This document shows positions 1 through 64,000 of a stretch of DNA of 64,000 nucleotides, in pieces (position 1 is the stretch's first letter; the number at the start of each line of letters is the position of its first letter). Position numbers and translations under genes: made by a program. A model generated the notes under the pieces. The model saw nothing but the letters and a program-made list of their open reading frames with translations, searched no databases and was not told where the DNA came from. Source of the DNA: Catajapyx aquilonaris (Eukaryota); NCBI GenBank assembly GCA_000934665.2, contig KZ537972.1, forward strand, positions 1 through 64,000, written 5' to 3'.

Positions 1-753
1 ATTCCACTAACCGAAAAAAAATTCTTCAAAAGAGGCCTAATTTTCGCCCATTTTCAAAGTTTCTCAATTTTTTCCCTCCAAATGGTATTGCGCAATGAGG
101 GTGAAATTTGATATGCGTATATGGCATATATCTGTACATCTGTGATTATTTTCACCAAGATCTGAGAAGATGTAAAAAGATTTCGGCTCACTTGATTCGG
201 GAAGTAAACCGGTCCAAACTTTAAAACGATATATCTCAAAACCCAGCGCTGATGGGGCACAACGGGAATCAGCGCCACAGATATACCCTAAAATCGGTCT
301 AACCTTCAAGGCACCCAAGATAAATATTCAATTTTGTTGGCCTGTGTAATCATATAACCTGTATTTGTAATATTTAATAAAATGACATTTTCTTACTGTT
401 TTTAAAATTCTTCCGGCCAAAGTTTGGATCTGTGATTACACCCACACCCTCACGTTTAAAACAAGTTACTTACGAGCATTCTGGGGTGATTTCGAGCCAA
501 ACTGCTCACTCTGGAGTGAAATGTCGATGTTTTTGTCACTTAGGACCTTTATGCTTGTTAAAAACCATGTTCCGGTCTTCGGATTTCTCAGGACTTTTAG
601 TGTCTTGTTCAGGGGGTCGAATAGTACCTCTGTACCAATTTCCAGCTTTACACGAATTTTTTTAAGGTTCGACCAAAATTTAATCTAAAATGACTGGGCT
701 ATAACCTAATTTTCAACCTTTTGGTTTTTTGGACACAAATATTTCTCACTGTG
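1..753. mobile_element. Probable right end of a non-autonomous Transib-like DNA transposon (left end outside window), within a DIS3 intron
   Basis: AT-rich non-coding stretch ending in CACTGTG (747-753). The minus strand reads CACAGTG-agaaatatttgtgtc-CAAAAAACC, resembling Transib TIR/RSS heptamer-nonamer termini. The partner TIR and TSD are not visible. Confidence 0.35.
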
Positions 754-759
754 CTACAG

Positions 760-881
760 GGGGTGGATTAATGAAATGTCGTAAGTCAAATTTTCGTCGT
801 AACCATAGTTAATTATTAGTTACTATGGTTACTACCAGTTACGACAAAAATTTGACTTGCGACATTTGATGAATCCACCCC
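760..881. mobile_element. Short foldback MITE (Harbinger-like)
   Basis: ~44-bp terminal inverted repeats: GGGGTGGATTAATGAAATGTCGTAAGTCAAATTTTCGTCGTAAC versus the reverse complement of the right end GGGGTGGATTCATCAAATGTCGCAAGTCAAATTTTTGTCGTAAC. Imperfect 3-bp flanks CAG/AAG. Confidence 0.7.
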
Positions 882-920
882 AAGGTTGACATATGGTGTG
901 AATCAAATGTATTTTTACTG

Positions 921-2460
921 TTAATTTAGCTGCTTATTTTTTTCTGGATGTTGGAGCCATACCTGCATAAATGTCGGTCTAGTTCCTGAGCCTGATTCGG
1001 TCTCTGGTCTTCTTTGCAATGAGCCACGCATCTGCTGCCTCCTGGCCCTCCGCCTGCTACGAGACCGCCATTGAGCGCTACTTCTGATTGGGCCACCCTC
1101 CTCCCACATGTCATCCGGACTATCTGACTGATCATCCATGATCTCATCACTGTCATCGTCATCTGAAACTTCTCCAACTCCTTCTTGATCCTTCATTTTC
1201 TTGGCCAGCTTGGCCAGTGCCTTCCTCCGCTGCTCCAACTCTGCTAACATTTTCTTCTGGGTCTCGATGCAAGCAGGTCCACCTTGCACTACGACTTCAC
1301 GCCACCTGAAATTGCAATTGGTGTAAACTGGAAAGGGTTCAATACAACTGCGAGTGAGTGGAACCCAGTTCTTAAAATGCCATATACCATGGGTCACATT
1401 CATAGGGGACATTTTACAAGGTTGCAGTGAGTTATCCAAAAAAACTGTTGATTTCTCTGGTCCAATGCTAGTGTTTTCAAAGCGCTATGGCATGCTGCTG
1501 TTTATTTGTGTCATACAGGGCCAACAACATGACCAGTTTTCGTGTGACTCCATTGCAACCTTGTAACATTAGTCATATTTAGGGTGGTGGTGTAATTAGT
1601 GACATAGCCTTCCGCTTCTGAGGTCCTGAGTTCGATCCCCTGGTCAGGAAGAGGAATTTATCATGCGGAAAGAACTGTTGGAACTAATTCACTCACCTTG
1701 ATGCAAAGATCTTGTCTTGTTCAGTAAATCCCGGCTCGTCGTCCTCTGATGGTTGAGGGAGCACATGACTGGGGCCTTGCTGGGAGGTGGGTATGTTGAA
1801 AGTTGGAAGCAAATGTGATGTAGTGGCCTGTGGTAGAGGTGAGGAAGAGGTAGTGGTTGCTGCAGGAGGAGCATTTTTCTTCTCACTTTGCTCCTTCAAG
1901 AGCACTCGCAGCTGATGCCTGGCACGACGGATAGACCCAGAAGCATGGGACATTTGGAGGTGCATGGCGAGCAGGTCCTCTGCATTTTTATCCACACGGC
2001 GCTCAAGCTCCCTGCGTTTGCCAATAGCATAGGGTTTATAAAATAGTCTGCAATATTAACGTATTAATTCTGACATTCAACTTACCAAGGGTAACGTGTG
2101 TACAGTTGAGTTATCTCCTTGCACTCGTTGATATAGGCAAGTGTCAGCTCCACATGTCGACACACTTTGTCTAGATATCCCACGGAAGGCCTGTGGCCTT
2201 CAACTAGGGGAGGGAATGCTGGAATTCCATTTTGCAGCAACGAGGAGCCTTCCAAAGTTATGTCCTCTAGGTTGGCTTGGTGTAGATTTTGGTCCTCTGT
2301 TGAACTCTCCCCCTGCTCTGATGACACCTCCTCCTCCTCACTATTGTCACTGTCATTTTGGTTCCACCTAATGCGAAACCTACGTATCAGACCAGTGGCT
2401 GACCAGGTGAGACTATCCATTCTTACTGAACCCACAGACTGAGGGCTCTCTACTCTATTT
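921..2460 (-). pseudogene. Decayed antisense multi-exon coding relic of unknown family nested in a DIS3 intron
   Basis: Three collinear minus-strand ORFs (2082-2435, 1693-1995, 921-1439) with protein-like acidic and coiled-coil composition. Donors GTAAGT (2085) and GTGAGT (1696) and acceptor TTGCAG (2048) separate them. In-frame stops occur at 2460-2462 and 1485-1487, and the first junction gives TG|A. Confidence 0.4.
1583..1670 (+). mobile_element. tRNA-derived SINE 5' head fragment
   Basis: A-box-like TGGTGTAATTAG and B-box-like GAGTTCGATCCC. The segment AGCCTTCCGCTTCTGAGGTCC matches the head of the SINE at 14831-15126. Confidence 0.6.
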
Positions 2461-2777
2461 CAATGCGACAGGAAGGTTGGAAATGTATGGTGGGAGTGAA
2501 GGTAGTGTGGAGGTGACAGGTATTGTTGTGTGTTTCCCTAGGAATGGAGTAGCAGTGTACTACTAGTGGCACCACTGCAGGATTTTATGCTACTGTCAAT
2601 CCCACAGTAAACTGCAGGTGGGATCTATTTTACACCAGTATTTGGTTCCAGCAACACAGTGGTGTAAAATGAAGTGGCGTAAAATGGGTCCCACCATGTA
2701 TCAACACACACCCCATTTAATATCCCTGCCTGACATTTTTCCAAGTAGAAAATTCTCAATTTGACATATTGTTTCAG

Positions 2778-4828
2778 GAGCTTGGTCATCGTGAGGACTT
2801 GCGGCACCTGGACATCTGCAGTGTGGACCCACCTGGCTGCACAGACATCGACGATGCCCTCCACTGTCGCCAGCTGCCCAATGGAAATTATGAGGCGGGC
2901 GTGCACATAGCAGATGTCACCCACTTCATACGTCCTGGTACAGCCATTGATGAGGAAGCTTCTCAGCGAGGGACCACAGTGTATCTGGTGGATAAGCGGA
3001 TAGATATGGTGCCGGAGTTGCTCAGCTCCAACTTGTGCTCGCTGCGAGGTGGAGAGGAGCGACTGGCCTTTTCTGCTGTTTGGGAAATGACCTCTGAAGC
3101 AGAAGTTGTATCAGTGCGGTTCTGCAAGAGTGTAATCAGATCCCGAGCAGCTTTCACTTATGCGGAGGCACAGCTCAAGATTGATGATGATACACAACAT
3201 GATGAACTGGCAAAGAGTCTTCGTCAGCTGAACTCATTAGCCAAGAAGCTCAAGCATAAACGTTTTGAAAATGGAGCACTGATGCTGGCATCCCCTGAGA
3301 TCCGATTCCAAGTTGACAGTGAGACACACGACCCAATTGAAGTGGAGACTAAGCAGATGCGTGAGACCAACTCAATGGTGGAAGAGTTTATGCTTCTCGC
3401 CAACATAGCTGTTGCTGAGAAAATTCGGGCGGATTTTCCAGAGCATTCAGTACTTCGGAAGCATCCAGAACCAACACAGTCTCAGTTTGATCCATTGATC
3501 AAGGCAGGGCGTGTCCAAGGATTTGATATCCAGACTGAGTCAGGGAAGGCGCTTGCAGAGTCGCTGGACCTTGCAACTGATCCTTCTAACCCATATTTCA
3601 ACACCATGCTGCGTATTGTAGCAACTCGTTGCATGATGCAGGCGGTGTACTTCTGCTCTGGACGTGGCCCAGACGCAAGTGGGGACTTGGACTTCCGGCA
3701 TTACGGGTTGGCTGTTCCAATCTATACCCACTTTACTTCACCCATTCGGAGGTATTCAGACATAATGGTACATAGGCTGTTGGCTGTGTCTATTGATGCA
3801 CATGCAACATACCCAGAGATGATGGACAGGCAACAGGTGCAAGTTGTGTGCAACAACTTGAACTTTAGACACAGGATGGCACAGTATGCAGGAAGAGCTT
3901 CAGTTGCACTGCACACACATGTGAGTACACTCTTGGCTACGTGTTTTAAAAAATTAATTGGGATATGAGTAACATCTCTGTTCTAATGCCATTTACAAAG
4001 AAGCCATGTAAAAATTGACACTGTCGTGGTATCGCTTGGGTATAGAGGTAGAGAGATCCAGGCTGTATGATACAAACTAACCATGGAAACAAAATTGCCG
4101 TCGACAAAATAATTCCAACATCTTCTCATTGGTTATTAAAGAACAGGGGAAGATTACTGTGCATTACAAGATGGATACAACGTGCTCAACTTGTCCATGT
4201 TTCCAGGTGTTAATTACCGACCTCTTCCTTTCAGCTGTTTTTCCGGGAGAAAGTTGAGGATGAATGCGGCTACATCTTGTTTGTTCGTCAGAATGCACTG
4301 CAAGTTCTGATTCCCAAGTATGGTCTGGAGGGTACCATTTACCTCAAGCCTAGGTCTGAATCAAAAGGGTCTTCAGACACTTCCGGACCAGAATTTACTT
4401 ACGATGAAAAGGAGCCCTCGCAGACGTGTGGTTCAGTGACTTTGCGCTTGTTCGACCCTGTCACAGTTCAACTCAGCTTGGACCAGACGAACGTACAGCA
4501 TGAGAAACTTGTTCTCAAACTGGTAAAACCATATGTAAGTACTGGAGCTGAAGGTGATTTTCAGATTTCGGTTGTGTTATTCTTGTTTTCTTGTAAAGAA
4601 ATGCATACTTTACAAGCTATTAGCATTCTGATTAGACTAGTGATACTTTTCCATGAGAGAGTAGGCAGTAATAATTTGTTTATTTTTCAGATTAAAGACT
4701 TTAGTGTCCCTCCAAAAGCTGGTTCAGTTCTGGAGGACTCAATGGAAGTTGATTCAACTGAAAATGATACGCGAAAAGTAAAAGGGAAGGCACAGGGTCC
4801 TTCAAAGAAGAAAAGGAAGAAGAAATAG
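2778..4828 (+). CDS. DIS3: Exosome complex exonuclease RRP44/DIS3, 3' part (RNB catalytic domain and S1 domain); 5' exons lie upstream of the window
   Basis: Exons 2778-3920, 4235-4534 and 4691-4828 (TAG) with canonical AG/GT and consistent phase. RNB motifs SVDPPGCTDIDDALH, GVHIADV, MVEEFMLLAN and HYGLAVPIYTHFTSPIRRYSD. S1-region QVLIPKYGLEG, basic C-terminal KKKRKKK, and AATAAA at 4924-4929. Confidence 0.96.
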
Positions 4829-5681
4829 ATGCAAAGTTTGACCAAGCAAGATTTATTTTCATCGCCACTTTCATTTTTTATCATTTAAATGTTAAATGTT
4901 TGTGATAGCATTCAGTTGATGAGAATAAAACAGAGTGGCAGTAAAATAACTGCTCTTCATGGAAGCTTGCATACAATAACTTATGTTAATACTGGGCATT
5001 AAATTGCTTGTCTCATTCCCACCTTGAGAATTTTACATGTACATTTTTGTCTGAGTAGCTCACGAATCACCACAAGAAAGCTGCGAAACAAAAGTCAGCT
5101 TCGTGAGGTAAGTGTACCAGTTGATTAAGTTGCACTGGTGTTTAATTGCTAACAAACAATCACATTCTCAGAGAATATTTTCCATTATGGAGCAGTGTCA
5201 TGAGTAATCACTCGAGGCAAGTGGATTTTGGCTGTACAGTACTGCAAGGCAAGGCTATAACAGCTGTTTCACCATGAAGCCAAGGGCACTGGAATGTTAT
5301 TACGAATGCCTAGAACTGGTGGATGGCGAAACAGCCCTTTTGCCTAGATATGGCTTGCATACACAAGGCAACCCAGTAAGTCTGCATGTCTCTGCGTCAC
5401 TAGAAATCATGTTATCTGAATTAATTAATTGGTCTCGGATGTTCATAGTGCATTGCCCAAGTCCATTCACGATAATTACGCATTGTTTACTGCTGTTAGC
5501 AAGGTCACAGTTTATTGGCTTGTTTGCTTGAGTGGAAATGAGTGCTAACAACTCAGGCTTTCTGGATATTAGGAAATGCAGTAGCTGTACAGATAGCTAC
5601 GAATCATGTGTTATTTGAATTTAGCGCCCTTTCCGATGGTGTCGCCACCTCGATAACATCGCGAGAATTTTTGCACTACCG

Positions 5682-5689
5682 TATCGATA
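5682..5689. promoter_or_regulatory. DRE (DREF-binding) palindrome in the putative ASAH1 promoter
   Basis: Perfect TATCGATA in a locally CpG-rich patch ~250 bp upstream of the ASAH1 ATG. DRE is a known arthropod housekeeping-promoter element. Confidence 0.45.
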
Positions 5690-5943
5690 CTGTCACTCTT
5701 TGTTTTGGTTTGTGTCATGTGAGTGCGAGTCAGCTGTCAAACACAAGAGACCTTGGTCGTCAAACATACGTAACATTTTTATCGTTATCTGGTTTCTGGA
5801 TGAATGCGGCAGATTGGGTGGGTGATGCTCGCGTGCCAAGTGAGCCAGTAGGGTGAGGCCACACCAGATAGTTTATCGGAGAGGGACAGCCTCTAGCTGT
5901 GTGCATATCAACTTGTTTTGGCTTCATTATTTTGCAGAGAACA

Positions 5944-8704
5944 ATGCGGGTCGGGCGCTTCGTTTCGGCGGTCGCGTTGGGACTGGTTCTGGTCCGAGCT
6001 GATGGAAGGGAATATGAAGGAAGGCACTTATTTGGTATGCCTGCAACAATTCAGAAGGTATACCATGTACTTACAAGGCTATATTGGACATATCAATAAT
6101 ATTGGGACTTTGGTGTTTCAGTTCGAAGGCTGCAGCGTTGGTGCATTTCCACCGGATCCGAAGTGAGGCTCACACTTTTATATAATTAATAAAAATATAA
6201 TTAACGCTGTGGGTCAAACATTAATGGGGTGTTAAAGGAAGAAGTGACCTTGTGATAGCTCAAGTAAAAGAATTCAGATAGTGACCTTGGCATAGTTATG
6301 AATCATTCCCTCTTTGTATGAGGTGAATGGTAAACAACTTTGTTTGGGAGTGGAAAAGGTTACAACCTTTCTCTTGACCATGAATGGCAATATCTATTAG
6401 CTAATGTTTGTTAACAATGTTCTGATGTTTGCAGAGATCAAGTCCCTACACATGTGATAAACTTGGATCTTCCTCCAAGGCAAAGATGGACTGAGCTTAT
6501 GCTTGAAAAGAAGAAGGAGGTTATTAATTTTGTGGATTTTTATTATTTTGTCAGTAATAATGTGTGACCAAACAAAAGTGAGCTTTCTGTTGTAAGTTTA
6601 ATAATTGCAGTTTAGATTTTAAATAGTGACAATACAATAACAAAAGGTATAGTATGAAAGCTGCTTATTTCATTTAAAAGGATGACTTAATATTGGAGTG
6701 GTAGTCATATGCAATAATAATAGAAATGTTATGCATACTTCATCATGAAAACTAAATGTAGTTGGTCATCAAGGATCGAGTATGAGTAATTGCTTAAAAA
6801 TACTAATCCAACATAGTGTTATAAATAATTATTACAGGTCACATGAATGCTGTGTACTCATTCACTATGCCACTTACACTAACTTCTTACACTTTGCAGA
6901 CGTATCAACTTCTCCAGAACATGAAAAATTTGACAGCTGAATTATTTCATGGCAAGTTGTTCAAGCTGATTGATACCTATTTTCCGAGACTGGCAGAGAC
7001 TTTGCCTTATCCATTCTATGACGAGATGGTGGGCATATCTGAAGCAACGGGTATTCCTATTGGAGAAATCACCCTCTACAACATATTTTATGAGATATTC
7101 ACGGTTTGTACATCCATTGTCGCCCAGTCTAAGGATGGAAGGATTTATCATGGGAGGAATCTAGACTTTGGCCTTTTCCTTGGGTGTGTGTCTCTTTTTT
7201 CACTCAACTTTTTTTTGTGTGTGCTAGGTCAGTTTTAGGGGTATCTTTGCTGACAATGACTAATTTTCCTGTAACACTTGGTTTGCGGGATGTATTCCTA
7301 GACAAGTCGTGGGTAGTCAAAGATGCTAAAATTGCCTGAACTATTATAATTATGAGAGAGTTGGAAATTTTAAGGGAGAAAATTAATAATTACAAGCTGT
7401 TTCAATGAAGGTTTTTAATTGGTAAATGTAAAGGGCATTTGTAACCAAGTGGTGTACTGTACATAACTGTATTAACAGACTCTCTTCTGCACAATCTCAT
7501 TGCGTCCTTAGTTGCAATGCACTGTAGTGTGTCACACATTTGTTGTCCATTATTGAACCAAATTTGTAATAATCATGTAGCTGCATCTGAAGCCAAACTG
7601 AGACCACCTTGCTGTAATGTGACTTTGTTTGTTGTTTATAACAGGTGGGACAAAAAGAACCATTCATGGCTGACCACTGAATACTTAAAACCATTGGTGG
7701 TTCAGCTGGACTTTCAAAAAGGAGGGAAAACTCTGTTTAAGTCAGTCCAATTTGTTGGTTACACTGGAGTCATCACAGGGCTTAAACCAGTAAGTATGTT
7801 TCAGCACACCCTATTTATAATAATGATGTACTACTAGTTGGGATTTTTTTGTGTTGTTGTTGGTGTGTGTATATATGTTCCAGAAATCATGTGAATACCT
7901 TTTCTTTTCTAGGGACAGTTTTCAGTGACAGTGGATGAAAGGTTTGGTGTGGTTGGTGGTTTTGTTGGCATCCTTGAGTGGATTTTTGGATATCGAGACC
8001 AACAGTGGATGGGATTTCTGGTGAGACAAGCTCTGGAAAATGCAACCAGCTACAGAGAAGCACAGAAAATGTTGGCGAAAGCAAATCTCCTGGCTCCTGT
8101 TTACTTCATTATGAGTGGCCCTGAAAGTGGAGAGGTGAAAGAGTCAATGAATCTTAAGAAAATATTTTTTATAGTCAAATCTGAGAGGGTCGAGGTGAAA
8201 TATAAAAATTAGAAGGTTTCAGTATTTAGGATCTTGGTGGGCATACATTAACTGACATTTTAACAAATATCTCCTGGATTCAAGTGAGGTTAAGTAACAA
8301 TTCTTGAATTTCAGGGTACTGTGATAACTCGAGGTCGTTTTGACTTCGACATCTTGACTTTAGGCCAGATGAGCGTGGGCCAAAAATCCAACTGGTACCT
8401 GGTTGAGACAAATTATGACCATTGGAAAGTCCCCCCATTTTTCGATGACAGGCGAACACCTGCAATGACTTGCATGGAGAAAATTGGTGCTGGCAATATT
8501 TCAAAGGCAGCCATGTATAATGTGCTGTCCACCAAACCAGTTCTTAACAAGGTGGGTAACTCACAATGAATTAGGTGGCTAATGTTGCAAATAATTGTAA
8601 CTCTTGATTGACAGCTGACAACCTACACGGTTTTAATGGAGGTCAGGAGTGGTGCCATGGAGAGTTGGGTGAGATATTGCGCTGATCCTTGTTGGCCTTG
8701 GTAA
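5944..8704 (+). CDS. ASAH1: Acid ceramidase (N-acylsphingosine amidohydrolase, Ntn hydrolase), ~405 aa
   Basis: Exons 5944-6057, 6122-6162, 6435-6519, 6900-7183, 7645-7789, 7913-8134, 8315-8551 and 8615-8704 (TAA) total 1218 nt in frame. Signal peptide, [11 protein letters not shown], nucleophile site [36 protein letters not shown] and C-terminal CADPCWPW. Confidence 0.93.
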
Positions 8705-10548
8705 ATCTGCTTGGAAGATTGGTATTACTATAATTATATTCCACTAGTACAGTTTCCTTCACAGACTAGTCACAGCATAATAATATTATTGCTTTTTATG
8801 ATTTGTGCACTTGCTAACAAGGACTGTTTATCAAGTCAGATTAAGTGTGCCAGTTTTTATGGCAATCATTCCCTTAGTCATGATAAGAAGACTCAGTTTA
8901 TAGATGTGATATTCCCAAGGATATTCCGGCATAGATCTGTATATATTTTCTTTGTGTAATTGTCCTGTAGAGATAATAATAGGCCAGTATTGTACTAGTC
9001 CATGAATTACTTTTACATGTTGCTGAAGTCAGGTACTTTTACATGAAATATTGAAAATAAATCACAGATACTGTAGCCTACATCATTTTACTTCACCCTT
9101 GAATTCATTGAAGCTATGAAATAGAGTATAGGATCTGGAATACCTGCCCAAAATCCTGAATCCAAATGGAGTAATTGTTCAACCATAAATATTGCAGTGC
9201 TTGAGTGAATGACAGATTTATACTGTGTGCAGCAGACCTTATATGTGTCATTAGGAACAGATGGTGACTCATGGCCATGTGAGAGAGCACCTGACTGTTT
9301 ATAACATTGGTAAATTATATTGTACACTGCCAAATTATGGCCAAACAGATGGATAATGCCAAGAGTACATTGCATAATTTTTCATGTTATGAGTAGGTCT
9401 ATTTTCAAGAAATAGCCACTTTTTCTGTGACATTCACACACAGAGTGATTTACTCTTCAATGCAGTGCTCATTATTTTATTGTTTTTATCCCCTGGATGG
9501 ATTTTGCTGCAATGCTCATTAATGGAAGGAATACAGTGCCAGGTAAGTATTTGAATATAAAACACTGCACATAGTTCGAAACAAGCATCTAATTTGCAAT
9601 GTGCATGCGATGGGTATCAGACATCCATATTGCAGTGCGAGTTATCCAGATACTACAATAAAGAGACAGCCTGAGTACTGTATACATGACAATCTTGTGT
9701 GCAGTGGTATGCAGAATTGTGGCCTTTGTGAATGACCTCCTCTTCATATTTTGTTGGTCATTTGCACATAGTATGCACCAAATAGGACAAAACATTGAAC
9801 CTGAACCTTGCAGTCACTTTTTATCTGTCAGTGTTATGGCTGTGAACAAATCTCAAGAGGAACGTAGTAGGACATTCCCCATCGTTGCAGTTGTCAGAAT
9901 CTGTCAGGTAAGTGCAGCTTTAAAAACGCGCCAAATAGGGTGCATTCTGACCACTGTTGTCTCATTCTCGAGTTTTTTTCCGAAAAGAAAATGCTCGCCT
10001 ACAGTTGCGTGGCATATTAATCAGCCATTTCATACTCATTTATACTGACAAAATTTAGGACAAAATTGTATAGCTACGTATATTTTGTAAAAGTAGCGGA
10101 TTCCGCTAGCAGAAGCGCACCTTGGTTTTGATTGGCCGAGACCGGACTCCTTTATTGCTGAGGACCAATCAAGAGGCGTGTTGATATCTAGCGCCTCCAA
10201 ACGAGGCGTTTCTGAAGCTTTTCATGGCACACGATAAAATGTGAAAGTAGCACAATACATCGATACTGGACACAACAATATCACATTTAAATTAACTCTC
10301 GCAATTTGCTATTAAATATGTGGGTTACATAGCGTCAGTTTAGACTGTCGGTATGTTTCCTACTCGTGTACTGGTTCAACAGGTAAGGAAGCGTAACGTA
10401 AAGTGTCAATAAGCCCGGAAAAATAATGTTCGATATATCGATTTAATGGCCATGCTTTATCAACTTGGGCAAGAATAATCGATATTTTTTCATCCGATAT
10501 TCCGAGCCGCATCGTTTTCTTTTCTTTTTGTTTCCAAAACCGGGCAAG

Positions 10549-13500
10549 ATGGCGGGCACCATCGAGATTCCATTGCGCGACACTGACGAGGTTTTGGAGC
10601 TGGACCCGGCCCAGCTGCCCGATGGAGAGAAGGTGCTGGGGATTGTCAAGCAGGAAAATGCGCAGCTTCATCTCTGGGTCACCATTGCCGTGAGTATTCC
10701 ATATGGAACGGGGGAAATACATGAAAAAAAAAGAACACGCCAGGCCTTCTCAGGTCATGCCTGCAGCTGTCATGAGATCAGAAATGGGTTGTTTCATCAT
10801 GTTAATTAGGGCTCAATTTCCATTGCAGCTGGAGTATTACAAGCAGGGCAAGGTCTCAGACTTTGTTACGATATTGGAAAGTGCCAGGACAGATGCCAAA
10901 CTTGATTATAAGGATTTTGAAAAGGACCAGATGCGTTGCTTTGACATGCTGGCCGCATACTATGTGCAGATGGCCAACAAAGCCAAAGTCAAGGATAAGA
11001 AGAGGGAGTGGTTCACCAAAGCCACTGTTCTGTACACTACTGCAGACAAGATTATCATGTACGACCAGGTAAGGTGTCGGCATTTTACAAAAAAAAACTA
11101 GTGACAATTTTATCGAAATATCTAATGAACAGGAATGAGCAGATTATCCTGTGCCTTGTAACGTCAATTTGATCTCACATGTTTTGATGCATAGGCCTAC
11201 TCTTCTTTTTAAAATAAAAAGGTTTGAGAATACACTGCACTCCCCATTATCTGGGATAATGACTTCATGGGTGTCTTCAGGTAATAGGAAGACAGATAAT
11301 TGGGCAATGGTCCTAGATACGTAAAAGTGAGCTGTTCAGAGGTTTTAAATTAACTCCTGCGTGTATTGTACGCTGCTTTAAATCTTTAGTTTGTCTTCTG
11401 GAAAAGTTTATTTATATTTGTGTGCAAGACGTAGTGACATTTTGTCGGACTCTAATTTATTTTTCTTTGTTTTGGCAAAGCATGGATAATCCACATCTGG
11501 ATAATCAGGAGTACAGTGTCGTGTGAAGTGAATGTACACAACAGTAAAATGAAATGCAAGTCCTAATGCTATTTGAATTTTTCTAGAATCACCTGCTGGG
11601 CAGGGCATACTTCTGCCTGCTGGAGGGTGACAAGATGGACCATGCAGATGCGCAGTTTAATTTTGTGCTGAATCAGTCCATCAACAATATTCCTTCACTT
11701 CTTGGGAAGGCTTGCATTGCTTTTAACAAGAAAGACTATCGAGGAGCCCTAGCCTTCTACAAGAAGGCCCTTAGAACCAATCCGAATTGTCCTGCTGCTG
11801 TCAGACTTGGGATGGGGCACTGCTTTATGAAGCTGGGAAATGAGAAGAAGGCATGGTGAGTAAAGTTGGCATATTTTTAAAATTCTCAAGTTGTGGTTTT
11901 CAATGCACTGAGCCATTCATTCTGTGCAGAATTTGGGATTGATTAACTGCGCTGAATAATGGAAAATATTTAACTGAACTGTTGCCAGATGAGATGATGA
12001 AAAACAGCAGTGCCTCGACTCACTACTGTTGTTTTTAGTTATTGCCAGATTTTTCACAAAACTAGAAGTATTTTGTGGGTTATTCAGCTCATTTATTCCT
12101 TTTTCAGGCTTGCCTTTGAACGGGCCTTGGAATTGGATCCGAGCTGTGTTGGAGCTTTGGTGGGCCTAGCCATACTGAAGTTAAATCAGCAAGGAGAAGA
12201 GTCAATTCGTAGTGGAGTTCATATGCTCTCTCAGGCCTATTCCATTGATGCCACTGATCCAATGGTACTCAACCACCTTGCCAATCACTTCTTTTTCAAG
12301 CGGGATTATAACAATGTGCAGCACTTGGCCCTGCATGCCTTCCACAACACAGAGAATGAGGCTATGCGGGCAGAGAGTTGTTACCAATTGGCAAGGGCCT
12401 TCCATGTCCAGGCAGACTATGACCAGGCCTTCCAGTATTATTACCAAGCTACCCAGTTTGCGCCCCTTAACTTTGTGTTGCCTCACTTTGGACTGGGCCA
12501 GATGTATATCAACAGAGGAGACACTGAGAATGTAAGTTGGATCAGTAATATGCAATGAATCATAATTTGTTGCGGGTGTTAATACTCTCTGCCTATCACT
12601 GGTAGAGCTTGTGGTCTGACTTGTCAAGATTATGCGAGCAAATTATATGAAAATTTTTCTACTTTTTTTAGGCAGCTCAGTGCTTTGAGAAGGTCTTGAA
12701 GGCCCAGCCAGGCAACTATGAGACGATGAAGATTCTGGGCTCCCTGTATGCCAATTCAAGCAGTCAGTCAAAGCGTGATATAGCTCGCAACCATCTGAAG
12801 CGTGTGACGGAGCAATTTCCTGAAGATGTGGAGGCCTGGATTGAGCTGGCGCAGATCCTGGAGCAATCCGACCCTTCAGCTTCTTTAGACGCATATGACA
12901 CAGCCATGAAGATCCTGAGAGAGAAAGTGCAGGCAGAAGTACCCCCTGAGATCCTCAACAATGTGGGCTCCCTGCTCTACCGCCTGGGAAAACTAGAGGA
13001 AGCACGGTCAAACTTTGAGAATGCTTTGCAGAGGTGCCGGGTAGAGGCATCCCATGATGCACAGTACTACAATTCTATCAGCGTGACTGTTACTTACAAT
13101 TATGCCCGACTGTTTGAGGCACAGTGTCAGTTTGACCGGGCAGAAAAGTTGTACAAAGACATCCTTAGGGAGCATCCCAACTATGTTGACTGTAAGTATT
13201 TTTGCTTGCAAATGTTACATTTTTGGAATTGGAAATTTCTTGCACTACTCTGGCCAAAATATATGAATCATGTTGCAAGGCTACAATTTCACTGGGAATC
13301 AGCTTATATATCTGTTCCAGTGTGAATATGACATAGCAGAGATCAGTGATGATGCAAAGCTGGTTGAGTAGTGTGGCAGTCCAAATGGGTATTACACTGG
13401 GCCACCATGTGCACACAGTGATTTAATTATAGTCTATGGCAGTTTAGTAAGGAATATGTTCGACTAAAAATTGAGCATGATCTACTGTTGACGTATATTC

Positions 13501-16500
13501 ACTTTCCTCTCAGTGGGGGCCTTTCACAGTTGAAAAAATTGGCAAATTCATTGATTTCATACCCTGATTTTCACAATCCATAAATCTCATGAAAACTGAG
13601 CTTCATTTTTGATACATTATTAATAGGCGCAATCTCCACTGTAAATTATGGTACAAGGCAATAAAATCAATCCTGGAACAGATCCTTGTTATAGCCTTGC
13701 AGCATGGACATTAGTTATATTGGCTACAAAATAACAGTGCACAACCTGGTTCAACTTTGAGGACGTTCCTAAAAGGACCGGTAGCTGACCGGGGCGACCG
13801 CAACTGTTCCTAAATTCTCCGGTCCGCCGACCGGTAGCTGAGGCAGCGTCATGTATGACGTCACTGGTAGGGAACCGCTTGCACCGGCTGAGGGATATGG
13901 TTCGTCCGGTCGATCCAACATGGCCCCCAGCATTGGGTATGAGATGGGGCACGGGCATGCGAAACTCGCCTACCTCAGGCATTTTAACACCGAAAAGGAT
14001 ATATTTATGAGCTGCGGCCATTTCTGTGCCCATTTCTGTCCCCTGGCATGTCTATTTTGGGCTCAGGTGAGGCTATGCAGATGTTTGGAAAGAGGGTGAC
14101 TAATTCCATGTTCGAATTCTGAGGTTGGTTGTTCCCGGTGCGTTCCAAAAAACGTTCCTTTAATCCGAGTGCTGACGTCATTGGTAGCCATACCGGAAGG
14201 GAACCGGCAGGGCGCACCGGTCTGCGCACCGGTCCTATTAGGAACGTCCTCTTTGCTTTTCATTTTTTTTAAATGTCTTCTTGATTACTTAGAGCAGCTG
14301 TATTCGAGTGCAACCCATTGTTGATCTTTGCAGGCTACCTTCGACTAGGTTGCATAGCTCGTGACAAGGGCCAAATCTATGAGGCGTCTGATTGGTTTAA
14401 GGAAGCTTTGCAGATTAACAATGAGCATCCTGATGCCTGGTCTTTGATTGGAAATCTCCATTTGGCCAAAATGGAGTGGGGACCTGGCCAGAAGAAATTT
14501 GAACGGATACTTAAGGTAGGAAGAGATTATTATTATTATTAAGCAGGTTTTGGAAGCAATGCAAAAGTCAGAAAATTGAATTGTTTCTGGAGGTGCAACC
14601 TGGTGACATTTATGGAACCATTAATAATTGCATTCCTTTTTATAATCTACCAAACTGGTTTTTGTTTGTAGCTGAATAACAATACCATTGATTTTTATGT
14701 GTGATTACAAAAAGGACAATTTATTAAGCATAATTACAAGGAATAATGAACTTAAAATCATGTCATATTGAAATAATGTGTTAACATGAAAAAGGAGAAC
14801 ATGATGGCATTGGATGCAATCAGTTCTCTAACAACAACAACAACAGCAACAACAACAACAACAGCAATAATGAATACCCCGTGATAGGCCTCCTTGGGCC
14901 TTTTAGGGGATAATCTTTTGATCAATCCGACTTCATTAATTGCCTGTCCTCTGATTGGTATTTATTGTGGGAGGAAACTGAAGAACCCCGAGAAAACCCA
15001 CGGGAACACTGAGCGAAGCTGTTGAAACTATTCACATAAGTGTCCTCTGTATGATCTGGGGATTGAACTTGGGACCTCAGAAGTGGAAGGCTGTGGCGAT
15101 AGCCACTACACCCCCATGCCGCCCTTCAATCAATTCTATACATCTCATAATCAGACATGCAGATGAAATATGTTTCCAGGCATTTGTGTTTTTGTTACAA
15201 AGAAATTTCTACCCTGGAAAAGAGTTGTGTTTTCAAAAGTAACAGCAAGAGTCTCGTCAAGCGTCACTACTATTGCCATTGTGAAATTCATACTTAACCA
15301 AAATATTGATTTAGATGTCTGTTGAATATACAGGGTGTGTCAAAACTCTACCATAAGCCATGTACCAATGGCATAAGGGGCACCAGAGCATCATTATATG
15401 TAGAGGGGTCATCATGTCTAGGCAGCCACATCACGTAGATAATTGATCATTTGCGAAGCAGCGATTGCGCTTAAGCGTGATTGTAGAATAGCAGTGCATC
15501 TGGGGGGAGCTGCATTGTAAGAGCCCTCAGTGACTACCCCAATAGCAGTGTGGCAGTAGCCCCCCCAGAAAATAGCTGCGACCTTCACCTGTGACGCGAT
15601 TGCAGCTGAAGGTTTGCATACCTGCCAGGATATTTATACCTATTGGTTGAGGTCAATTATCTTGGTCATGCGGCGGCCCAGGCCTATGATTCCGATACTG
15701 TAAATGATCATCTGCTGACCATTACGCCATTGGCATATGGCTTATGGTAGAGTTTTGATACACCCTGTATAAACCCCTTGCAGTTCAAGAAAGCATCCTT
15801 AGAAGGAAACCCTCCTGAAACACTTAATATAGTGCAAAATAATAAAGTCGTTATTTAAACTGTACAGGTGGTTAGTTCAGAGTGGCATCCTTTGTCTGTA
15901 GTGTAAAACTACTACTGGAACATCTTCGGACATTCTTACTGTATTACCTCACTTAAAGCAACATGCCAGTGTCGTTGAGGTCGACTACTCTGGCTATACC
16001 AGCATGCCAGTATAAGGCGAGGTTTTCACTTAACATTACCTGTTCAGAACATGATATTTGCTTGAAATCAAAATCCATGAAAAGGCTATCGAAAAGGCAC
16101 ATTTTGCGAATACATTACCATACAGTATATTGTTTTCAGTAATGTGTCACAATAATTTGTATGCACTAGACAGTGAATTGAGGAGAACAGTGAGCACTTG
16201 ACGACTTGATTAACTTTAACTCTCCCCCACTTCACTGATATTTTGGAAGGTACAATTTTTTGAAACTAACCCTTCCATTCAACACCTACCAGCGTGCCTG
16301 AAGTACAGAACCAGTGAAACCTGCGCCCAGCGAGCTTTGAGTAAAGCAAAAGCTTGAATAAAGGACTGAAGGACTTCGTCTTAGCGATGGAGGAGGAGGG
16401 GGTTCCCCTCTCAAATCAGGCCGACGATGGGATTGGTCATTCTCTATGCACTGTGCAAAAACCTACATATTCTCCCAGCCCTGTACACTCGCCCATTTTT

Positions 16501-17249
16501 CACTGTAACATTATTTCATAACAGTACTAGATGCATTCCAAATTATTTATTTGACAAGGATCAAAATTAAGGAAATCTAACTTGGTATTGCGGCATGCCA
16601 GCCACCGCCGGGTTATACTGGCATGCTGCTTTACCCCTTAACTATGTAGGTGGAGCCTGAGAGGCTCCAATCACTATTTAAAGGCATGTAACTTTTTAAT
16701 TAAATGTTTTTTCCCCATGTCCTTCCGTGACTTTGTCACAAAAATCTTCCTAAGCATGAAAAGAAGAAGAAAAAAAAATTTTAGTCGACATTCTTTGGCT
16801 GAAAAAAATTCGTAAAGAGGAACAGGTCTCACCTGCTGGAGCCGCTCAGGCTCCACCTACGTAGTAAAGGGTGCTGTCGTTTTCCCTATCTCCGTGGAGA
16901 GAGTCTGAATAGGGAAAGCGACAGCACCCTTACTACGTAGGTGGAGCCTGAGCGGCTCCAGGTGGGACCTGTTCCTTGTTACGAATTTTTTTCAGTCGGA
17001 ATATGTTGACTCAGCGTGTGATTTTTACATTTTCGGAAACCTAATTATCTGAACTGCACTTTCTGTATGTGAAAAGTCCTATATAACAATATTGAGCTGA
17101 TAAGCAGAGATTTAAATATACCCTTGGATCCGCTCAGGCTGCACCTACGTAGTTAAAGGTGTTTCGGCCACCTACGTAGTTAAGGGTTAAGTGAGGTAAT
17201 ATGGTTACACGTTAGTGTGATAATTATTACAGCATCAGGTGTGTAAATC

Positions 17250-17298
<49 letters not shown>

Positions 17299-20200
17299 TC
17301 TTGGTTAGTGCCTGACCCTATGTAGGGTATGCGGCACAGACCTTTATTGTAACTTGTAGTACATAGACCATATTTTTGAAATGCCCAGGCCCACGGGCAG
17401 GATGACAGGAGGGGATGTGCAAGGTGCAGTGCAATGTCTTAAACATGGCCATTTTTAGTGAACTCCCCCGGGTGGTTTAGTCTGTTGGAAATACCACCCA
17501 AGACGAAGCCAGAGGTGACCCTGAACTCTGCACGAGATGAAGGGGGTGTCCCAGGGCTGGGATCGAACCAGGGACCTTAACATCCATGGGCACATTCGTT
17601 ACGGCAGCACCACTCCGCCTCCCCTGTGAAAAACATATACATTATGTTCTACAAATATATTCTATAATAGATTAACTAAATCAGACAACTCTCACCTAGG
17701 AAAAAAAATTGGTTGTTCTTGAATATCTCTGTGAAATGGTGCACTGATTTCTTTGCTTTTTGGAATAGTGAATTTGTCTGGCCTTTCACCAACTTTTTTG
17801 CCCCAATCCATGTAGGTTAAGTTGTGAAACTGGCCTCTTATGCTGTACAAATTCCACTAGACACAGGGTTTTCTTTACTAAGGGATCTAAAAATGCTGGT
17901 CATTTCCAGTGTGGGCAGGTTTTGATAAGCCAGACAAAGATAAATGGGAAATGCTATCTAAGTTATGCCAGGCCAGCAAAGTTCTTCCACATTGGTCTAT
18001 TATAGACAGGCTTCAGAGTGTATTCTTAAAATACTCAGTTCTTGTTTCCTTGGACAGTTTGGCAAAGTTATTTTGGGAAAAGTTGAAAATGTGTCCAGAA
18101 TTGATGAAACCATTTAGCGTTTAACCTTTCCTTTGTTGCTGCATTAACAGAACTACTATCCATATTTACTATCCATCTTTTAATGTTAAAAATTCAATGA
18201 AATGGTGTGGAAATTGTGTAACTGTAGAGCGGGAAATGCCTTGGAAAAAATAGTCATGCAAATGTGGCAATGATGGGCAAGTGACATGATTGGAGCAACC
18301 TTGGATTTCAAGTGCCCGGCTGGCTGGTCATATGACACCCAGTCCTTTGACCTGCTGCTCTTTCCTCTTCCCTTTTACCCTTGGCTGAGCTTATTTTATG
18401 TTTTCAGGTATTCCAAGGTTGCATGGTTCTCAATGAATGTGAATAGGAAATTGCAAGTGAAGTTGAAGGGTTTTGTGAGACAGTTTCAGAACTATGTCCA
18501 CCCTAGGTATAAGAGTCAACATCCTGAGTGTAGGAGTCAACATGGTTATTAACTGATTTATGTTGTTATTCTTTGCTACAGAATGGTGCAACTCAGAATG
18601 ATGCCTATTCCCTTATTGCCTTGGGAAATGTGTGGCTTCAGACCTTGTATCAGCCAACCAGAGACAAAGAAAAGGAAAAGCGTCATCAGGACAGAGCTCT
18701 GGCCATGTATAGACAGGTGATGAGAAATGATGCCAAGAACATCTGGGCAGCTAATGGAATAGGTGGGTGCCCAGTTTCACTATTTATTAGAATGCATTAA
18801 TCATTGCAAGTATAGAGTCTTCCGAATGCACAAATGACATTTGACAGGGTCAAAGCCAAGTTGCAGAAGTTCATGTGTATTTACATTCAAGTTTATACAG
18901 AATGTTTTTCTGGCCAAGTTGACTGATCTGAAAAGGGAGGATGTGGGAAAGTTCATAGATTATTATTCCCTCCTGATGTACTAAGTCGCTGGCTGTATAA
19001 TACATTGCCCTAAACTATTTGAATCCTGCCTCGTGTTGGTGGAAGATTCTTGTGGCCATATATCTCATGCATGGCTCGTTGTTGATTTTCATGAGACTTA
19101 TTTTCTTTGAAGGTGCTGTCCTTGCACACAAGGGCTGTGTAAATGAAGCCCGTGACATATTTGCCCAAGTAAGAGAAGCTACTGCTGATTTCTGTGACGT
19201 CTGGCTCAACATAGCCCACATTTATGTAGAGCAGAAGCAATACGTCAGTGCTATTCAAATGGTGAGTCCCACATTACAAATCAAATTTTTAGATAATTTG
19301 GAGGGTTCATTCAATGGAAAATGAATACTCCATATTTGGAAAGTTTTATATGCATGTGCCTCACTTTGCAAATGTCATCAAATCATGGGGTTGCTGCTTG
19401 TATGTGTAAATTGCAATAAAATGGTCCATCATTCTTCATGGGCATAGGAGACCATGGCTATTAAAAGGTTATGGGCTCCAACTTGGAGATGTCCCAATTT
19501 TCCTGTTTCTAAACATATTGCCATGTTTTCTTGTCAGTATGAGAACTGCTTGAAGAAATTCTACAAATACCACAACGTGGAGGTGCTGCTGTACTTGGCC
19601 CGCGCATACTTCAGAGCAGGGAAGCTGAAGGAAGCCAAGATGACCCTTTTGAAGGTAAAATTATACATCCTAAACCCATGCATAAGTCATATTGCAACAC
19701 TGGAAAGAGGAGTACTTCTAATGGGAATGGACCAGGAACCTTGAGCAGCTTCTTATCAGCATCCTTTGTGCAGGGTCTGGTTTTAGTTCACCTACTTGTC
19801 TCATTGTCTGTGCATGCTGGTGGTAGGCTGTCTGGCTGCAGCTGTCACTGAGCTGAGACTTTCTGCATTTTATGCAGATGAAGTAGCTATCAAAGTGGTA
19901 GATTATAGTGTTGGGATTGCAAGAGTTCATGTAGCTCTCACAATATTGTCATAATTGGATGCTTAACCCTTAACTACGTAGGTGGAGCCTGAGAGGTTTC
20001 AAGCACTATTTAAACGCATGTAACTTTTTCATTGAATTTTATTTTCCCCTGTCCTTCCGTGACTCTGTCAGAAAACCTTCCTAAGCATGAAAAGGAAAGA
20101 AAACAATTTTTAGTCCCTATTCTTTGGTTTTAAAAAATTCGTAACGAGGAACAGGTCCCTCCTGGAACCGCTCAGGCTCTATATCTCGTAGGTGAAGCCT

Positions 20201-23200
20201 GAGCGGATCAAGCATGATGTAACCTTTTAATTAGAATTTTTTCCCTGTCGGAATATGCTGACTCAGCGTGTGATTTTTACTTTTTCGGAAGCCTAATGAT
20301 CTGAACTGCACTTTCTGTATGTGAAAAGTCCAATATAACAATTTAGTTGATAAGCAGAAATTTAAATATACTGTTGGAGCCTCTCAGGCTCCGCCTACGT
20401 AGTTAAAGGTGTTTCACCCACCTATGTAGTTAAGGGTTAATTCTTCATGTCGTCATCTTAGGATATTTCATGCCACTTAACATATATCTCAAGGGATTAG
20501 CAGAGGGATTTGCACCAGTGTCCCGTTCATGTGTAAATCAATAATACAGGGTGATTCAATTGAGTTATTCTTTTCTGTTGTAAAAATTTTGGGCACTAAA
20601 CTTTTTATTTTTAAGCAGTTACTTTTGCATAGTACTTCAAAAGTTTTACAATCAAAGGTTTTTTGCTGACAATGTCAGGTAGTGTGGACCCATAATGTTT
20701 GATGGCAATTTTTTCAATGGGCCATTCTTGGAATTTCATTGCAACTTTGATTTAATTTGGTTGAATATTCACAGCCAATACTTTAGATAACCACTGAAAG
20801 TAACTGCAAAAGTACATGCTTGGAAATAAGCATCTTAATGCAGAAAATGATTAACTTCACTTTACTGGACAATTCTGTTGGATCACCCTGTATTTATTCC
20901 TCCAATTATACAAGGGCAAGTCAAAACAAATTGGGACTGATTTTGTATGTGATAAAAAGAATTAGTTCATGACTTTTCGTGAGTGGCATCGTGACCAGAA
21001 TGGCTTGAAGTATTAGATCACCAATTTTTGTTTGAGTATTCCGAAATCCCAAGCGACAGGGACACCGAAAGTAAGCCTAGGTTTGCATTCGCCTCCACTC
21101 TGCCAGGAGGTTGGCAGTGACGACCAACATTCATTGTTGGGGTTTTCCTTCCGTTTGAAGACAACAACGATGGAGCCATGCACCATGCTAAGAGAGGTGT
21201 ATGGTGAAGAAGTGTTCCACAGCATTCCGATGGTACAAGGCACTCAGCGAGTCAGTAGTAAGCTTTCAAAGACACAGGTCTGCAGACTCTCATCAGAATT
21301 CTGACATAGGCCCTCATTAACATCAACTGTGCGGTGATTGTTCAGGAAGAACGCCGTATATCTGTCGATGGCCTTGCCAGAATATGTAATATTTCCCATG
21401 GTAGTGCCCACGCAATTTTGCACTGACCATTTGCACGTATGACGCGTTTGCACCTGATGCAATGGGTCTTCATGTTGTTTACTCCATAGGAGAGGCAGAT
21501 GCGGGTGGAGGTTTGTGGAGAGTTTCAACGCCTTATGGCCTCACATGGTTACCAGTATCTGCTGTTCACAATCTTAGCATGTCGTACACCTCTGTGCCTG
21601 TTTTCTTCAAACGGAAGCAAAACCTCAATACTGAATATTGGCCCGCATCGCCAACCTCCTGGAAGAGTGGAGGCAAATATAAACCCAGACCTACTTCCGG
21701 TGTCACTGTCGCTTGGGATTGAGATTGAACAAAAATTGGTGATCTAATACTTCAATCCATTCTGGACACAATGTCACTCACAAAAAGTCATGCACTAACT
21801 CTCTGTATCACATAAAAAATCCGTCCCAATATGTTTTGACTCGCCCTCGTACATGCGCAGGAAACTAGATGATGATGCACGTCATAATATTACAGGCCCG
21901 CCGTGTGTCACCCCATGACACCATAATCCTCTACAACATTGCGCTGGTGCTTCAGCGCCTGGCCACTCATATCTTGAAAGATGAGAAGTCGACTTTAGAG
22001 ACAGTGCTGCAAGCTGTGCGGGAGCTTGGCCTCTCTCACCGCTACTTCCAGCACCTCTCTACGCATGGAGACCGGATGAAATATGATCTTGCACAGGCTG
22101 CAGCTGAGGCTAGGCATTGCCAGGACCTCTTATCTCAGGCACAGTATCACATAGCCAGAGCTAAGCAACTGGATGAGGCGGAGAAGGATCTCAGACAGAA
22201 GCAGGAGCAAGAGCGAGAAGCATTCAGGCTTAAGCAGGTGAGTGATTGTTGTGGTGGAGATGCATTTGAGGAGATGATATGGCGAGGGGAGAGGCGTTGG
22301 AAGAGTTTGGTGTACTCGGCAGGCGTCAGGAATGCCTAATTCCATGGAATTTCTTGCAAGAGTTTGGCAACTTCTAGTGTATGGGGAGTACTGGTTTCAA
22401 CCAGTTATAAGCAGTTCTAACAAGCTTAAGATAAACACAAACACTGCATTCCAGGACTTGGCAAAAGGCAAACAGGATAATAATCCCTGCAAGGGGTGGG
22501 GTGGATGGGGAGGGGGGCAGGCAGGGGGAGAGAGGAGGGGCAGGAGAGTGGGGGTAAGGAGGGAAGGGAACTAAGGACAAATGGGGTCAAACTTCAAACA
22601 GTGTTCAGCTGGAGGGAAGGCAGGATGGCACTGAGCAGCACAGGCTTGAGACTGGAGAAAAGGAAGACTTCTACTGAAGATTCCAAGTTACTTCTCGTGA
22701 TATGTGTCAGTATATTATCATAACATAGTCTGTTGGACTTGATGTGATTGCACCATCATTCTTCTGGGTGTTGCATGCATGCAGTTAGTTTGTAGGTACA
22801 ATTGCATGGGTGATCTTTAGCCAGAAAGCTTCCTTTGCCAGGTGTCACAGCTCATTCACAGAACTGTTAAGCATACCCAGGAACACAAGCTGGCCCACTG
22901 ACCAGGCTGGCCGCCACACAGGGTGACCAGGGCTGGTCAGGATCATGGACTGCAGCTAATGCATGCTTAATACAGGCTTTCTCGATCACCCCTTTCCCAA
23001 CTTTCTCGTACAAACTCCTTGAAGGGAGAAACAACACACTACCAATAAACTGAGGAAAGTCCTAGAGTCCGACCATGGGACGAGAGGGAACCTCTGGCTT
23101 TGCCACCCATCTGGGGGCATCTAGCTCTTTGGCTGTAGCATGACTATGTGCCTCATGGTAACAAGCAGTTACAATCAATTGCTTATTGACATTGTACATC

Positions 23201-26200
23201 AGTTACTAGAAGTTGTGAACCTCTTTATTTAGTGACGTCCTTATGTAGGTTTATGCCTGTGACACGGACAGCTGGTAAATGTTTTTAAAGGGAGATTTGG
23301 GAGTAAAAATCACACTAACTAAACAGCAAAGCTATAATTTTTCTATGTAACTGACCCCTCTCTTACACATGTTTGTGGTACTTTTACGTATTATTAATAT
23401 AATATTTTTAAAAACCAGTTGAATGCGGAAGTAATTTACACCATTGTGAAATTTTAAATGATGTCTTAGCAAGCACCAAAATAATGATGTGCAAAAAAAA
23501 AGTTGCGTGACCAAGCAGCCGATTTTTATGTTTAGCTATAAATTTTCCACAAATAATTTGAAAAACTAGGACTCCATTTGTATGCTAGAGCCACTGTTTT
23601 TGAGAACAACCAAGAAGCCCAATTTTCTGGGTTTTTTTTGGTCTGCTTGGAGGGAGGGAGGAGAAAGGGACAACCCTGACCCTTTTTTTATGGCCAGGGA
23701 GTGGCACAGTTGAGGGATTGAAAACTGACCCCTTCAGTTGGACCCATGAAATTGGCATGACCCTCTTGGAATGTTGAAATGTCAAATGCTGGAAAAATTT
23801 GACGCCCAATTTATGCTGGAATTCCGAATTGATTTTTGCCTGCAGGATATTTGTCTAGGAACCTTCAGTGTCCAACACAGACTAGTTTCACTGCAATCTT
23901 CTTGAGACTACTGTGTTGTGTCCCAGTTCTTGATCCTCTTCATTCACCCCATATGCCATAAAATCACCCCTGAAAGGAGAAAAAAGGTTGACCCTTTGGG
24001 AGGGGTGGCCAGGGTTTTGGACAAGCCCTCTTCTGGTTTATGATCCCTTGACCAGTGTCATAAGGTCATATAACTGTTTTTGGCCCCTAAAATTGGAAGG
24101 GAAGAGAGGGGGAGGGGGGAAGAAGGAAATAGGTGTGGTATTGCCATATCTACCCTAAGCCCCATGAATTGCTTGTTTTCTCCACATGACCAGAATACTT
24201 TTGACATGACAATCTGCTTCAGATGAGGTTTATTTTCCAAATATTTGCAAGTTTCACGGTTTAATCGTTTGTTCCCAAACAGGGGTCTGGGATGACCGAG
24301 TTGATATCTACCATTATTCTTAAAATTGTCGCATCTGCCCATTGTGGTATGGTCATGTTTTCCTTTGAGTTGCCTGGGCCAAGCATCCTTATTGCAATGA
24401 CCAGATGTTATGTTTTTGATAGGGTGGTGGATATGACCTTTTTTGTTCCTCGTCTCTTCTCTCTGACACCTGGTAGCATTCCCTCATGAGTTTCATTGTG
24501 CATAAAATAATACACATGCATCTACAAAAAATATATTTCCTGACGTCCAAGTCATCCATTACTTTTTTTTCTTTATTTTTGTATTTACCCCGTGATATAG
24601 CCAGCGGCTCTCTTAGAGGGGTGGTTGCACCATTTTTTGCCGAATTTTCCTTATTTACTTCAGACTCTGGTGCAGGGAAATTGGGCCAAGATAGGGATTT
24701 TTGGGGAGGGAACGTAGGTTCATGTGGGTTACCGACCGACAAATGGGTTGTGTGCTGTTCCCCAGGAGGTTAGGTTGCCAGACACCTCCTTGGTGCAGGT
24801 AGGGATTGAACCTGGGACCTTTCACTCAGCAAGCCGAGACATTACCATCTTGGCCACTGCCCCTCCGCATCATTCATTACTTACCACCTTAACATGGAAG
24901 GCAGGTTCATGTGTGTGGGGTATTGCAATACTGATTATAATTGAATTTGCTTAGGTTGAGGAGCAGAAGAAAAAGGAGGAAAAACTCAAGGTTCAGATGG
25001 AGGAAATGCTCCGGAAGCGAGAGGAGTTTAAGGAGAAGAAGAAGAATGCACTCATATTTGACGCCATGCCAAACGAGAAATCGGGTAAGAGAGGCAGGGG
25101 ACGAAGGAAGGAGGATGAATACATCAGTGATTCTGCAAGTGGAGCTGAGAATGCAGGTCCAGAAGCGTCAAGACCTAAGAAGAAGAGGAAGAAGGGTGGG
25201 TCAGGATCAGAAGAGGAGGGTAGGAGGAAAGGTCGCAAGGGTGGGGAGGAGAGAGGCAGGCCTAGGACCAAGGCTGGGAGGAGGGCTGGTGGGAGAGGTA
25301 AGAAGCTCAAAGAAGATGATGGACTTTCGGCCAAGCAAAGAAGTAGGATTGTGTCAAAGGCCACCATATCTACTAGCGAGTCGGATTCTGATGATGGTGA
25401 CAAAGCCAAGGGGGGCGGGTAAGTGTGATTTTCTTTAGCTACTAGCAGCATGTTATGCAAGGAATATAAAAATTTGATTTTACATAGGGAAAGCAGTGGA
25501 GCAGAAAATGTGACTCTGAAGAAGCGTCGTATTGCTTCTGATTCTGAGAGTGAAGGAAGGCGATCCAAATCATCCTCCCGCTCTCGTTCATCTGGATCAA
25601 AATCCAAATCAAGATCAAGATCTCGATCCAGGTCCAAGTCTGCGTCCAGGTCCAGGTCAAAGTCGAACTCCAGATCAGATTCTGGATCACGATCACGATC
25701 TAGGTCACGATCAAAGTCGAGGTCCAAGTCTGGTTCCAGATCAAAATCAGGATCAAAGTCTCGTTCTCCATCTGGCTCTCGATCTAAATCTGGTTCCAGA
25801 TCTGGATCTGGCTCCAGGTCCAGGTCCAGATCATCCTCAGCAGCGTCGAGGAAGAGTTCTAAATCAAGTTCAAGGTCTCGATCAGCATCACCTTCCAAAT
25901 CTCGATCCAAGTCAAGATCCAAGTCAAGATCCAAGTCAAGATCCAAGTCAAGATCCAAGTCAAGATCCAAGTCAAGATCCAAGTCAAGATCCAAGTCAAG
26001 ATCCAAATCTCGATCCAAGTCCAGATCCAAGTCCAGATCCAAATCTCGATCCAAATCCAGGTCCACATCGAGATCCAAGTCCAGATCTAAATCCAGGTCT
26101 GTATCCAGATCCAAGTCCAGATCTAAATCCAGGTCTGTATCCAGATCCAAATCAAGGTCCAAATCAAGATCCAAATCAAGATCCAAATCAAGGTCCAAAT

Positions 26201-27292
26201 CACGATCCAAATCCAGATCCAAATCCAGATCCAGATCCAGGTCTAAGTCACGGTCTGCATCCAGATCCAAATCGAGGTCTAAATCAAGATCCAAGTCAAG
26301 GTCTAAATCAAGATCCAAGTCGAGGTCTGCATCCAGATCCAAGTCAAGATCCAGATCCAGGTCTAAATCGAGATCCAAGTCGCGGTCTGCATCTAGATCC
26401 AAGTCAAGATCCAAGTCCAGGTCCAAATCAGGATCCCCACCAGCATCTAAGTCGAGATCTCATTCACATTCAAGATCTCGCTCCGTCTCAGAGTCAAGAT
26501 CACTCTCTGGCTCTCGTTCTGTGTCTAAATCCCGTTCTGCCAGTCCAGTTTTACCAGGTGCAAGACGGTCGAAATCTAGGTGAGTGGAATGTTCATTTTT
26601 ATTGCCCCACAATAAGATAGTCAGTTAACGTGACAACAGCTCCATAGAGTTCTGTTTTGATTTGTAACTAATGATGCCAGATAATTTTTTAAATCACATT
26701 TTTTCCCACTCTGTAGATCTCGTACTCGGTCAAGATCCATGTCTTCGCATAGCAGTCAGAGAGGTTCAGTAAAGTCTGGAGACTCGAGAAGCCGAAGATC
26801 TTCCAGTCGGAGCTCAGTCAGTGTCAGCTCTGGATCTGGTGGCCACAGGGAGTCCCGCTCTCCTTCTCGATCTCGATCACGAAGTGGCTCCCGCAGCAGG
26901 AGCCGATCCCCAGAGAGGACTCAACCTGCACCTGGACCAAGCGTCCCACACCCTCGCAGGTCCCGCTCTAGGACCAGGTCTCGAAGTGGGTCTGTGACAT
27001 CAAACAGGAGCCATTCACCTAATAAACATGGACCAGGGCCATTCAGGTCAGTACATAATCATGCATCAAGTAAATTTTGGACATGCATTTCAATGTGTCC
27101 ATTTAAATGTAATGAACTAATAATAATCTAGAATGGATGAGTATGGTGATACAGTTTGCTATTGTGGTAAAGAAATGTTCGATCAACATATTCTTAAAAA
27201 TCTCTTACAGGGATGCGTCTCCAAGAAGCAGAAAATCTAATTTGGGGAGTGATGACAGTGAAAGAGACAGTGATGAACAATCTTTGGACTAA
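10549..27292 (+). CDS. CTR9: RNA polymerase-associated protein CTR9 homolog (PAF1 complex TPR scaffold), ~1510 aa with expanded RS/SK C-terminus
   Basis: Exons 10549-10689, 10829-11068, 11587-11855, 12108-12531, 12672-13191, 14334-14515, 18582-18762, 19113-19261, 19538-19654, 21896-22237, 24955-25418, 25488-26579, 26717-27046 and 27211-27292 (TAA) total 4533 nt, all GT-AG with consistent phase. N-terminus [19 protein letters not shown] and TPR motifs such as [30 protein letters not shown] and [22 protein letters not shown] at 28510-28515. Confidence 0.95.
13759..14251. mobile_element. MITE with 24-bp TIRs (Harbinger-like) in CTR9 intron 5
   Basis: GAGGACGTTCCTAAAAGGACCGGT ... ACCGGTCCTATTAGGAACGTCCTC (1 mismatch), flanked by TTT/TTT. 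Internal ACCGG repeats. Confidence 0.8.
14831..15126 (-). mobile_element. Full-length tRNA-derived SINE with V-domain-like core and (GTT)n tail
   Basis: Minus-strand A/B-box head, central GTGGGTTTTCTCGGGGTTCTTCAGTTTCCTCCCAC, 3' CCTATCACGGGGTA and microsatellite tail. Imperfect TSD CAATCAGTTCTCTA (14817-14830) / CAATCAATTCTATA (15127-15140). Confidence 0.8.
15331..15767. mobile_element. Tc1/mariner-type MITE with long TIRs
   Basis: TA|CAGGGTGTGTCAAAACTCTACCATAAGCCAT ... ATGGCTTATGGTAGAGTTTTGATACACCCTG|TA, with a TA TSD. Confidence 0.85.
15957..16630. mobile_element. Kolobok-like non-autonomous DNA transposon
   Basis: TTAA|AGCAACATGCCAGT ... ACTGGCATGCTGCT|TTAC. AG..CT termini at a TTAA-type target. 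Confidence 0.6.
16635..17186. mobile_element. piggyBac-like MITE, copy 1
   Basis: CCCTTAACTATGTAGGTGG ... CCACCTACGTAGTTAAGGG|TTAA. Internal repeats of GGTGGAGCCTGAG(A/C)GGCTCC and a central hairpin at ~16840-16960. Same family as 19967-20436. Confidence 0.85.
17255..17624 (-). mobile_element. tRNA-derived SINE with (ATT)n tail
   Basis: Minus-strand head GGGGAGGCGGAGTGG...GGTTCGATCCC and (TAA)n tail at ~17253-17298. Imperfect TSD TGTGTAAATCATATA (17240-17254) / TGTGAAAAACATATA (17625-17639). Confidence 0.75.
19967..20436. mobile_element. piggyBac-like MITE, copy 2
   Basis: TTAA|CCCTTAACTACGTAGGTGG ... CCACCTATGTAGTTAAGGG|TTAA with a perfect TTAA TSD. Collinear with 16635-17186. Confidence 0.88.
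20547..20890. mobile_element. Tc1/mariner-type MITE
   Basis: TA|CAGGGTGATTCAA ... TTGGATCACCCTG|TA. Confidence 0.7.
20911..21849 (+). mobile_element. Internally deleted mariner element with very long (~260 bp) inverted termini and transposase remnants
   Basis: TA|CAAGGGCAAGTCAAAAC ... GTTTTGACTCGCCCTCG|TA. Internal fragments [10 protein letters not shown] (~21185) and [27 protein letters not shown] (~21340-21420) resemble the two mariner HTH regions and are broken by stops and frameshifts. Confidence 0.85.
22820..22890 (-). mobile_element. Possible RNase H remnant of a non-LTR retrotransposon
   Basis: The minus strand gives VPGYA, then a frameshift, then NEL*HLAKEA, resembling the RNase H motif WVPGH-x-GNE-x-AD-x-LAKEA. 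Highly degenerate. Confidence 0.3.
24565..24869 (-). mobile_element. tRNA-derived SINE with A-rich tail
   Basis: Minus-strand head GCAGTGGCCAAGATGG...GGTTCAATCCC and 3' CTATATCACGGGGTA plus A-rich tail. TSD TCATCCATTACTT (24552-24564) / TCATTCATTACTT (24870-24882). Confidence 0.78.
25560..26579 (+). repeat. Coding 12-nt minisatellite (Ser-Lys-Ser-Arg) in CTR9 exon 12
   Basis: Eight perfect GATCCAAGTCAA units at 25904-25999 embedded in ~1 kb of degenerate SRSK codons. Confidence 0.9.
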
Positions 27293-28945
27293 TCATTTTT
27301 TGATATACAAGACTTTCTAATGATGAAAATTAAACGATGAGCCCTTGTGCTTTGCACTTTGCTGTGCAACAGGAAATGGACTGTTACACATACATGATAA
27401 AGTGAGTCAATTCAGAAAGCTTGCATTATTTCCAGTATGTTGTTACATTTCTCATCACCAGACCTTCACGTGGTACTTTGTTGTGTAAGAAAATGGGGGA
27501 AAAGTCGCATTTTTTGGTTGCATTTTGACCAAGAAGGTACTTTTTCTCATTGTGAATTGTGAAGGATTTCTGACGTTTGTGTAATATTTTATCCTAGAGT
27601 AGGCTGCATCATTCATGTGTGATCAGCACACTCCCAGCTTGTGGCATGCACTGTTTAAATTTAAAAAATCAGAACTGATGGTCTGCAATTTCAGATGCCA
27701 CCCATTGCATCTTCATGAGTAAGGCATTGATTGGATGAAGTATAAATTAGTATACATATGGATTAGGAGGAGGCAGTGGACTGCTGTGGTAACATACATG
27801 CCCATGGATGGAAGGGAAGGGTCCAGAGTTCAATCCCTCCATTTCATCTCATGCAGAATATATCGTGTCTAGCGTCATCTCAGAGGTCAGCACTATCAAA
27901 GTTGCTATCATTATTATTACAGTGGGACCTCTGCATGTGTAGGTTCCTCATCTGCTGCTTGAAAACATTTGCGAGGGAAGAAGCCAGAAATTTCCTAAAG
28001 GCGAAACTTGATTTTGCTGGGCATCCAGAACTACAATACAGCACCTATTTGCATATTGTAAGTTCTGGCAATGCCATATTCATCTGAAAATGCTGAAAAG
28101 GTACCTGATGAATACAGGTGTAACAGATGATTTGTATTGAAAGAATTGCACCCACTTGGCATTAAATGCACAGCCAAGAGGCCTTGTGAAATCCGAATAC
28201 ACCCTCTTTTTCAGAGCATTTTTATATTGAACTCTGTTAGCTGTATTTCAAATTACTGACTTCCGTTTTTTATGAACCTACGGACACCTTACTCATTGAT
28301 GGGTGGCTTAGATTGCAGGTCATCACTTCTTGATTTTTAACAAAGCATATGTCAGGAAGCTGAGATTATACTGATCACACACAGAATGATGCATCTTACA
28401 ACATTATCGCCTACTAAAGCAAGGACTTATTATTTCCTACCAGTGGTAGTACTCACACATGTAAGTGGGTCATTCATTATTTGGTTGTACTTGTAGAATC
28501 GTAGGTATCAATAAAGGAATTGTGAAGGAAAATAATACAAATTTGTACCCGTACTGTAGTTACTTGTAGTCTGATCTAAATAGTTTATGTTACCATGGGT
28601 GTTTTGTGTGGTTCCCAGAGGCTCCCTTCGAGGTAAACACCATCATATTAATCATTGCACGACCATGCTGCCTGAGTGATTCCGGTGCAAGAACTGGTGG
28701 CTGTAATTAGCAACAGACTTGCATGTTGCACAGGCAGTGGATCAGACCCTTTTCTTCTGTCGTAAGTTATCAGCTGTTACCCTGTAATAGAAATACTTTT
28801 CCCTGCCTCTTTACTCCATGGACACTGGACAGTACTTTTCCGTCTCCCTAGCCACCACTCTAGTTGTCAAGTCCTGTACAAAAATTATGAGGTGATCAAA
28901 ATGACATGTATGAGGTACGACATAACATTCAAGAGTTACTGCTCA

Positions 28946-29665
28946 GGAGGCGCAGTAGCAAAAATGCTGTAGGACGCATTCCGTAGGGTAATTTTTTGTG
29001 GCAAAACACGTCCTTAATCCGGGAAAACAATGTAGGTTCCCTGCGCAAAGGTTTGGCCTTGACAATGGTACCATACTCGATTCAATTTAATTAAAATTGT
29101 GGACACACAGGTGCAGACACATGTCCGATTTCGTCGTGATTTATTCACCATGTTATTCAAATGGACTTTTCGGAAATTCGTTTTCCTCTCACTTCAAAAC
29201 AACACCACCACCATCACGACATTTCCCTATAAAGGGGTAGTCAGTGATGATGGGAACCACAAGCTAACCCAAAATATAAACTAAATCCTCTCACTTCAAT
29301 TAGCCATAAAGGTCATTTCGAGGGCGGAAAAGACGAAGTAGCTCCAAATCGCCTAATATTTTTTGGTGGTGTTTCTGTGTCGATCGAACCATTTTTGAGG
29401 CCATATGGCTGTAGAAGCGTATACATGTCGAATCCTTTTGTACTGCATACATAAACATGTTTGTTGGCGTCGTCAATTGTTGTGGGAGAGACTCAAAGCT
29501 ACAGAGCGAGTCTATAAGGTTCGAACATACAGCGGGAAGTGGGGGAAGGCAATGGGGCGGGGATTGTTTAAGGAGTGACAACAATTGCTTTCTATTGTTG
29601 TCCTACAACTTTGACAGCATGCTGCAGAGCCATCTCGTTAACTGTATTTTTGCTACTGCGCCCCC
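28946..29665. mobile_element. Non-autonomous DNA transposon (Kolobok-like)
   Basis: GGAGGCGCAGTAGCAAAAAT ... ATTTTTGCTACTGCGCCCCC|TTAA terminal inverted repeats. Confidence 0.65.
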
Positions 29666-30070
29666 TTAAAAGAAGGCTGTCAACGTAAATCTCGAGTGCA
29701 GGAATGAAGGGAAGAAAATTAAACGATGCATGCAACAGGAATTAAGGAACATGAAACATTAGCTAGCAACTGCACAGTACAATCACACTGATGGAATTAA
29801 ATTATTCTACAGTAATCACTACAGCATTTATTTATTAAAGGCCAAGAAAGTGGTGAGGTTCTAATGGCACATCACAAGACATGAAAACTTGACTCGGATT
29901 GTGGTCCCATAGGCTTTTATTCTTTACACTGTATCACAACTGGTCACTACACCACTTGTTTTAACGTTGTAGTTATTATCTGGTTACGAAATGTGGGTAG
30001 TTTGGATTGACATTTCATTTACTTGTATCACATGTCATTGCAACCATTCTTTTCCATTATTATGCAGTTA

Positions 30071-31668
30071 TTACCTGGTTACAAAATGTGGGTAATTTGG
30101 ATGCCACCAGTCAAGCACTTTGAGGTTAAGTACAGGGTCCAACGTAACTTGGGTCTGGTGAGTGGTACATCTGGTGCGCAGGTATGGTGGTCCAAATCCC
30201 AGCTTGAGGCAATGGTGTCTCATGCCCTGGCTGACTCCCATTGTCACACTGGCGAGAGTCAAACCCAGGACTATCGGAACTGAGGCAAAGTCATGCCCAA
30301 TCACTTGCAACACTTTGCACCCCTGCTCCGGATTTGAGTTTACATCACCGAGCATTTCAAGCAGGTCGGGAGGATGAGGATGGTTGGAGGAGGATCTGGA
30401 GTACTTTTCCAAGGAGGACGGAAGGGGATGGTGGAGCTTGAAAAAGAAGTGCCACTGGTCCTTCACTCTCTGAAAATTGGGAAAATGATTTAATTTGGGC
30501 CACTGACTAAGAATGACCATTGTGTGCATAAAATTATAACTTACCTGATGCCACTGCATAACGCAGAAGGATCTGACCAGCAAGTATGGCTCGGCCTCAA
30601 AGCTGGTAAGAGGCTTCAGCCTCTCCATGAAGGGAGGGTAGCAGTAGAAGAGGGCTCGGACCACATGCGGCCTGAGACCACAAGGCCTCTCCATGCATTC
30701 CGGTTGAAGGCGCTCAGGTATTCCCAGCACCTTCTTGTAATACCGCTTATACATGCCATACCAGAACTTGGCCGAGTTGACCACATACAGCGTGCTCTGG
30801 CATATCAGAGCGAATCTGCACACGTCTTCCGGTCGCACGTATTCAGATAGGAGAAACCAAATATCCAGGGGGTATGCTCTGCCATCAACTTCGCCATCAG
30901 ATGGATCAGGTTTTTCAGTTGCGTGGCGACTTCTGGAGCGAGGCTTGGGATCTGCGTTTAAGAAGGGTTGCTTGTGAGATGCTTAAGATACACCACACTG
31001 ACGCTCTTACCAGCTCTTACAAGGGCCAAATCTTCTTCTTGTTCATTGCTACCATCTCGGGGCACAAAGTCAAACTCGTCCAGTTCTTTCTCGTACCAAT
31101 CTCGTGAGTCACCATCACTACACAGCTGTCTCACTGCAATAAAATTATTATGTAAGCACTGCTGTCAGGCTTTGCAGAATCTTCTGAATATGGGCTCACC
31201 CTCTCGTTCAATGGCGTTGCTGGCAGCCTTTTTTAGTCGCCCCTTCCCAGTTGGGCTGTTTGCAAAGTCATCCAGTGTAAGATCTGTGTGAAAAATCCAG
31301 GTTATATTTTTGACATTAATAATGTGCTAAATTGGTGTATCCAAGCATTGCCTAATTAACATTTTTTTGTGCACTTTTCGTTTTTCCTCCGTGGACATGA
31401 CAGCAGTATTGCTTATTGCATCATATGATTCAATGCCAACTAACATGTTGCTACATGGATATGCATCAATGTAACACCTTGCCACAACAATGATCTTCAA
31501 GTTAGTTACAGCCAAGCAAGTAAAAGCCACGTCCTTGGCAAGATGGACTCTCCCAACCAGTGCAGTGGGGGAAGGTCACCACCAAATAAACCCACCTCCA
31601 ATCACATTCTCAGCCACCGACTTGCTCTGACCCGACCTCCTCCTGCTCTTCCTATTTCCCCTCGTCAT
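30071..31668 (-). CDS. TMEM183: Transmembrane protein 183 (TMEM183, F-box-like motif), ~361 aa
   Basis: Minus-strand exons 31668-31596, 31283-31200, 31133-31011, 30951-30545 and 30469-30071 total 1086 nt in frame. Motifs GDLTLDDFANS, YPLDIWFLLSEYVRPEDVCRFALIC, PERLQPECMER and C-terminal LDPVLNLKVLDWWHPNYP. Minus-strand AATAAA at 29831-29836. Confidence 0.88.
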
Positions 31669-31759
31669 ATCCCACCCGGTCCGATCCAGCACCGCTCATG
31701 ACATGGGCTTTAAAACCACCAAAAATCTCCTGAACCATCAGCCCTCTCTACCACTGACG

Positions 31760-32050
31760 GGCGCCATCTTCTCCTCCGCCATGTTGTGTCCATGTTGTTG
31801 CACATATACGTAAAAATTCAACTGTCATAAAATGTAATTTTTATGGCATGCCGTATGTTTAATTTTAATTAATGTGTCGATATTTTTACGTTTAAATATG
31901 TGTGAATTAGGCGGGCATATTGGGTCCAGCTGGCTGTCACGTGACCAAATGTGGAAGGGGGGGGGGGGTGCTGTGACGTCACATCAAAATACGTCACTGT
32001 TCTAAAATGGTGCCCCGAATTCGGGGCATCGGGATTGAAGAGTTTGGCAG
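31760..32050. promoter_or_regulatory. Bidirectional promoter copy 1 (TMEM183 leftward; CTR9-derived gene rightward)
   Basis: YY1-like GCGCCATCTT/CCGCCAT, palindromic E-box GTCACGTGAC (31936-31945), CRE TGACGTCA (31974-31981) and AAAATGG, followed by a strong donor CAG|GTGAGT at 32050/32051. Homologous to 37871-37981. Confidence 0.65.
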
Positions 32051-32310
32051 GTGAGTGATTCCAGGCTGATTTGTGCGGGTAGAGACGCGTTTGAAGGAAG
32101 AATATGACTAAGGGAAATGTGCAGGAAGAGTTTGCGGTCAATTTGACATATTACATGACCAGCAAGTACTGAAAATGGACGTGTTTTTACTGTGACATAT
32201 TGGTGGATGGGGGCACAGGAGTTGAGAGCCTAACCAGCTTGTGAGGTATTGCAATGCTGATCATTGGATTTGTTTAGGTTGAGGAGCAGTATAATAGCGA
32301 GGGAGAGGAC

Positions 32311-34065
32311 ATGGCCCAGATGCAGGTTATCCTGCGGAAGCGAGAGGAGTTTAAGGAGGAGGAGAATGCACAGGATGATGATTTCAGCAGCGACACTACA
32401 AGTGGCTCAGATGAGAGTTCGGATGCAGTGGCAGATTCAGGACTAAATAACAAGAGGAAGAAGGGTGCGTCAGGATCGGAGGAGAGTGGGTAAGTTGGAT
32501 ATGTGGAAGCTACTAATGTACGGAAAATGAGAGAACGATCAGACGTCGCATCAAGGTTTCCATGGAAATACCGTCACAGAACAATATGAGTAAACACACC
32601 GAAGCAGGTTGGCATAGTGTATAAGGCGTCCGACTGCTAATCAGGAGGTCCTGGGTTCAAATCCCGGGGCTGGCAACTCTGACCATGGTTTTCTGTGGTT
32701 TCGTACGGTCCTTCCAGGGAAATTCTGGAGTTGCTTCCGTAATTAATAGGCCACAGCCGCTTCCTTCCGTCCCTATCCTTTCCCAAAGAGCACAGTAAAA
32801 ACGAAAGCAAAGAGTTCCAGGCAAAACAAACTTCCCCCCTACAGAGCCGATGGCTGATAACGGGGTATGAATTATTTATAATTATTATATGAGTAAACCG
32901 TAGCAACAAAAAGCAACAATGGAAGAAATGATGACGTCAGATCGTTCTCTCGTTTTCCGCGTGCGGCATGTTATTCAAGGAATATAACGATTTTGTTTCA
33001 CTTAGGGATAGCAGCGATGCAGAACATGTGACTCAGAAGAGGCCTCGTATTGCTTCTGATTCGGAGAGTGACCGATCCGACTTCTCCTCCCACTTTAATG
33101 CATCTGGGTCGGAATCCAAATCGAGATCAAGATCTCGTTCCAGGTCCTGGTCAGAGTCGGGCTCCACATTCTATTCTGAATCACGGTCCAGATCTAGGTC
33201 ACGAACAAAACCTAGGCCAAAGTCTGGCTCCAGATCAAAATCAGGATCAAAGTCTCACTTTACGTCTTGCACCCAATCTAAACCTGATTCGAGGTCTGGT
33301 TCCAGGTCCAGGTCTTCCTCAGCAGAACCCAGGATGATATTTAAATCAAGTCCAAGGTCCCGATCAACATCACCTTATGAATCTCGCTCCATGTACAGAG
33401 CTGCGTCAAGATTTTATTATAGATCCAGACGCATGTCCAAGTCACCATCCCCACTAACACTAGCAGGAATGTTGAGACATTCTCCGCCGAGATCTCGCTC
33501 TGTCTCTCAGCCAAGATCCCTGCGTTCGGGAAGCAGCCGGAGAAGTTCAATAAAACCTGGGGACTATCCAAGTCCAATATCTTCCAGTCGGAGCTCAGTC
33601 AGTGTCAGCTCTGGATCTGGTGAATTCAGGTGGTCACGGTCTCCCTCGCGGTCTCGATCACGAAGTGGCTCCCGCAGCAGGAGCCGATCCCCAGAGAGGA
33701 CTCAGCCTGCACCTGAACTGAATGACTATTATCCTCCCGTACCCAGGCCCCGCTCTAGGACCAGGTCTCGAAGTGGGTCTTTGTCATCAAACAGGAGCTT
33801 TTCACCTTTTCAATATGGAGAAGGGCCATTCAGGTCAGTACATAATCATGTATCATGTAAATTTTGGAAATGCATTTCAGTATGCCCATTTAAATGCAAT
33901 AATAATTTAGAATGCATGGTGATGCAATTTCCCATTGTGTTAAGGAGGTGCTATATCAACATATTCTTAAATATCTTTGCCAGAGATGGGTCTCCAATAA
34001 GCAGAAAATATCTTTTGGGAAGTGACGACAGTGGAAGAGACAGCGACGAACAGTCGTTGGACTAA
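32311..34065 (+). CDS. Candidate CTR9-derived RS-rich protein (~362 aa) from duplicated CTR9 terminal exons; may be a pseudogene
   Basis: Exons 32311-32489 (acceptor at 32277), 33006-33833 and 33984-34065 (TAA) total 1089 nt with no internal stop. Homologous to CTR9 exons 11-14 ([44 protein letters not shown]). 3' UTR homology extends to ~36140 with AATAAA at 36094-36099. Confidence 0.6.
32521..32959. mobile_element. MITE inserted in the intron of the CTR9 duplicate and interrupted by a SINE
   Basis: TIRs CGGAAAATGAGAGAACGATCAGACGTC / GACGTCAGATCGTTCTCTCGTTTTCCG. Absent from the homologous 69-nt CTR9 intron 25419-25487. Confidence 0.8.
32596..32886 (+). mobile_element. Full-length tRNA-derived SINE nested in the MITE
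   Basis: A box TGGCATAGTG, B box GGTTCAAATCCC, core TAGGCCACAGCCGCTTCCTTCC, 3' GATAACGGGGTA and (ATT) tail. Perfect 12-bp TSD ATATGAGTAAAC (32584-32595 / 32887-32898). Confidence 0.88.
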
Positions 34066-34726
34066 TCATTTTTCGGTATATTGGGACCTACTAATGGTGA
34101 AAAATAAATGATTAGCCCTTGTGTGTTGCACTTGCTGTGCAACATGAAATGGATTGTTAACACATACACGATGAAGCATGTATATTCAGAAGACTTACGT
34201 GTTATTTCCAGTATATTGTTACATGTCTCATCACCAGACTTCATCTGGGACTTGGTTGTGTATGAAAATATGGAAAAAGCCAGTTTTTGGTTGTATTTTG
34301 ACCATGAAGGTACATTTTTGCGTAGTGATTTGTGAAGGATTTCTGATGTTCATTCAATGTTGTATCGTATAGTAGGCTACCTCATTTAATATATGATCAG
34401 TACAGTCTCAGATTGTGGCATGCAGTGTTTCAGTTAGAAATCAGGACTGATGGCCTGCAATTTCAGATGCCACCCATTGCGTCTTCATGAGTAAAGACTT
34501 AATGGATGAAGCAAAAATAAGTGGACACATGAAATAGGGAGTCGGAGTGGCTTTGCGGTAACGAACATGGTCAAGAAAGGAAGGGTCCAGAGTTCGATCC
34601 TTCCCTTTCATATCGTGCAGAGTTTTGCTGTCTTTTTCTTTGTCTGACGTGGGATTTCTTTGAGACTAACCCGCCTGGGACAATAGCACCAAATGATTCA
34701 AACTAACTTTGCACCTGCACATTGTA

Positions 34727-34886
34727 CAGTGTTGGACATTAATAGTGTCATACTGCTAGTGACGTTTTTCGAAGTGGCAGAAGAAGGCATCTTGCTCGCA
34801 CGGCTTTTTCTCCATTGCTTCAATTCGTTTTTCTGCCGCTTCGGAAAATGTCGCTAGCAGTACGACGCGATTAATGTCCAAAACTG
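34727..34886. mobile_element. Foldback MITE (Tc1/pogo-like)
   Basis: TA|CAGTGTTGGACATTAAT ... ATTAATGTCCAAAACTG|TA, with ~60-bp inverted arms. Confidence 0.75.
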
Positions 34887-35599
34887 TACCACCCCTTCCG
34901 ATTCAGCTCTAAAAATCAGGACGTTTCCAAAAGCAAATATTTAATTTGCTCTGTGCCAAACACTACAATACAATGTAACAATTTACGAAGCACTTGTATA
35001 TTATTAGGTATGTAATCAGGAGATCGTTTAAACTTTAAAGCATATGGGTGTATGGGCTATATGGATAACCATTACCATTATATGTAAGGGACTTGAGCAT
35101 CCACAGATTTTTGGACATTTATGTTTGTTTAATTGGGAAGTAACCAAAGCAATTATGGCTATCTGGCTATTAGAGCATACATAAATGGGGCAGATGGAGA
35201 GAGAAAGTAAGAGAAAAAACATAACAGGGAAGACTGTGGCATCTCTCTTGGTCTCTTCAAAAGCCTGTCCAGCTTGGCAGACCTTGCCAGTAGACTAGGC
35301 TACCTCTGACATAGCTCTTGGGGTCATGGGAGAAACACAAGTGCCACCCATAACAGGAAGGTGGAGATACATAAGGGAGAACAGGACATTTGTGAAGTTT
35401 GACAATTTTTTGAGGGGGAACAAGAGTAAGTGACTACTGATGAAAGTGCTTGGGAGGCAGTGGCATAAAATCCATCTGAAGATGCTGCTATGTTGCATCA
35501 ATAGTGAAATACTATTGGTTTAGGAGAAAATTCTTAAATGGAAAGCATTGCACTGGGCAATAAATGCGTAGCCAAGAGAGCACAAGTGTGAAGTCCTAA

Positions 35600-35782
35600 G
35601 ACCCTCCACAAACGAGGGGATTCGGGAGGGATAAGTTGCCCATGAATCCACTCGGAAAAGCATACAACGCATGTGCCAGGAGCATGTCCATATTTCTTAC
35701 ATGCTTCAACCTGAGGAAATCTGAACACTCAGGCAGGGGCCGGCAACTTTTCCCTCTCGCATCCCCTCGTTTGCGGCGGGCC
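35600..35782. mobile_element. PIF/Harbinger-type MITE
   Basis: TAA|GACCCTCCACAAACGAGGGGATTCGGGAGGGA ... TCCCTCTCGCATCCCCTCGTTTGCGGCGGGCC|TAA, with a TAA TSD. Confidence 0.78.
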
Positions 35783-37046
35783 TAATGTTCTCTATTTTGC
35801 AGAGCCCCTTAGAGTGTATAACTGACATCTACATACTAATTTTTCTACACGTATTGGCACTTGACTGGTGGTTGCAATGACTGGTGGCTGAGATTGGAGG
35901 TCATCAGTTCATGATATTTAAAAATGCATGTGTCAGAAAGCTGAGATTATACTGATCACACATTGAATGATGCCACTTACTACCATTTCACCTGCTAAAG
36001 TGAGGGCTTAATATTATTTCTTACCAATAGTAATACTCATACATGTATGTGGGTTATTCATTATTCAGCTGTACTTGTAGAATCATAGGTGTCAATAAAG
36101 TATTTGTGAAGAAAAAAAATTATAATACAAATTTGTCCCATTCTTTTTAGTCATGTATACAGAATAGATGGACTTAAAAATGCAGGGGTCTTGCACTACT
36201 GCCATCCTTTCAAAAAGTGTAGTCCCCTGACGTGGTAGTGCTAAGGCTGTATTGCCAAAGAGCACATCTCAATCTGATTACAGAAGTTCTGTTGCACTTA
36301 ATGCCATTGTGTTTGTAGATTCTTTCCAGTTCTGCACCTGAAGGGAAGCCCCAATTAATCCAGTTAGCCAGTGTGTTGTCAAGTTATTGTACGTAAGTAC
36401 TGACAACAGAGGACACAGTTACACAAGTAGCAATTTTATTGGGGTTGTAAACCCTGCACCTACAGTTATTATAGTCACTCTGAATAACAGCTGTGGAACA
36501 TAGATCCTTACCACCTTTCAGTCTGCAGTGTCAACCAGTCACAAGCGTACTGGATGTTCTCCATCACTTTCCACTCCAAGGACAGTCCCTTATGACAGAT
36601 GGACACGGCCTTTCCTTAACCTGCTTCCAGACGCTGAGAAGTTCCAGCACGTTGCCTGATTTCTGAGGGGGTGCCTTACCCGTGCTTGTGCAGTAGTTCA
36701 AAATGTGTTGAAACGACAATTCTAAAATTTATTTCTTGGTGGCCATATTTGTATTATGGAGCAGAGCATTCTTGCAATTTCTGTGGCTTGTGGTACCTAA
36801 AATGTCTCTGCCCCAATTTACCTTATGATCATGGAGTGAAAATATAACTTCTTCAGAAAGGAATTGGCTAAAGAATCTATATTATTCATTTTCACCTTTT
36901 AGCCCTTAAAGTGTAAATTACATCGTAAAATGGGGCTCATTTTATGAAAATAATTTTTCAAGGTAAAAATTTTGCCCATTTTCAACACTATCGCAAAATT
37001 CACAAAAATTCCAATTAATTCCGTGATTTCCAGTTTCAATGTAATA

Positions 37047-37349
37047 CAGTAGAACCCTGATTATTATCCGACTGTCCCACTCTGGCAATAAAGCTGTTTT
37101 TTCATGAAATAATGTAATGTTCTATGCATTTGTTCGTTGTGTCTTAGTTTTTGTAAATAGTACAGTAGAGTGTGTGTAAGAGAAAAATACTTCACTGTTT
37201 CGTATAAAACCATAATATTGTATGTTTGCGCTGTTTTGTTTTTTGTGTTTTATGAAAGTTTTTTTTTACTCCTCTGATTATTATCCGACCTTTTCGGTTA
37301 TCCGACGATGGCCCAGTCCCATGCGTGACGGATAATCGGGGTTCTCCTG
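37047..37349. mobile_element. pogo/Tigger-type MITE
   Basis: TA|CAGTAGAACCCTGATTATTATCCG ... CGGATAATCGGGGTTCTCCTG|TA, with subterminal TTATCCGA repeats. Confidence 0.78.
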
Positions 37350-37405
37350 TATCTGAAGAACCGCATGCTGCCAAAAGAAACTGCCCAACACTCTTGAAAT
37401 CACTA

Positions 37406-37580
37406 CACTGCAAACCGCAGCATCACTAGTGAGTCGCTAATGGAACATCAATTTTTTATACTCTTGTGATACTCCTGTGATGCTTTTTTGTTGCTAAAAA
37501 GCATCACATGATAATTAAAAATTAATGTTACCTGAGAGATTCATCAGTGATGCTCTATTAATGTTTTACTGTTTACAGTG
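37406..37580. mobile_element. Small MITE with CACTG termini
   Basis: CACTGCAAAC ... GTTTACAGTG, plus internal inverted AGCATCAC/GTGATGCT pairs. Confidence 0.5.
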
Positions 37581-37689
37581 CACAAAAAACCTAACATATG
37601 GATATTTTTATATTGTTATTATAAGTAAAATAAATTTTGTGGGCGAGTGTTATTGCTGTTTTTAGCATACCCTTCAGTTGTGCTTTTCA

Positions 37690-38310
37690 GAGGTTCGAAG
37701 ATGGCGCGCTTATAAAAGAGCGGAATGAAATTATGACGTCATGTCGTCTCTATTTGACATCCTGTAATGTTTTAAAAATTAAATACAATTAATTACAATA
37801 CCCTGTTGGCAGAACTGGTACATTACAGCAATTAATTTCTTTACTTCAACTTTTTTTTTTCAAGTGATAGTCCGCCATTTTGTGTCCAGGCCGGTTCGAA
37901 GTCACGTGACCTACCAGGGAGTGTGCCATGACGTCACATCAAATACGTCACTGTTCCAAAATGGTGTCCCGAAGTTGGGGCGAATGGGGCGTGTGTTTTT
38001 AGGCGGCGGCCCCCTCCCTCGCCTCCCCTCCCGTCCCTCTTCGACCCCCACCGCCCCCTATACCTTCCATCCCGCCCGCCCCATCCGCCGCCTCCCCTAC
38101 CCCCCCTCCACGGCACCCCCCTCCCTCGGTTCCATAGTTGCCGAAAAGTGGTTTTTCAGTGATGGTGCAGGGCCTGGGGACCGGCCCCGGGGTCCTATCT
38201 CGGGCGCCCCCCCCGCTCGCGGCCCGGTTCGAACGCCACGCCTAACCAATAAGGAGAAGGGACGATTCTACATAGACAGGCAGACAGAGACAGACAGACA
38301 GACAGCAACT
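37690..38310 (+). promoter_or_regulatory. Liprin-alpha promoter/5' region (promoter copy 2)
   Basis: CpG/GC-rich patch with AAGATGGCG, CCGCCATTTT, GTCACGTGAC (37901-37910), TGACGTCA (37734-37741 and 37929-37936) and CCAAT. It lies upstream of the acceptor at 38730 that opens the liprin-alpha ATG exon. Confidence 0.6.
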
Positions 38311-38863
38311 ATTTAAAAAGAAAAAAAAAGGAAGAAGAGGAAAGGAAAAGAAAAAAAAACAGGAGACCGGTAGTAAATCGAAGGGTTAGTCACTTTTGGC
38401 GGTGTGCTGCAGAGACAGAAGGACTGATATTTCGAGCTGTGTGTCCAGGGGGGTGGGCATAACAGTGGTTGGAAGACACTTGCTTGGAATGTTGGTCGTG
38501 CTGTCAACCTGGCTGGTGGTCATTGGCACGTTGGTGGTATAGCAGCGTAATAATTTAGAATATGAATTTGGAACACAACTGTCAAGTTTAATGCGGTAAA
38601 AACAAGTGTGTAGCATAATATCCGCTTATGAAATAAACCCACTAAAAATAATACTCATAAGCCTATAATTCATTATAAATAATACGCAACATTCCGAAAC
38701 AATGCTACAATTACAAAGATTTCACTGCAGTGCCACACCGAGCCTTGACCGAACTTTTGCTGGGTGTTATGCCATCACCGGATCATGAGTGACTAACCTG
38801 CTGGTGAACTTGGTAGCCAGACGCAGATTGGATGCATCGTTGGTTGGGTAGTCACCCAGAAGG

Positions 38864-39133
38864 ATGTGGAACATGATGTGCGACGTGATGCCGACCATCT
38901 CGGAGGATAGTATATCCCAGCGCAGCTCCCAGTTCGGCGGCGGGGGTGGCGGAGGGGCAGGGGAGGACGCCAATTTTGAACAGCTGATGGTGTCCATGTT
39001 GGACGAACGGGATAAGCTGATGGACAGCCTCAGGGAGACCCAGGAGAGACTGCAGGACTCTGAGGCCAAGCTCGGGGAGGTGGAGAAGGAGAGGGACTCG
39101 CTCCAGAGGCAGCTCACTGCCAACCTGCCACAG
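38864..39133 (+). CDS. Liprin-alpha: Liprin-alpha (PPFIA family), first coding exon; gene continues beyond the window
   Basis: MWNMMCDVMPTISEDSISQRSSQ...EDANFEQLMVSMLDERDKLMDSLRETQERL is the characteristic liprin-alpha N-terminus. Donor CAG|GTGAAG at 39133/39134. No further liprin exon was recognised up to 64000. Confidence 0.93.
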
Positions 39134-41194
39134 GTGAAGAGACATGTACCTGCTAGATGTGGTGACCTGGTAGTATATGAAGACAGGTGCCTTCAGTCAA
39201 GTTCAACGTCACTTGGTCAGGGTGACGGATTGCCAATTTAATCAGTACCGTAGTGTTGGATCACATGTGATATTTTATAATTCAAGGGTATTTAATGGAT
39301 GGCAGGATATGTTTCATAAACTGACAGTCTTGGACAATAATAATTATTTTAATTATTGATGTAATACCATTTTAAAATGTGATACATTGACCTGGCATAT
39401 TAATGAGCTGCGTGTATCATGTGGACTCAATGGAAGAGTGCGTCACTGCGTTTACTGTAAAGCTTGGTAGTAATCACATTAGTATAATCATGTTACTCTG
39501 GCCAAATTACAATCTACTTTTGTTAAAATCATGAGTATTACTATCACTTCCATTACTTGTTGTGCATCAAACAGAATTTGACATAGTGTTATCTTCGTTT
39601 GTCCAACAGAAAATCCCTCTAAAGGTCACTGACCCCAATGGGTCATTTAAAAATATTTGAAAATAAAGCTGTTCACCAGATATTTAATGTCACTGCTTTC
39701 CTAAATGCAGTTAAGTTGGAATAGTATGCAAGAATTATGACTACCATGAAATCATAATTATTAACTTGGTTTGAAAAGTTCGTTGAATACTTTGCTAGCA
39801 TAAATATTGGATAGATGTATTACAAAATAATTGAGATGATTTTGAATTGAAGTGAAATTGAAAATTGTTGCAATCTGTTTGCTAGAGCACATGCGGCCAT
39901 GTGAATAGCACGTGCCGCATGGTGTCTAGTTTGGCATTACAGAAGTGCTTTCAAGTAGCGACTAATGTTGGGAAGTACTGCATGATTAAAATTAGACGTA
40001 ATTTTACTTGAAATAGACTGGATCTAGTGTGCATCCAATTGAGTGAGGTCAGTGACCCTGTCACATTTTGGATCTTCCTAGGGAGAATTGACTGTCAAGT
40101 TTGGGGAACTTGCCTTTGATAATGTATGAGAACATTCACCTAATTTTTCTGATAAGAATTGGATCATTGCAGGTCACATGGCACAATAAACTGGATCCAT
40201 TTCAGAAGAACGAGTTGGAATTCAAAGATTAGATGGCAATCTCATGTAATGCCGCAGGAATGTAGCCTTGCAGCTCCAACACTGACAAGAATTTGATGTA
40301 GTGCAAAATATGAAATTATTGTTTTTCTGGCATTTATTATTGACGAGGTCTAAGGACTTTTGCATTCGAAAGCTTAAAGTGTTTAAAGTAGCACTTCCTT
40401 TCAAAGGCACCTGTTTTCTAGTATGAAGTATTTTACGGAGTGAAGCTACATGTGGTTGTGGATGTTGTGAACATTTGGCTGAAATATTAAGATACTCTAT
40501 GATAATAAATTGCTGTGTGTTTGGGAGATTGACATTAATACAATGACAGTGGCTGTGTCCTTTAGTGTGCTAATTTTTCATCCTCGAGTTGTGCCCATGG
40601 GGCATTACGTACAGTCACATTGAATTTGTCAATGGAATTGACCCGCTTACTGTAATAATGTGCATGGTTGTAGCTTAAAGTTGCAGGTAATATTTGTGTT
40701 ACATTCTGGGACAACTGCACTAATTGCCAATTTAAAAGCAATGCGGCAGAAAAAAATGTTAAAATAGCAATGTTGCAGTTTTTACATTTATAGCATGTGA
40801 TTGATCAATTTTTGTGACTTAGCACAGTGGGGCCAAGTTATACCTGGTTATAAGAGCAGCAGGTGAACTAGTAATTTATGCCATTTGGTCCCACCTTTCC
40901 CATTACATCTATTTGCTTATGAAATGGTGTAAACATACTTGTGAATATAGCTGTTTGATTATTATGCATTACGCTACACCAATATAAATAGCAGTGATGA
41001 AATGGCTCATGGCAATTCAGAATGGATCCAGTAATGAGACATAAGACAATGCGATATGAATCGCAAGTTAAAATGAAGCCTGTCATTTAACAATATATTG
41101 CAAAGAACAAATTTTGAAAGTGTACTGTTTGTAATTTTGGAATGTAATCACATAACTTAAAATGAGTGTTTATGCCTCTGTGGGAATATTGTGT

Positions 41195-41226
41195 ATTAAT
41201 TTAGTTTTGTGTCTTTTCAGGTAAGC
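41195..41226 (+). other. Candidate recursive splice site (ratchet point) in the liprin-alpha intron
   Basis: ATTAATTTAGTTTTGTGTCTTTTCAG|GTAAGC: branch-like TTAAT, polypyrimidine tract and CAG, immediately followed by a consensus donor. Confidence 0.55.
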
Positions 41227-44200
41227 TTTGTACGACTGCTGGAATCTCTGACATGGAATATGTGTGTCACAAATAAATTATTTTTTGGATATACTCTTGA
41301 CCTTCACATGGTATGTTATTTCATCGCTACTAGTTGCATTAGTGGTAGTCGTAAAGGCATTGATCCTTGACGGCATGTGCCATAATTGGGGCATTGTCAT
41401 GTTGCGTAAAATATTCTGCATGGAGAAAGGACAATGCACTATACAGTTAACCCATTACAACCAGTGGCAATTGCATGTTTTGATAACAATAATTGGCATA
41501 TCAGCCATTGGCTTGGCACTAATTGAACTACAAGCAAATGGCTTTATTTCTTGGAATGTAGGAAGTCATTACACTCAAGGACCCATACATATCATAACTA
41601 TGTGCTTGAGAACTGTTGAGTAGTACTTCACGTTGATAAGATGGACTAATAAATCAGATAACATGGACACAACGAAAATCTGAAGTAGAGCAAATAGAAC
41701 CCTCCCAGTAAATTAGCAGTTAAAGTCACATCGGGCGAAAATAAGTGTACCTGTGCCATAGCACCGCAACTCCCACTTTCAGTGATCGTGTACATGCAAA
41801 CAATCCCAGGCACACATGATGCACACATTCAGAAACGAATAGTGGGGGGGAAAAATGCATGAGGATATGGGGAGTGTATTGTGGGGATGGATGAATTGCA
41901 TGCCACTGATTGCGATGACGATCTGAACATGCTACCAGCTCAATAAGACGCAGGAATTCCGACCATTGAATGGCAGGTTTGAGTCCCATGAACCGTATTC
42001 AACACAATTCAATCAGGTCGAAAAATCCGCCAAGAAAATGTCACGTGTCCACTCCCCCTTTCGTCTCCCCTCCATTTAATTCCGGGCACACCTGTTAGAT
42101 TTTTTTTCTTTTTTTCCTTCCATCCTTATTCCCGTTCCTACCTAACCTTTATTACATGCTTGCTTGAGGGAAGGTCCTGTCCTTGGCTCCATTGAAACAG
42201 GAATGTTGAGAAGGGAAAGGGGCAATGACGTCACGGGCTGAAACCGCCCACACCATCTCCTTTTTTTTTTCTCATCCCACCCCTCCCCCCGAAAACGAAC
42301 CCTGTGGTTTTCAAGTGCGGTCTTATCGCGTTACCAAGAAAAGTTTTTGGAGAGGTCCTTCCACTTTCATGGTGAAAACCCTCCACTCCAGTACAATGTT
42401 GCTTTTTTTTACACCCACCATATCCTCCGCCTATTCGAAATTAGGTCATTGAGAAACAGCAGGGCTTCTAATCATTTAATTTAATTGGGACCATAAGACA
42501 ATGTTGCGCGTCCGAATTATGCAGCCTCGAAGCGTCGGATTTATTAAAGATGACAAGGACATAACCACGACGTTGCTTACCTTGAGTCGGTTGATGCGCA
42601 ATAATACGGGGTAGTTATTGCATTTTATTTCCACGCTATAAAACTGCAAGGATTTGTCCAATTAATGTGGAAAAAGCTGCAGGCGTCTCATTAGGCAGGT
42701 TCTTTTCTTTTCTTAAAAAAGAAGCCTGAAATTACGTGTTGTGTAAGCGTATGCAATGAGAGGTTGTAATCAGAGTTCACCTCCCCTCGAAGAGCATGTT
42801 TTGCATGATTTGTCACGAAGGCCCCCCCATATTGTGGCGCCAAGTTAGTCGCTTGACAATCGTAACCGGAGGCAGTTTTTTTTTTTTTTTTGAGGAGGGA
42901 ATCGGGGCCGCCCCTGGTGTGCTGGGGAATTGAAAAATAGTGCGACTCACTTCTTTCCAGGCGTCGGGATTTAGCGCTTTCGGGATGAGTAGTGGCCGTG
43001 AAAGGGGATGAAGGAGGGAAAAGGGTCGTCCGGGGATAGGGGGGGCTCGATAAATTATTTCTTGCTAAACCAGGGAGATGTCGGAAGAAGCAAAAAAAAA
43101 ACTACCTGGAAAAACTACCCAGAAGTCATTTGGACCAGCTTATGTGAATGTTTGCTTGGGCGATTGACATATTGGGGCAACAGGTTTTTTTTTTAAAGGA
43201 GATCAAAAGCGGATTATGAAAGGGAGGGTTACTTGAACCTCAAGGTGTTGAGGGAGGTCATCGTGGGCGGATTCAAAGGTCTTTCTCAAGGTGCGGCTGG
43301 TTACGGACCGTCTCGTTTGGAGCCCATTCATTGACGGGGGCTGGGATGGGTCTGGTTGGGTGCCCTCGCCCCAAGGCGGCGGGGGAAGCCTGACTGCATT
43401 GCCAAATCTACAGGAAATAGGTCTCCTCCGCTATCAACAACTAGGAGAGGGGGACTCTACTAACTGCTTTTAATTAAAGTGGGAAATCGAAGAGTTTTTT
43501 TCTGCTGAGCCCGTGGACAAGATTGCCTTTGTGGAACCTTTAACGAGTTTTGTTCCTTACTGGTATGCATGAAAGGCGGAGGAAAAGTTTGGATACGTAC
43601 AGTCGGAAGTCGTGAAAAATATTGGTGAATTTATTTGTGTGGATTTCCATTAGGGTGACGTCACATGTGGGCCGTCAATCTTGGGGAGTAAGAGGACTGG
43701 GGGGGTAATCATGATTCTGGAGGGTTAGTAGATGTATTTGAAGCGTCGGAAGAGGAGGCTTGGGGGATGTTTAGGCGGCTATAAAATGGTGGCAACAGCG
43801 TAGGGATGGCGTTGAGTCTCCTTTTCCAGCGCGGAAGCAGAGCCTGGAATGGAATCTAGGCAATGAGACAAGGTTGCCTACTCGACCAACGGGAAGGCTT
43901 GGTAATGCAAGTTTGCAAGCGGAGTTACGAGGTTTTTGGCAGGAGACTTGGGGAGTATTCCCGGCGGCGAGTTTTGCGTGGATGGAAAATGAATGGGTTC
44001 GAGTCTAATATGGACATTTGCAGCTTTGAGGAGTAGCATTGAGTAAGAAGCCCGCTTGTCCCCAAGATGCGACCAGAATCCTAATCGGTATCTTTTCCAA
44101 AAGATTTCCCCATACCCAGCCTCCCCCTTCGTTCAGGTCTAGAATGAAAACTGCCCTTAATAACGTTCCGGGGGAGGTTTTCCCGTCCATGTTTATTTAT

Positions 44201-47200
44201 TTCCTCTTTTCGCCTTTTTTTCTTCTTCTAGGAGCCCGGGCAGGTTTACGAGCACCTATAATTTCAGGGTTTGGTCGGGTGATTATCCAGTGTTTTTCGA
44301 ACCCGTGGACTGAGAGTAATTCTTAGCCAAGCTGCTGGGGAAGTAGTCTGCTCGCTAATATGAAGTTTTGCGGGACATTTATTGGAAGTTGTTGGGAAGT
44401 TTACTCTGGCTGGAAGGGGTTTGGAATATTCCAGCTTTCACCCTTCCTCTATCTGGAGATGTCTTCCTTGCTTGGTTTCCGAGTCAATTGTGCTGGATCG
44501 ATATCCTAGGGCCGAAGGAATGCCTAGCTTACAACCAAATTATCGCCCTTTCGTAATATATGCATTTGCAGCTCCGGCTTTTACATGTGGCGGTGACGTG
44601 TTGGGGGGTTCTCATTAATTCTCGGTCAGGTGGTGCAAAAATCTGGGGAGTCAAAGAGCAGGAGGCCCGGGTAATAAGGATGAATAAGGTCACAATATTG
44701 GGGGGGTTGGGAAGATGAATATATATTTTTAAAAGGTCAAGTAAATGGAAGCGAGCCAGTTCTTCTGACGCAGAGCTCTCGAGATGAGAGGTTTTGCAGC
44801 CAAATAGAGCTTATCAGCATCAGCACGGCCATTTTGAGTCACACCCGCTGGCTGAAGGGGCGGCAGGATATTTGTTTACACTTTAACATTTTTACTTTTG
44901 CTTGCATGTGGATGGAATATTTATTTATTTAGACTGGTAGATGGGAATTTTCTCTCTGCTTTTAGCACTTAAATGCTGTTCAGTAGTGCTAGAATATTTA
45001 CACAGTTTCAAATTATTTTAAAACAAAGCTGCTCATTTACTTCCGTCAGAATGATTTGGAGACAAAATTTTGTGTAAATTTGTGGAATGTTCGCCTTGAA
45101 AGCGATTGTTGACATGGATGTGACATTTTCCATTCCTGCCAGCTATGCAACACATTTTGCAAGCCTTTAAATTGCGTATCAGTTTACGAAATGACTAGGG
45201 CGGCATGAATGTGTGCTCCAACGAATTCCTGGCCTCTCGCCTGGAAGAAAAGGTGAGGGACAAGGAAGTAAAATGACCCTCAGCTCCTCGAAGCATTAGT
45301 TACCTCCAAAGTGACAAGATGTGAAAAAAGGGAAAGGCCATGGATCATTTTTTCTTCGTCGCCCCCTCTTCGTTTTTTCCCCCCCTTCCTTCTTCTTCCC
45401 TTCTAGGGCTAAGCTGAACGATGTGGGTGATGAAGGGATCGATAGCTAAGATCCGGTATTAGATTGGGTTGGTGGCAGCCCGTGTCACTCTCTTGCCATT
45501 ATTATCTTCCGGTTCCAGCCTGCATTCATAACCCGGTTCATGTGTGGAAATTGGGAGGAGCCAATAGTGATATTGGGAGGGGGGTGGAAATTAGGCTGTA
45601 AGAATATCCGAATCCCCCTTTTAAAGTTGGCGGGATGTAGTTGACATTGAAACGGGGGCGGTAAATTTGCAGTGGTCTGACAGACAGTAACAAACGGAAA
45701 TGAGAATCTGAAGTATTTAACATGGCTCAGGAAGTGCGACAGGAATCGAGTTTCTTGCTGCTGGATTATGCTGCGTAAACCGTAAGGAAAGGTTTGAATT
45801 AAATATGTAGTTGGCTGACAGTCGGGGGGTCTAAATGTGAACCGCCCCGTCGTCGCACCTGTGAAATAGAGTTACCCGATTGCGCGAATTTTTCATGCGG
45901 ATTTCGAAAGCAGAGGATTTAAACATGGAAGATGTTCTGCCGGTCATTATTGCTGAAATCAGCGTCAGGAAGAGTAAAGCGAAAAATTGGGCGTTTGTAG
46001 ATTAAAGGGATGTGCACGTGCTTTTCCGAGTTTATTAATTCGGAGGATGACTGTTGGATTTGTGACGCGATTATTTTAGCAAATAGAGGAACCCTTTCAT
46101 GTCCGCTATCACTTTGACCCAACACGTGTGTAACGTAATGAACAGTGCTATGCGATGGCAATTTTATTCCGTTGTGCAGCTACCATTCCGTGAAGTGGAC
46201 TGTGTGGATTTGGCAGGATTTTTCCCTGGGGAAATTGTAAATTTCCAACCAGGTGTGGTTTACTGTACGATACCGTAGTGGTGGAGGGTAGAAATGGGCT
46301 GAATCGCGTATAGGAACTATCTGTTCTGGGCACGTGAAAGCTCGTACATCAAGCTCCGGTGTGATGCAGCGGCCACTGTGCTGTCATCGATGGCATCACT
46401 ACCTCATCGTACTCTTTTTAAAACGGTACCAAAGTTGCATTAAATTCCATTCGTTTTTTGATCGATTGCTCTCCTGCCCAATATGGGTCCAAGGAACTCA
46501 AAAAGTTTGAATTCCACCCTTTGGGTAATAAGGGCTACTGGTCAACCCAACAATCATGTTATATTATTAGTTAAAATAAAGCCGACATAAAGTTGCGCTC
46601 TCATATCTCATCATGTGGTCGCTTTTCCACTTTAGAGGAGGGTTGGGATCCCCGGAATAGCCTCTTTATTCGGAAGAGCATGCAGTTACTGCCAGTAGTC
46701 TTGTCCATTCTAACTGCAGGCCTCAGTAGATCATAGTGGCGCATGTAAGCTTCACTTTGATAGGAATCATCATCACCGCCTTTTCAATATCACAATGCAT
46801 GGACATGTATCCTTAAGTGCTGCTTAATCTGCGCAGATTTGCTTATCAACCATTGTCACTCTCACATGTGTATACCTCCTCTTGACAATTTCAATAACTT
46901 GTTCCATCAAAAGCCTCCAATTCGCCATATAAAATTACCAAACCCCAGTAATCTAGCCAGTTTCACCACAGCATGACTGTCGAGGAGATTATACCCAAAA
47001 ACAACCCAGGTTACTTTACTGATAAAATTGATGTAGCCCGCACTCTCACCGCCATGAAACACGCGTAACATAATCTACACGTCATATTTATGTTGCAATT
47101 AATGTAATTAGGGCCATTACACATGAATTACTGCGTTCTTGTGACATGTAGGCCTACATAATTTCAACCTACATATCCAAGTAGTGATTTAACCATTGAC

Positions 47201-50200
47201 GGCATGAGCACACCCATCAGCTACCCACATATTATACAGTGATATGGGGCAAACCAACTTTTTGAAGAGGGTAACTGACTCCACAGTGTCACTCACTGGT
47301 CAGTATCATCGGCAAGTTTGCAGACAACGATGCTGCCACAGCACTTGTAATCCTTGTAGCCTTTCATCGGCCCCCACGACGCGACTGGCGAACTTTACTA
47401 CTCCCTACAACTCCACCTGGTATGTAATCAGTAGTACAGTATCCTACAATCCCTTTTAAACGCATTTCCTATCGCCATACAATATTACTAGTAACCTACA
47501 GTACTCGAGTGTGTGCATAGCCTTTCACCGAAAAGTAGTGCAAAGTGATAAAGACCGAGCGTACATTATGAATGGAGTGCTTGCGAGTATCTCTCTGCGG
47601 CTTCCTTCTGACGCTTCTACATAATGCATTAGAAATGCCGGCTTATTACATTTGCTAGTCATGTGCAGCTCGAGGGCGCAACTAAGAAAGTGAAGCTTTT
47701 TGCACGTGGTAACACTTGCAAATCAGTCGCTGAGGAGCCTCGCTAATCAAATTTGGCTTCTCCTGTTTCTGTCCAATTGTGGCTCGCCGTCTTTGAAAGG
47801 GGGAAGTTACCACCCAGGAATGCTGATACGCGGAAATCCATTACATGCCTGGGCACATTCAGGTCATTACACCTGTATACCGTCAAGTTGTGACAAATTG
47901 CTTTAAAAATGGCGAGACACAGGGCCAAAGTCGGTGGGTGACGAGTGCATGTTGGGAATGGGAGTGGTCCACTTACGCTGCGCGTACCATGTAGTCTACG
48001 CTTGGTTTTACTCCACTCTATCGACCCAAAGTTTGCCCATTGATAGAATAAATGCGGGGAACGGGTTGGTCCCCGGCGGGGACCGGCTACCTCTCCCGTC
48101 CTAAAAAATCAGCTCGACTAATTACAGATTTTTTTTTTTTTTTTTTGTTAGCGCAAGCTCTCTTTTCATGCATAATTAAATTTGCTGCACCGTCTCCTTT
48201 TTAAAGCCGGATGGCTCCCAAAAGTACGTTTGGTTTGGAGTGTATGTGCGTGCGTGCAACAATGCGTTCCTGATCCAGCTCCATTCATCACGGCTGGAAA
48301 ACAATGGACCTACGTTTATACACTCGACATGTCTGAATTATGAGGCGCGAGTCCCCAGCGTAATTTGCATCTCTTTTGGGCCACGCAACACTGAAGCCCC
48401 TTATTCCTTCCAGGTTATACCAGGGAATTCCAAACTTGGCATCAAAACCCGTAGTTCCGGGTTTAATTGATATCATGGACTAGATGCCTACAGCCCTTAT
48501 CGTGCTTCATAGACATTGGGTGAGGGCCTCTCCAGGAAGCGCTCATTACGGAGCAGCACCTAGTAGCGCAGGCTTGTTGATACAGATTCGGTTACTGGAA
48601 TATCTATGGTGTGACATGCGCGATGTGGGATCCGATATTATGGGAGAAGGAAGGAGGCGTTTTCTTAGGATGTCAGGAGCGAGATTTTGCATCTTGGAGG
48701 CCTGGGACGATCTGCGGGACGTGGGTTGCATCAGGCGCAGCGCACTATTTTCATGCGAATGCAGTTAGGGGGGGGGTTTAAAATATTGAGCGAGGTTTTG
48801 TAGTGTGGGAGTTTCGACCAAGTCAGAATGTGAATTACACTGCGCGCCTATAGAGATACATCCTATATAGCTTAAATCTGCTGCTTTTTGATTGGCCACG
48901 AGATGCATAGGGCAAGAGCCTTCGGGCAAGGCTGTGTTTGGGTCACGCCTTACCATGAGGTCATTTTCGCCTTTTATTGTGCGGAATTCATGACTGCAGG
49001 GAAGTTATCAGATTTGTGCATGTCATCGAGGAAGGCCACCGTTCCAAGTTTCTTGATATGGTCTCAATTAGCGAGGGTGGACATGCCAAATGTGGCGAAA
49101 TAAATTGAAGCTCGCGGCTATAGTTTTAGTAAAGAAATAACATGTATATACTCCCAACTATAGGCGAAGGTTGGCTGAGAAAGACCAGGAATTCACTCAA
49201 TGCCAGGGGTTTTTATACCAGCAGTGATGTACAGGCATGTTCTTGCTTTCGGATATCCGGATTCCCACGAACGGAATGCCTGGATTTGATTTATGCTGCA
49301 GATCCGTACGTTCCTTGGGCGTGCAGGCATAAATTATCCGGACATTTGCAGCCTTTTAAGCTCCAGACTTTCAATAAAATGTTCCCCCCGCTTACAGTGC
49401 ATGAGTGAAAGGTGTGGTGGTGGTAGCTGTAACCTGTGGGCTATGCAGGTAATTAATTGCCGCTGCTTTTGACCATTTATATCCTAATGCTGTGTTATAA
49501 AATTATGAAGAGCCGTAATTTATGACGGTTCTAGTGGCCGCCTCCTCGAACCACCGACATACCTGCAAATAATTTATTGTGCTCGACCTTTTTCAGCAGG
49601 AATGTTCTGGCCATGTTGGCATGTTACAATAGTTAATCCCTGCTGGACAACTACGCATACCAGGGACCAACTGCGTAGCATTTTCGATAACAGCCAGCAA
49701 TCAATTTGAACGTGATTTGAGCTATATAAATACCTATGAGGCCGTACCAAATGGCCGCTTCTGCTATGGTCAGTGTCCAACCTGATAAGGCAGCAATAGG
49801 TCGGACATAATCGTTATGAAAGGGAGTGTGCCGCGTGATAGCAACAGAACTGATAAAGACAAACGCGCGTGATATGCATTATTTATACGCATGTAACGTA
49901 CGGCATCCGGCATCAATCCTGCGTCATCATCCTCTCCAACCAAAAAATTCCTGCGCCCAACTATTTTCCAGTGCGATATTGCTCCATGTGCAAATTACAA
50001 AGTAACGAAGTGTGGCCGGTGTCCGATGCTTTGTTGTGTGGGAGCCTGGGCTCGGATGGCGAAAGGCAAAAAGGCGTTTTATTGGAAATGGACTCGCCGA
50101 CCTTTCGCGTCTCGTTGACGGGGAAAATAGTAGTTCCCACTATTGGGTTGTTCAATGGCGCAGCGTCGATCGGGAGAGTACAAAACCAGGGGTGTTCGAT

Positions 50201-53200
50201 ATGCAAATGAGGCCACAGGATGTTAACCTTGTGCTGTTATCTGGTGGGATGATATTGAGATGCGGTATTTTTTTATGGATATTGATTCTTTGCCTTAAAT
50301 GTTAAAGACGGGGCTAAAACGATGGGTATCGGAGGTGGGGTGGGGGTGGGGGGAAATCCGCGAAAATCCCAGGGAGGAAGGAAGGCGGGTTATTTCGTCT
50401 CCTGCTCGTGCGGAAGATGCAAAAAGGAGCGTATTGGATAAGATGCAGCAGTTTCCGACGTGGTTCTGACAGGTCGAGCCAGACTTGGGCGAAAAAGGAA
50501 TAAGTTCTGCCATGCTCCGTTCAGTAAATTACATTCGAATGTTAGTTTTTTTTTTGGCCGAATTTTCCTCGGTTTCCATTTTGGTTTTTCTTACCTTATT
50601 GTGCGATGTAAAAGTCAGGGAAAGGCGATATATTTGCCATCCTTCCAGCCGAGGTCCAAGGGACTATAAGTCCGAGGAAAAATCCGAGAGCGGTCCTGCT
50701 GGCGGGCTATAATTTATGGGCTCTCCCAAAGTGATTTTTTGGGGGCAGTGGTCGGCCACTGGAAGGTAGTGCCTCTGTGGTCACTTAATTGCTGCGACAG
50801 TGGTTGGACCAGCCCGAATTGATTGGATTAGGATATTAAAATTTGGAGGAATTATTGTCGGGGATTTTTTTTTTTAAAAGGGCAAAGTTCCATTAAGTTG
50901 AAGCTGGATTAAATGACACGGTTCTGTGAGTTTAGTCAGCGCCGTCAATAATGCTTTCATCTGCTTTTCCAGAGGAATGTTGGAAATGTTTCTGGAACTT
51001 TTCATACTCAACCAACTACTGGCCGGTGAGGGAATAATGTAAGTGCAACCGACTGTGAACCGGTGCGAAAACTAGTAATTAATTTTGCGTGAATAAAAAG
51101 CTTGGCAACTCTTTGGATGCTCAGTTGCCGTGTAGTTATGATTATGCAGTGCAGGTTACGAGTATCGTATATTTTTTGTTGAAAAAAAAAAATAGTCGAA
51201 AGCTAATTCTACTAGGACCATTATTGGATATCGATAAGTGGAGGACCCAGACATCTTTGTTGAACTTGCTGTGGATGTTGGCAGCAGCCAGTAGCACAGT
51301 ATAAGCCACTCGACACAGCGACCTGGTGCCCTAACCAGCGATTTTCTTATGAACCTAAGGTCGGGGACATTGATGCGATAGGTGCACTCGAATTGGTGGG
51401 AGCACAATAAAATTTGGAGGTGGGTGGTGGTCCGATGATGCATTTGGGGGGCGAGCGCGGCGCACTGCTCTGTTGGTATTGATCTTCATTGTCCCTTAGC
51501 GGGTTGGCTAAGGAGGTGGGAGGATGGGGTTAGGGATGGGGAGGTAGAGGGTGGTAGGGCTGTGGCGGAAGACAGGAGACGAAGGTTCGGAAAAAAAAAA
51601 TGGGCATGGTTGTCCCCTGAGGGTCAGCAACACCACCCTTTCCGAAAAGAGTGTTCCCAGGTGGTAGTTTTCGGAAAGGCAACATGTTGGCCTGGCAGGC
51701 TGGCATCAAATGCTCGATAAATCTCGACCTTCTTGTCGGGGAGAGACTGCTGGATTTTCGCAATTTACACATTGATTTCGGCTGACCCTTGTGCAGTGTG
51801 ATGTGCGGGCTAGCAGGTGGCAGTTACCCCGAAATTTTTGTAGGGCATTGCCCCGTACGTGTGGCCGATAGATGGCGCGGCGGCTCGATTCTTCTATTGG
51901 TGAGGCGACAGGTGGCGCAACTTGCGAGGCGGTAGATGGCATCACTTTATGCTGCTTATCGGTTGCATTTTGAATCAAAAAAAGATAGTAGCGAGAAAAG
52001 TGGTCCATAGCTGAATCGATTAGAATCATTGTTATGGCCCAGTAATTGGAAACAGAATTTTCAATATTGGTTCGTTTTTTGGGGGGCCTCAGGACATGCA
52101 TATTGGATATGCGAGTATGCGGGCTGACATGGAGGTAGATGTGGTAGAGGTCGAGTGGCAGGCGGATTTATTTGGGGCAGCTAAGAAATTCCGGCTAAGT
52201 GTGCGAGGAGGCAGCAGATCGATCTCTTTTTGGCTGGGCAAAGACGGAGGAAAAGGAGAAGAGAGGCCTGGAGTCCCAAGTTGGAGCTTGGAGGGAATGC
52301 TTTTCTTCGGGGTTCCCAACTCTTATTCTTTATCTCCCCTTGGCTTTTGCTTCGGCAACCGGAACGTGGGGGATCCCGGCTCGGAACAGATATTGGGGAA
52401 GTGGAAGAGCACAGAAAAAGAAGCATCTTTATACAGTAATCCCACACTGGAAGAGAGACGGTTCCGGTGATTTTCAAGAGGAAGCGTAATTGGGCGCGAA
52501 TCCTGCCGATAGATGGCAACACCTATAGCGGTGCCATCTAGCGACTCAAGCCGTACAAGGACGTGTCCTTAATATACATGCAGATATTAGAAATTCCGCT
52601 GTAGTTCCCAATGGTGGATACATTGGGGCAGATGCACAGCCTCATATGCCAGAAATTGGCAGCAGGCCACCCCCATGTTCAAATTTCTGGTTACACTCTG
52701 GAGGATCGTGACACGTAGGGATAATTCCCAGGCACGGATTAGCATGCAGGCTGCGTTACAGAAAACTTTGCGGGCACCCACATGTGACTCAGAGGTTGAA
52801 GTTTTCCCCCTGTGTCGCTGCGGTAAATATAGAATTAGGAGAAGAAGTCGCAGGCTCCGGGACCCCCAAGCTCCGGAGTGTTGTCGGAGTAGGTTCAATG
52901 CACGGAATCCCCGGAAAGAGACGTAAGTGGTGGAGTTGGGGCAGCAGACATGAAAAGGGCCAATGAATGGTCGGCCGGCACGAACTTTTAAACGGGCTTT
53001 CCTGATGATAATGAGACTAATCGTTGCAAGCGAGCAGGCATGATCGCCGGTTGTTGTAGTCAAGTCCGTCCGGAGAGGAGACTTAATAAAGTCGGCAATA
53101 CGCAAAAAGGTGCAACCACAAAAAGAAGCTGCCATGGAAACCTGGTTTGCCAAACACGGTCACGCTGCGATGTGACTGACGTCAGATTAATAGCCACAAG

Positions 53201-56200
53201 AGCTGCGTGTGCACTGGCCAGAAAAGATTTACCAACCCTGTTATTTGAAGCTCGTTTTTCAACTAGTGGATGAAAAAAAAGGGGGAAAGGAGCCCCTTCA
53301 ATCGAGTGGCCGATAAATTCCCGCGAGAAATGCCAATTAGGTGTCCTCAAAAAAACGATGATCCGAGTATGGTCAGTATGATTCTAGAGTATCGATTAAG
53401 TGTCATCCTGGGAGGCCATATTTTAAAATCCGGCACACTTTATGATTTGTGGTCGCGTGTATTAAACGCCTGGTTTACAACGTGGAGCGAATTATAAAAT
53501 TGTGTGCACAAAAAGCGTATACAAGCCGTATAGTCGGTATTTTGGGTAGGGGGACCGAAGGCAGGATAAATTATGTGTAAAGTTGCGCCCGGAATGAAAT
53601 TATGATTCTAAAACTGGAGCAAAACCCGATGGCAAAATTTGAATACGAAAAACAAGTGCGTATTTTTGCACCCAGTTACGGTCATTAGCATGGCCTAGAC
53701 AAAAAGGGGCAGTCGGTCACGAGTCACTTTGGAGCACTTCAGAACAAGGGCTGTTACCATGGCGACTCACCCACACACGTGGCATCTACACCCACACAGT
53801 GTAGGTGGGGGAATAAGAACTTCTTGGGGTCAAAATGAAATAGATTTTAGGTCGCTGAATCTTGCTGAGGGAAACTCGACAGTGTGATGGGAGCAGCGTT
53901 ATTAATCTGCGGGTGTTTTCACTCTCTTAATTAAATTTGGGGGTAGGCTGTTGAACAGTATTAATTATACGGGATGATGCCCTTATCGCAGTTTTGCAGA
54001 GAGGGGGGGGGCGGAGGTAGGGTGCGAGAGGGGAGTTTAAGTTATAGTGTTTTCCCTTGATTGCTCAAGATGCCGGCAAAGCTCGCGTCTTGCTATGGAG
54101 ATGCTGTTTGCAGATGATGAGAACTATAGGGAGGCCATGGGAAAAGGAGGGGCAGGCTACAAATTTCGCAGCACCAAGCAAAGCGGTTCGAGTGTCTTGG
54201 AATGTGCGTGTAGATGCATGATGCCGTGTCCGGATACGTGTTGTATCTCGGCTGGGATCTTCCTGCACATTTGATGGAACAGGATAGAGCTCGACCTTGC
54301 AGTCACATAATGTCAGTTCACTTGTTGAGACAGAAATAAACGACCAAGAGAATACCAGGTGACAATCGAAATTTTGCTCTATTTTGTTGCAGCCAATTAT
54401 TGTAGCGGATTTTGCGCTAATTTATTGACTAATATAGCCAATTAGGGTGGTAACCAGGATTCCATTTCTGAGGGGATTTGGGTTCAGGTCCCGCACACCG
54501 CAACTTGCTAGCTTAAAATGTAATACATAAGGTATGCGGAGGAGTACTGGGGGCCTCTCTGGAAATTTTGCTGGGAATTAGCAGTGCAAATATGCCTTGT
54601 GGTGAAGGCTGCGGATGTATTAATTTTCGAGGGGATGGTTATAGCCAAGAGCAAGGAGGCACCGATCCATTGTAGATGCCCGTATTAAATTACAGGGGCA
54701 CAAGGGCCCCTTCTTTTACTAGGCTCGTCAATGGTAACGTAGGGAAATAGTTGGTAATATTACCCGGCGTTCACTGAATATGCGGGCGATAAATTCATGC
54801 ACTTATTTCAGGACTCTGGGGGCGTCCTTTTGCAAATAAATCTGATTCGTTTATCAATCACGGATTGCATCAGAGGGGAAGATTTTTCCCCTCGTCGCAG
54901 TGGTGAACCGGCGTTTGGCAAACATTCCTCCGGGGTGGGGACGTAATTGGCTAAATGAAGAAAGAAAAGAAAACAAGAGGAGTAGCGGTGCGCGCCCAAC
55001 ACCTTGTTTGTTTTTTCAATCCCCCCTAGGCGGGACGGCCTTTGCCCTCCGAGGGACTTCCTCTGGTTCTGTACAAGTAACCTTAATTACAAGTATCTAG
55101 CTGTTCTTTTCTGTGCTTTTTGTGACAACAGCGCTTTTGTCAGACCTCAGCTAAACTGCAACAGGTCCATGGTTATATGCAATGGAAGGAAGGGAACTTT
55201 TAATGCAGTTTGTGGTACGATATAACTACGGGGCTCATTACGTACCAAAAATGGCTAGAACACGGTTGAGTGAGATTCGCGGAAATGGATTGTCGAGTCA
55301 ATATTGACTTTTTATCTTGATGAGTCCGCTTTTGAAGATTGAGATTAGTTTGGATAATCATCGTTCATTTGAGGTAGTGAATTAAGCAGCTTCTATGGTG
55401 TGAGGATAATGACTCGTGTAGGGTCGCTGAAAGTGGGGGGTGGGGGTTGGAGGGGGAAAAGAAGTTAAGGTTGAGGAAATTTGGAGCAGAATTGTGGAGT
55501 TTCGACGTTAGAGGGCAGGGCGGTATGCAGGCGGCGTTGGGGATGGATTTTCCACCGGCATTGGGCGCCAGATGGTGGGCGCTTTCGCCCTACGAGTGTG
55601 GAAACCGAATGATGACGGGGACGAGAGATGGCTCCAGTGGTTTTTTTTGAGGGGCAGGAAGAAAATTGTGACAAAATGGTTGCTAGATTTGGCTATAAAT
55701 TTTTTAGTGGAGTACTTTGAGAGCAGTGACATAATTTAGGGTTGTAACCGTACTTACCCCTTGATAGTGCGGGGTATTCTAAGGGTTCCTGAAATTGATT
55801 CCTTTTTTTATAAAGCATATATGGAATTGCCTGGACATGAAAGTGGACGTTTTTATTTGGCTTCTGTTAACCCGGAAGTTGACTGAGACTCGATCAGAAA
55901 AGGCAGGACCATTTGGACAGCTGGTTGGTATCGAACTTATAGGCCAATATATGCTTATTCTCATGATTTTGAGTAACCGCGATCATTATGACTGAACACT
56001 ACTGTTACGATTATGTCTGATTTGAAAATCACTGTACCATATATGTTATGTAAATCCTATTGCGGAGAACTCACACACAATATTATAGTTTTACAGAATG
56101 TATAAATTTTGTTGACGCATGATATAGTAAAGGCCCGAAAATGTTTCGGGGAGCATCGTGCTTTCCATCCCAGCTGGGTCGATATTTGGAAGAAATGGGG

Positions 56201-59131
56201 CTGAGGTCGTCGCCATTCTCCCCACCTTGAAAATGTAAAATTTACTCTCGTGGAGGACACATACGAGGTGCGGTACCTTGTCGTTTCTGCTTCGTAACAT
56301 TCATTGTTGAGTATTTCTTGCTGTAAATTGGCAGTATGGAGCGGTGGTGTGTGACTGTCACGTTGTGTTTGTATAATTTGAATATGCAGATTTGTTTTAG
56401 TGTTATGCTAGCGGAGAGGCAGAGATTTGCCAAAAAGATCTTGAAATTACAGTGTAGCTGCTGCTTATCGCTGTATTTATGTTGCTGAGCAGGGGCCTTA
56501 TTCTGTCAGGGTGGGTTGGAATGGTGAAAATGAATTCGAGCTCGGTTTTAGAGGGACTGAATTATTGTTTTATTTTGATGAGGATTATTCAGCTGGTTAC
56601 CAGTAAATGCAGCGGAGACCAAATTGCATTATACATTTTGTTTTCATTGGCAGAAACTGCATTGTCAAAATAAAATTAATGTCAACAGCAGACATCGATC
56701 AAATGTGTGGCAGAACGTGTGTCAGGCCGTGGAGTCTTCCTTTTCCTATGGAACTTTGTGGTTGATCTATACAGTTAGAAATGGAGACTATTTAAAAAAG
56801 AGAAGTGTGTTTGTAGTAAATTAACAATCGTCGCTATCAAGGCGTAAATAATAGGAACATAATGAGTTATGTATGTCAATGAGAAAGAAGTATAATTTAC
56901 AAAGTGCTACAGTGCCGTTTATTGAAGGGGGGATGCATGACCGACCTTTAGACATGTGCACATCAAATCTGCAGTCGCTAGCGTGAGTGCGTGACTATGT
57001 CAACTTTTAAGAAGTCCTTTCTGACGCCTGTAGTAAACCTCTGTGAACTGACATGTTTTCCAGTTGCACTGTATACTGGAAGCGGAAGTTGATCGCAATG
57101 AAAGCTACCAGTTATCATCCTTCTGAAGCATAGTTTCGATTGAACCTGAGACACTGCTGTATACAGACGATGAAACTTTACATTCGGATGACTTTTACGG
57201 CAGTACCGTAATGCCATATTTTGACCAAACGTGAATGGAGTGAAATTGGGCACATCATTTCTGCTAAATTATTTTTTATTGCAGAACATTTTCATTTTAC
57301 GAATAAGGTATAATTCTGATTTCTTGGGATTCGAAAAATAGTGCAATGTTTCTGAATTGATAAAACTGAGTAGAATATGCAGTCGGACTTTTCATACCGT
57401 AACCCAGAATAACTTCTGCAGAGGATGGTACAGTATAATTGAATGTCTGGGTCAATGGCAGCAGTGCCCTTTAAATTTCTGGATCCGAAAAAAAAACAAC
57501 CCTGCGCTAATTCATTAAAAATTAGTAGAATTCACCTTCCAGGTAATCGATTCGAAATGCCAGTGTAATTATTTCAGGAATATCAATGCCGTTCCGCAAA
57601 ATAATGTTTGAATTCTCCTCCGTTCTATTCTGCTATCCCTGCTAATGAAGTAAGGCAAAAGCTTTGGGGGAGGGACCTGAAAATTCAGGGAACAAAAGAA
57701 GTGTATCTCGGGCATTAAGTCAAAATCTCATTTGCATTTTCTCGGGGGCTTTGTAAAGCAAGTAGCTGCGAGTTGCCCAATTAAAAGCGTGCATGACGGG
57801 GTAAAAAATGTGTATGAATAGGAGGCGAGCTTTTGGCACGTGGGATTGTGACTGCCAGGAAGTTTAGGAGTCGACAGATGTCGCCTTTATTCAACTTGGC
57901 AAACTGATTAATGAAAACTTGCATTCACCTGGGATTATTTAGGCGCGGTGCAAGTCCAGTCGGTTAAACTGATGGCGGAAATATTGATTGCGCGAGGGAA
58001 ATTATCCACCCTGCTTTTTAGGGGAGTCCATTCGGTATAGGCATTTTTCGGGGGGTAAAATAGTGGTGGAAAAGCTGGGGGATAAGGGGGTGTAAATATC
58101 ACTTTCGATGGGAATATGGCTGTTTTTTTTTGGGGGGGGGGGGGNGGGGGGAGAAAATAAATCACGTTTGAAGGACATATATGTCAGCTTCATATAGTTT
58201 GGACCGTATTGAAATTGTAGTTAGCGGCTGGTTTGCCATCAATCAAAAAATCATTTGAAAAGTGGATGCGGAGATAGCCTATATCCTCTTGTCGGGGCAT
58301 TACTTGCAACGGGCCCAAAAAAGTTGGGGTCAACAGGCTGCATCCTCCCCATCTCTAAGGTATATAAGCCAGCTATCCGACAAGTTTAGTAGCCATGAAG
58401 AAGCCAAGCTTAGTTGAGATATATGAGTAGCGTAACTCGAGGGATGGCCCTGTTTGGTCCTGGAGGGGGTGCAAAAACTCTGGGTTTTTCCCCGACCCTT
58501 CCCAACTTTGGTCAGAAATTTCCGTATCACTCGAATTCATATCTGAAAGGCCTAGAAGGGAACTGGGACAGTAATTTAAGGGTCGAAGGGGGCAATTATG
58601 TAGAGGCACCAAAGCCTATTGACATTAATCAAAATTGTCGGTATTGCTCACCAGGGGGCCATTGGCCGGGGCTCTTGAAACACTGGCAAGCCTGGAGGTG
58701 CATCTTGATTGCCTTTATATGAATATATACATCTGGGCGTATATCGTCGTTCCCGGCGCTCTATTTCCACCGGCGTCAGCCTGTATCTGCGTATTGGATT
58801 TTATATACGACGGGGCTTTAGGGAGTAGCCCCGGATGTGTGTCAGTGATTAAACTGGAGAAAGTAGGAAAGGCAGGCTTCTACCGCCCGGGGGGTGTGAT
58901 TATGCGCGTCTGAAAATGTGATAACAGAAGCTGGGGTGTATATAAATCCGCGTTACTAACACTGTCACACCGTCTGGATCACCGGGGCTACGTGTCTGCC
59001 TAACTAACTCCGGGCGCTCCGGATTCATATTTCACGAACGGTGAGGTTTGAAGGAGGTATTGCCAAGTCGGGACGCAGCACGCAACACTTGGCTGATAGA
59101 CTTACACAGGGTGTAGAGGGGGGGGGGGGGG

Positions 59132-59321
59132 NNNNNNNNNNNNNNNNNNNNNNNNNNNNNNNNNNNNNNNNNNNNNNNNNNNNNNNNNNNNNNNNNNNNN
59201 NNNNNNNNNNNNNNNNNNNNNNNNNNNNNNNNNNNNNNNNNNNNNNNNNNNNNNNNNNNNNNNNNNNNNNNNNNNNNNNNNNNNNNNNNNNNNNNNNNNN
59301 NNNNNNNNNNNNNNNNNNNNN
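59132..59321. other. Assembly gap (190 N) flanked by poly-G
   Basis: Run of N bounded by G homopolymers on both sides; a single N also lies in a G run at 58145. Confidence 0.98.
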
Positions 59322-62300
59322 GGGGGGGGGGGACCATGCCTACACGCACTTCCTCCGGATGCTGTAATCTTGATTGGATTCGAGCAGGGCCGTAAAAGAA
59401 GGCGGAAGAACGTGGATCTTCCCTCCCATCCTTTTTTCGATTTGTGTATAAAGTGCAGATTGGATGCGACAACTGCCCCGGATCATGTTTGACAGGGATA
59501 CGTGGGGGTTTGGAAAAGAGTTTTTGCCGATCGCGGAAGAGACGACGATCATACCTGGAGGTTGGGATTCGGATGGGTTGTCCGGTTGTGTAGTAAAATC
59601 CCAGGGCGATACCCGTGGAATATTTTTTTGTAATAGGTGACTGACGGGAACAGTGTTCACTTCGGGGCTTACTACAGTTTTACACGTGTTCGGTGCTAGT
59701 TGTATGAGGGAACGGGAAGGGAACATATGAGGTTCCAAGTGATCAAGTTTAAAAAATATATATTCCTAGTATATATGGGATGTTTCACCATTTAGTTGAT
59801 AAAGTATCTGAAATATTAGGATTGTGTTAAAATCATCTACACTACATGATATCGCTAAAACTAATCACAAATGAAGCTTCCAAATGCATAATCGTACAGT
59901 TTTTTCGAATAACGATCCTGTGCTGAGTCTGCAGGTGATTAACCCCAGGGATCTACTATTGAAGATTATACCCGTTTCGAACATAAAAGGGCTGGGCTAT
60001 TCAAAAGTGATGAGCAGGTATGATAAGTTTTGCCATTAAGCCCCCCTCTTTTTTATTATTTTCTTTTTTTTTTTTGCTATAGTAAGGCCGTCCACTGTCG
60101 AATGAACGGGCGATAGTGCGTGCACCCTTCTCATTAGATCCGCGCTTATACGGTCCAGATTCAGGAATTGCAAATTCAGCGATTCAGGTTTGAATTCGTA
60201 TTCGGAACTCGAAGCAATATAACAGACCGTCAAACGCCCCGCAAAAGAGCGAAAATGAACAGTTCACGATCTGGAAATCCTTTTCGTTTCTAGCTCCACC
60301 TTTTTTTTTCTTTTTTGTATTTTCCGGAACATTAGAGCCACAGCTGATATTAATGCGCGCAGGGGGAAAGGGAACACGATTGAACGGCGCAACTTTGAAG
60401 CGAAGGAAGGAAAAGGAAGCGGATCGTTTCTCTTCCGCTTTGACGGCCGGTTAATGGAAAGGAGCAGGGGAAAGAATGACCAATTTGGTATCGGATTACA
60501 GCAATGGCCGGGGCCACGTCGTTACCCGTGTCACACTGCACCTATTGCAGACCCCTGCCTTGTTTTACGGGCTAGCCCCTCTAGACTGATGGGGTCCTGA
60601 CCTTTGCAGACCATTATTGGATCGAATTGGACGCACCGAGTGTCCTTTTCCATCATTTTCAGGTGTGCATGGAGCAGACGGAGTTGTTAGGTCGTTGGTG
60701 GTAAGGCTAGGTAGACGCGGTGGATATTGAGGTAAAATTTGGGGGCTTATCATGATCCTTCTGAGTACAAGGGTAGTCCACGGATATGGCCTGCGGAAAA
60801 GGGCTTATCCGGACTGTTCAGGGCATTCCTGCGTGACTTCCAGGATGAAACGTATCCGTTGAAAATTGTAGCCTCCGTTTGCGAGGTAATCTTGTAGTAA
60901 ACAACGCCCCTATTTACTTGCTGCTGTGGAGTCTGGGGAACATGTGATGGAGGGAGGAAAAAACCAGAGCCCCCTTGCTATTATTAATTAGTTACGGTGG
61001 AAATAGCTCTCGAGGGGACCTTGCACGTGGACATCGACAGTGTCCCTCCCCCTCACCATGAGACCGCAGTTTTATTCGGAAGGGAGACGTAATTAGGAGG
61101 CTCCATTTTCTGTTACAACATCCACTCTTCCCTTACCAAGAGCTTCCCTTTGTGCCATCAGAGCCAAGCCTATATGCGTCCTCCTTCGCATCTTCGACGT
61201 GCACGTTTTTGCAACGTTGCCTGAAGGGCTCTTGTGCATTGTGCGGAGAAGTGTGATAGAAAAGTTGCGTCCCTCCACCTCCTTTGAAAACAGAGATTGC
61301 AGATGCGACAAGTTGTAAGAAAGTGTCTTAACAAGGGCCATCCAATGATTGGAATTTAAACTTGTAAGCAGCTTATATTTTTGACAGTCCACTGTTTCAA
61401 AGCAGCTACTTGCGAAAAATGTGGATAGCCAAAATGTATCCTGTGTTTGATATTCAGGTGAAAAATTCACCATATTATTTACTACCTATAACTGTGCAGA
61501 ATGGGCAATTTTTTAGCCTAATCTAATCATGGGCATGGAGAACTACTTGAAAATTCGCAGTGGATAACGTGGAACATTTTGGCGTTTGAAGGATATGGAT
61601 GGACGGAATTTCAGGAGGTGAAAAAAAATTTCATATCACCGGTAGCACTTTTTTTTACGATCGGCTGGTTATCGACTCAGAGGTCCAGCTCAGCACCATC
61701 TTTCACAACGAACTTCGCTGGAAGTGCTGGAGCCGTTTAATTTCACTTTGCAAATATGCATGGCGTTCAACCGGGCTGCATTATGTAGCAACTAACTGGA
61801 GCCTATCCCCTGCGTACTCACCTGAAAATTAAAATGGTAATTATGGGCCCTCTCAAAGGTGGCTGGAAAAAAAATGTGGGGGAAAATATTCAAATTTCTA
61901 AATGCCAATAGTAATTTTTGGCCTCTTCTACATTTCCATCCTTAATTCCCATTTCACACAAGTTGCCGCGTTATCACTCAGTTTTTTTTTAAAGTCTCCC
62001 ATAGGAAATCCCCCCGTACATTTTTTTAAACTCCCCATCTCCACCCTTCCTGGTTCTACTCTCGGGGAAAGGGGCGTGATATATGGAAAGAGCGGCAGTG
62101 CTGATCTGCGAAAATGGTCCATGTGTGAAGGGGAAGGTTGGCTAACTCTCTCTCTCCGGGACGAGGCTTTTCCTCCCTGTAGGATTATTCTGCTTTCAGA
62201 ACCAGGAGCCGAAAAAGGTTTCTGTGGGCGGAAAATTTCGGAGGCATGGTTTTACGCAGCACATGTCAGGAAATGGATTTAACGCGCGGCATGAATGCTC

Positions 62301-64000
62301 CCGTTTGTGCCGGGCCGAAAGAGGATTTAAGACCTGAACACTGGGCCAAGCTTTTCCTATATACTGGTGTAAATATACACTTGCTAATTAATTAGGTAAT
62401 GCGGCATAGCTAGGGCACAAATTAGTTTGGCTGGCGATGCGAGCCTGTCGGATGACTATTTTTTATTCGCGCACAAACAGTCCGAAACAGTCCATGTTAC
62501 CATATTCCCGTAGCGTCCGATTTCATTTCGCTTGACATGCTTCAAAGCCATGTGCGTGGTGCATTGGGCGTGTGGTTCCAACTGCGGGCGGATCGTTTTC
62601 CCCCTCAGTCTGCCCCCTAAATAACTCGCCGAAATGGAATATGTCATAGGGGGCCTAAACTTGGGACACTGACCATAATGCTATGGGGGCGAGTTGGATA
62701 GAGGGGACCAGGGGACGCTTGAAAATCGAGGGGGGGATGGTGCAATATGGTGTCTTCGCAGGCGGTCGTATTTGGGGTTTGGACTAGCGGATACCGAACT
62801 TTGGGCTGTGAATAAGGCTGGTGCATCTTCGGTTATTGTGGTTCCAGATTGTTATTACAACTATTTTATAGTGCTGTGCCAGACCCGAAGCAAACTCGCC
62901 GCGTCGTATGACGTAAATCTTGATATTTGTACAAACTGCATTAGCCTATTGATTTATATCGATTACTACAGGAGGGTTAGGCGAAAATGGGGCGACAGAA
63001 TGCTGGACCGAAAGAGACTTCGTGTGTTATTTAAATAGCATGTGGTTGTGCAACGTGACGCCGACCTAGATCTGTAAACGTGACTTTCCAGTCGTTCCCT
63101 TTGTTGGTACAATCCAATTTTTATAAGTTTACGTTACTAATTGCCACGCGAACTATTTTTGGCGTAATGTAAAATAATAATAAGCTCCCATGTACTGTTT
63201 GCGCCAAAGTACAAAATTGCTGTTGCTAAGTATAGCGAAACAAACGACTTCCCAGAAGAAAAAACAAACTTGGTATGAAACTGGTATTAAATAGGACCGA
63301 AATAGGATTAATATAATAATACTCTCATTTAGATTAACGGCATTAAAATCCGGGACGTTTTAATAGGCGGCATAAAAGCATCCAGTATGTGGAATTTATC
63401 GAGAACCGCATGGTATTTTGCTTCTTTCTACTCGTACAATAAGCTGGTGCAAAACTGAATGAGTTTATATACCGCATATAAGCCTGGTATTGGAGCCACA
63501 TGAGATAATGCCAGGCCCTATCAAAGAGAATCTAATTTGACAATTTAGGCAGGGAAGCCAGTTGCAGCAGGGGGGGGGGTCTCCATTTTTGATGGCGGAA
63601 ACTATAGTTTCCAAATTAATCTGGAAGCACGAGGGTGACATCGTACGTTTGTGTCGCGGACCATTTCGCCCTCCCTTTTCCGAAAGTGAGCATAACTTGA
63701 CGATATGGATCTGCCACTGAGAGGAGGATTTCCGGCGAGAAGTTGAGATGATCCTGTGAAAATCCGGCTGGAATGAGTCTGAGGGATAAAGCCCAAAAAC
63801 GGAAATGTGGGAGAGGTTTTTTGGGGGGGAACCGGAGGCTATGTGCGTGTATAGGCAGCAGGCTATACCAAGAGCACAGCATTTATTCATTACTAGTCAT
63901 CATGGAAGCCGGCCGGTAATAAAGAGGCTAATGTGGGAAGTTGGGTTTGTAGTTGAGCCCTAGCTGGAAGTCTAGCACTCCATTTCCATCCACAAGCTCG

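Follow-up and report, generated by a model that had tools for sequence, protein, structure and literature searches.

Sdic and jingwei are classic examples of chimeric genes. Another class of relevance here comprises the RS-domain-only SR-related nuclear proteins, which have a long serine/arginine-rich disordered region and NLS-like patches, with no RNA-recognition motif; such a motif marks the classical SR proteins. Typical of SR and SR-related proteins are phosphorylation by SR protein kinases and localisation to speckles. A 2023 study by Lyons et al. is cited in connection with CTR9 (reference 36 of PMC13289920). In Drosophila, partial tandem duplications that ignore gene boundaries form chimeric genes, and the cases presented rest on RNA-seq (Rogers, Shao & Thornton 2017, PMC5460883). 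For vertebrate CTR9, two papers report that the C-terminal disordered regions are both required and sufficient for entering MED1-IDR condensates, a function retained despite low positional identity (PMC12518536; PMC13289920). A lineage-specific CTR9 duplicate of Drosophila, Ctr9t (CG9899), is characterized in a preprint (bioRxiv 10.1101/2024.04.23.590698) as testis-enriched, with its own expression and role; the ~100-kDa protein has kept the TPR motifs, and its partners are paralogues of the other complex subunits.

Analysis of a 64,000-nt stretch of Catajapyx aquilonaris DNA (contig KZ537972.1; the window) revealed that positions ~32036-36150 (plus strand) constitute a diverged copy of the CTR9 gene's 3′ portion, showing 72-81% identity to a parental segment within the same window. 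The latter (22226-28560, plus strand), placed 7 kb upstream in the same orientation, comprises intron 10 with the adjoining end of exon 10, exons 11-14 (24955-25418, 25488-26579, 26717-27046 and 27211-27292) and the 3′ UTR. A blastn comparison of positions 31000-37500 with the window itself yielded five matches: 32240-32366 vs 24914-25043 (78.5%), 32372-32492 vs 25109-25222 (72.7%), 32963-33450 vs 25445-25968 (73.7%), 33506-34621 vs 26725-27857 (79.5%, 1148 columns) and 35875-36139 vs 28294-28549 (81.1%). The origin by duplication, proposed in a preceding sequence-only reading, was borne out, with the parental segment nearby and all parts homologous on the same strand. Parent and copy are separated by a TMEM183-like gene (30071-31782, minus strand; atlas score 0.98 with TMEM183_C clusters, treated as a lead), in which a large ORF (30071-30982) is probably joined by an exon at ~31195-31285 and by a first exon that includes the ATG at 31782, with presumed boundaries placed by reading of the sequence. 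In the region 36150-37870, nothing homologous to the parent block was detected, and comparison showed only a local inverted repeat (37419-37554). Under a tandem-duplication model, this would be the place of a second copy of the TMEM183-like gene.

The copied CTR9 sequence is preceded by a promoter core (copy 1; 31905-32035, plus strand) containing an E-box (31938), TGACGTCA (31974), ACGTCA (31991) and AAAATGG (32004). A second core (copy 2; 37870-37990, plus strand) is located ~900 bp upstream of the first coding exon of the liprin-alpha gene (ATG region ~38876). The two cores are direct repeats, with 86.4% identity over 66 nt in blastn (31962-32027 vs 37917-37981) and weaker similarity spanning ~31905 to 32034 of copy 1; the E-box, TGACGTCA and AAAATGG occur in both (at 37903, 37929 and 37958 in copy 2). 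The postulated promoter capture can be upheld to the extent that a copy of the liprin-alpha promoter, with motifs present in both copies, does lie directly upstream of the frame. Its retention, however, is explained by the TMEM183-like gene: copy 1 is situated 120-250 bp upstream of the minus-strand start codon of this gene and is also the gene's own promoter. Because it would be kept anyway in that capacity, its presence alone is no proof that it drives the CTR9-derived frame. In our interpretation, copy 1 is the probable promoter in use for this frame.

The junction of the duplication maps to ~32035-32040, where the promoter homology ends (~32034) and the homology to CTR9 exon 10 and its donor begins (~32039); the ~12 nt to the right of the junction resemble the end of exon 10. 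A putative non-coding first exon, of presumed extent 31990-32050 (plus strand), contains a TGA in the main frame (32036) and the previously reported out-of-frame ATG at 32007, which is indeed present, in strong context. If transcription starts upstream of it, this ATG would give rise to an overlapping 70-codon uORF that terminates at 32444. The first intron (32051-32277, plus strand) is a shrunken form of CTR9 intron 10 (227 bp vs 2717 bp in the parent), whose ends are homologous to those of the parental intron (~90 nt at the 5′ end and the last ~38 nt; 32071-32134 matches 22246-22309, E 1.3e-5). The first donor with its flank (GCAG/GTGAGTGATT) is identical to the parent (22234-22247) at 14/14 nt, a match that has a chance of 0.044 at 80% identity, and the surrounding sequence shows ~70% identity. 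The strong donor (32050/GTGAGT) noted earlier behind the promoter copy is real, but its source is CTR9 exon 10; neither this donor nor the first intron is promoter-derived, their counterparts in the parent being the exon-10 donor and the beginning of intron 10.

All six splice sites of the copy are canonical: CAG/GTGAGT (32050/51) and TTTAG/G (32277/78) for intron 1, TGG/GTAAGT (32489/90) and CTTAG/G (33005/06) for intron 2, and CAG/GTCAGT (33833/34) and GCCAG/A (33983/84) for intron 3. The three coding exons, when joined, give an open frame of 362 aa, extending from ATG 32311 (GACATGG) to TAA 34063-65. The uninterrupted three-exon frame recognized earlier was thus confirmed, together with its newly created start codon, which stands where the parent has an AAG codon. 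The exon derived from CTR9 exon 11 (32278-32489, plus strand; 212 nt vs 464 nt in the parent) carries a second in-frame ATG at 32320, and its frame is already open directly after the acceptor, 11 codons ahead of the start codon. It has lost, through two in-frame deletions (57 nt and 198 nt), conserved motifs of the tail that the parent shares with 13 arthropod CTR9 proteins. The second intron (32490-33005, plus strand) holds an inverted-repeat element (32521-32959) with 27-nt inverted ends (32521-47/32933-59, 92.6%) and an internal tRNA-like SINE stretch (32604-32675), in accordance with the transposon insertion noted before; this stretch scored 29.5 bits with the Rfam tRNA model (gathering score 29), and ARAGORN called no tRNA there. 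The large coding exon (33006-33833, plus strand) is a fusion of CTR9 exons 12 and 13 with a shortened, degenerate RS array. The reported loss of the parental exon-12/13 intron (137 nt) also holds, 99 nt of flanking coding sequence having gone along with it. The third intron (33834-33983, plus strand; 150 nt) is in frame and stop-free; 5 stops interrupt the corresponding frame of its parental counterpart. The last exon (33984-36140, plus strand) consists of 79 coding nt and the TAA, followed by a 3′ UTR; it contains poly(A) signals at 34103, 35559 and 36094, and a stretch (34622-35874) with inverted repeats that for the most part cannot be aligned with the parent. As stated previously, the C-terminal peptide and the 3′ end are retained (AATAAA at 36094 in the copy and 28510 in the parent), and reading of the two sequences showed that homology runs ~45 nt beyond this signal. 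Transposons are confined to the second intron and the 3′ UTR, which is in keeping with a selected frame. The copy does not fit a processed (retro-)pseudogene, expected to lack introns and to carry a 3′ poly(A) tract and target-site duplications: three introns are kept with homologous ends, the one missing intron took adjoining exon sequence with it, and the homology continues past the AATAAA.

With moderate confidence, we interpret the copy as a chimeric gene with a frame maintained by selection; it would then probably code for protein and be young. Introns and the UTR served as the neutral yardstick (K = 0.18-0.21, i.e. ~0.10 per lineage). When 304 aligned parental codons were mutated in simulations (4000 runs per rate), 2.5% (d = 0.10), 1.0% (0.12) or 0.3% (0.15) of the runs remained without a stop, and the copy has none. 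The lengths of all eight internal coding gaps (3, 57, 3, 3, 6, 18, 12 and 6 nt), some of them outside the repeat array, are multiples of three, compared with 4 of 17 in the introns and UTR (Fisher p = 0.00046, or 0.0069 with two arbitrary-segment-end gaps kept as frameshifting). Based on 13 non-3n gaps per 1052 nt of non-coding DNA, 6.7 frameshifting indels would be expected on the copy lineage in 1090 nt; the probability of finding zero is 0.0012, or 0.11 if the coding rate is three times lower. Each of the three large deletions that can be attributed to the copy (57 nt, 198 nt and, with the intron counted, 236 nt) leaves the frame unchanged (chance 0.037 for the three). In the large exon, the coding frame contains no stops, whereas the other frames contain 7 and 16 (sense) and 12, 11 and 22 (antisense). 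The simulations and the indel statistics agree with the earlier view that the open frame is unlikely to be due to chance, with an apparent significance that is inflated because the locus was picked for its open frame.

The best-surviving alternative, which we consider unlikely though worth serious attention, is that the copy is a decaying partial duplicate (pseudogene), its frame being open by luck, or its function having been lost so recently that no disabling mutation has yet arisen. The substitution pattern points in this direction. Pairwise dN/dS between copy and parent is 0.66 (NG86), 0.67 (LWL85) or 1.22 (YN00), the differences are spread evenly over the codon positions (52/59/70 in 315 codons), and coding K (0.18-0.27) is no lower than non-coding K, being ~0.2 in both. 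By the dN/dS check suggested beforehand, amino-acid change in the copy proceeds near the neutral rate, a pattern that would fit a neutral copy beside a constrained parent. Polarisation of exon 11 against the 13 arthropod CTR9 proteins (71 aligned columns, 25 identical and 28 unresolved) assigned changes in 12 columns to the copy and in 6 to the parent (binomial p = 0.24). Decay would also account for the loss of conserved tail motifs and for a degenerate RS array with gained aromatic residues. Moreover, RS repeats slip by 6 or 12 nt and keep the frame without selection, and two islands of identity to the parent (53 and 44 nt) could be gene-conversion patches resetting part of the frame, at a locus that was itself selected for an open frame. 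Yet divergence of ~20% in every segment speaks against wholesale recent conversion, and in-frame gaps outside the repeat array are among the eight observed. The joint neutral expectation is small (0.3-2.5% for no stop and 0.001-0.11 for no frameshifting indel), the splice sites are all intact with a perfectly conserved donor, and the other frames have gathered 7 to 22 stops. No protein like the copy was found in the protein collection searched, which holds no near relative of this species (the best identity to CTR9 was 80%).

It is improbable that the frame is selected as something other than a stand-alone gene, i.e. as alternative 3′ exons of CTR9 (exon 10 joined to 32278, giving a full-length CTR9 with a different tail) or from another start site. 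The openness of the frame upstream of the ATG, the well-conserved first 12 exon bases and acceptor region, and the phase-0 end of CTR9 exon 10, as needed for such splicing, would all be accommodated; eleven open codons are, however, weak evidence. For this, transcription would need to bypass the terminal exons and poly(A) signals of the parent and to extend ~3.7 kb further across an oppositely oriented gene, and the copy's own donor and mini-intron right behind the promoter copy would be needless. Least probable of all is a by-product transcript of a bidirectional TMEM183-like promoter with, at most, a regulatory or RNA-level role, its frame mattering only since a premature stop would trigger nonsense-mediated decay: copy 1 is close enough to the TMEM183-like start codon to fire plausibly both ways, the residue-level pattern is neutral-like and the last intron is in frame and stop-free, but nothing points to a specific RNA function, and avoidance of decay is an indirect, weak force, unlikely to hold 362 codons open with indels in frame.

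Under the chimeric-gene interpretation, the entire structure is explained by one tandem duplication of ~9.8 kb, which would supply the promoter copy, donor and exons in one go. The duplicated block would start ~12 nt before the end of CTR9 exon 10 (~22226), continue through the remaining CTR9 sequence and the minus-strand TMEM183-like gene, and end ~27 nt beyond the AAAATGG of the promoter core between the TMEM183-like and liprin-alpha genes. At the resulting junction, promoter copy 1 would be brought against the CTR9 exon-10 donor. A transcript initiated in copy 1 in the direction of liprin-alpha would meet this donor, splice over the shrunken intron 10 into the exon-11 copy, and carry the 362-aa frame as far as the stop and poly(A) signals kept from the parent. 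Later changes on this model were the loss of the second TMEM183-like copy, the reduction of intron 10 from 2717 to 227 bp, a shortening of the tail by in-frame deletions, and transposon insertions limited to an intron and the 3′ UTR. We infer that selection on translation has preserved the frame, individual residues being little constrained. Low residue constraint may be likened to that of disordered proteins in which composition and charge pattern matter.

The predicted 362-aa protein is acidic in its N-terminal part (net charge -7 over 59 aa) and at its end, and also contains two basic NLS-like patches and a degenerate RS region. It is rich in serine (29%) and arginine (15%), with 62 RS/SR dipeptides in an interrupted array, and its content of aromatic residues has risen from 0.6% to 6.6%. 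Random decay of serine codons would give such a gain. A Pfam search detected no family, RNA-recognition motif included, in either large coding exon. The protein should be disordered and, by analogy with CTR9 tails, may be nuclear, entering speckle-like or transcription-condensate environments; it could play a splicing, condensate or competitor role.

The predicted product may resemble the SR-related proteins, as generally described, in its RS-rich disordered region, its NLS-like patches and its lack of an RNA-recognition motif; its RS dipeptide density is lower, broken by aromatic and hydrophobic residues, and no homology to any SR-related family was found in the protein collection and Pfam. 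The resemblance to the CTR9 tail reflects descent from exons 11-14: alternating acidic/basic patches, the parental C-terminal peptide, the NLS-like KRKK and KRPR patches and an RS-rich stretch are all kept. In contrast to CTR9, a scaffold of the PAF1 complex, the copy begins only after the last of the TPR exons, at the donor of exon 10, so that its product lacks the TPR array and has no known way into that complex. The N-terminal net charge has changed from +17 (parental exon 11, 154 aa) to the negative value given above, the RS/KS array is shorter by ~280 codons, and conserved tail motifs are deleted. Ctr9t is likewise a CTR9 duplicate, but one that keeps its TPR motifs, while the present copy is tail-only. 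In contrast to the Drosophila chimeras, the captured 5′ part here comprises no more than a promoter core and some tens of bases, the predicted coding part corresponds purely to a disordered tail, and the copy is old (~20% divergence) rather than segregating. The arrangement is nevertheless the same, the 5′ regulatory end of one gene being joined to the 3′ exons of another, with intact parents adjacent. Given the nearby parent, the junction and a frame maintained beyond neutral expectation, the locus would belong with chimeric genes formed by partial tandem duplication.

Comparison of the region 31000-37500 with the entire window (blastn) confirmed that positions 32240-36139 constitute a diverged copy of the segment 24914-28549, in the 3' part of CTR9 (five blocks, 72.7-81.1% identity). 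As predicted by the sequence-only reading, this copy contains three coding exons (32278-32489, 33006-33833 and 33984-34065) with canonical, strong splice sites, which join into a 362-aa frame starting at ATG 32311. This start codon faces an AAG codon of the parental gene, in agreement with its proposed new creation; a second in-frame ATG (32320) faces a parental ATG. The parental C-terminal peptide, the stop codon, the 3' UTR and the distal AATAAA are retained, and a proximal poly(A) signal is located 40 nt past the stop codon in both genes (AATAAA at 34103 in the copy, ATTAAA at 27329 in the parent). The second intron carries the expected transposon-like insertion, an element bounded by 27-nt inverted repeats, with an internal tRNA-like stretch. 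With moderate confidence, and judging from sequence, we favor the reading of this locus as a chimeric, translated gene of the described structure.

Two further features of the copy were observed. The last intron (33834-33983) is exactly 150 nt long and stop-free in the coding frame, while its parental counterpart contains 5 stops in the same frame; if retained, it would lengthen the protein by 50 residues and leave the frame intact. The part of the 3' UTR that has no parental counterpart contains inverted-repeat or palindromic elements at 34724-34889 and 35599-35783 (168 nt at 72.6%; 42-nt arms at 85.7%), which are probably further miniature transposons.

The window represents animal nuclear DNA. 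Four plus-strand genes were placed using stop-to-stop frames, Pfam and protein searches: (i) an RNB-domain exonuclease gene (approx. 2700-4800), (ii) a gene at approx. 6800-8600 with a sub-threshold match to a linear-amide-hydrolase family (E 0.0019, 18.3 bits vs a cut-off of 20.4), (iii) CTR9 (approx. 10500 to the stop codon at 27290-92) and (iv) the liprin-alpha gene, whose first coding exon (approx. 38876-39135) was named from its peptide, Pfam having given nothing. In the protein collection, CTR9 is best matched by insect proteins (79-80% identity over a 172-aa TPR exon), which indicates that this species and its close relatives are not represented there. On the minus strand, between CTR9 and the copy, a 303-aa frame (30071-30982) was assigned to TMEM183 clusters of a protein atlas (score 0.98), a match to be treated as a lead rather than a test. 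Two more probable exons of this TMEM183-like gene, with boundaries inferred from sequence, lie on the same strand: one at approx. 31195-31285, the other a first exon that contains ATG 31782 in the context AAGATGGCG. A 40-nt direct repeat of 90% identity (29968-30007 and 30063-30102) straddles the 3' end of the 303-aa frame. Upstream of the exonuclease gene, at 921-2459, the minus strand has several frames of 120-187 aa with many acidic residues and serines; Pfam found no family in the one searched (921-1484). The window also includes an assembly gap at approx. 59130-59320 (191 N), visible as runs of X in the translated frames.

The promoter duplication was also confirmed: 31962-32027, in the promoter copy preceding the CTR9-derived exons (promoter copy 1), is 86.4% identical (blastn) to 37917-37981, in the copy preceding liprin-alpha (promoter copy 2). 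The donor 32050|GTGAGT had been noted as following promoter copy 1. A more sensitive search, followed by alignment, revealed that this donor and approx. 90 nt downstream of it are homologous to the CTR9 exon-10 donor and the beginning of intron 10. The sequence GCAG|GTGAGTGATT at the first donor of the copy is identical to the parent at 14/14 positions, and 32071-32134 matches the parental intron-10 stretch 22246-22309 (E 1.3e-5). The final 38 nt or so before 32278 match the end of parental intron 10. Homology at both ends thus identifies the first intron of the copy as CTR9 intron 10, reduced from 2717 to 227 bp. At the junction, homology to the promoter stops at approx. 32034 and homology to CTR9 exon 10 starts at approx. 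32039.

All of these parts are accounted for by a single tandem duplication of a block of approx. 9.8 kb, extending from approx. 22226 to approx. 27 nt beyond the AAAATGG motif of the promoter. In this model, CTR9 remains complete in the first block, together with the TMEM183-like gene and promoter copy 1; the second block begins with the exon-10 donor, placed directly behind promoter copy 1, and ends with promoter copy 2 before liprin-alpha. This model requires the loss of the second TMEM183-like copy. A sensitive search of the 1.7 kb at 36150-37870 detected no homology to 28560-31900. Retrocopy origin was ruled out by the retained introns. An in-frame fusion of the copy to liprin-alpha was also rejected: a transcript spliced from 33833 to the first coding exon of liprin-alpha would run into a stop within 8 codons (sequence read by hand).

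The argument for selection comes from the reading frame. Divergence and gaps were scored from segment-wise alignments, global MAFFT alignments of the 3.6-3.9-kb segments being distorted by insertions. Intron and UTR alignments served as the neutral yardstick (K = 0.145-0.288; three long segments 0.18-0.21), which corresponds to approx. 0.10 per lineage. The coding alignments contain 10 gaps, two of which (1 nt and 8 nt) occur at arbitrary right-hand segment ends and were set aside. All eight internal gaps (3, 57, 3, 3, 6, 18, 12 and 6 nt) are multiples of three, vs 4/17 gaps in introns and UTR (Fisher p = 0.00046, or 0.0069 if the two edge gaps are counted as frameshifting); the locus was picked for its open frame, so this and the other nominal probabilities overstate the case for selection. 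Of the 11 gaps in the initial 551 nt of the UTR, none is a multiple of three. At the non-coding rate, 6.7 frameshifting indels would be expected on the lineage of the copy in 1090 nt (P(0) = 0.0012; 0.11 with a coding rate three times lower). Three deletions could be assigned to the copy by outgroups or intron loss (57 nt; 198 nt; 236 nt, including 99 coding nt), and all keep the frame (chance 0.037). When 304 aligned parental codons were mutated with the observed transition bias (4000 runs), the frame remained stop-free in 2.5% of the runs at a divergence of 0.10, 1.0% at 0.12 and 0.3% at 0.15. In the large exon of the copy, the remaining five frames contain 7 to 22 stops.

Another sense frame (366 aa; 25520-26620, plus strand) and an antisense frame (488 aa; 24993-26459, minus strand) of the parental RS/KS array are likewise open, because of its repeat structure alone. 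An open frame in such repeat arrays is no evidence of coding.

The strongest rival, in our opinion doubtful, is that the copy is a decaying relic; the kept frame speaks against it, and residue-level change speaks for it. The coding divergence of the copy is as high as the non-coding (K 0.18-0.27), and its differences from the parent are distributed over codon positions 1/2/3 as 52/59/70. The pairwise dN/dS ratio relative to CTR9 (315 aligned codons; dN = 0.197, dS = 0.300) is 0.66 by NG86, 0.67 by LWL85 and 1.22 by YN00; the parent being constrained, the copy's own ratio is near 1. Changes were polarized with 13 named arthropod CTR9 proteins (out of 120 from the protein search), which are distant and allow this for the exon-11 part only, the C-terminal 70 aa having no useful alignment to them. 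Among 71 aligned columns, the copy has changed in 12 and the parent in 6 (binomial p = 0.24), several of the latter lying in poorly aligned low-complexity columns; 25 are identical and 28 unresolved. Two conserved motifs common to the parent and the 13 arthropod proteins are deleted in the copy. Its aromatic content is 6.6% (vs 0.6% in the parent), and the net charge of its N-terminal part is -7 (vs +17 for parental exon 11). Two islands of complete identity to the parent, synonymous sites included, were observed in the large exon (53 nt, 33652-33704; 44 nt, 33579-33622), in surroundings of approx. 80% identity. Both are longer than chance allows (approx. 0.002 and 0.012 expected per 1100 nt, respectively); they may be gene-conversion patches, or reflect joint or nucleotide-level constraint.

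Promoter copy 1 (31905-32035) is the putative promoter of the chimeric gene. This sequence lies 120-250 bp upstream of the inferred TMEM183-like start codon (31782) and is therefore kept as the promoter of that gene, whatever its other roles. Of the phrase "captured liprin-alpha promoter", the copied promoter stands; the exclusive assignment to liprin-alpha does not. The plus-strand side of copy 1 corresponds to the one oriented toward liprin-alpha in copy 2, which makes a plus-strand transcription start plausible. TMEM183A and a liprin-alpha gene are presumably neighbors in the human genome as well. The AAGATGGCG motif (31762-31782, minus strand) recurs on the plus strand at 37698, approx. 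200 bp upstream of promoter copy 2, and three instances of a GCCAT-N-TTGTGTCCA-like motif are present (approx. 31778, 31912 and 37871). It is improbable that the exons provide CTR9 with an alternative tail or are reached from a different start site. Still less credible is a mere by-product transcript of the adjacent TMEM183-like promoter, considering the kept frame.

For the favored chimeric gene, the combination of a kept frame and freely changing residues is consistent with a disordered protein that is translated and for which exact sequence counts less than length, composition and charge pattern. This reading is supported by published work on vertebrate CTR9, whose disordered C-terminal regions are reported to be both required and enough for entry into MED1-IDR condensates, a function retained at low positional identity (PMC12518536), and a recent survey presents the charge blocks of the Ctr9 tail as a case of low conservation without lack of function (PMC13289920, citing Lyons et al. 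2023). The product might be nuclear, of the kind found in speckles or transcription condensates, and might compete with the CTR9 tail. We propose, as a speculative and rather unlikely scenario, a natural experiment: the disordered tail alone of a core transcription elongation factor would have turned into an independent gene, maintained for its composition and charge pattern and not for its precise sequence. Its N-terminal part would have been remodeled from basic to acidic with a gain of aromatics, and the protein would enter CTR9-tail condensates or nuclear speckles and tune, or compete with, the partitioning of the PAF1 complex, under the TMEM183/liprin-alpha promoter program. If expressed, the gene would be a clear example of gene birth with all steps legible in the sequence (a single tandem duplication, the joining of a promoter copy to a splice donor that already existed, a shrunken intron and in-frame coding trimming) and with a product that is purely an intrinsically disordered region. 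Current work on the CTR9 and SPT6 tails predicts, for regions acting through charge pattern, that the frame is kept while residues change almost neutrally, so the gene would offer a useful natural test of this work. If not expressed, it would be an ordinary partial duplicate, mainly warning that repeat-rich frames can stay open for long.

Database comparisons were made in collections from which the species is seemingly absent. The exon-3 translation gave no match at E <= 0.001 among proteins of 151-482 aa, and the 376-aa stop-to-stop frame gave none among proteins of 30-205 aa. Among 1.84 billion representatives, the single match (a 1787-aa low-complexity protein, E 1.6e-5) was taken as compositional. 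Given the absence of the species, these negative results have no bearing on novelty or expression. Pfam found no family in either large coding exon.

A full-text literature search for CTR9 paralogues, duplicates and pseudogenes gave no tail-only CTR9 paralogue among the papers listed, which concern Drosophila Ctr9t and a planthopper saliva proteome, and it is on this search that we base the statement that none is in print. The only paralogue it found, Ctr9t of Drosophila, keeps the TPR motifs. In contrast, the TPR array, the defining feature of CTR9 membership, is absent from the copy, whose product lacks an RRM and could at most be classed as a degenerate RS-domain protein. Chimeric genes arising via tandem duplications that cut across gene boundaries are, according to PMC5460883, the result of a well-described mechanism, and the origin of the copy is a case of this already known process.
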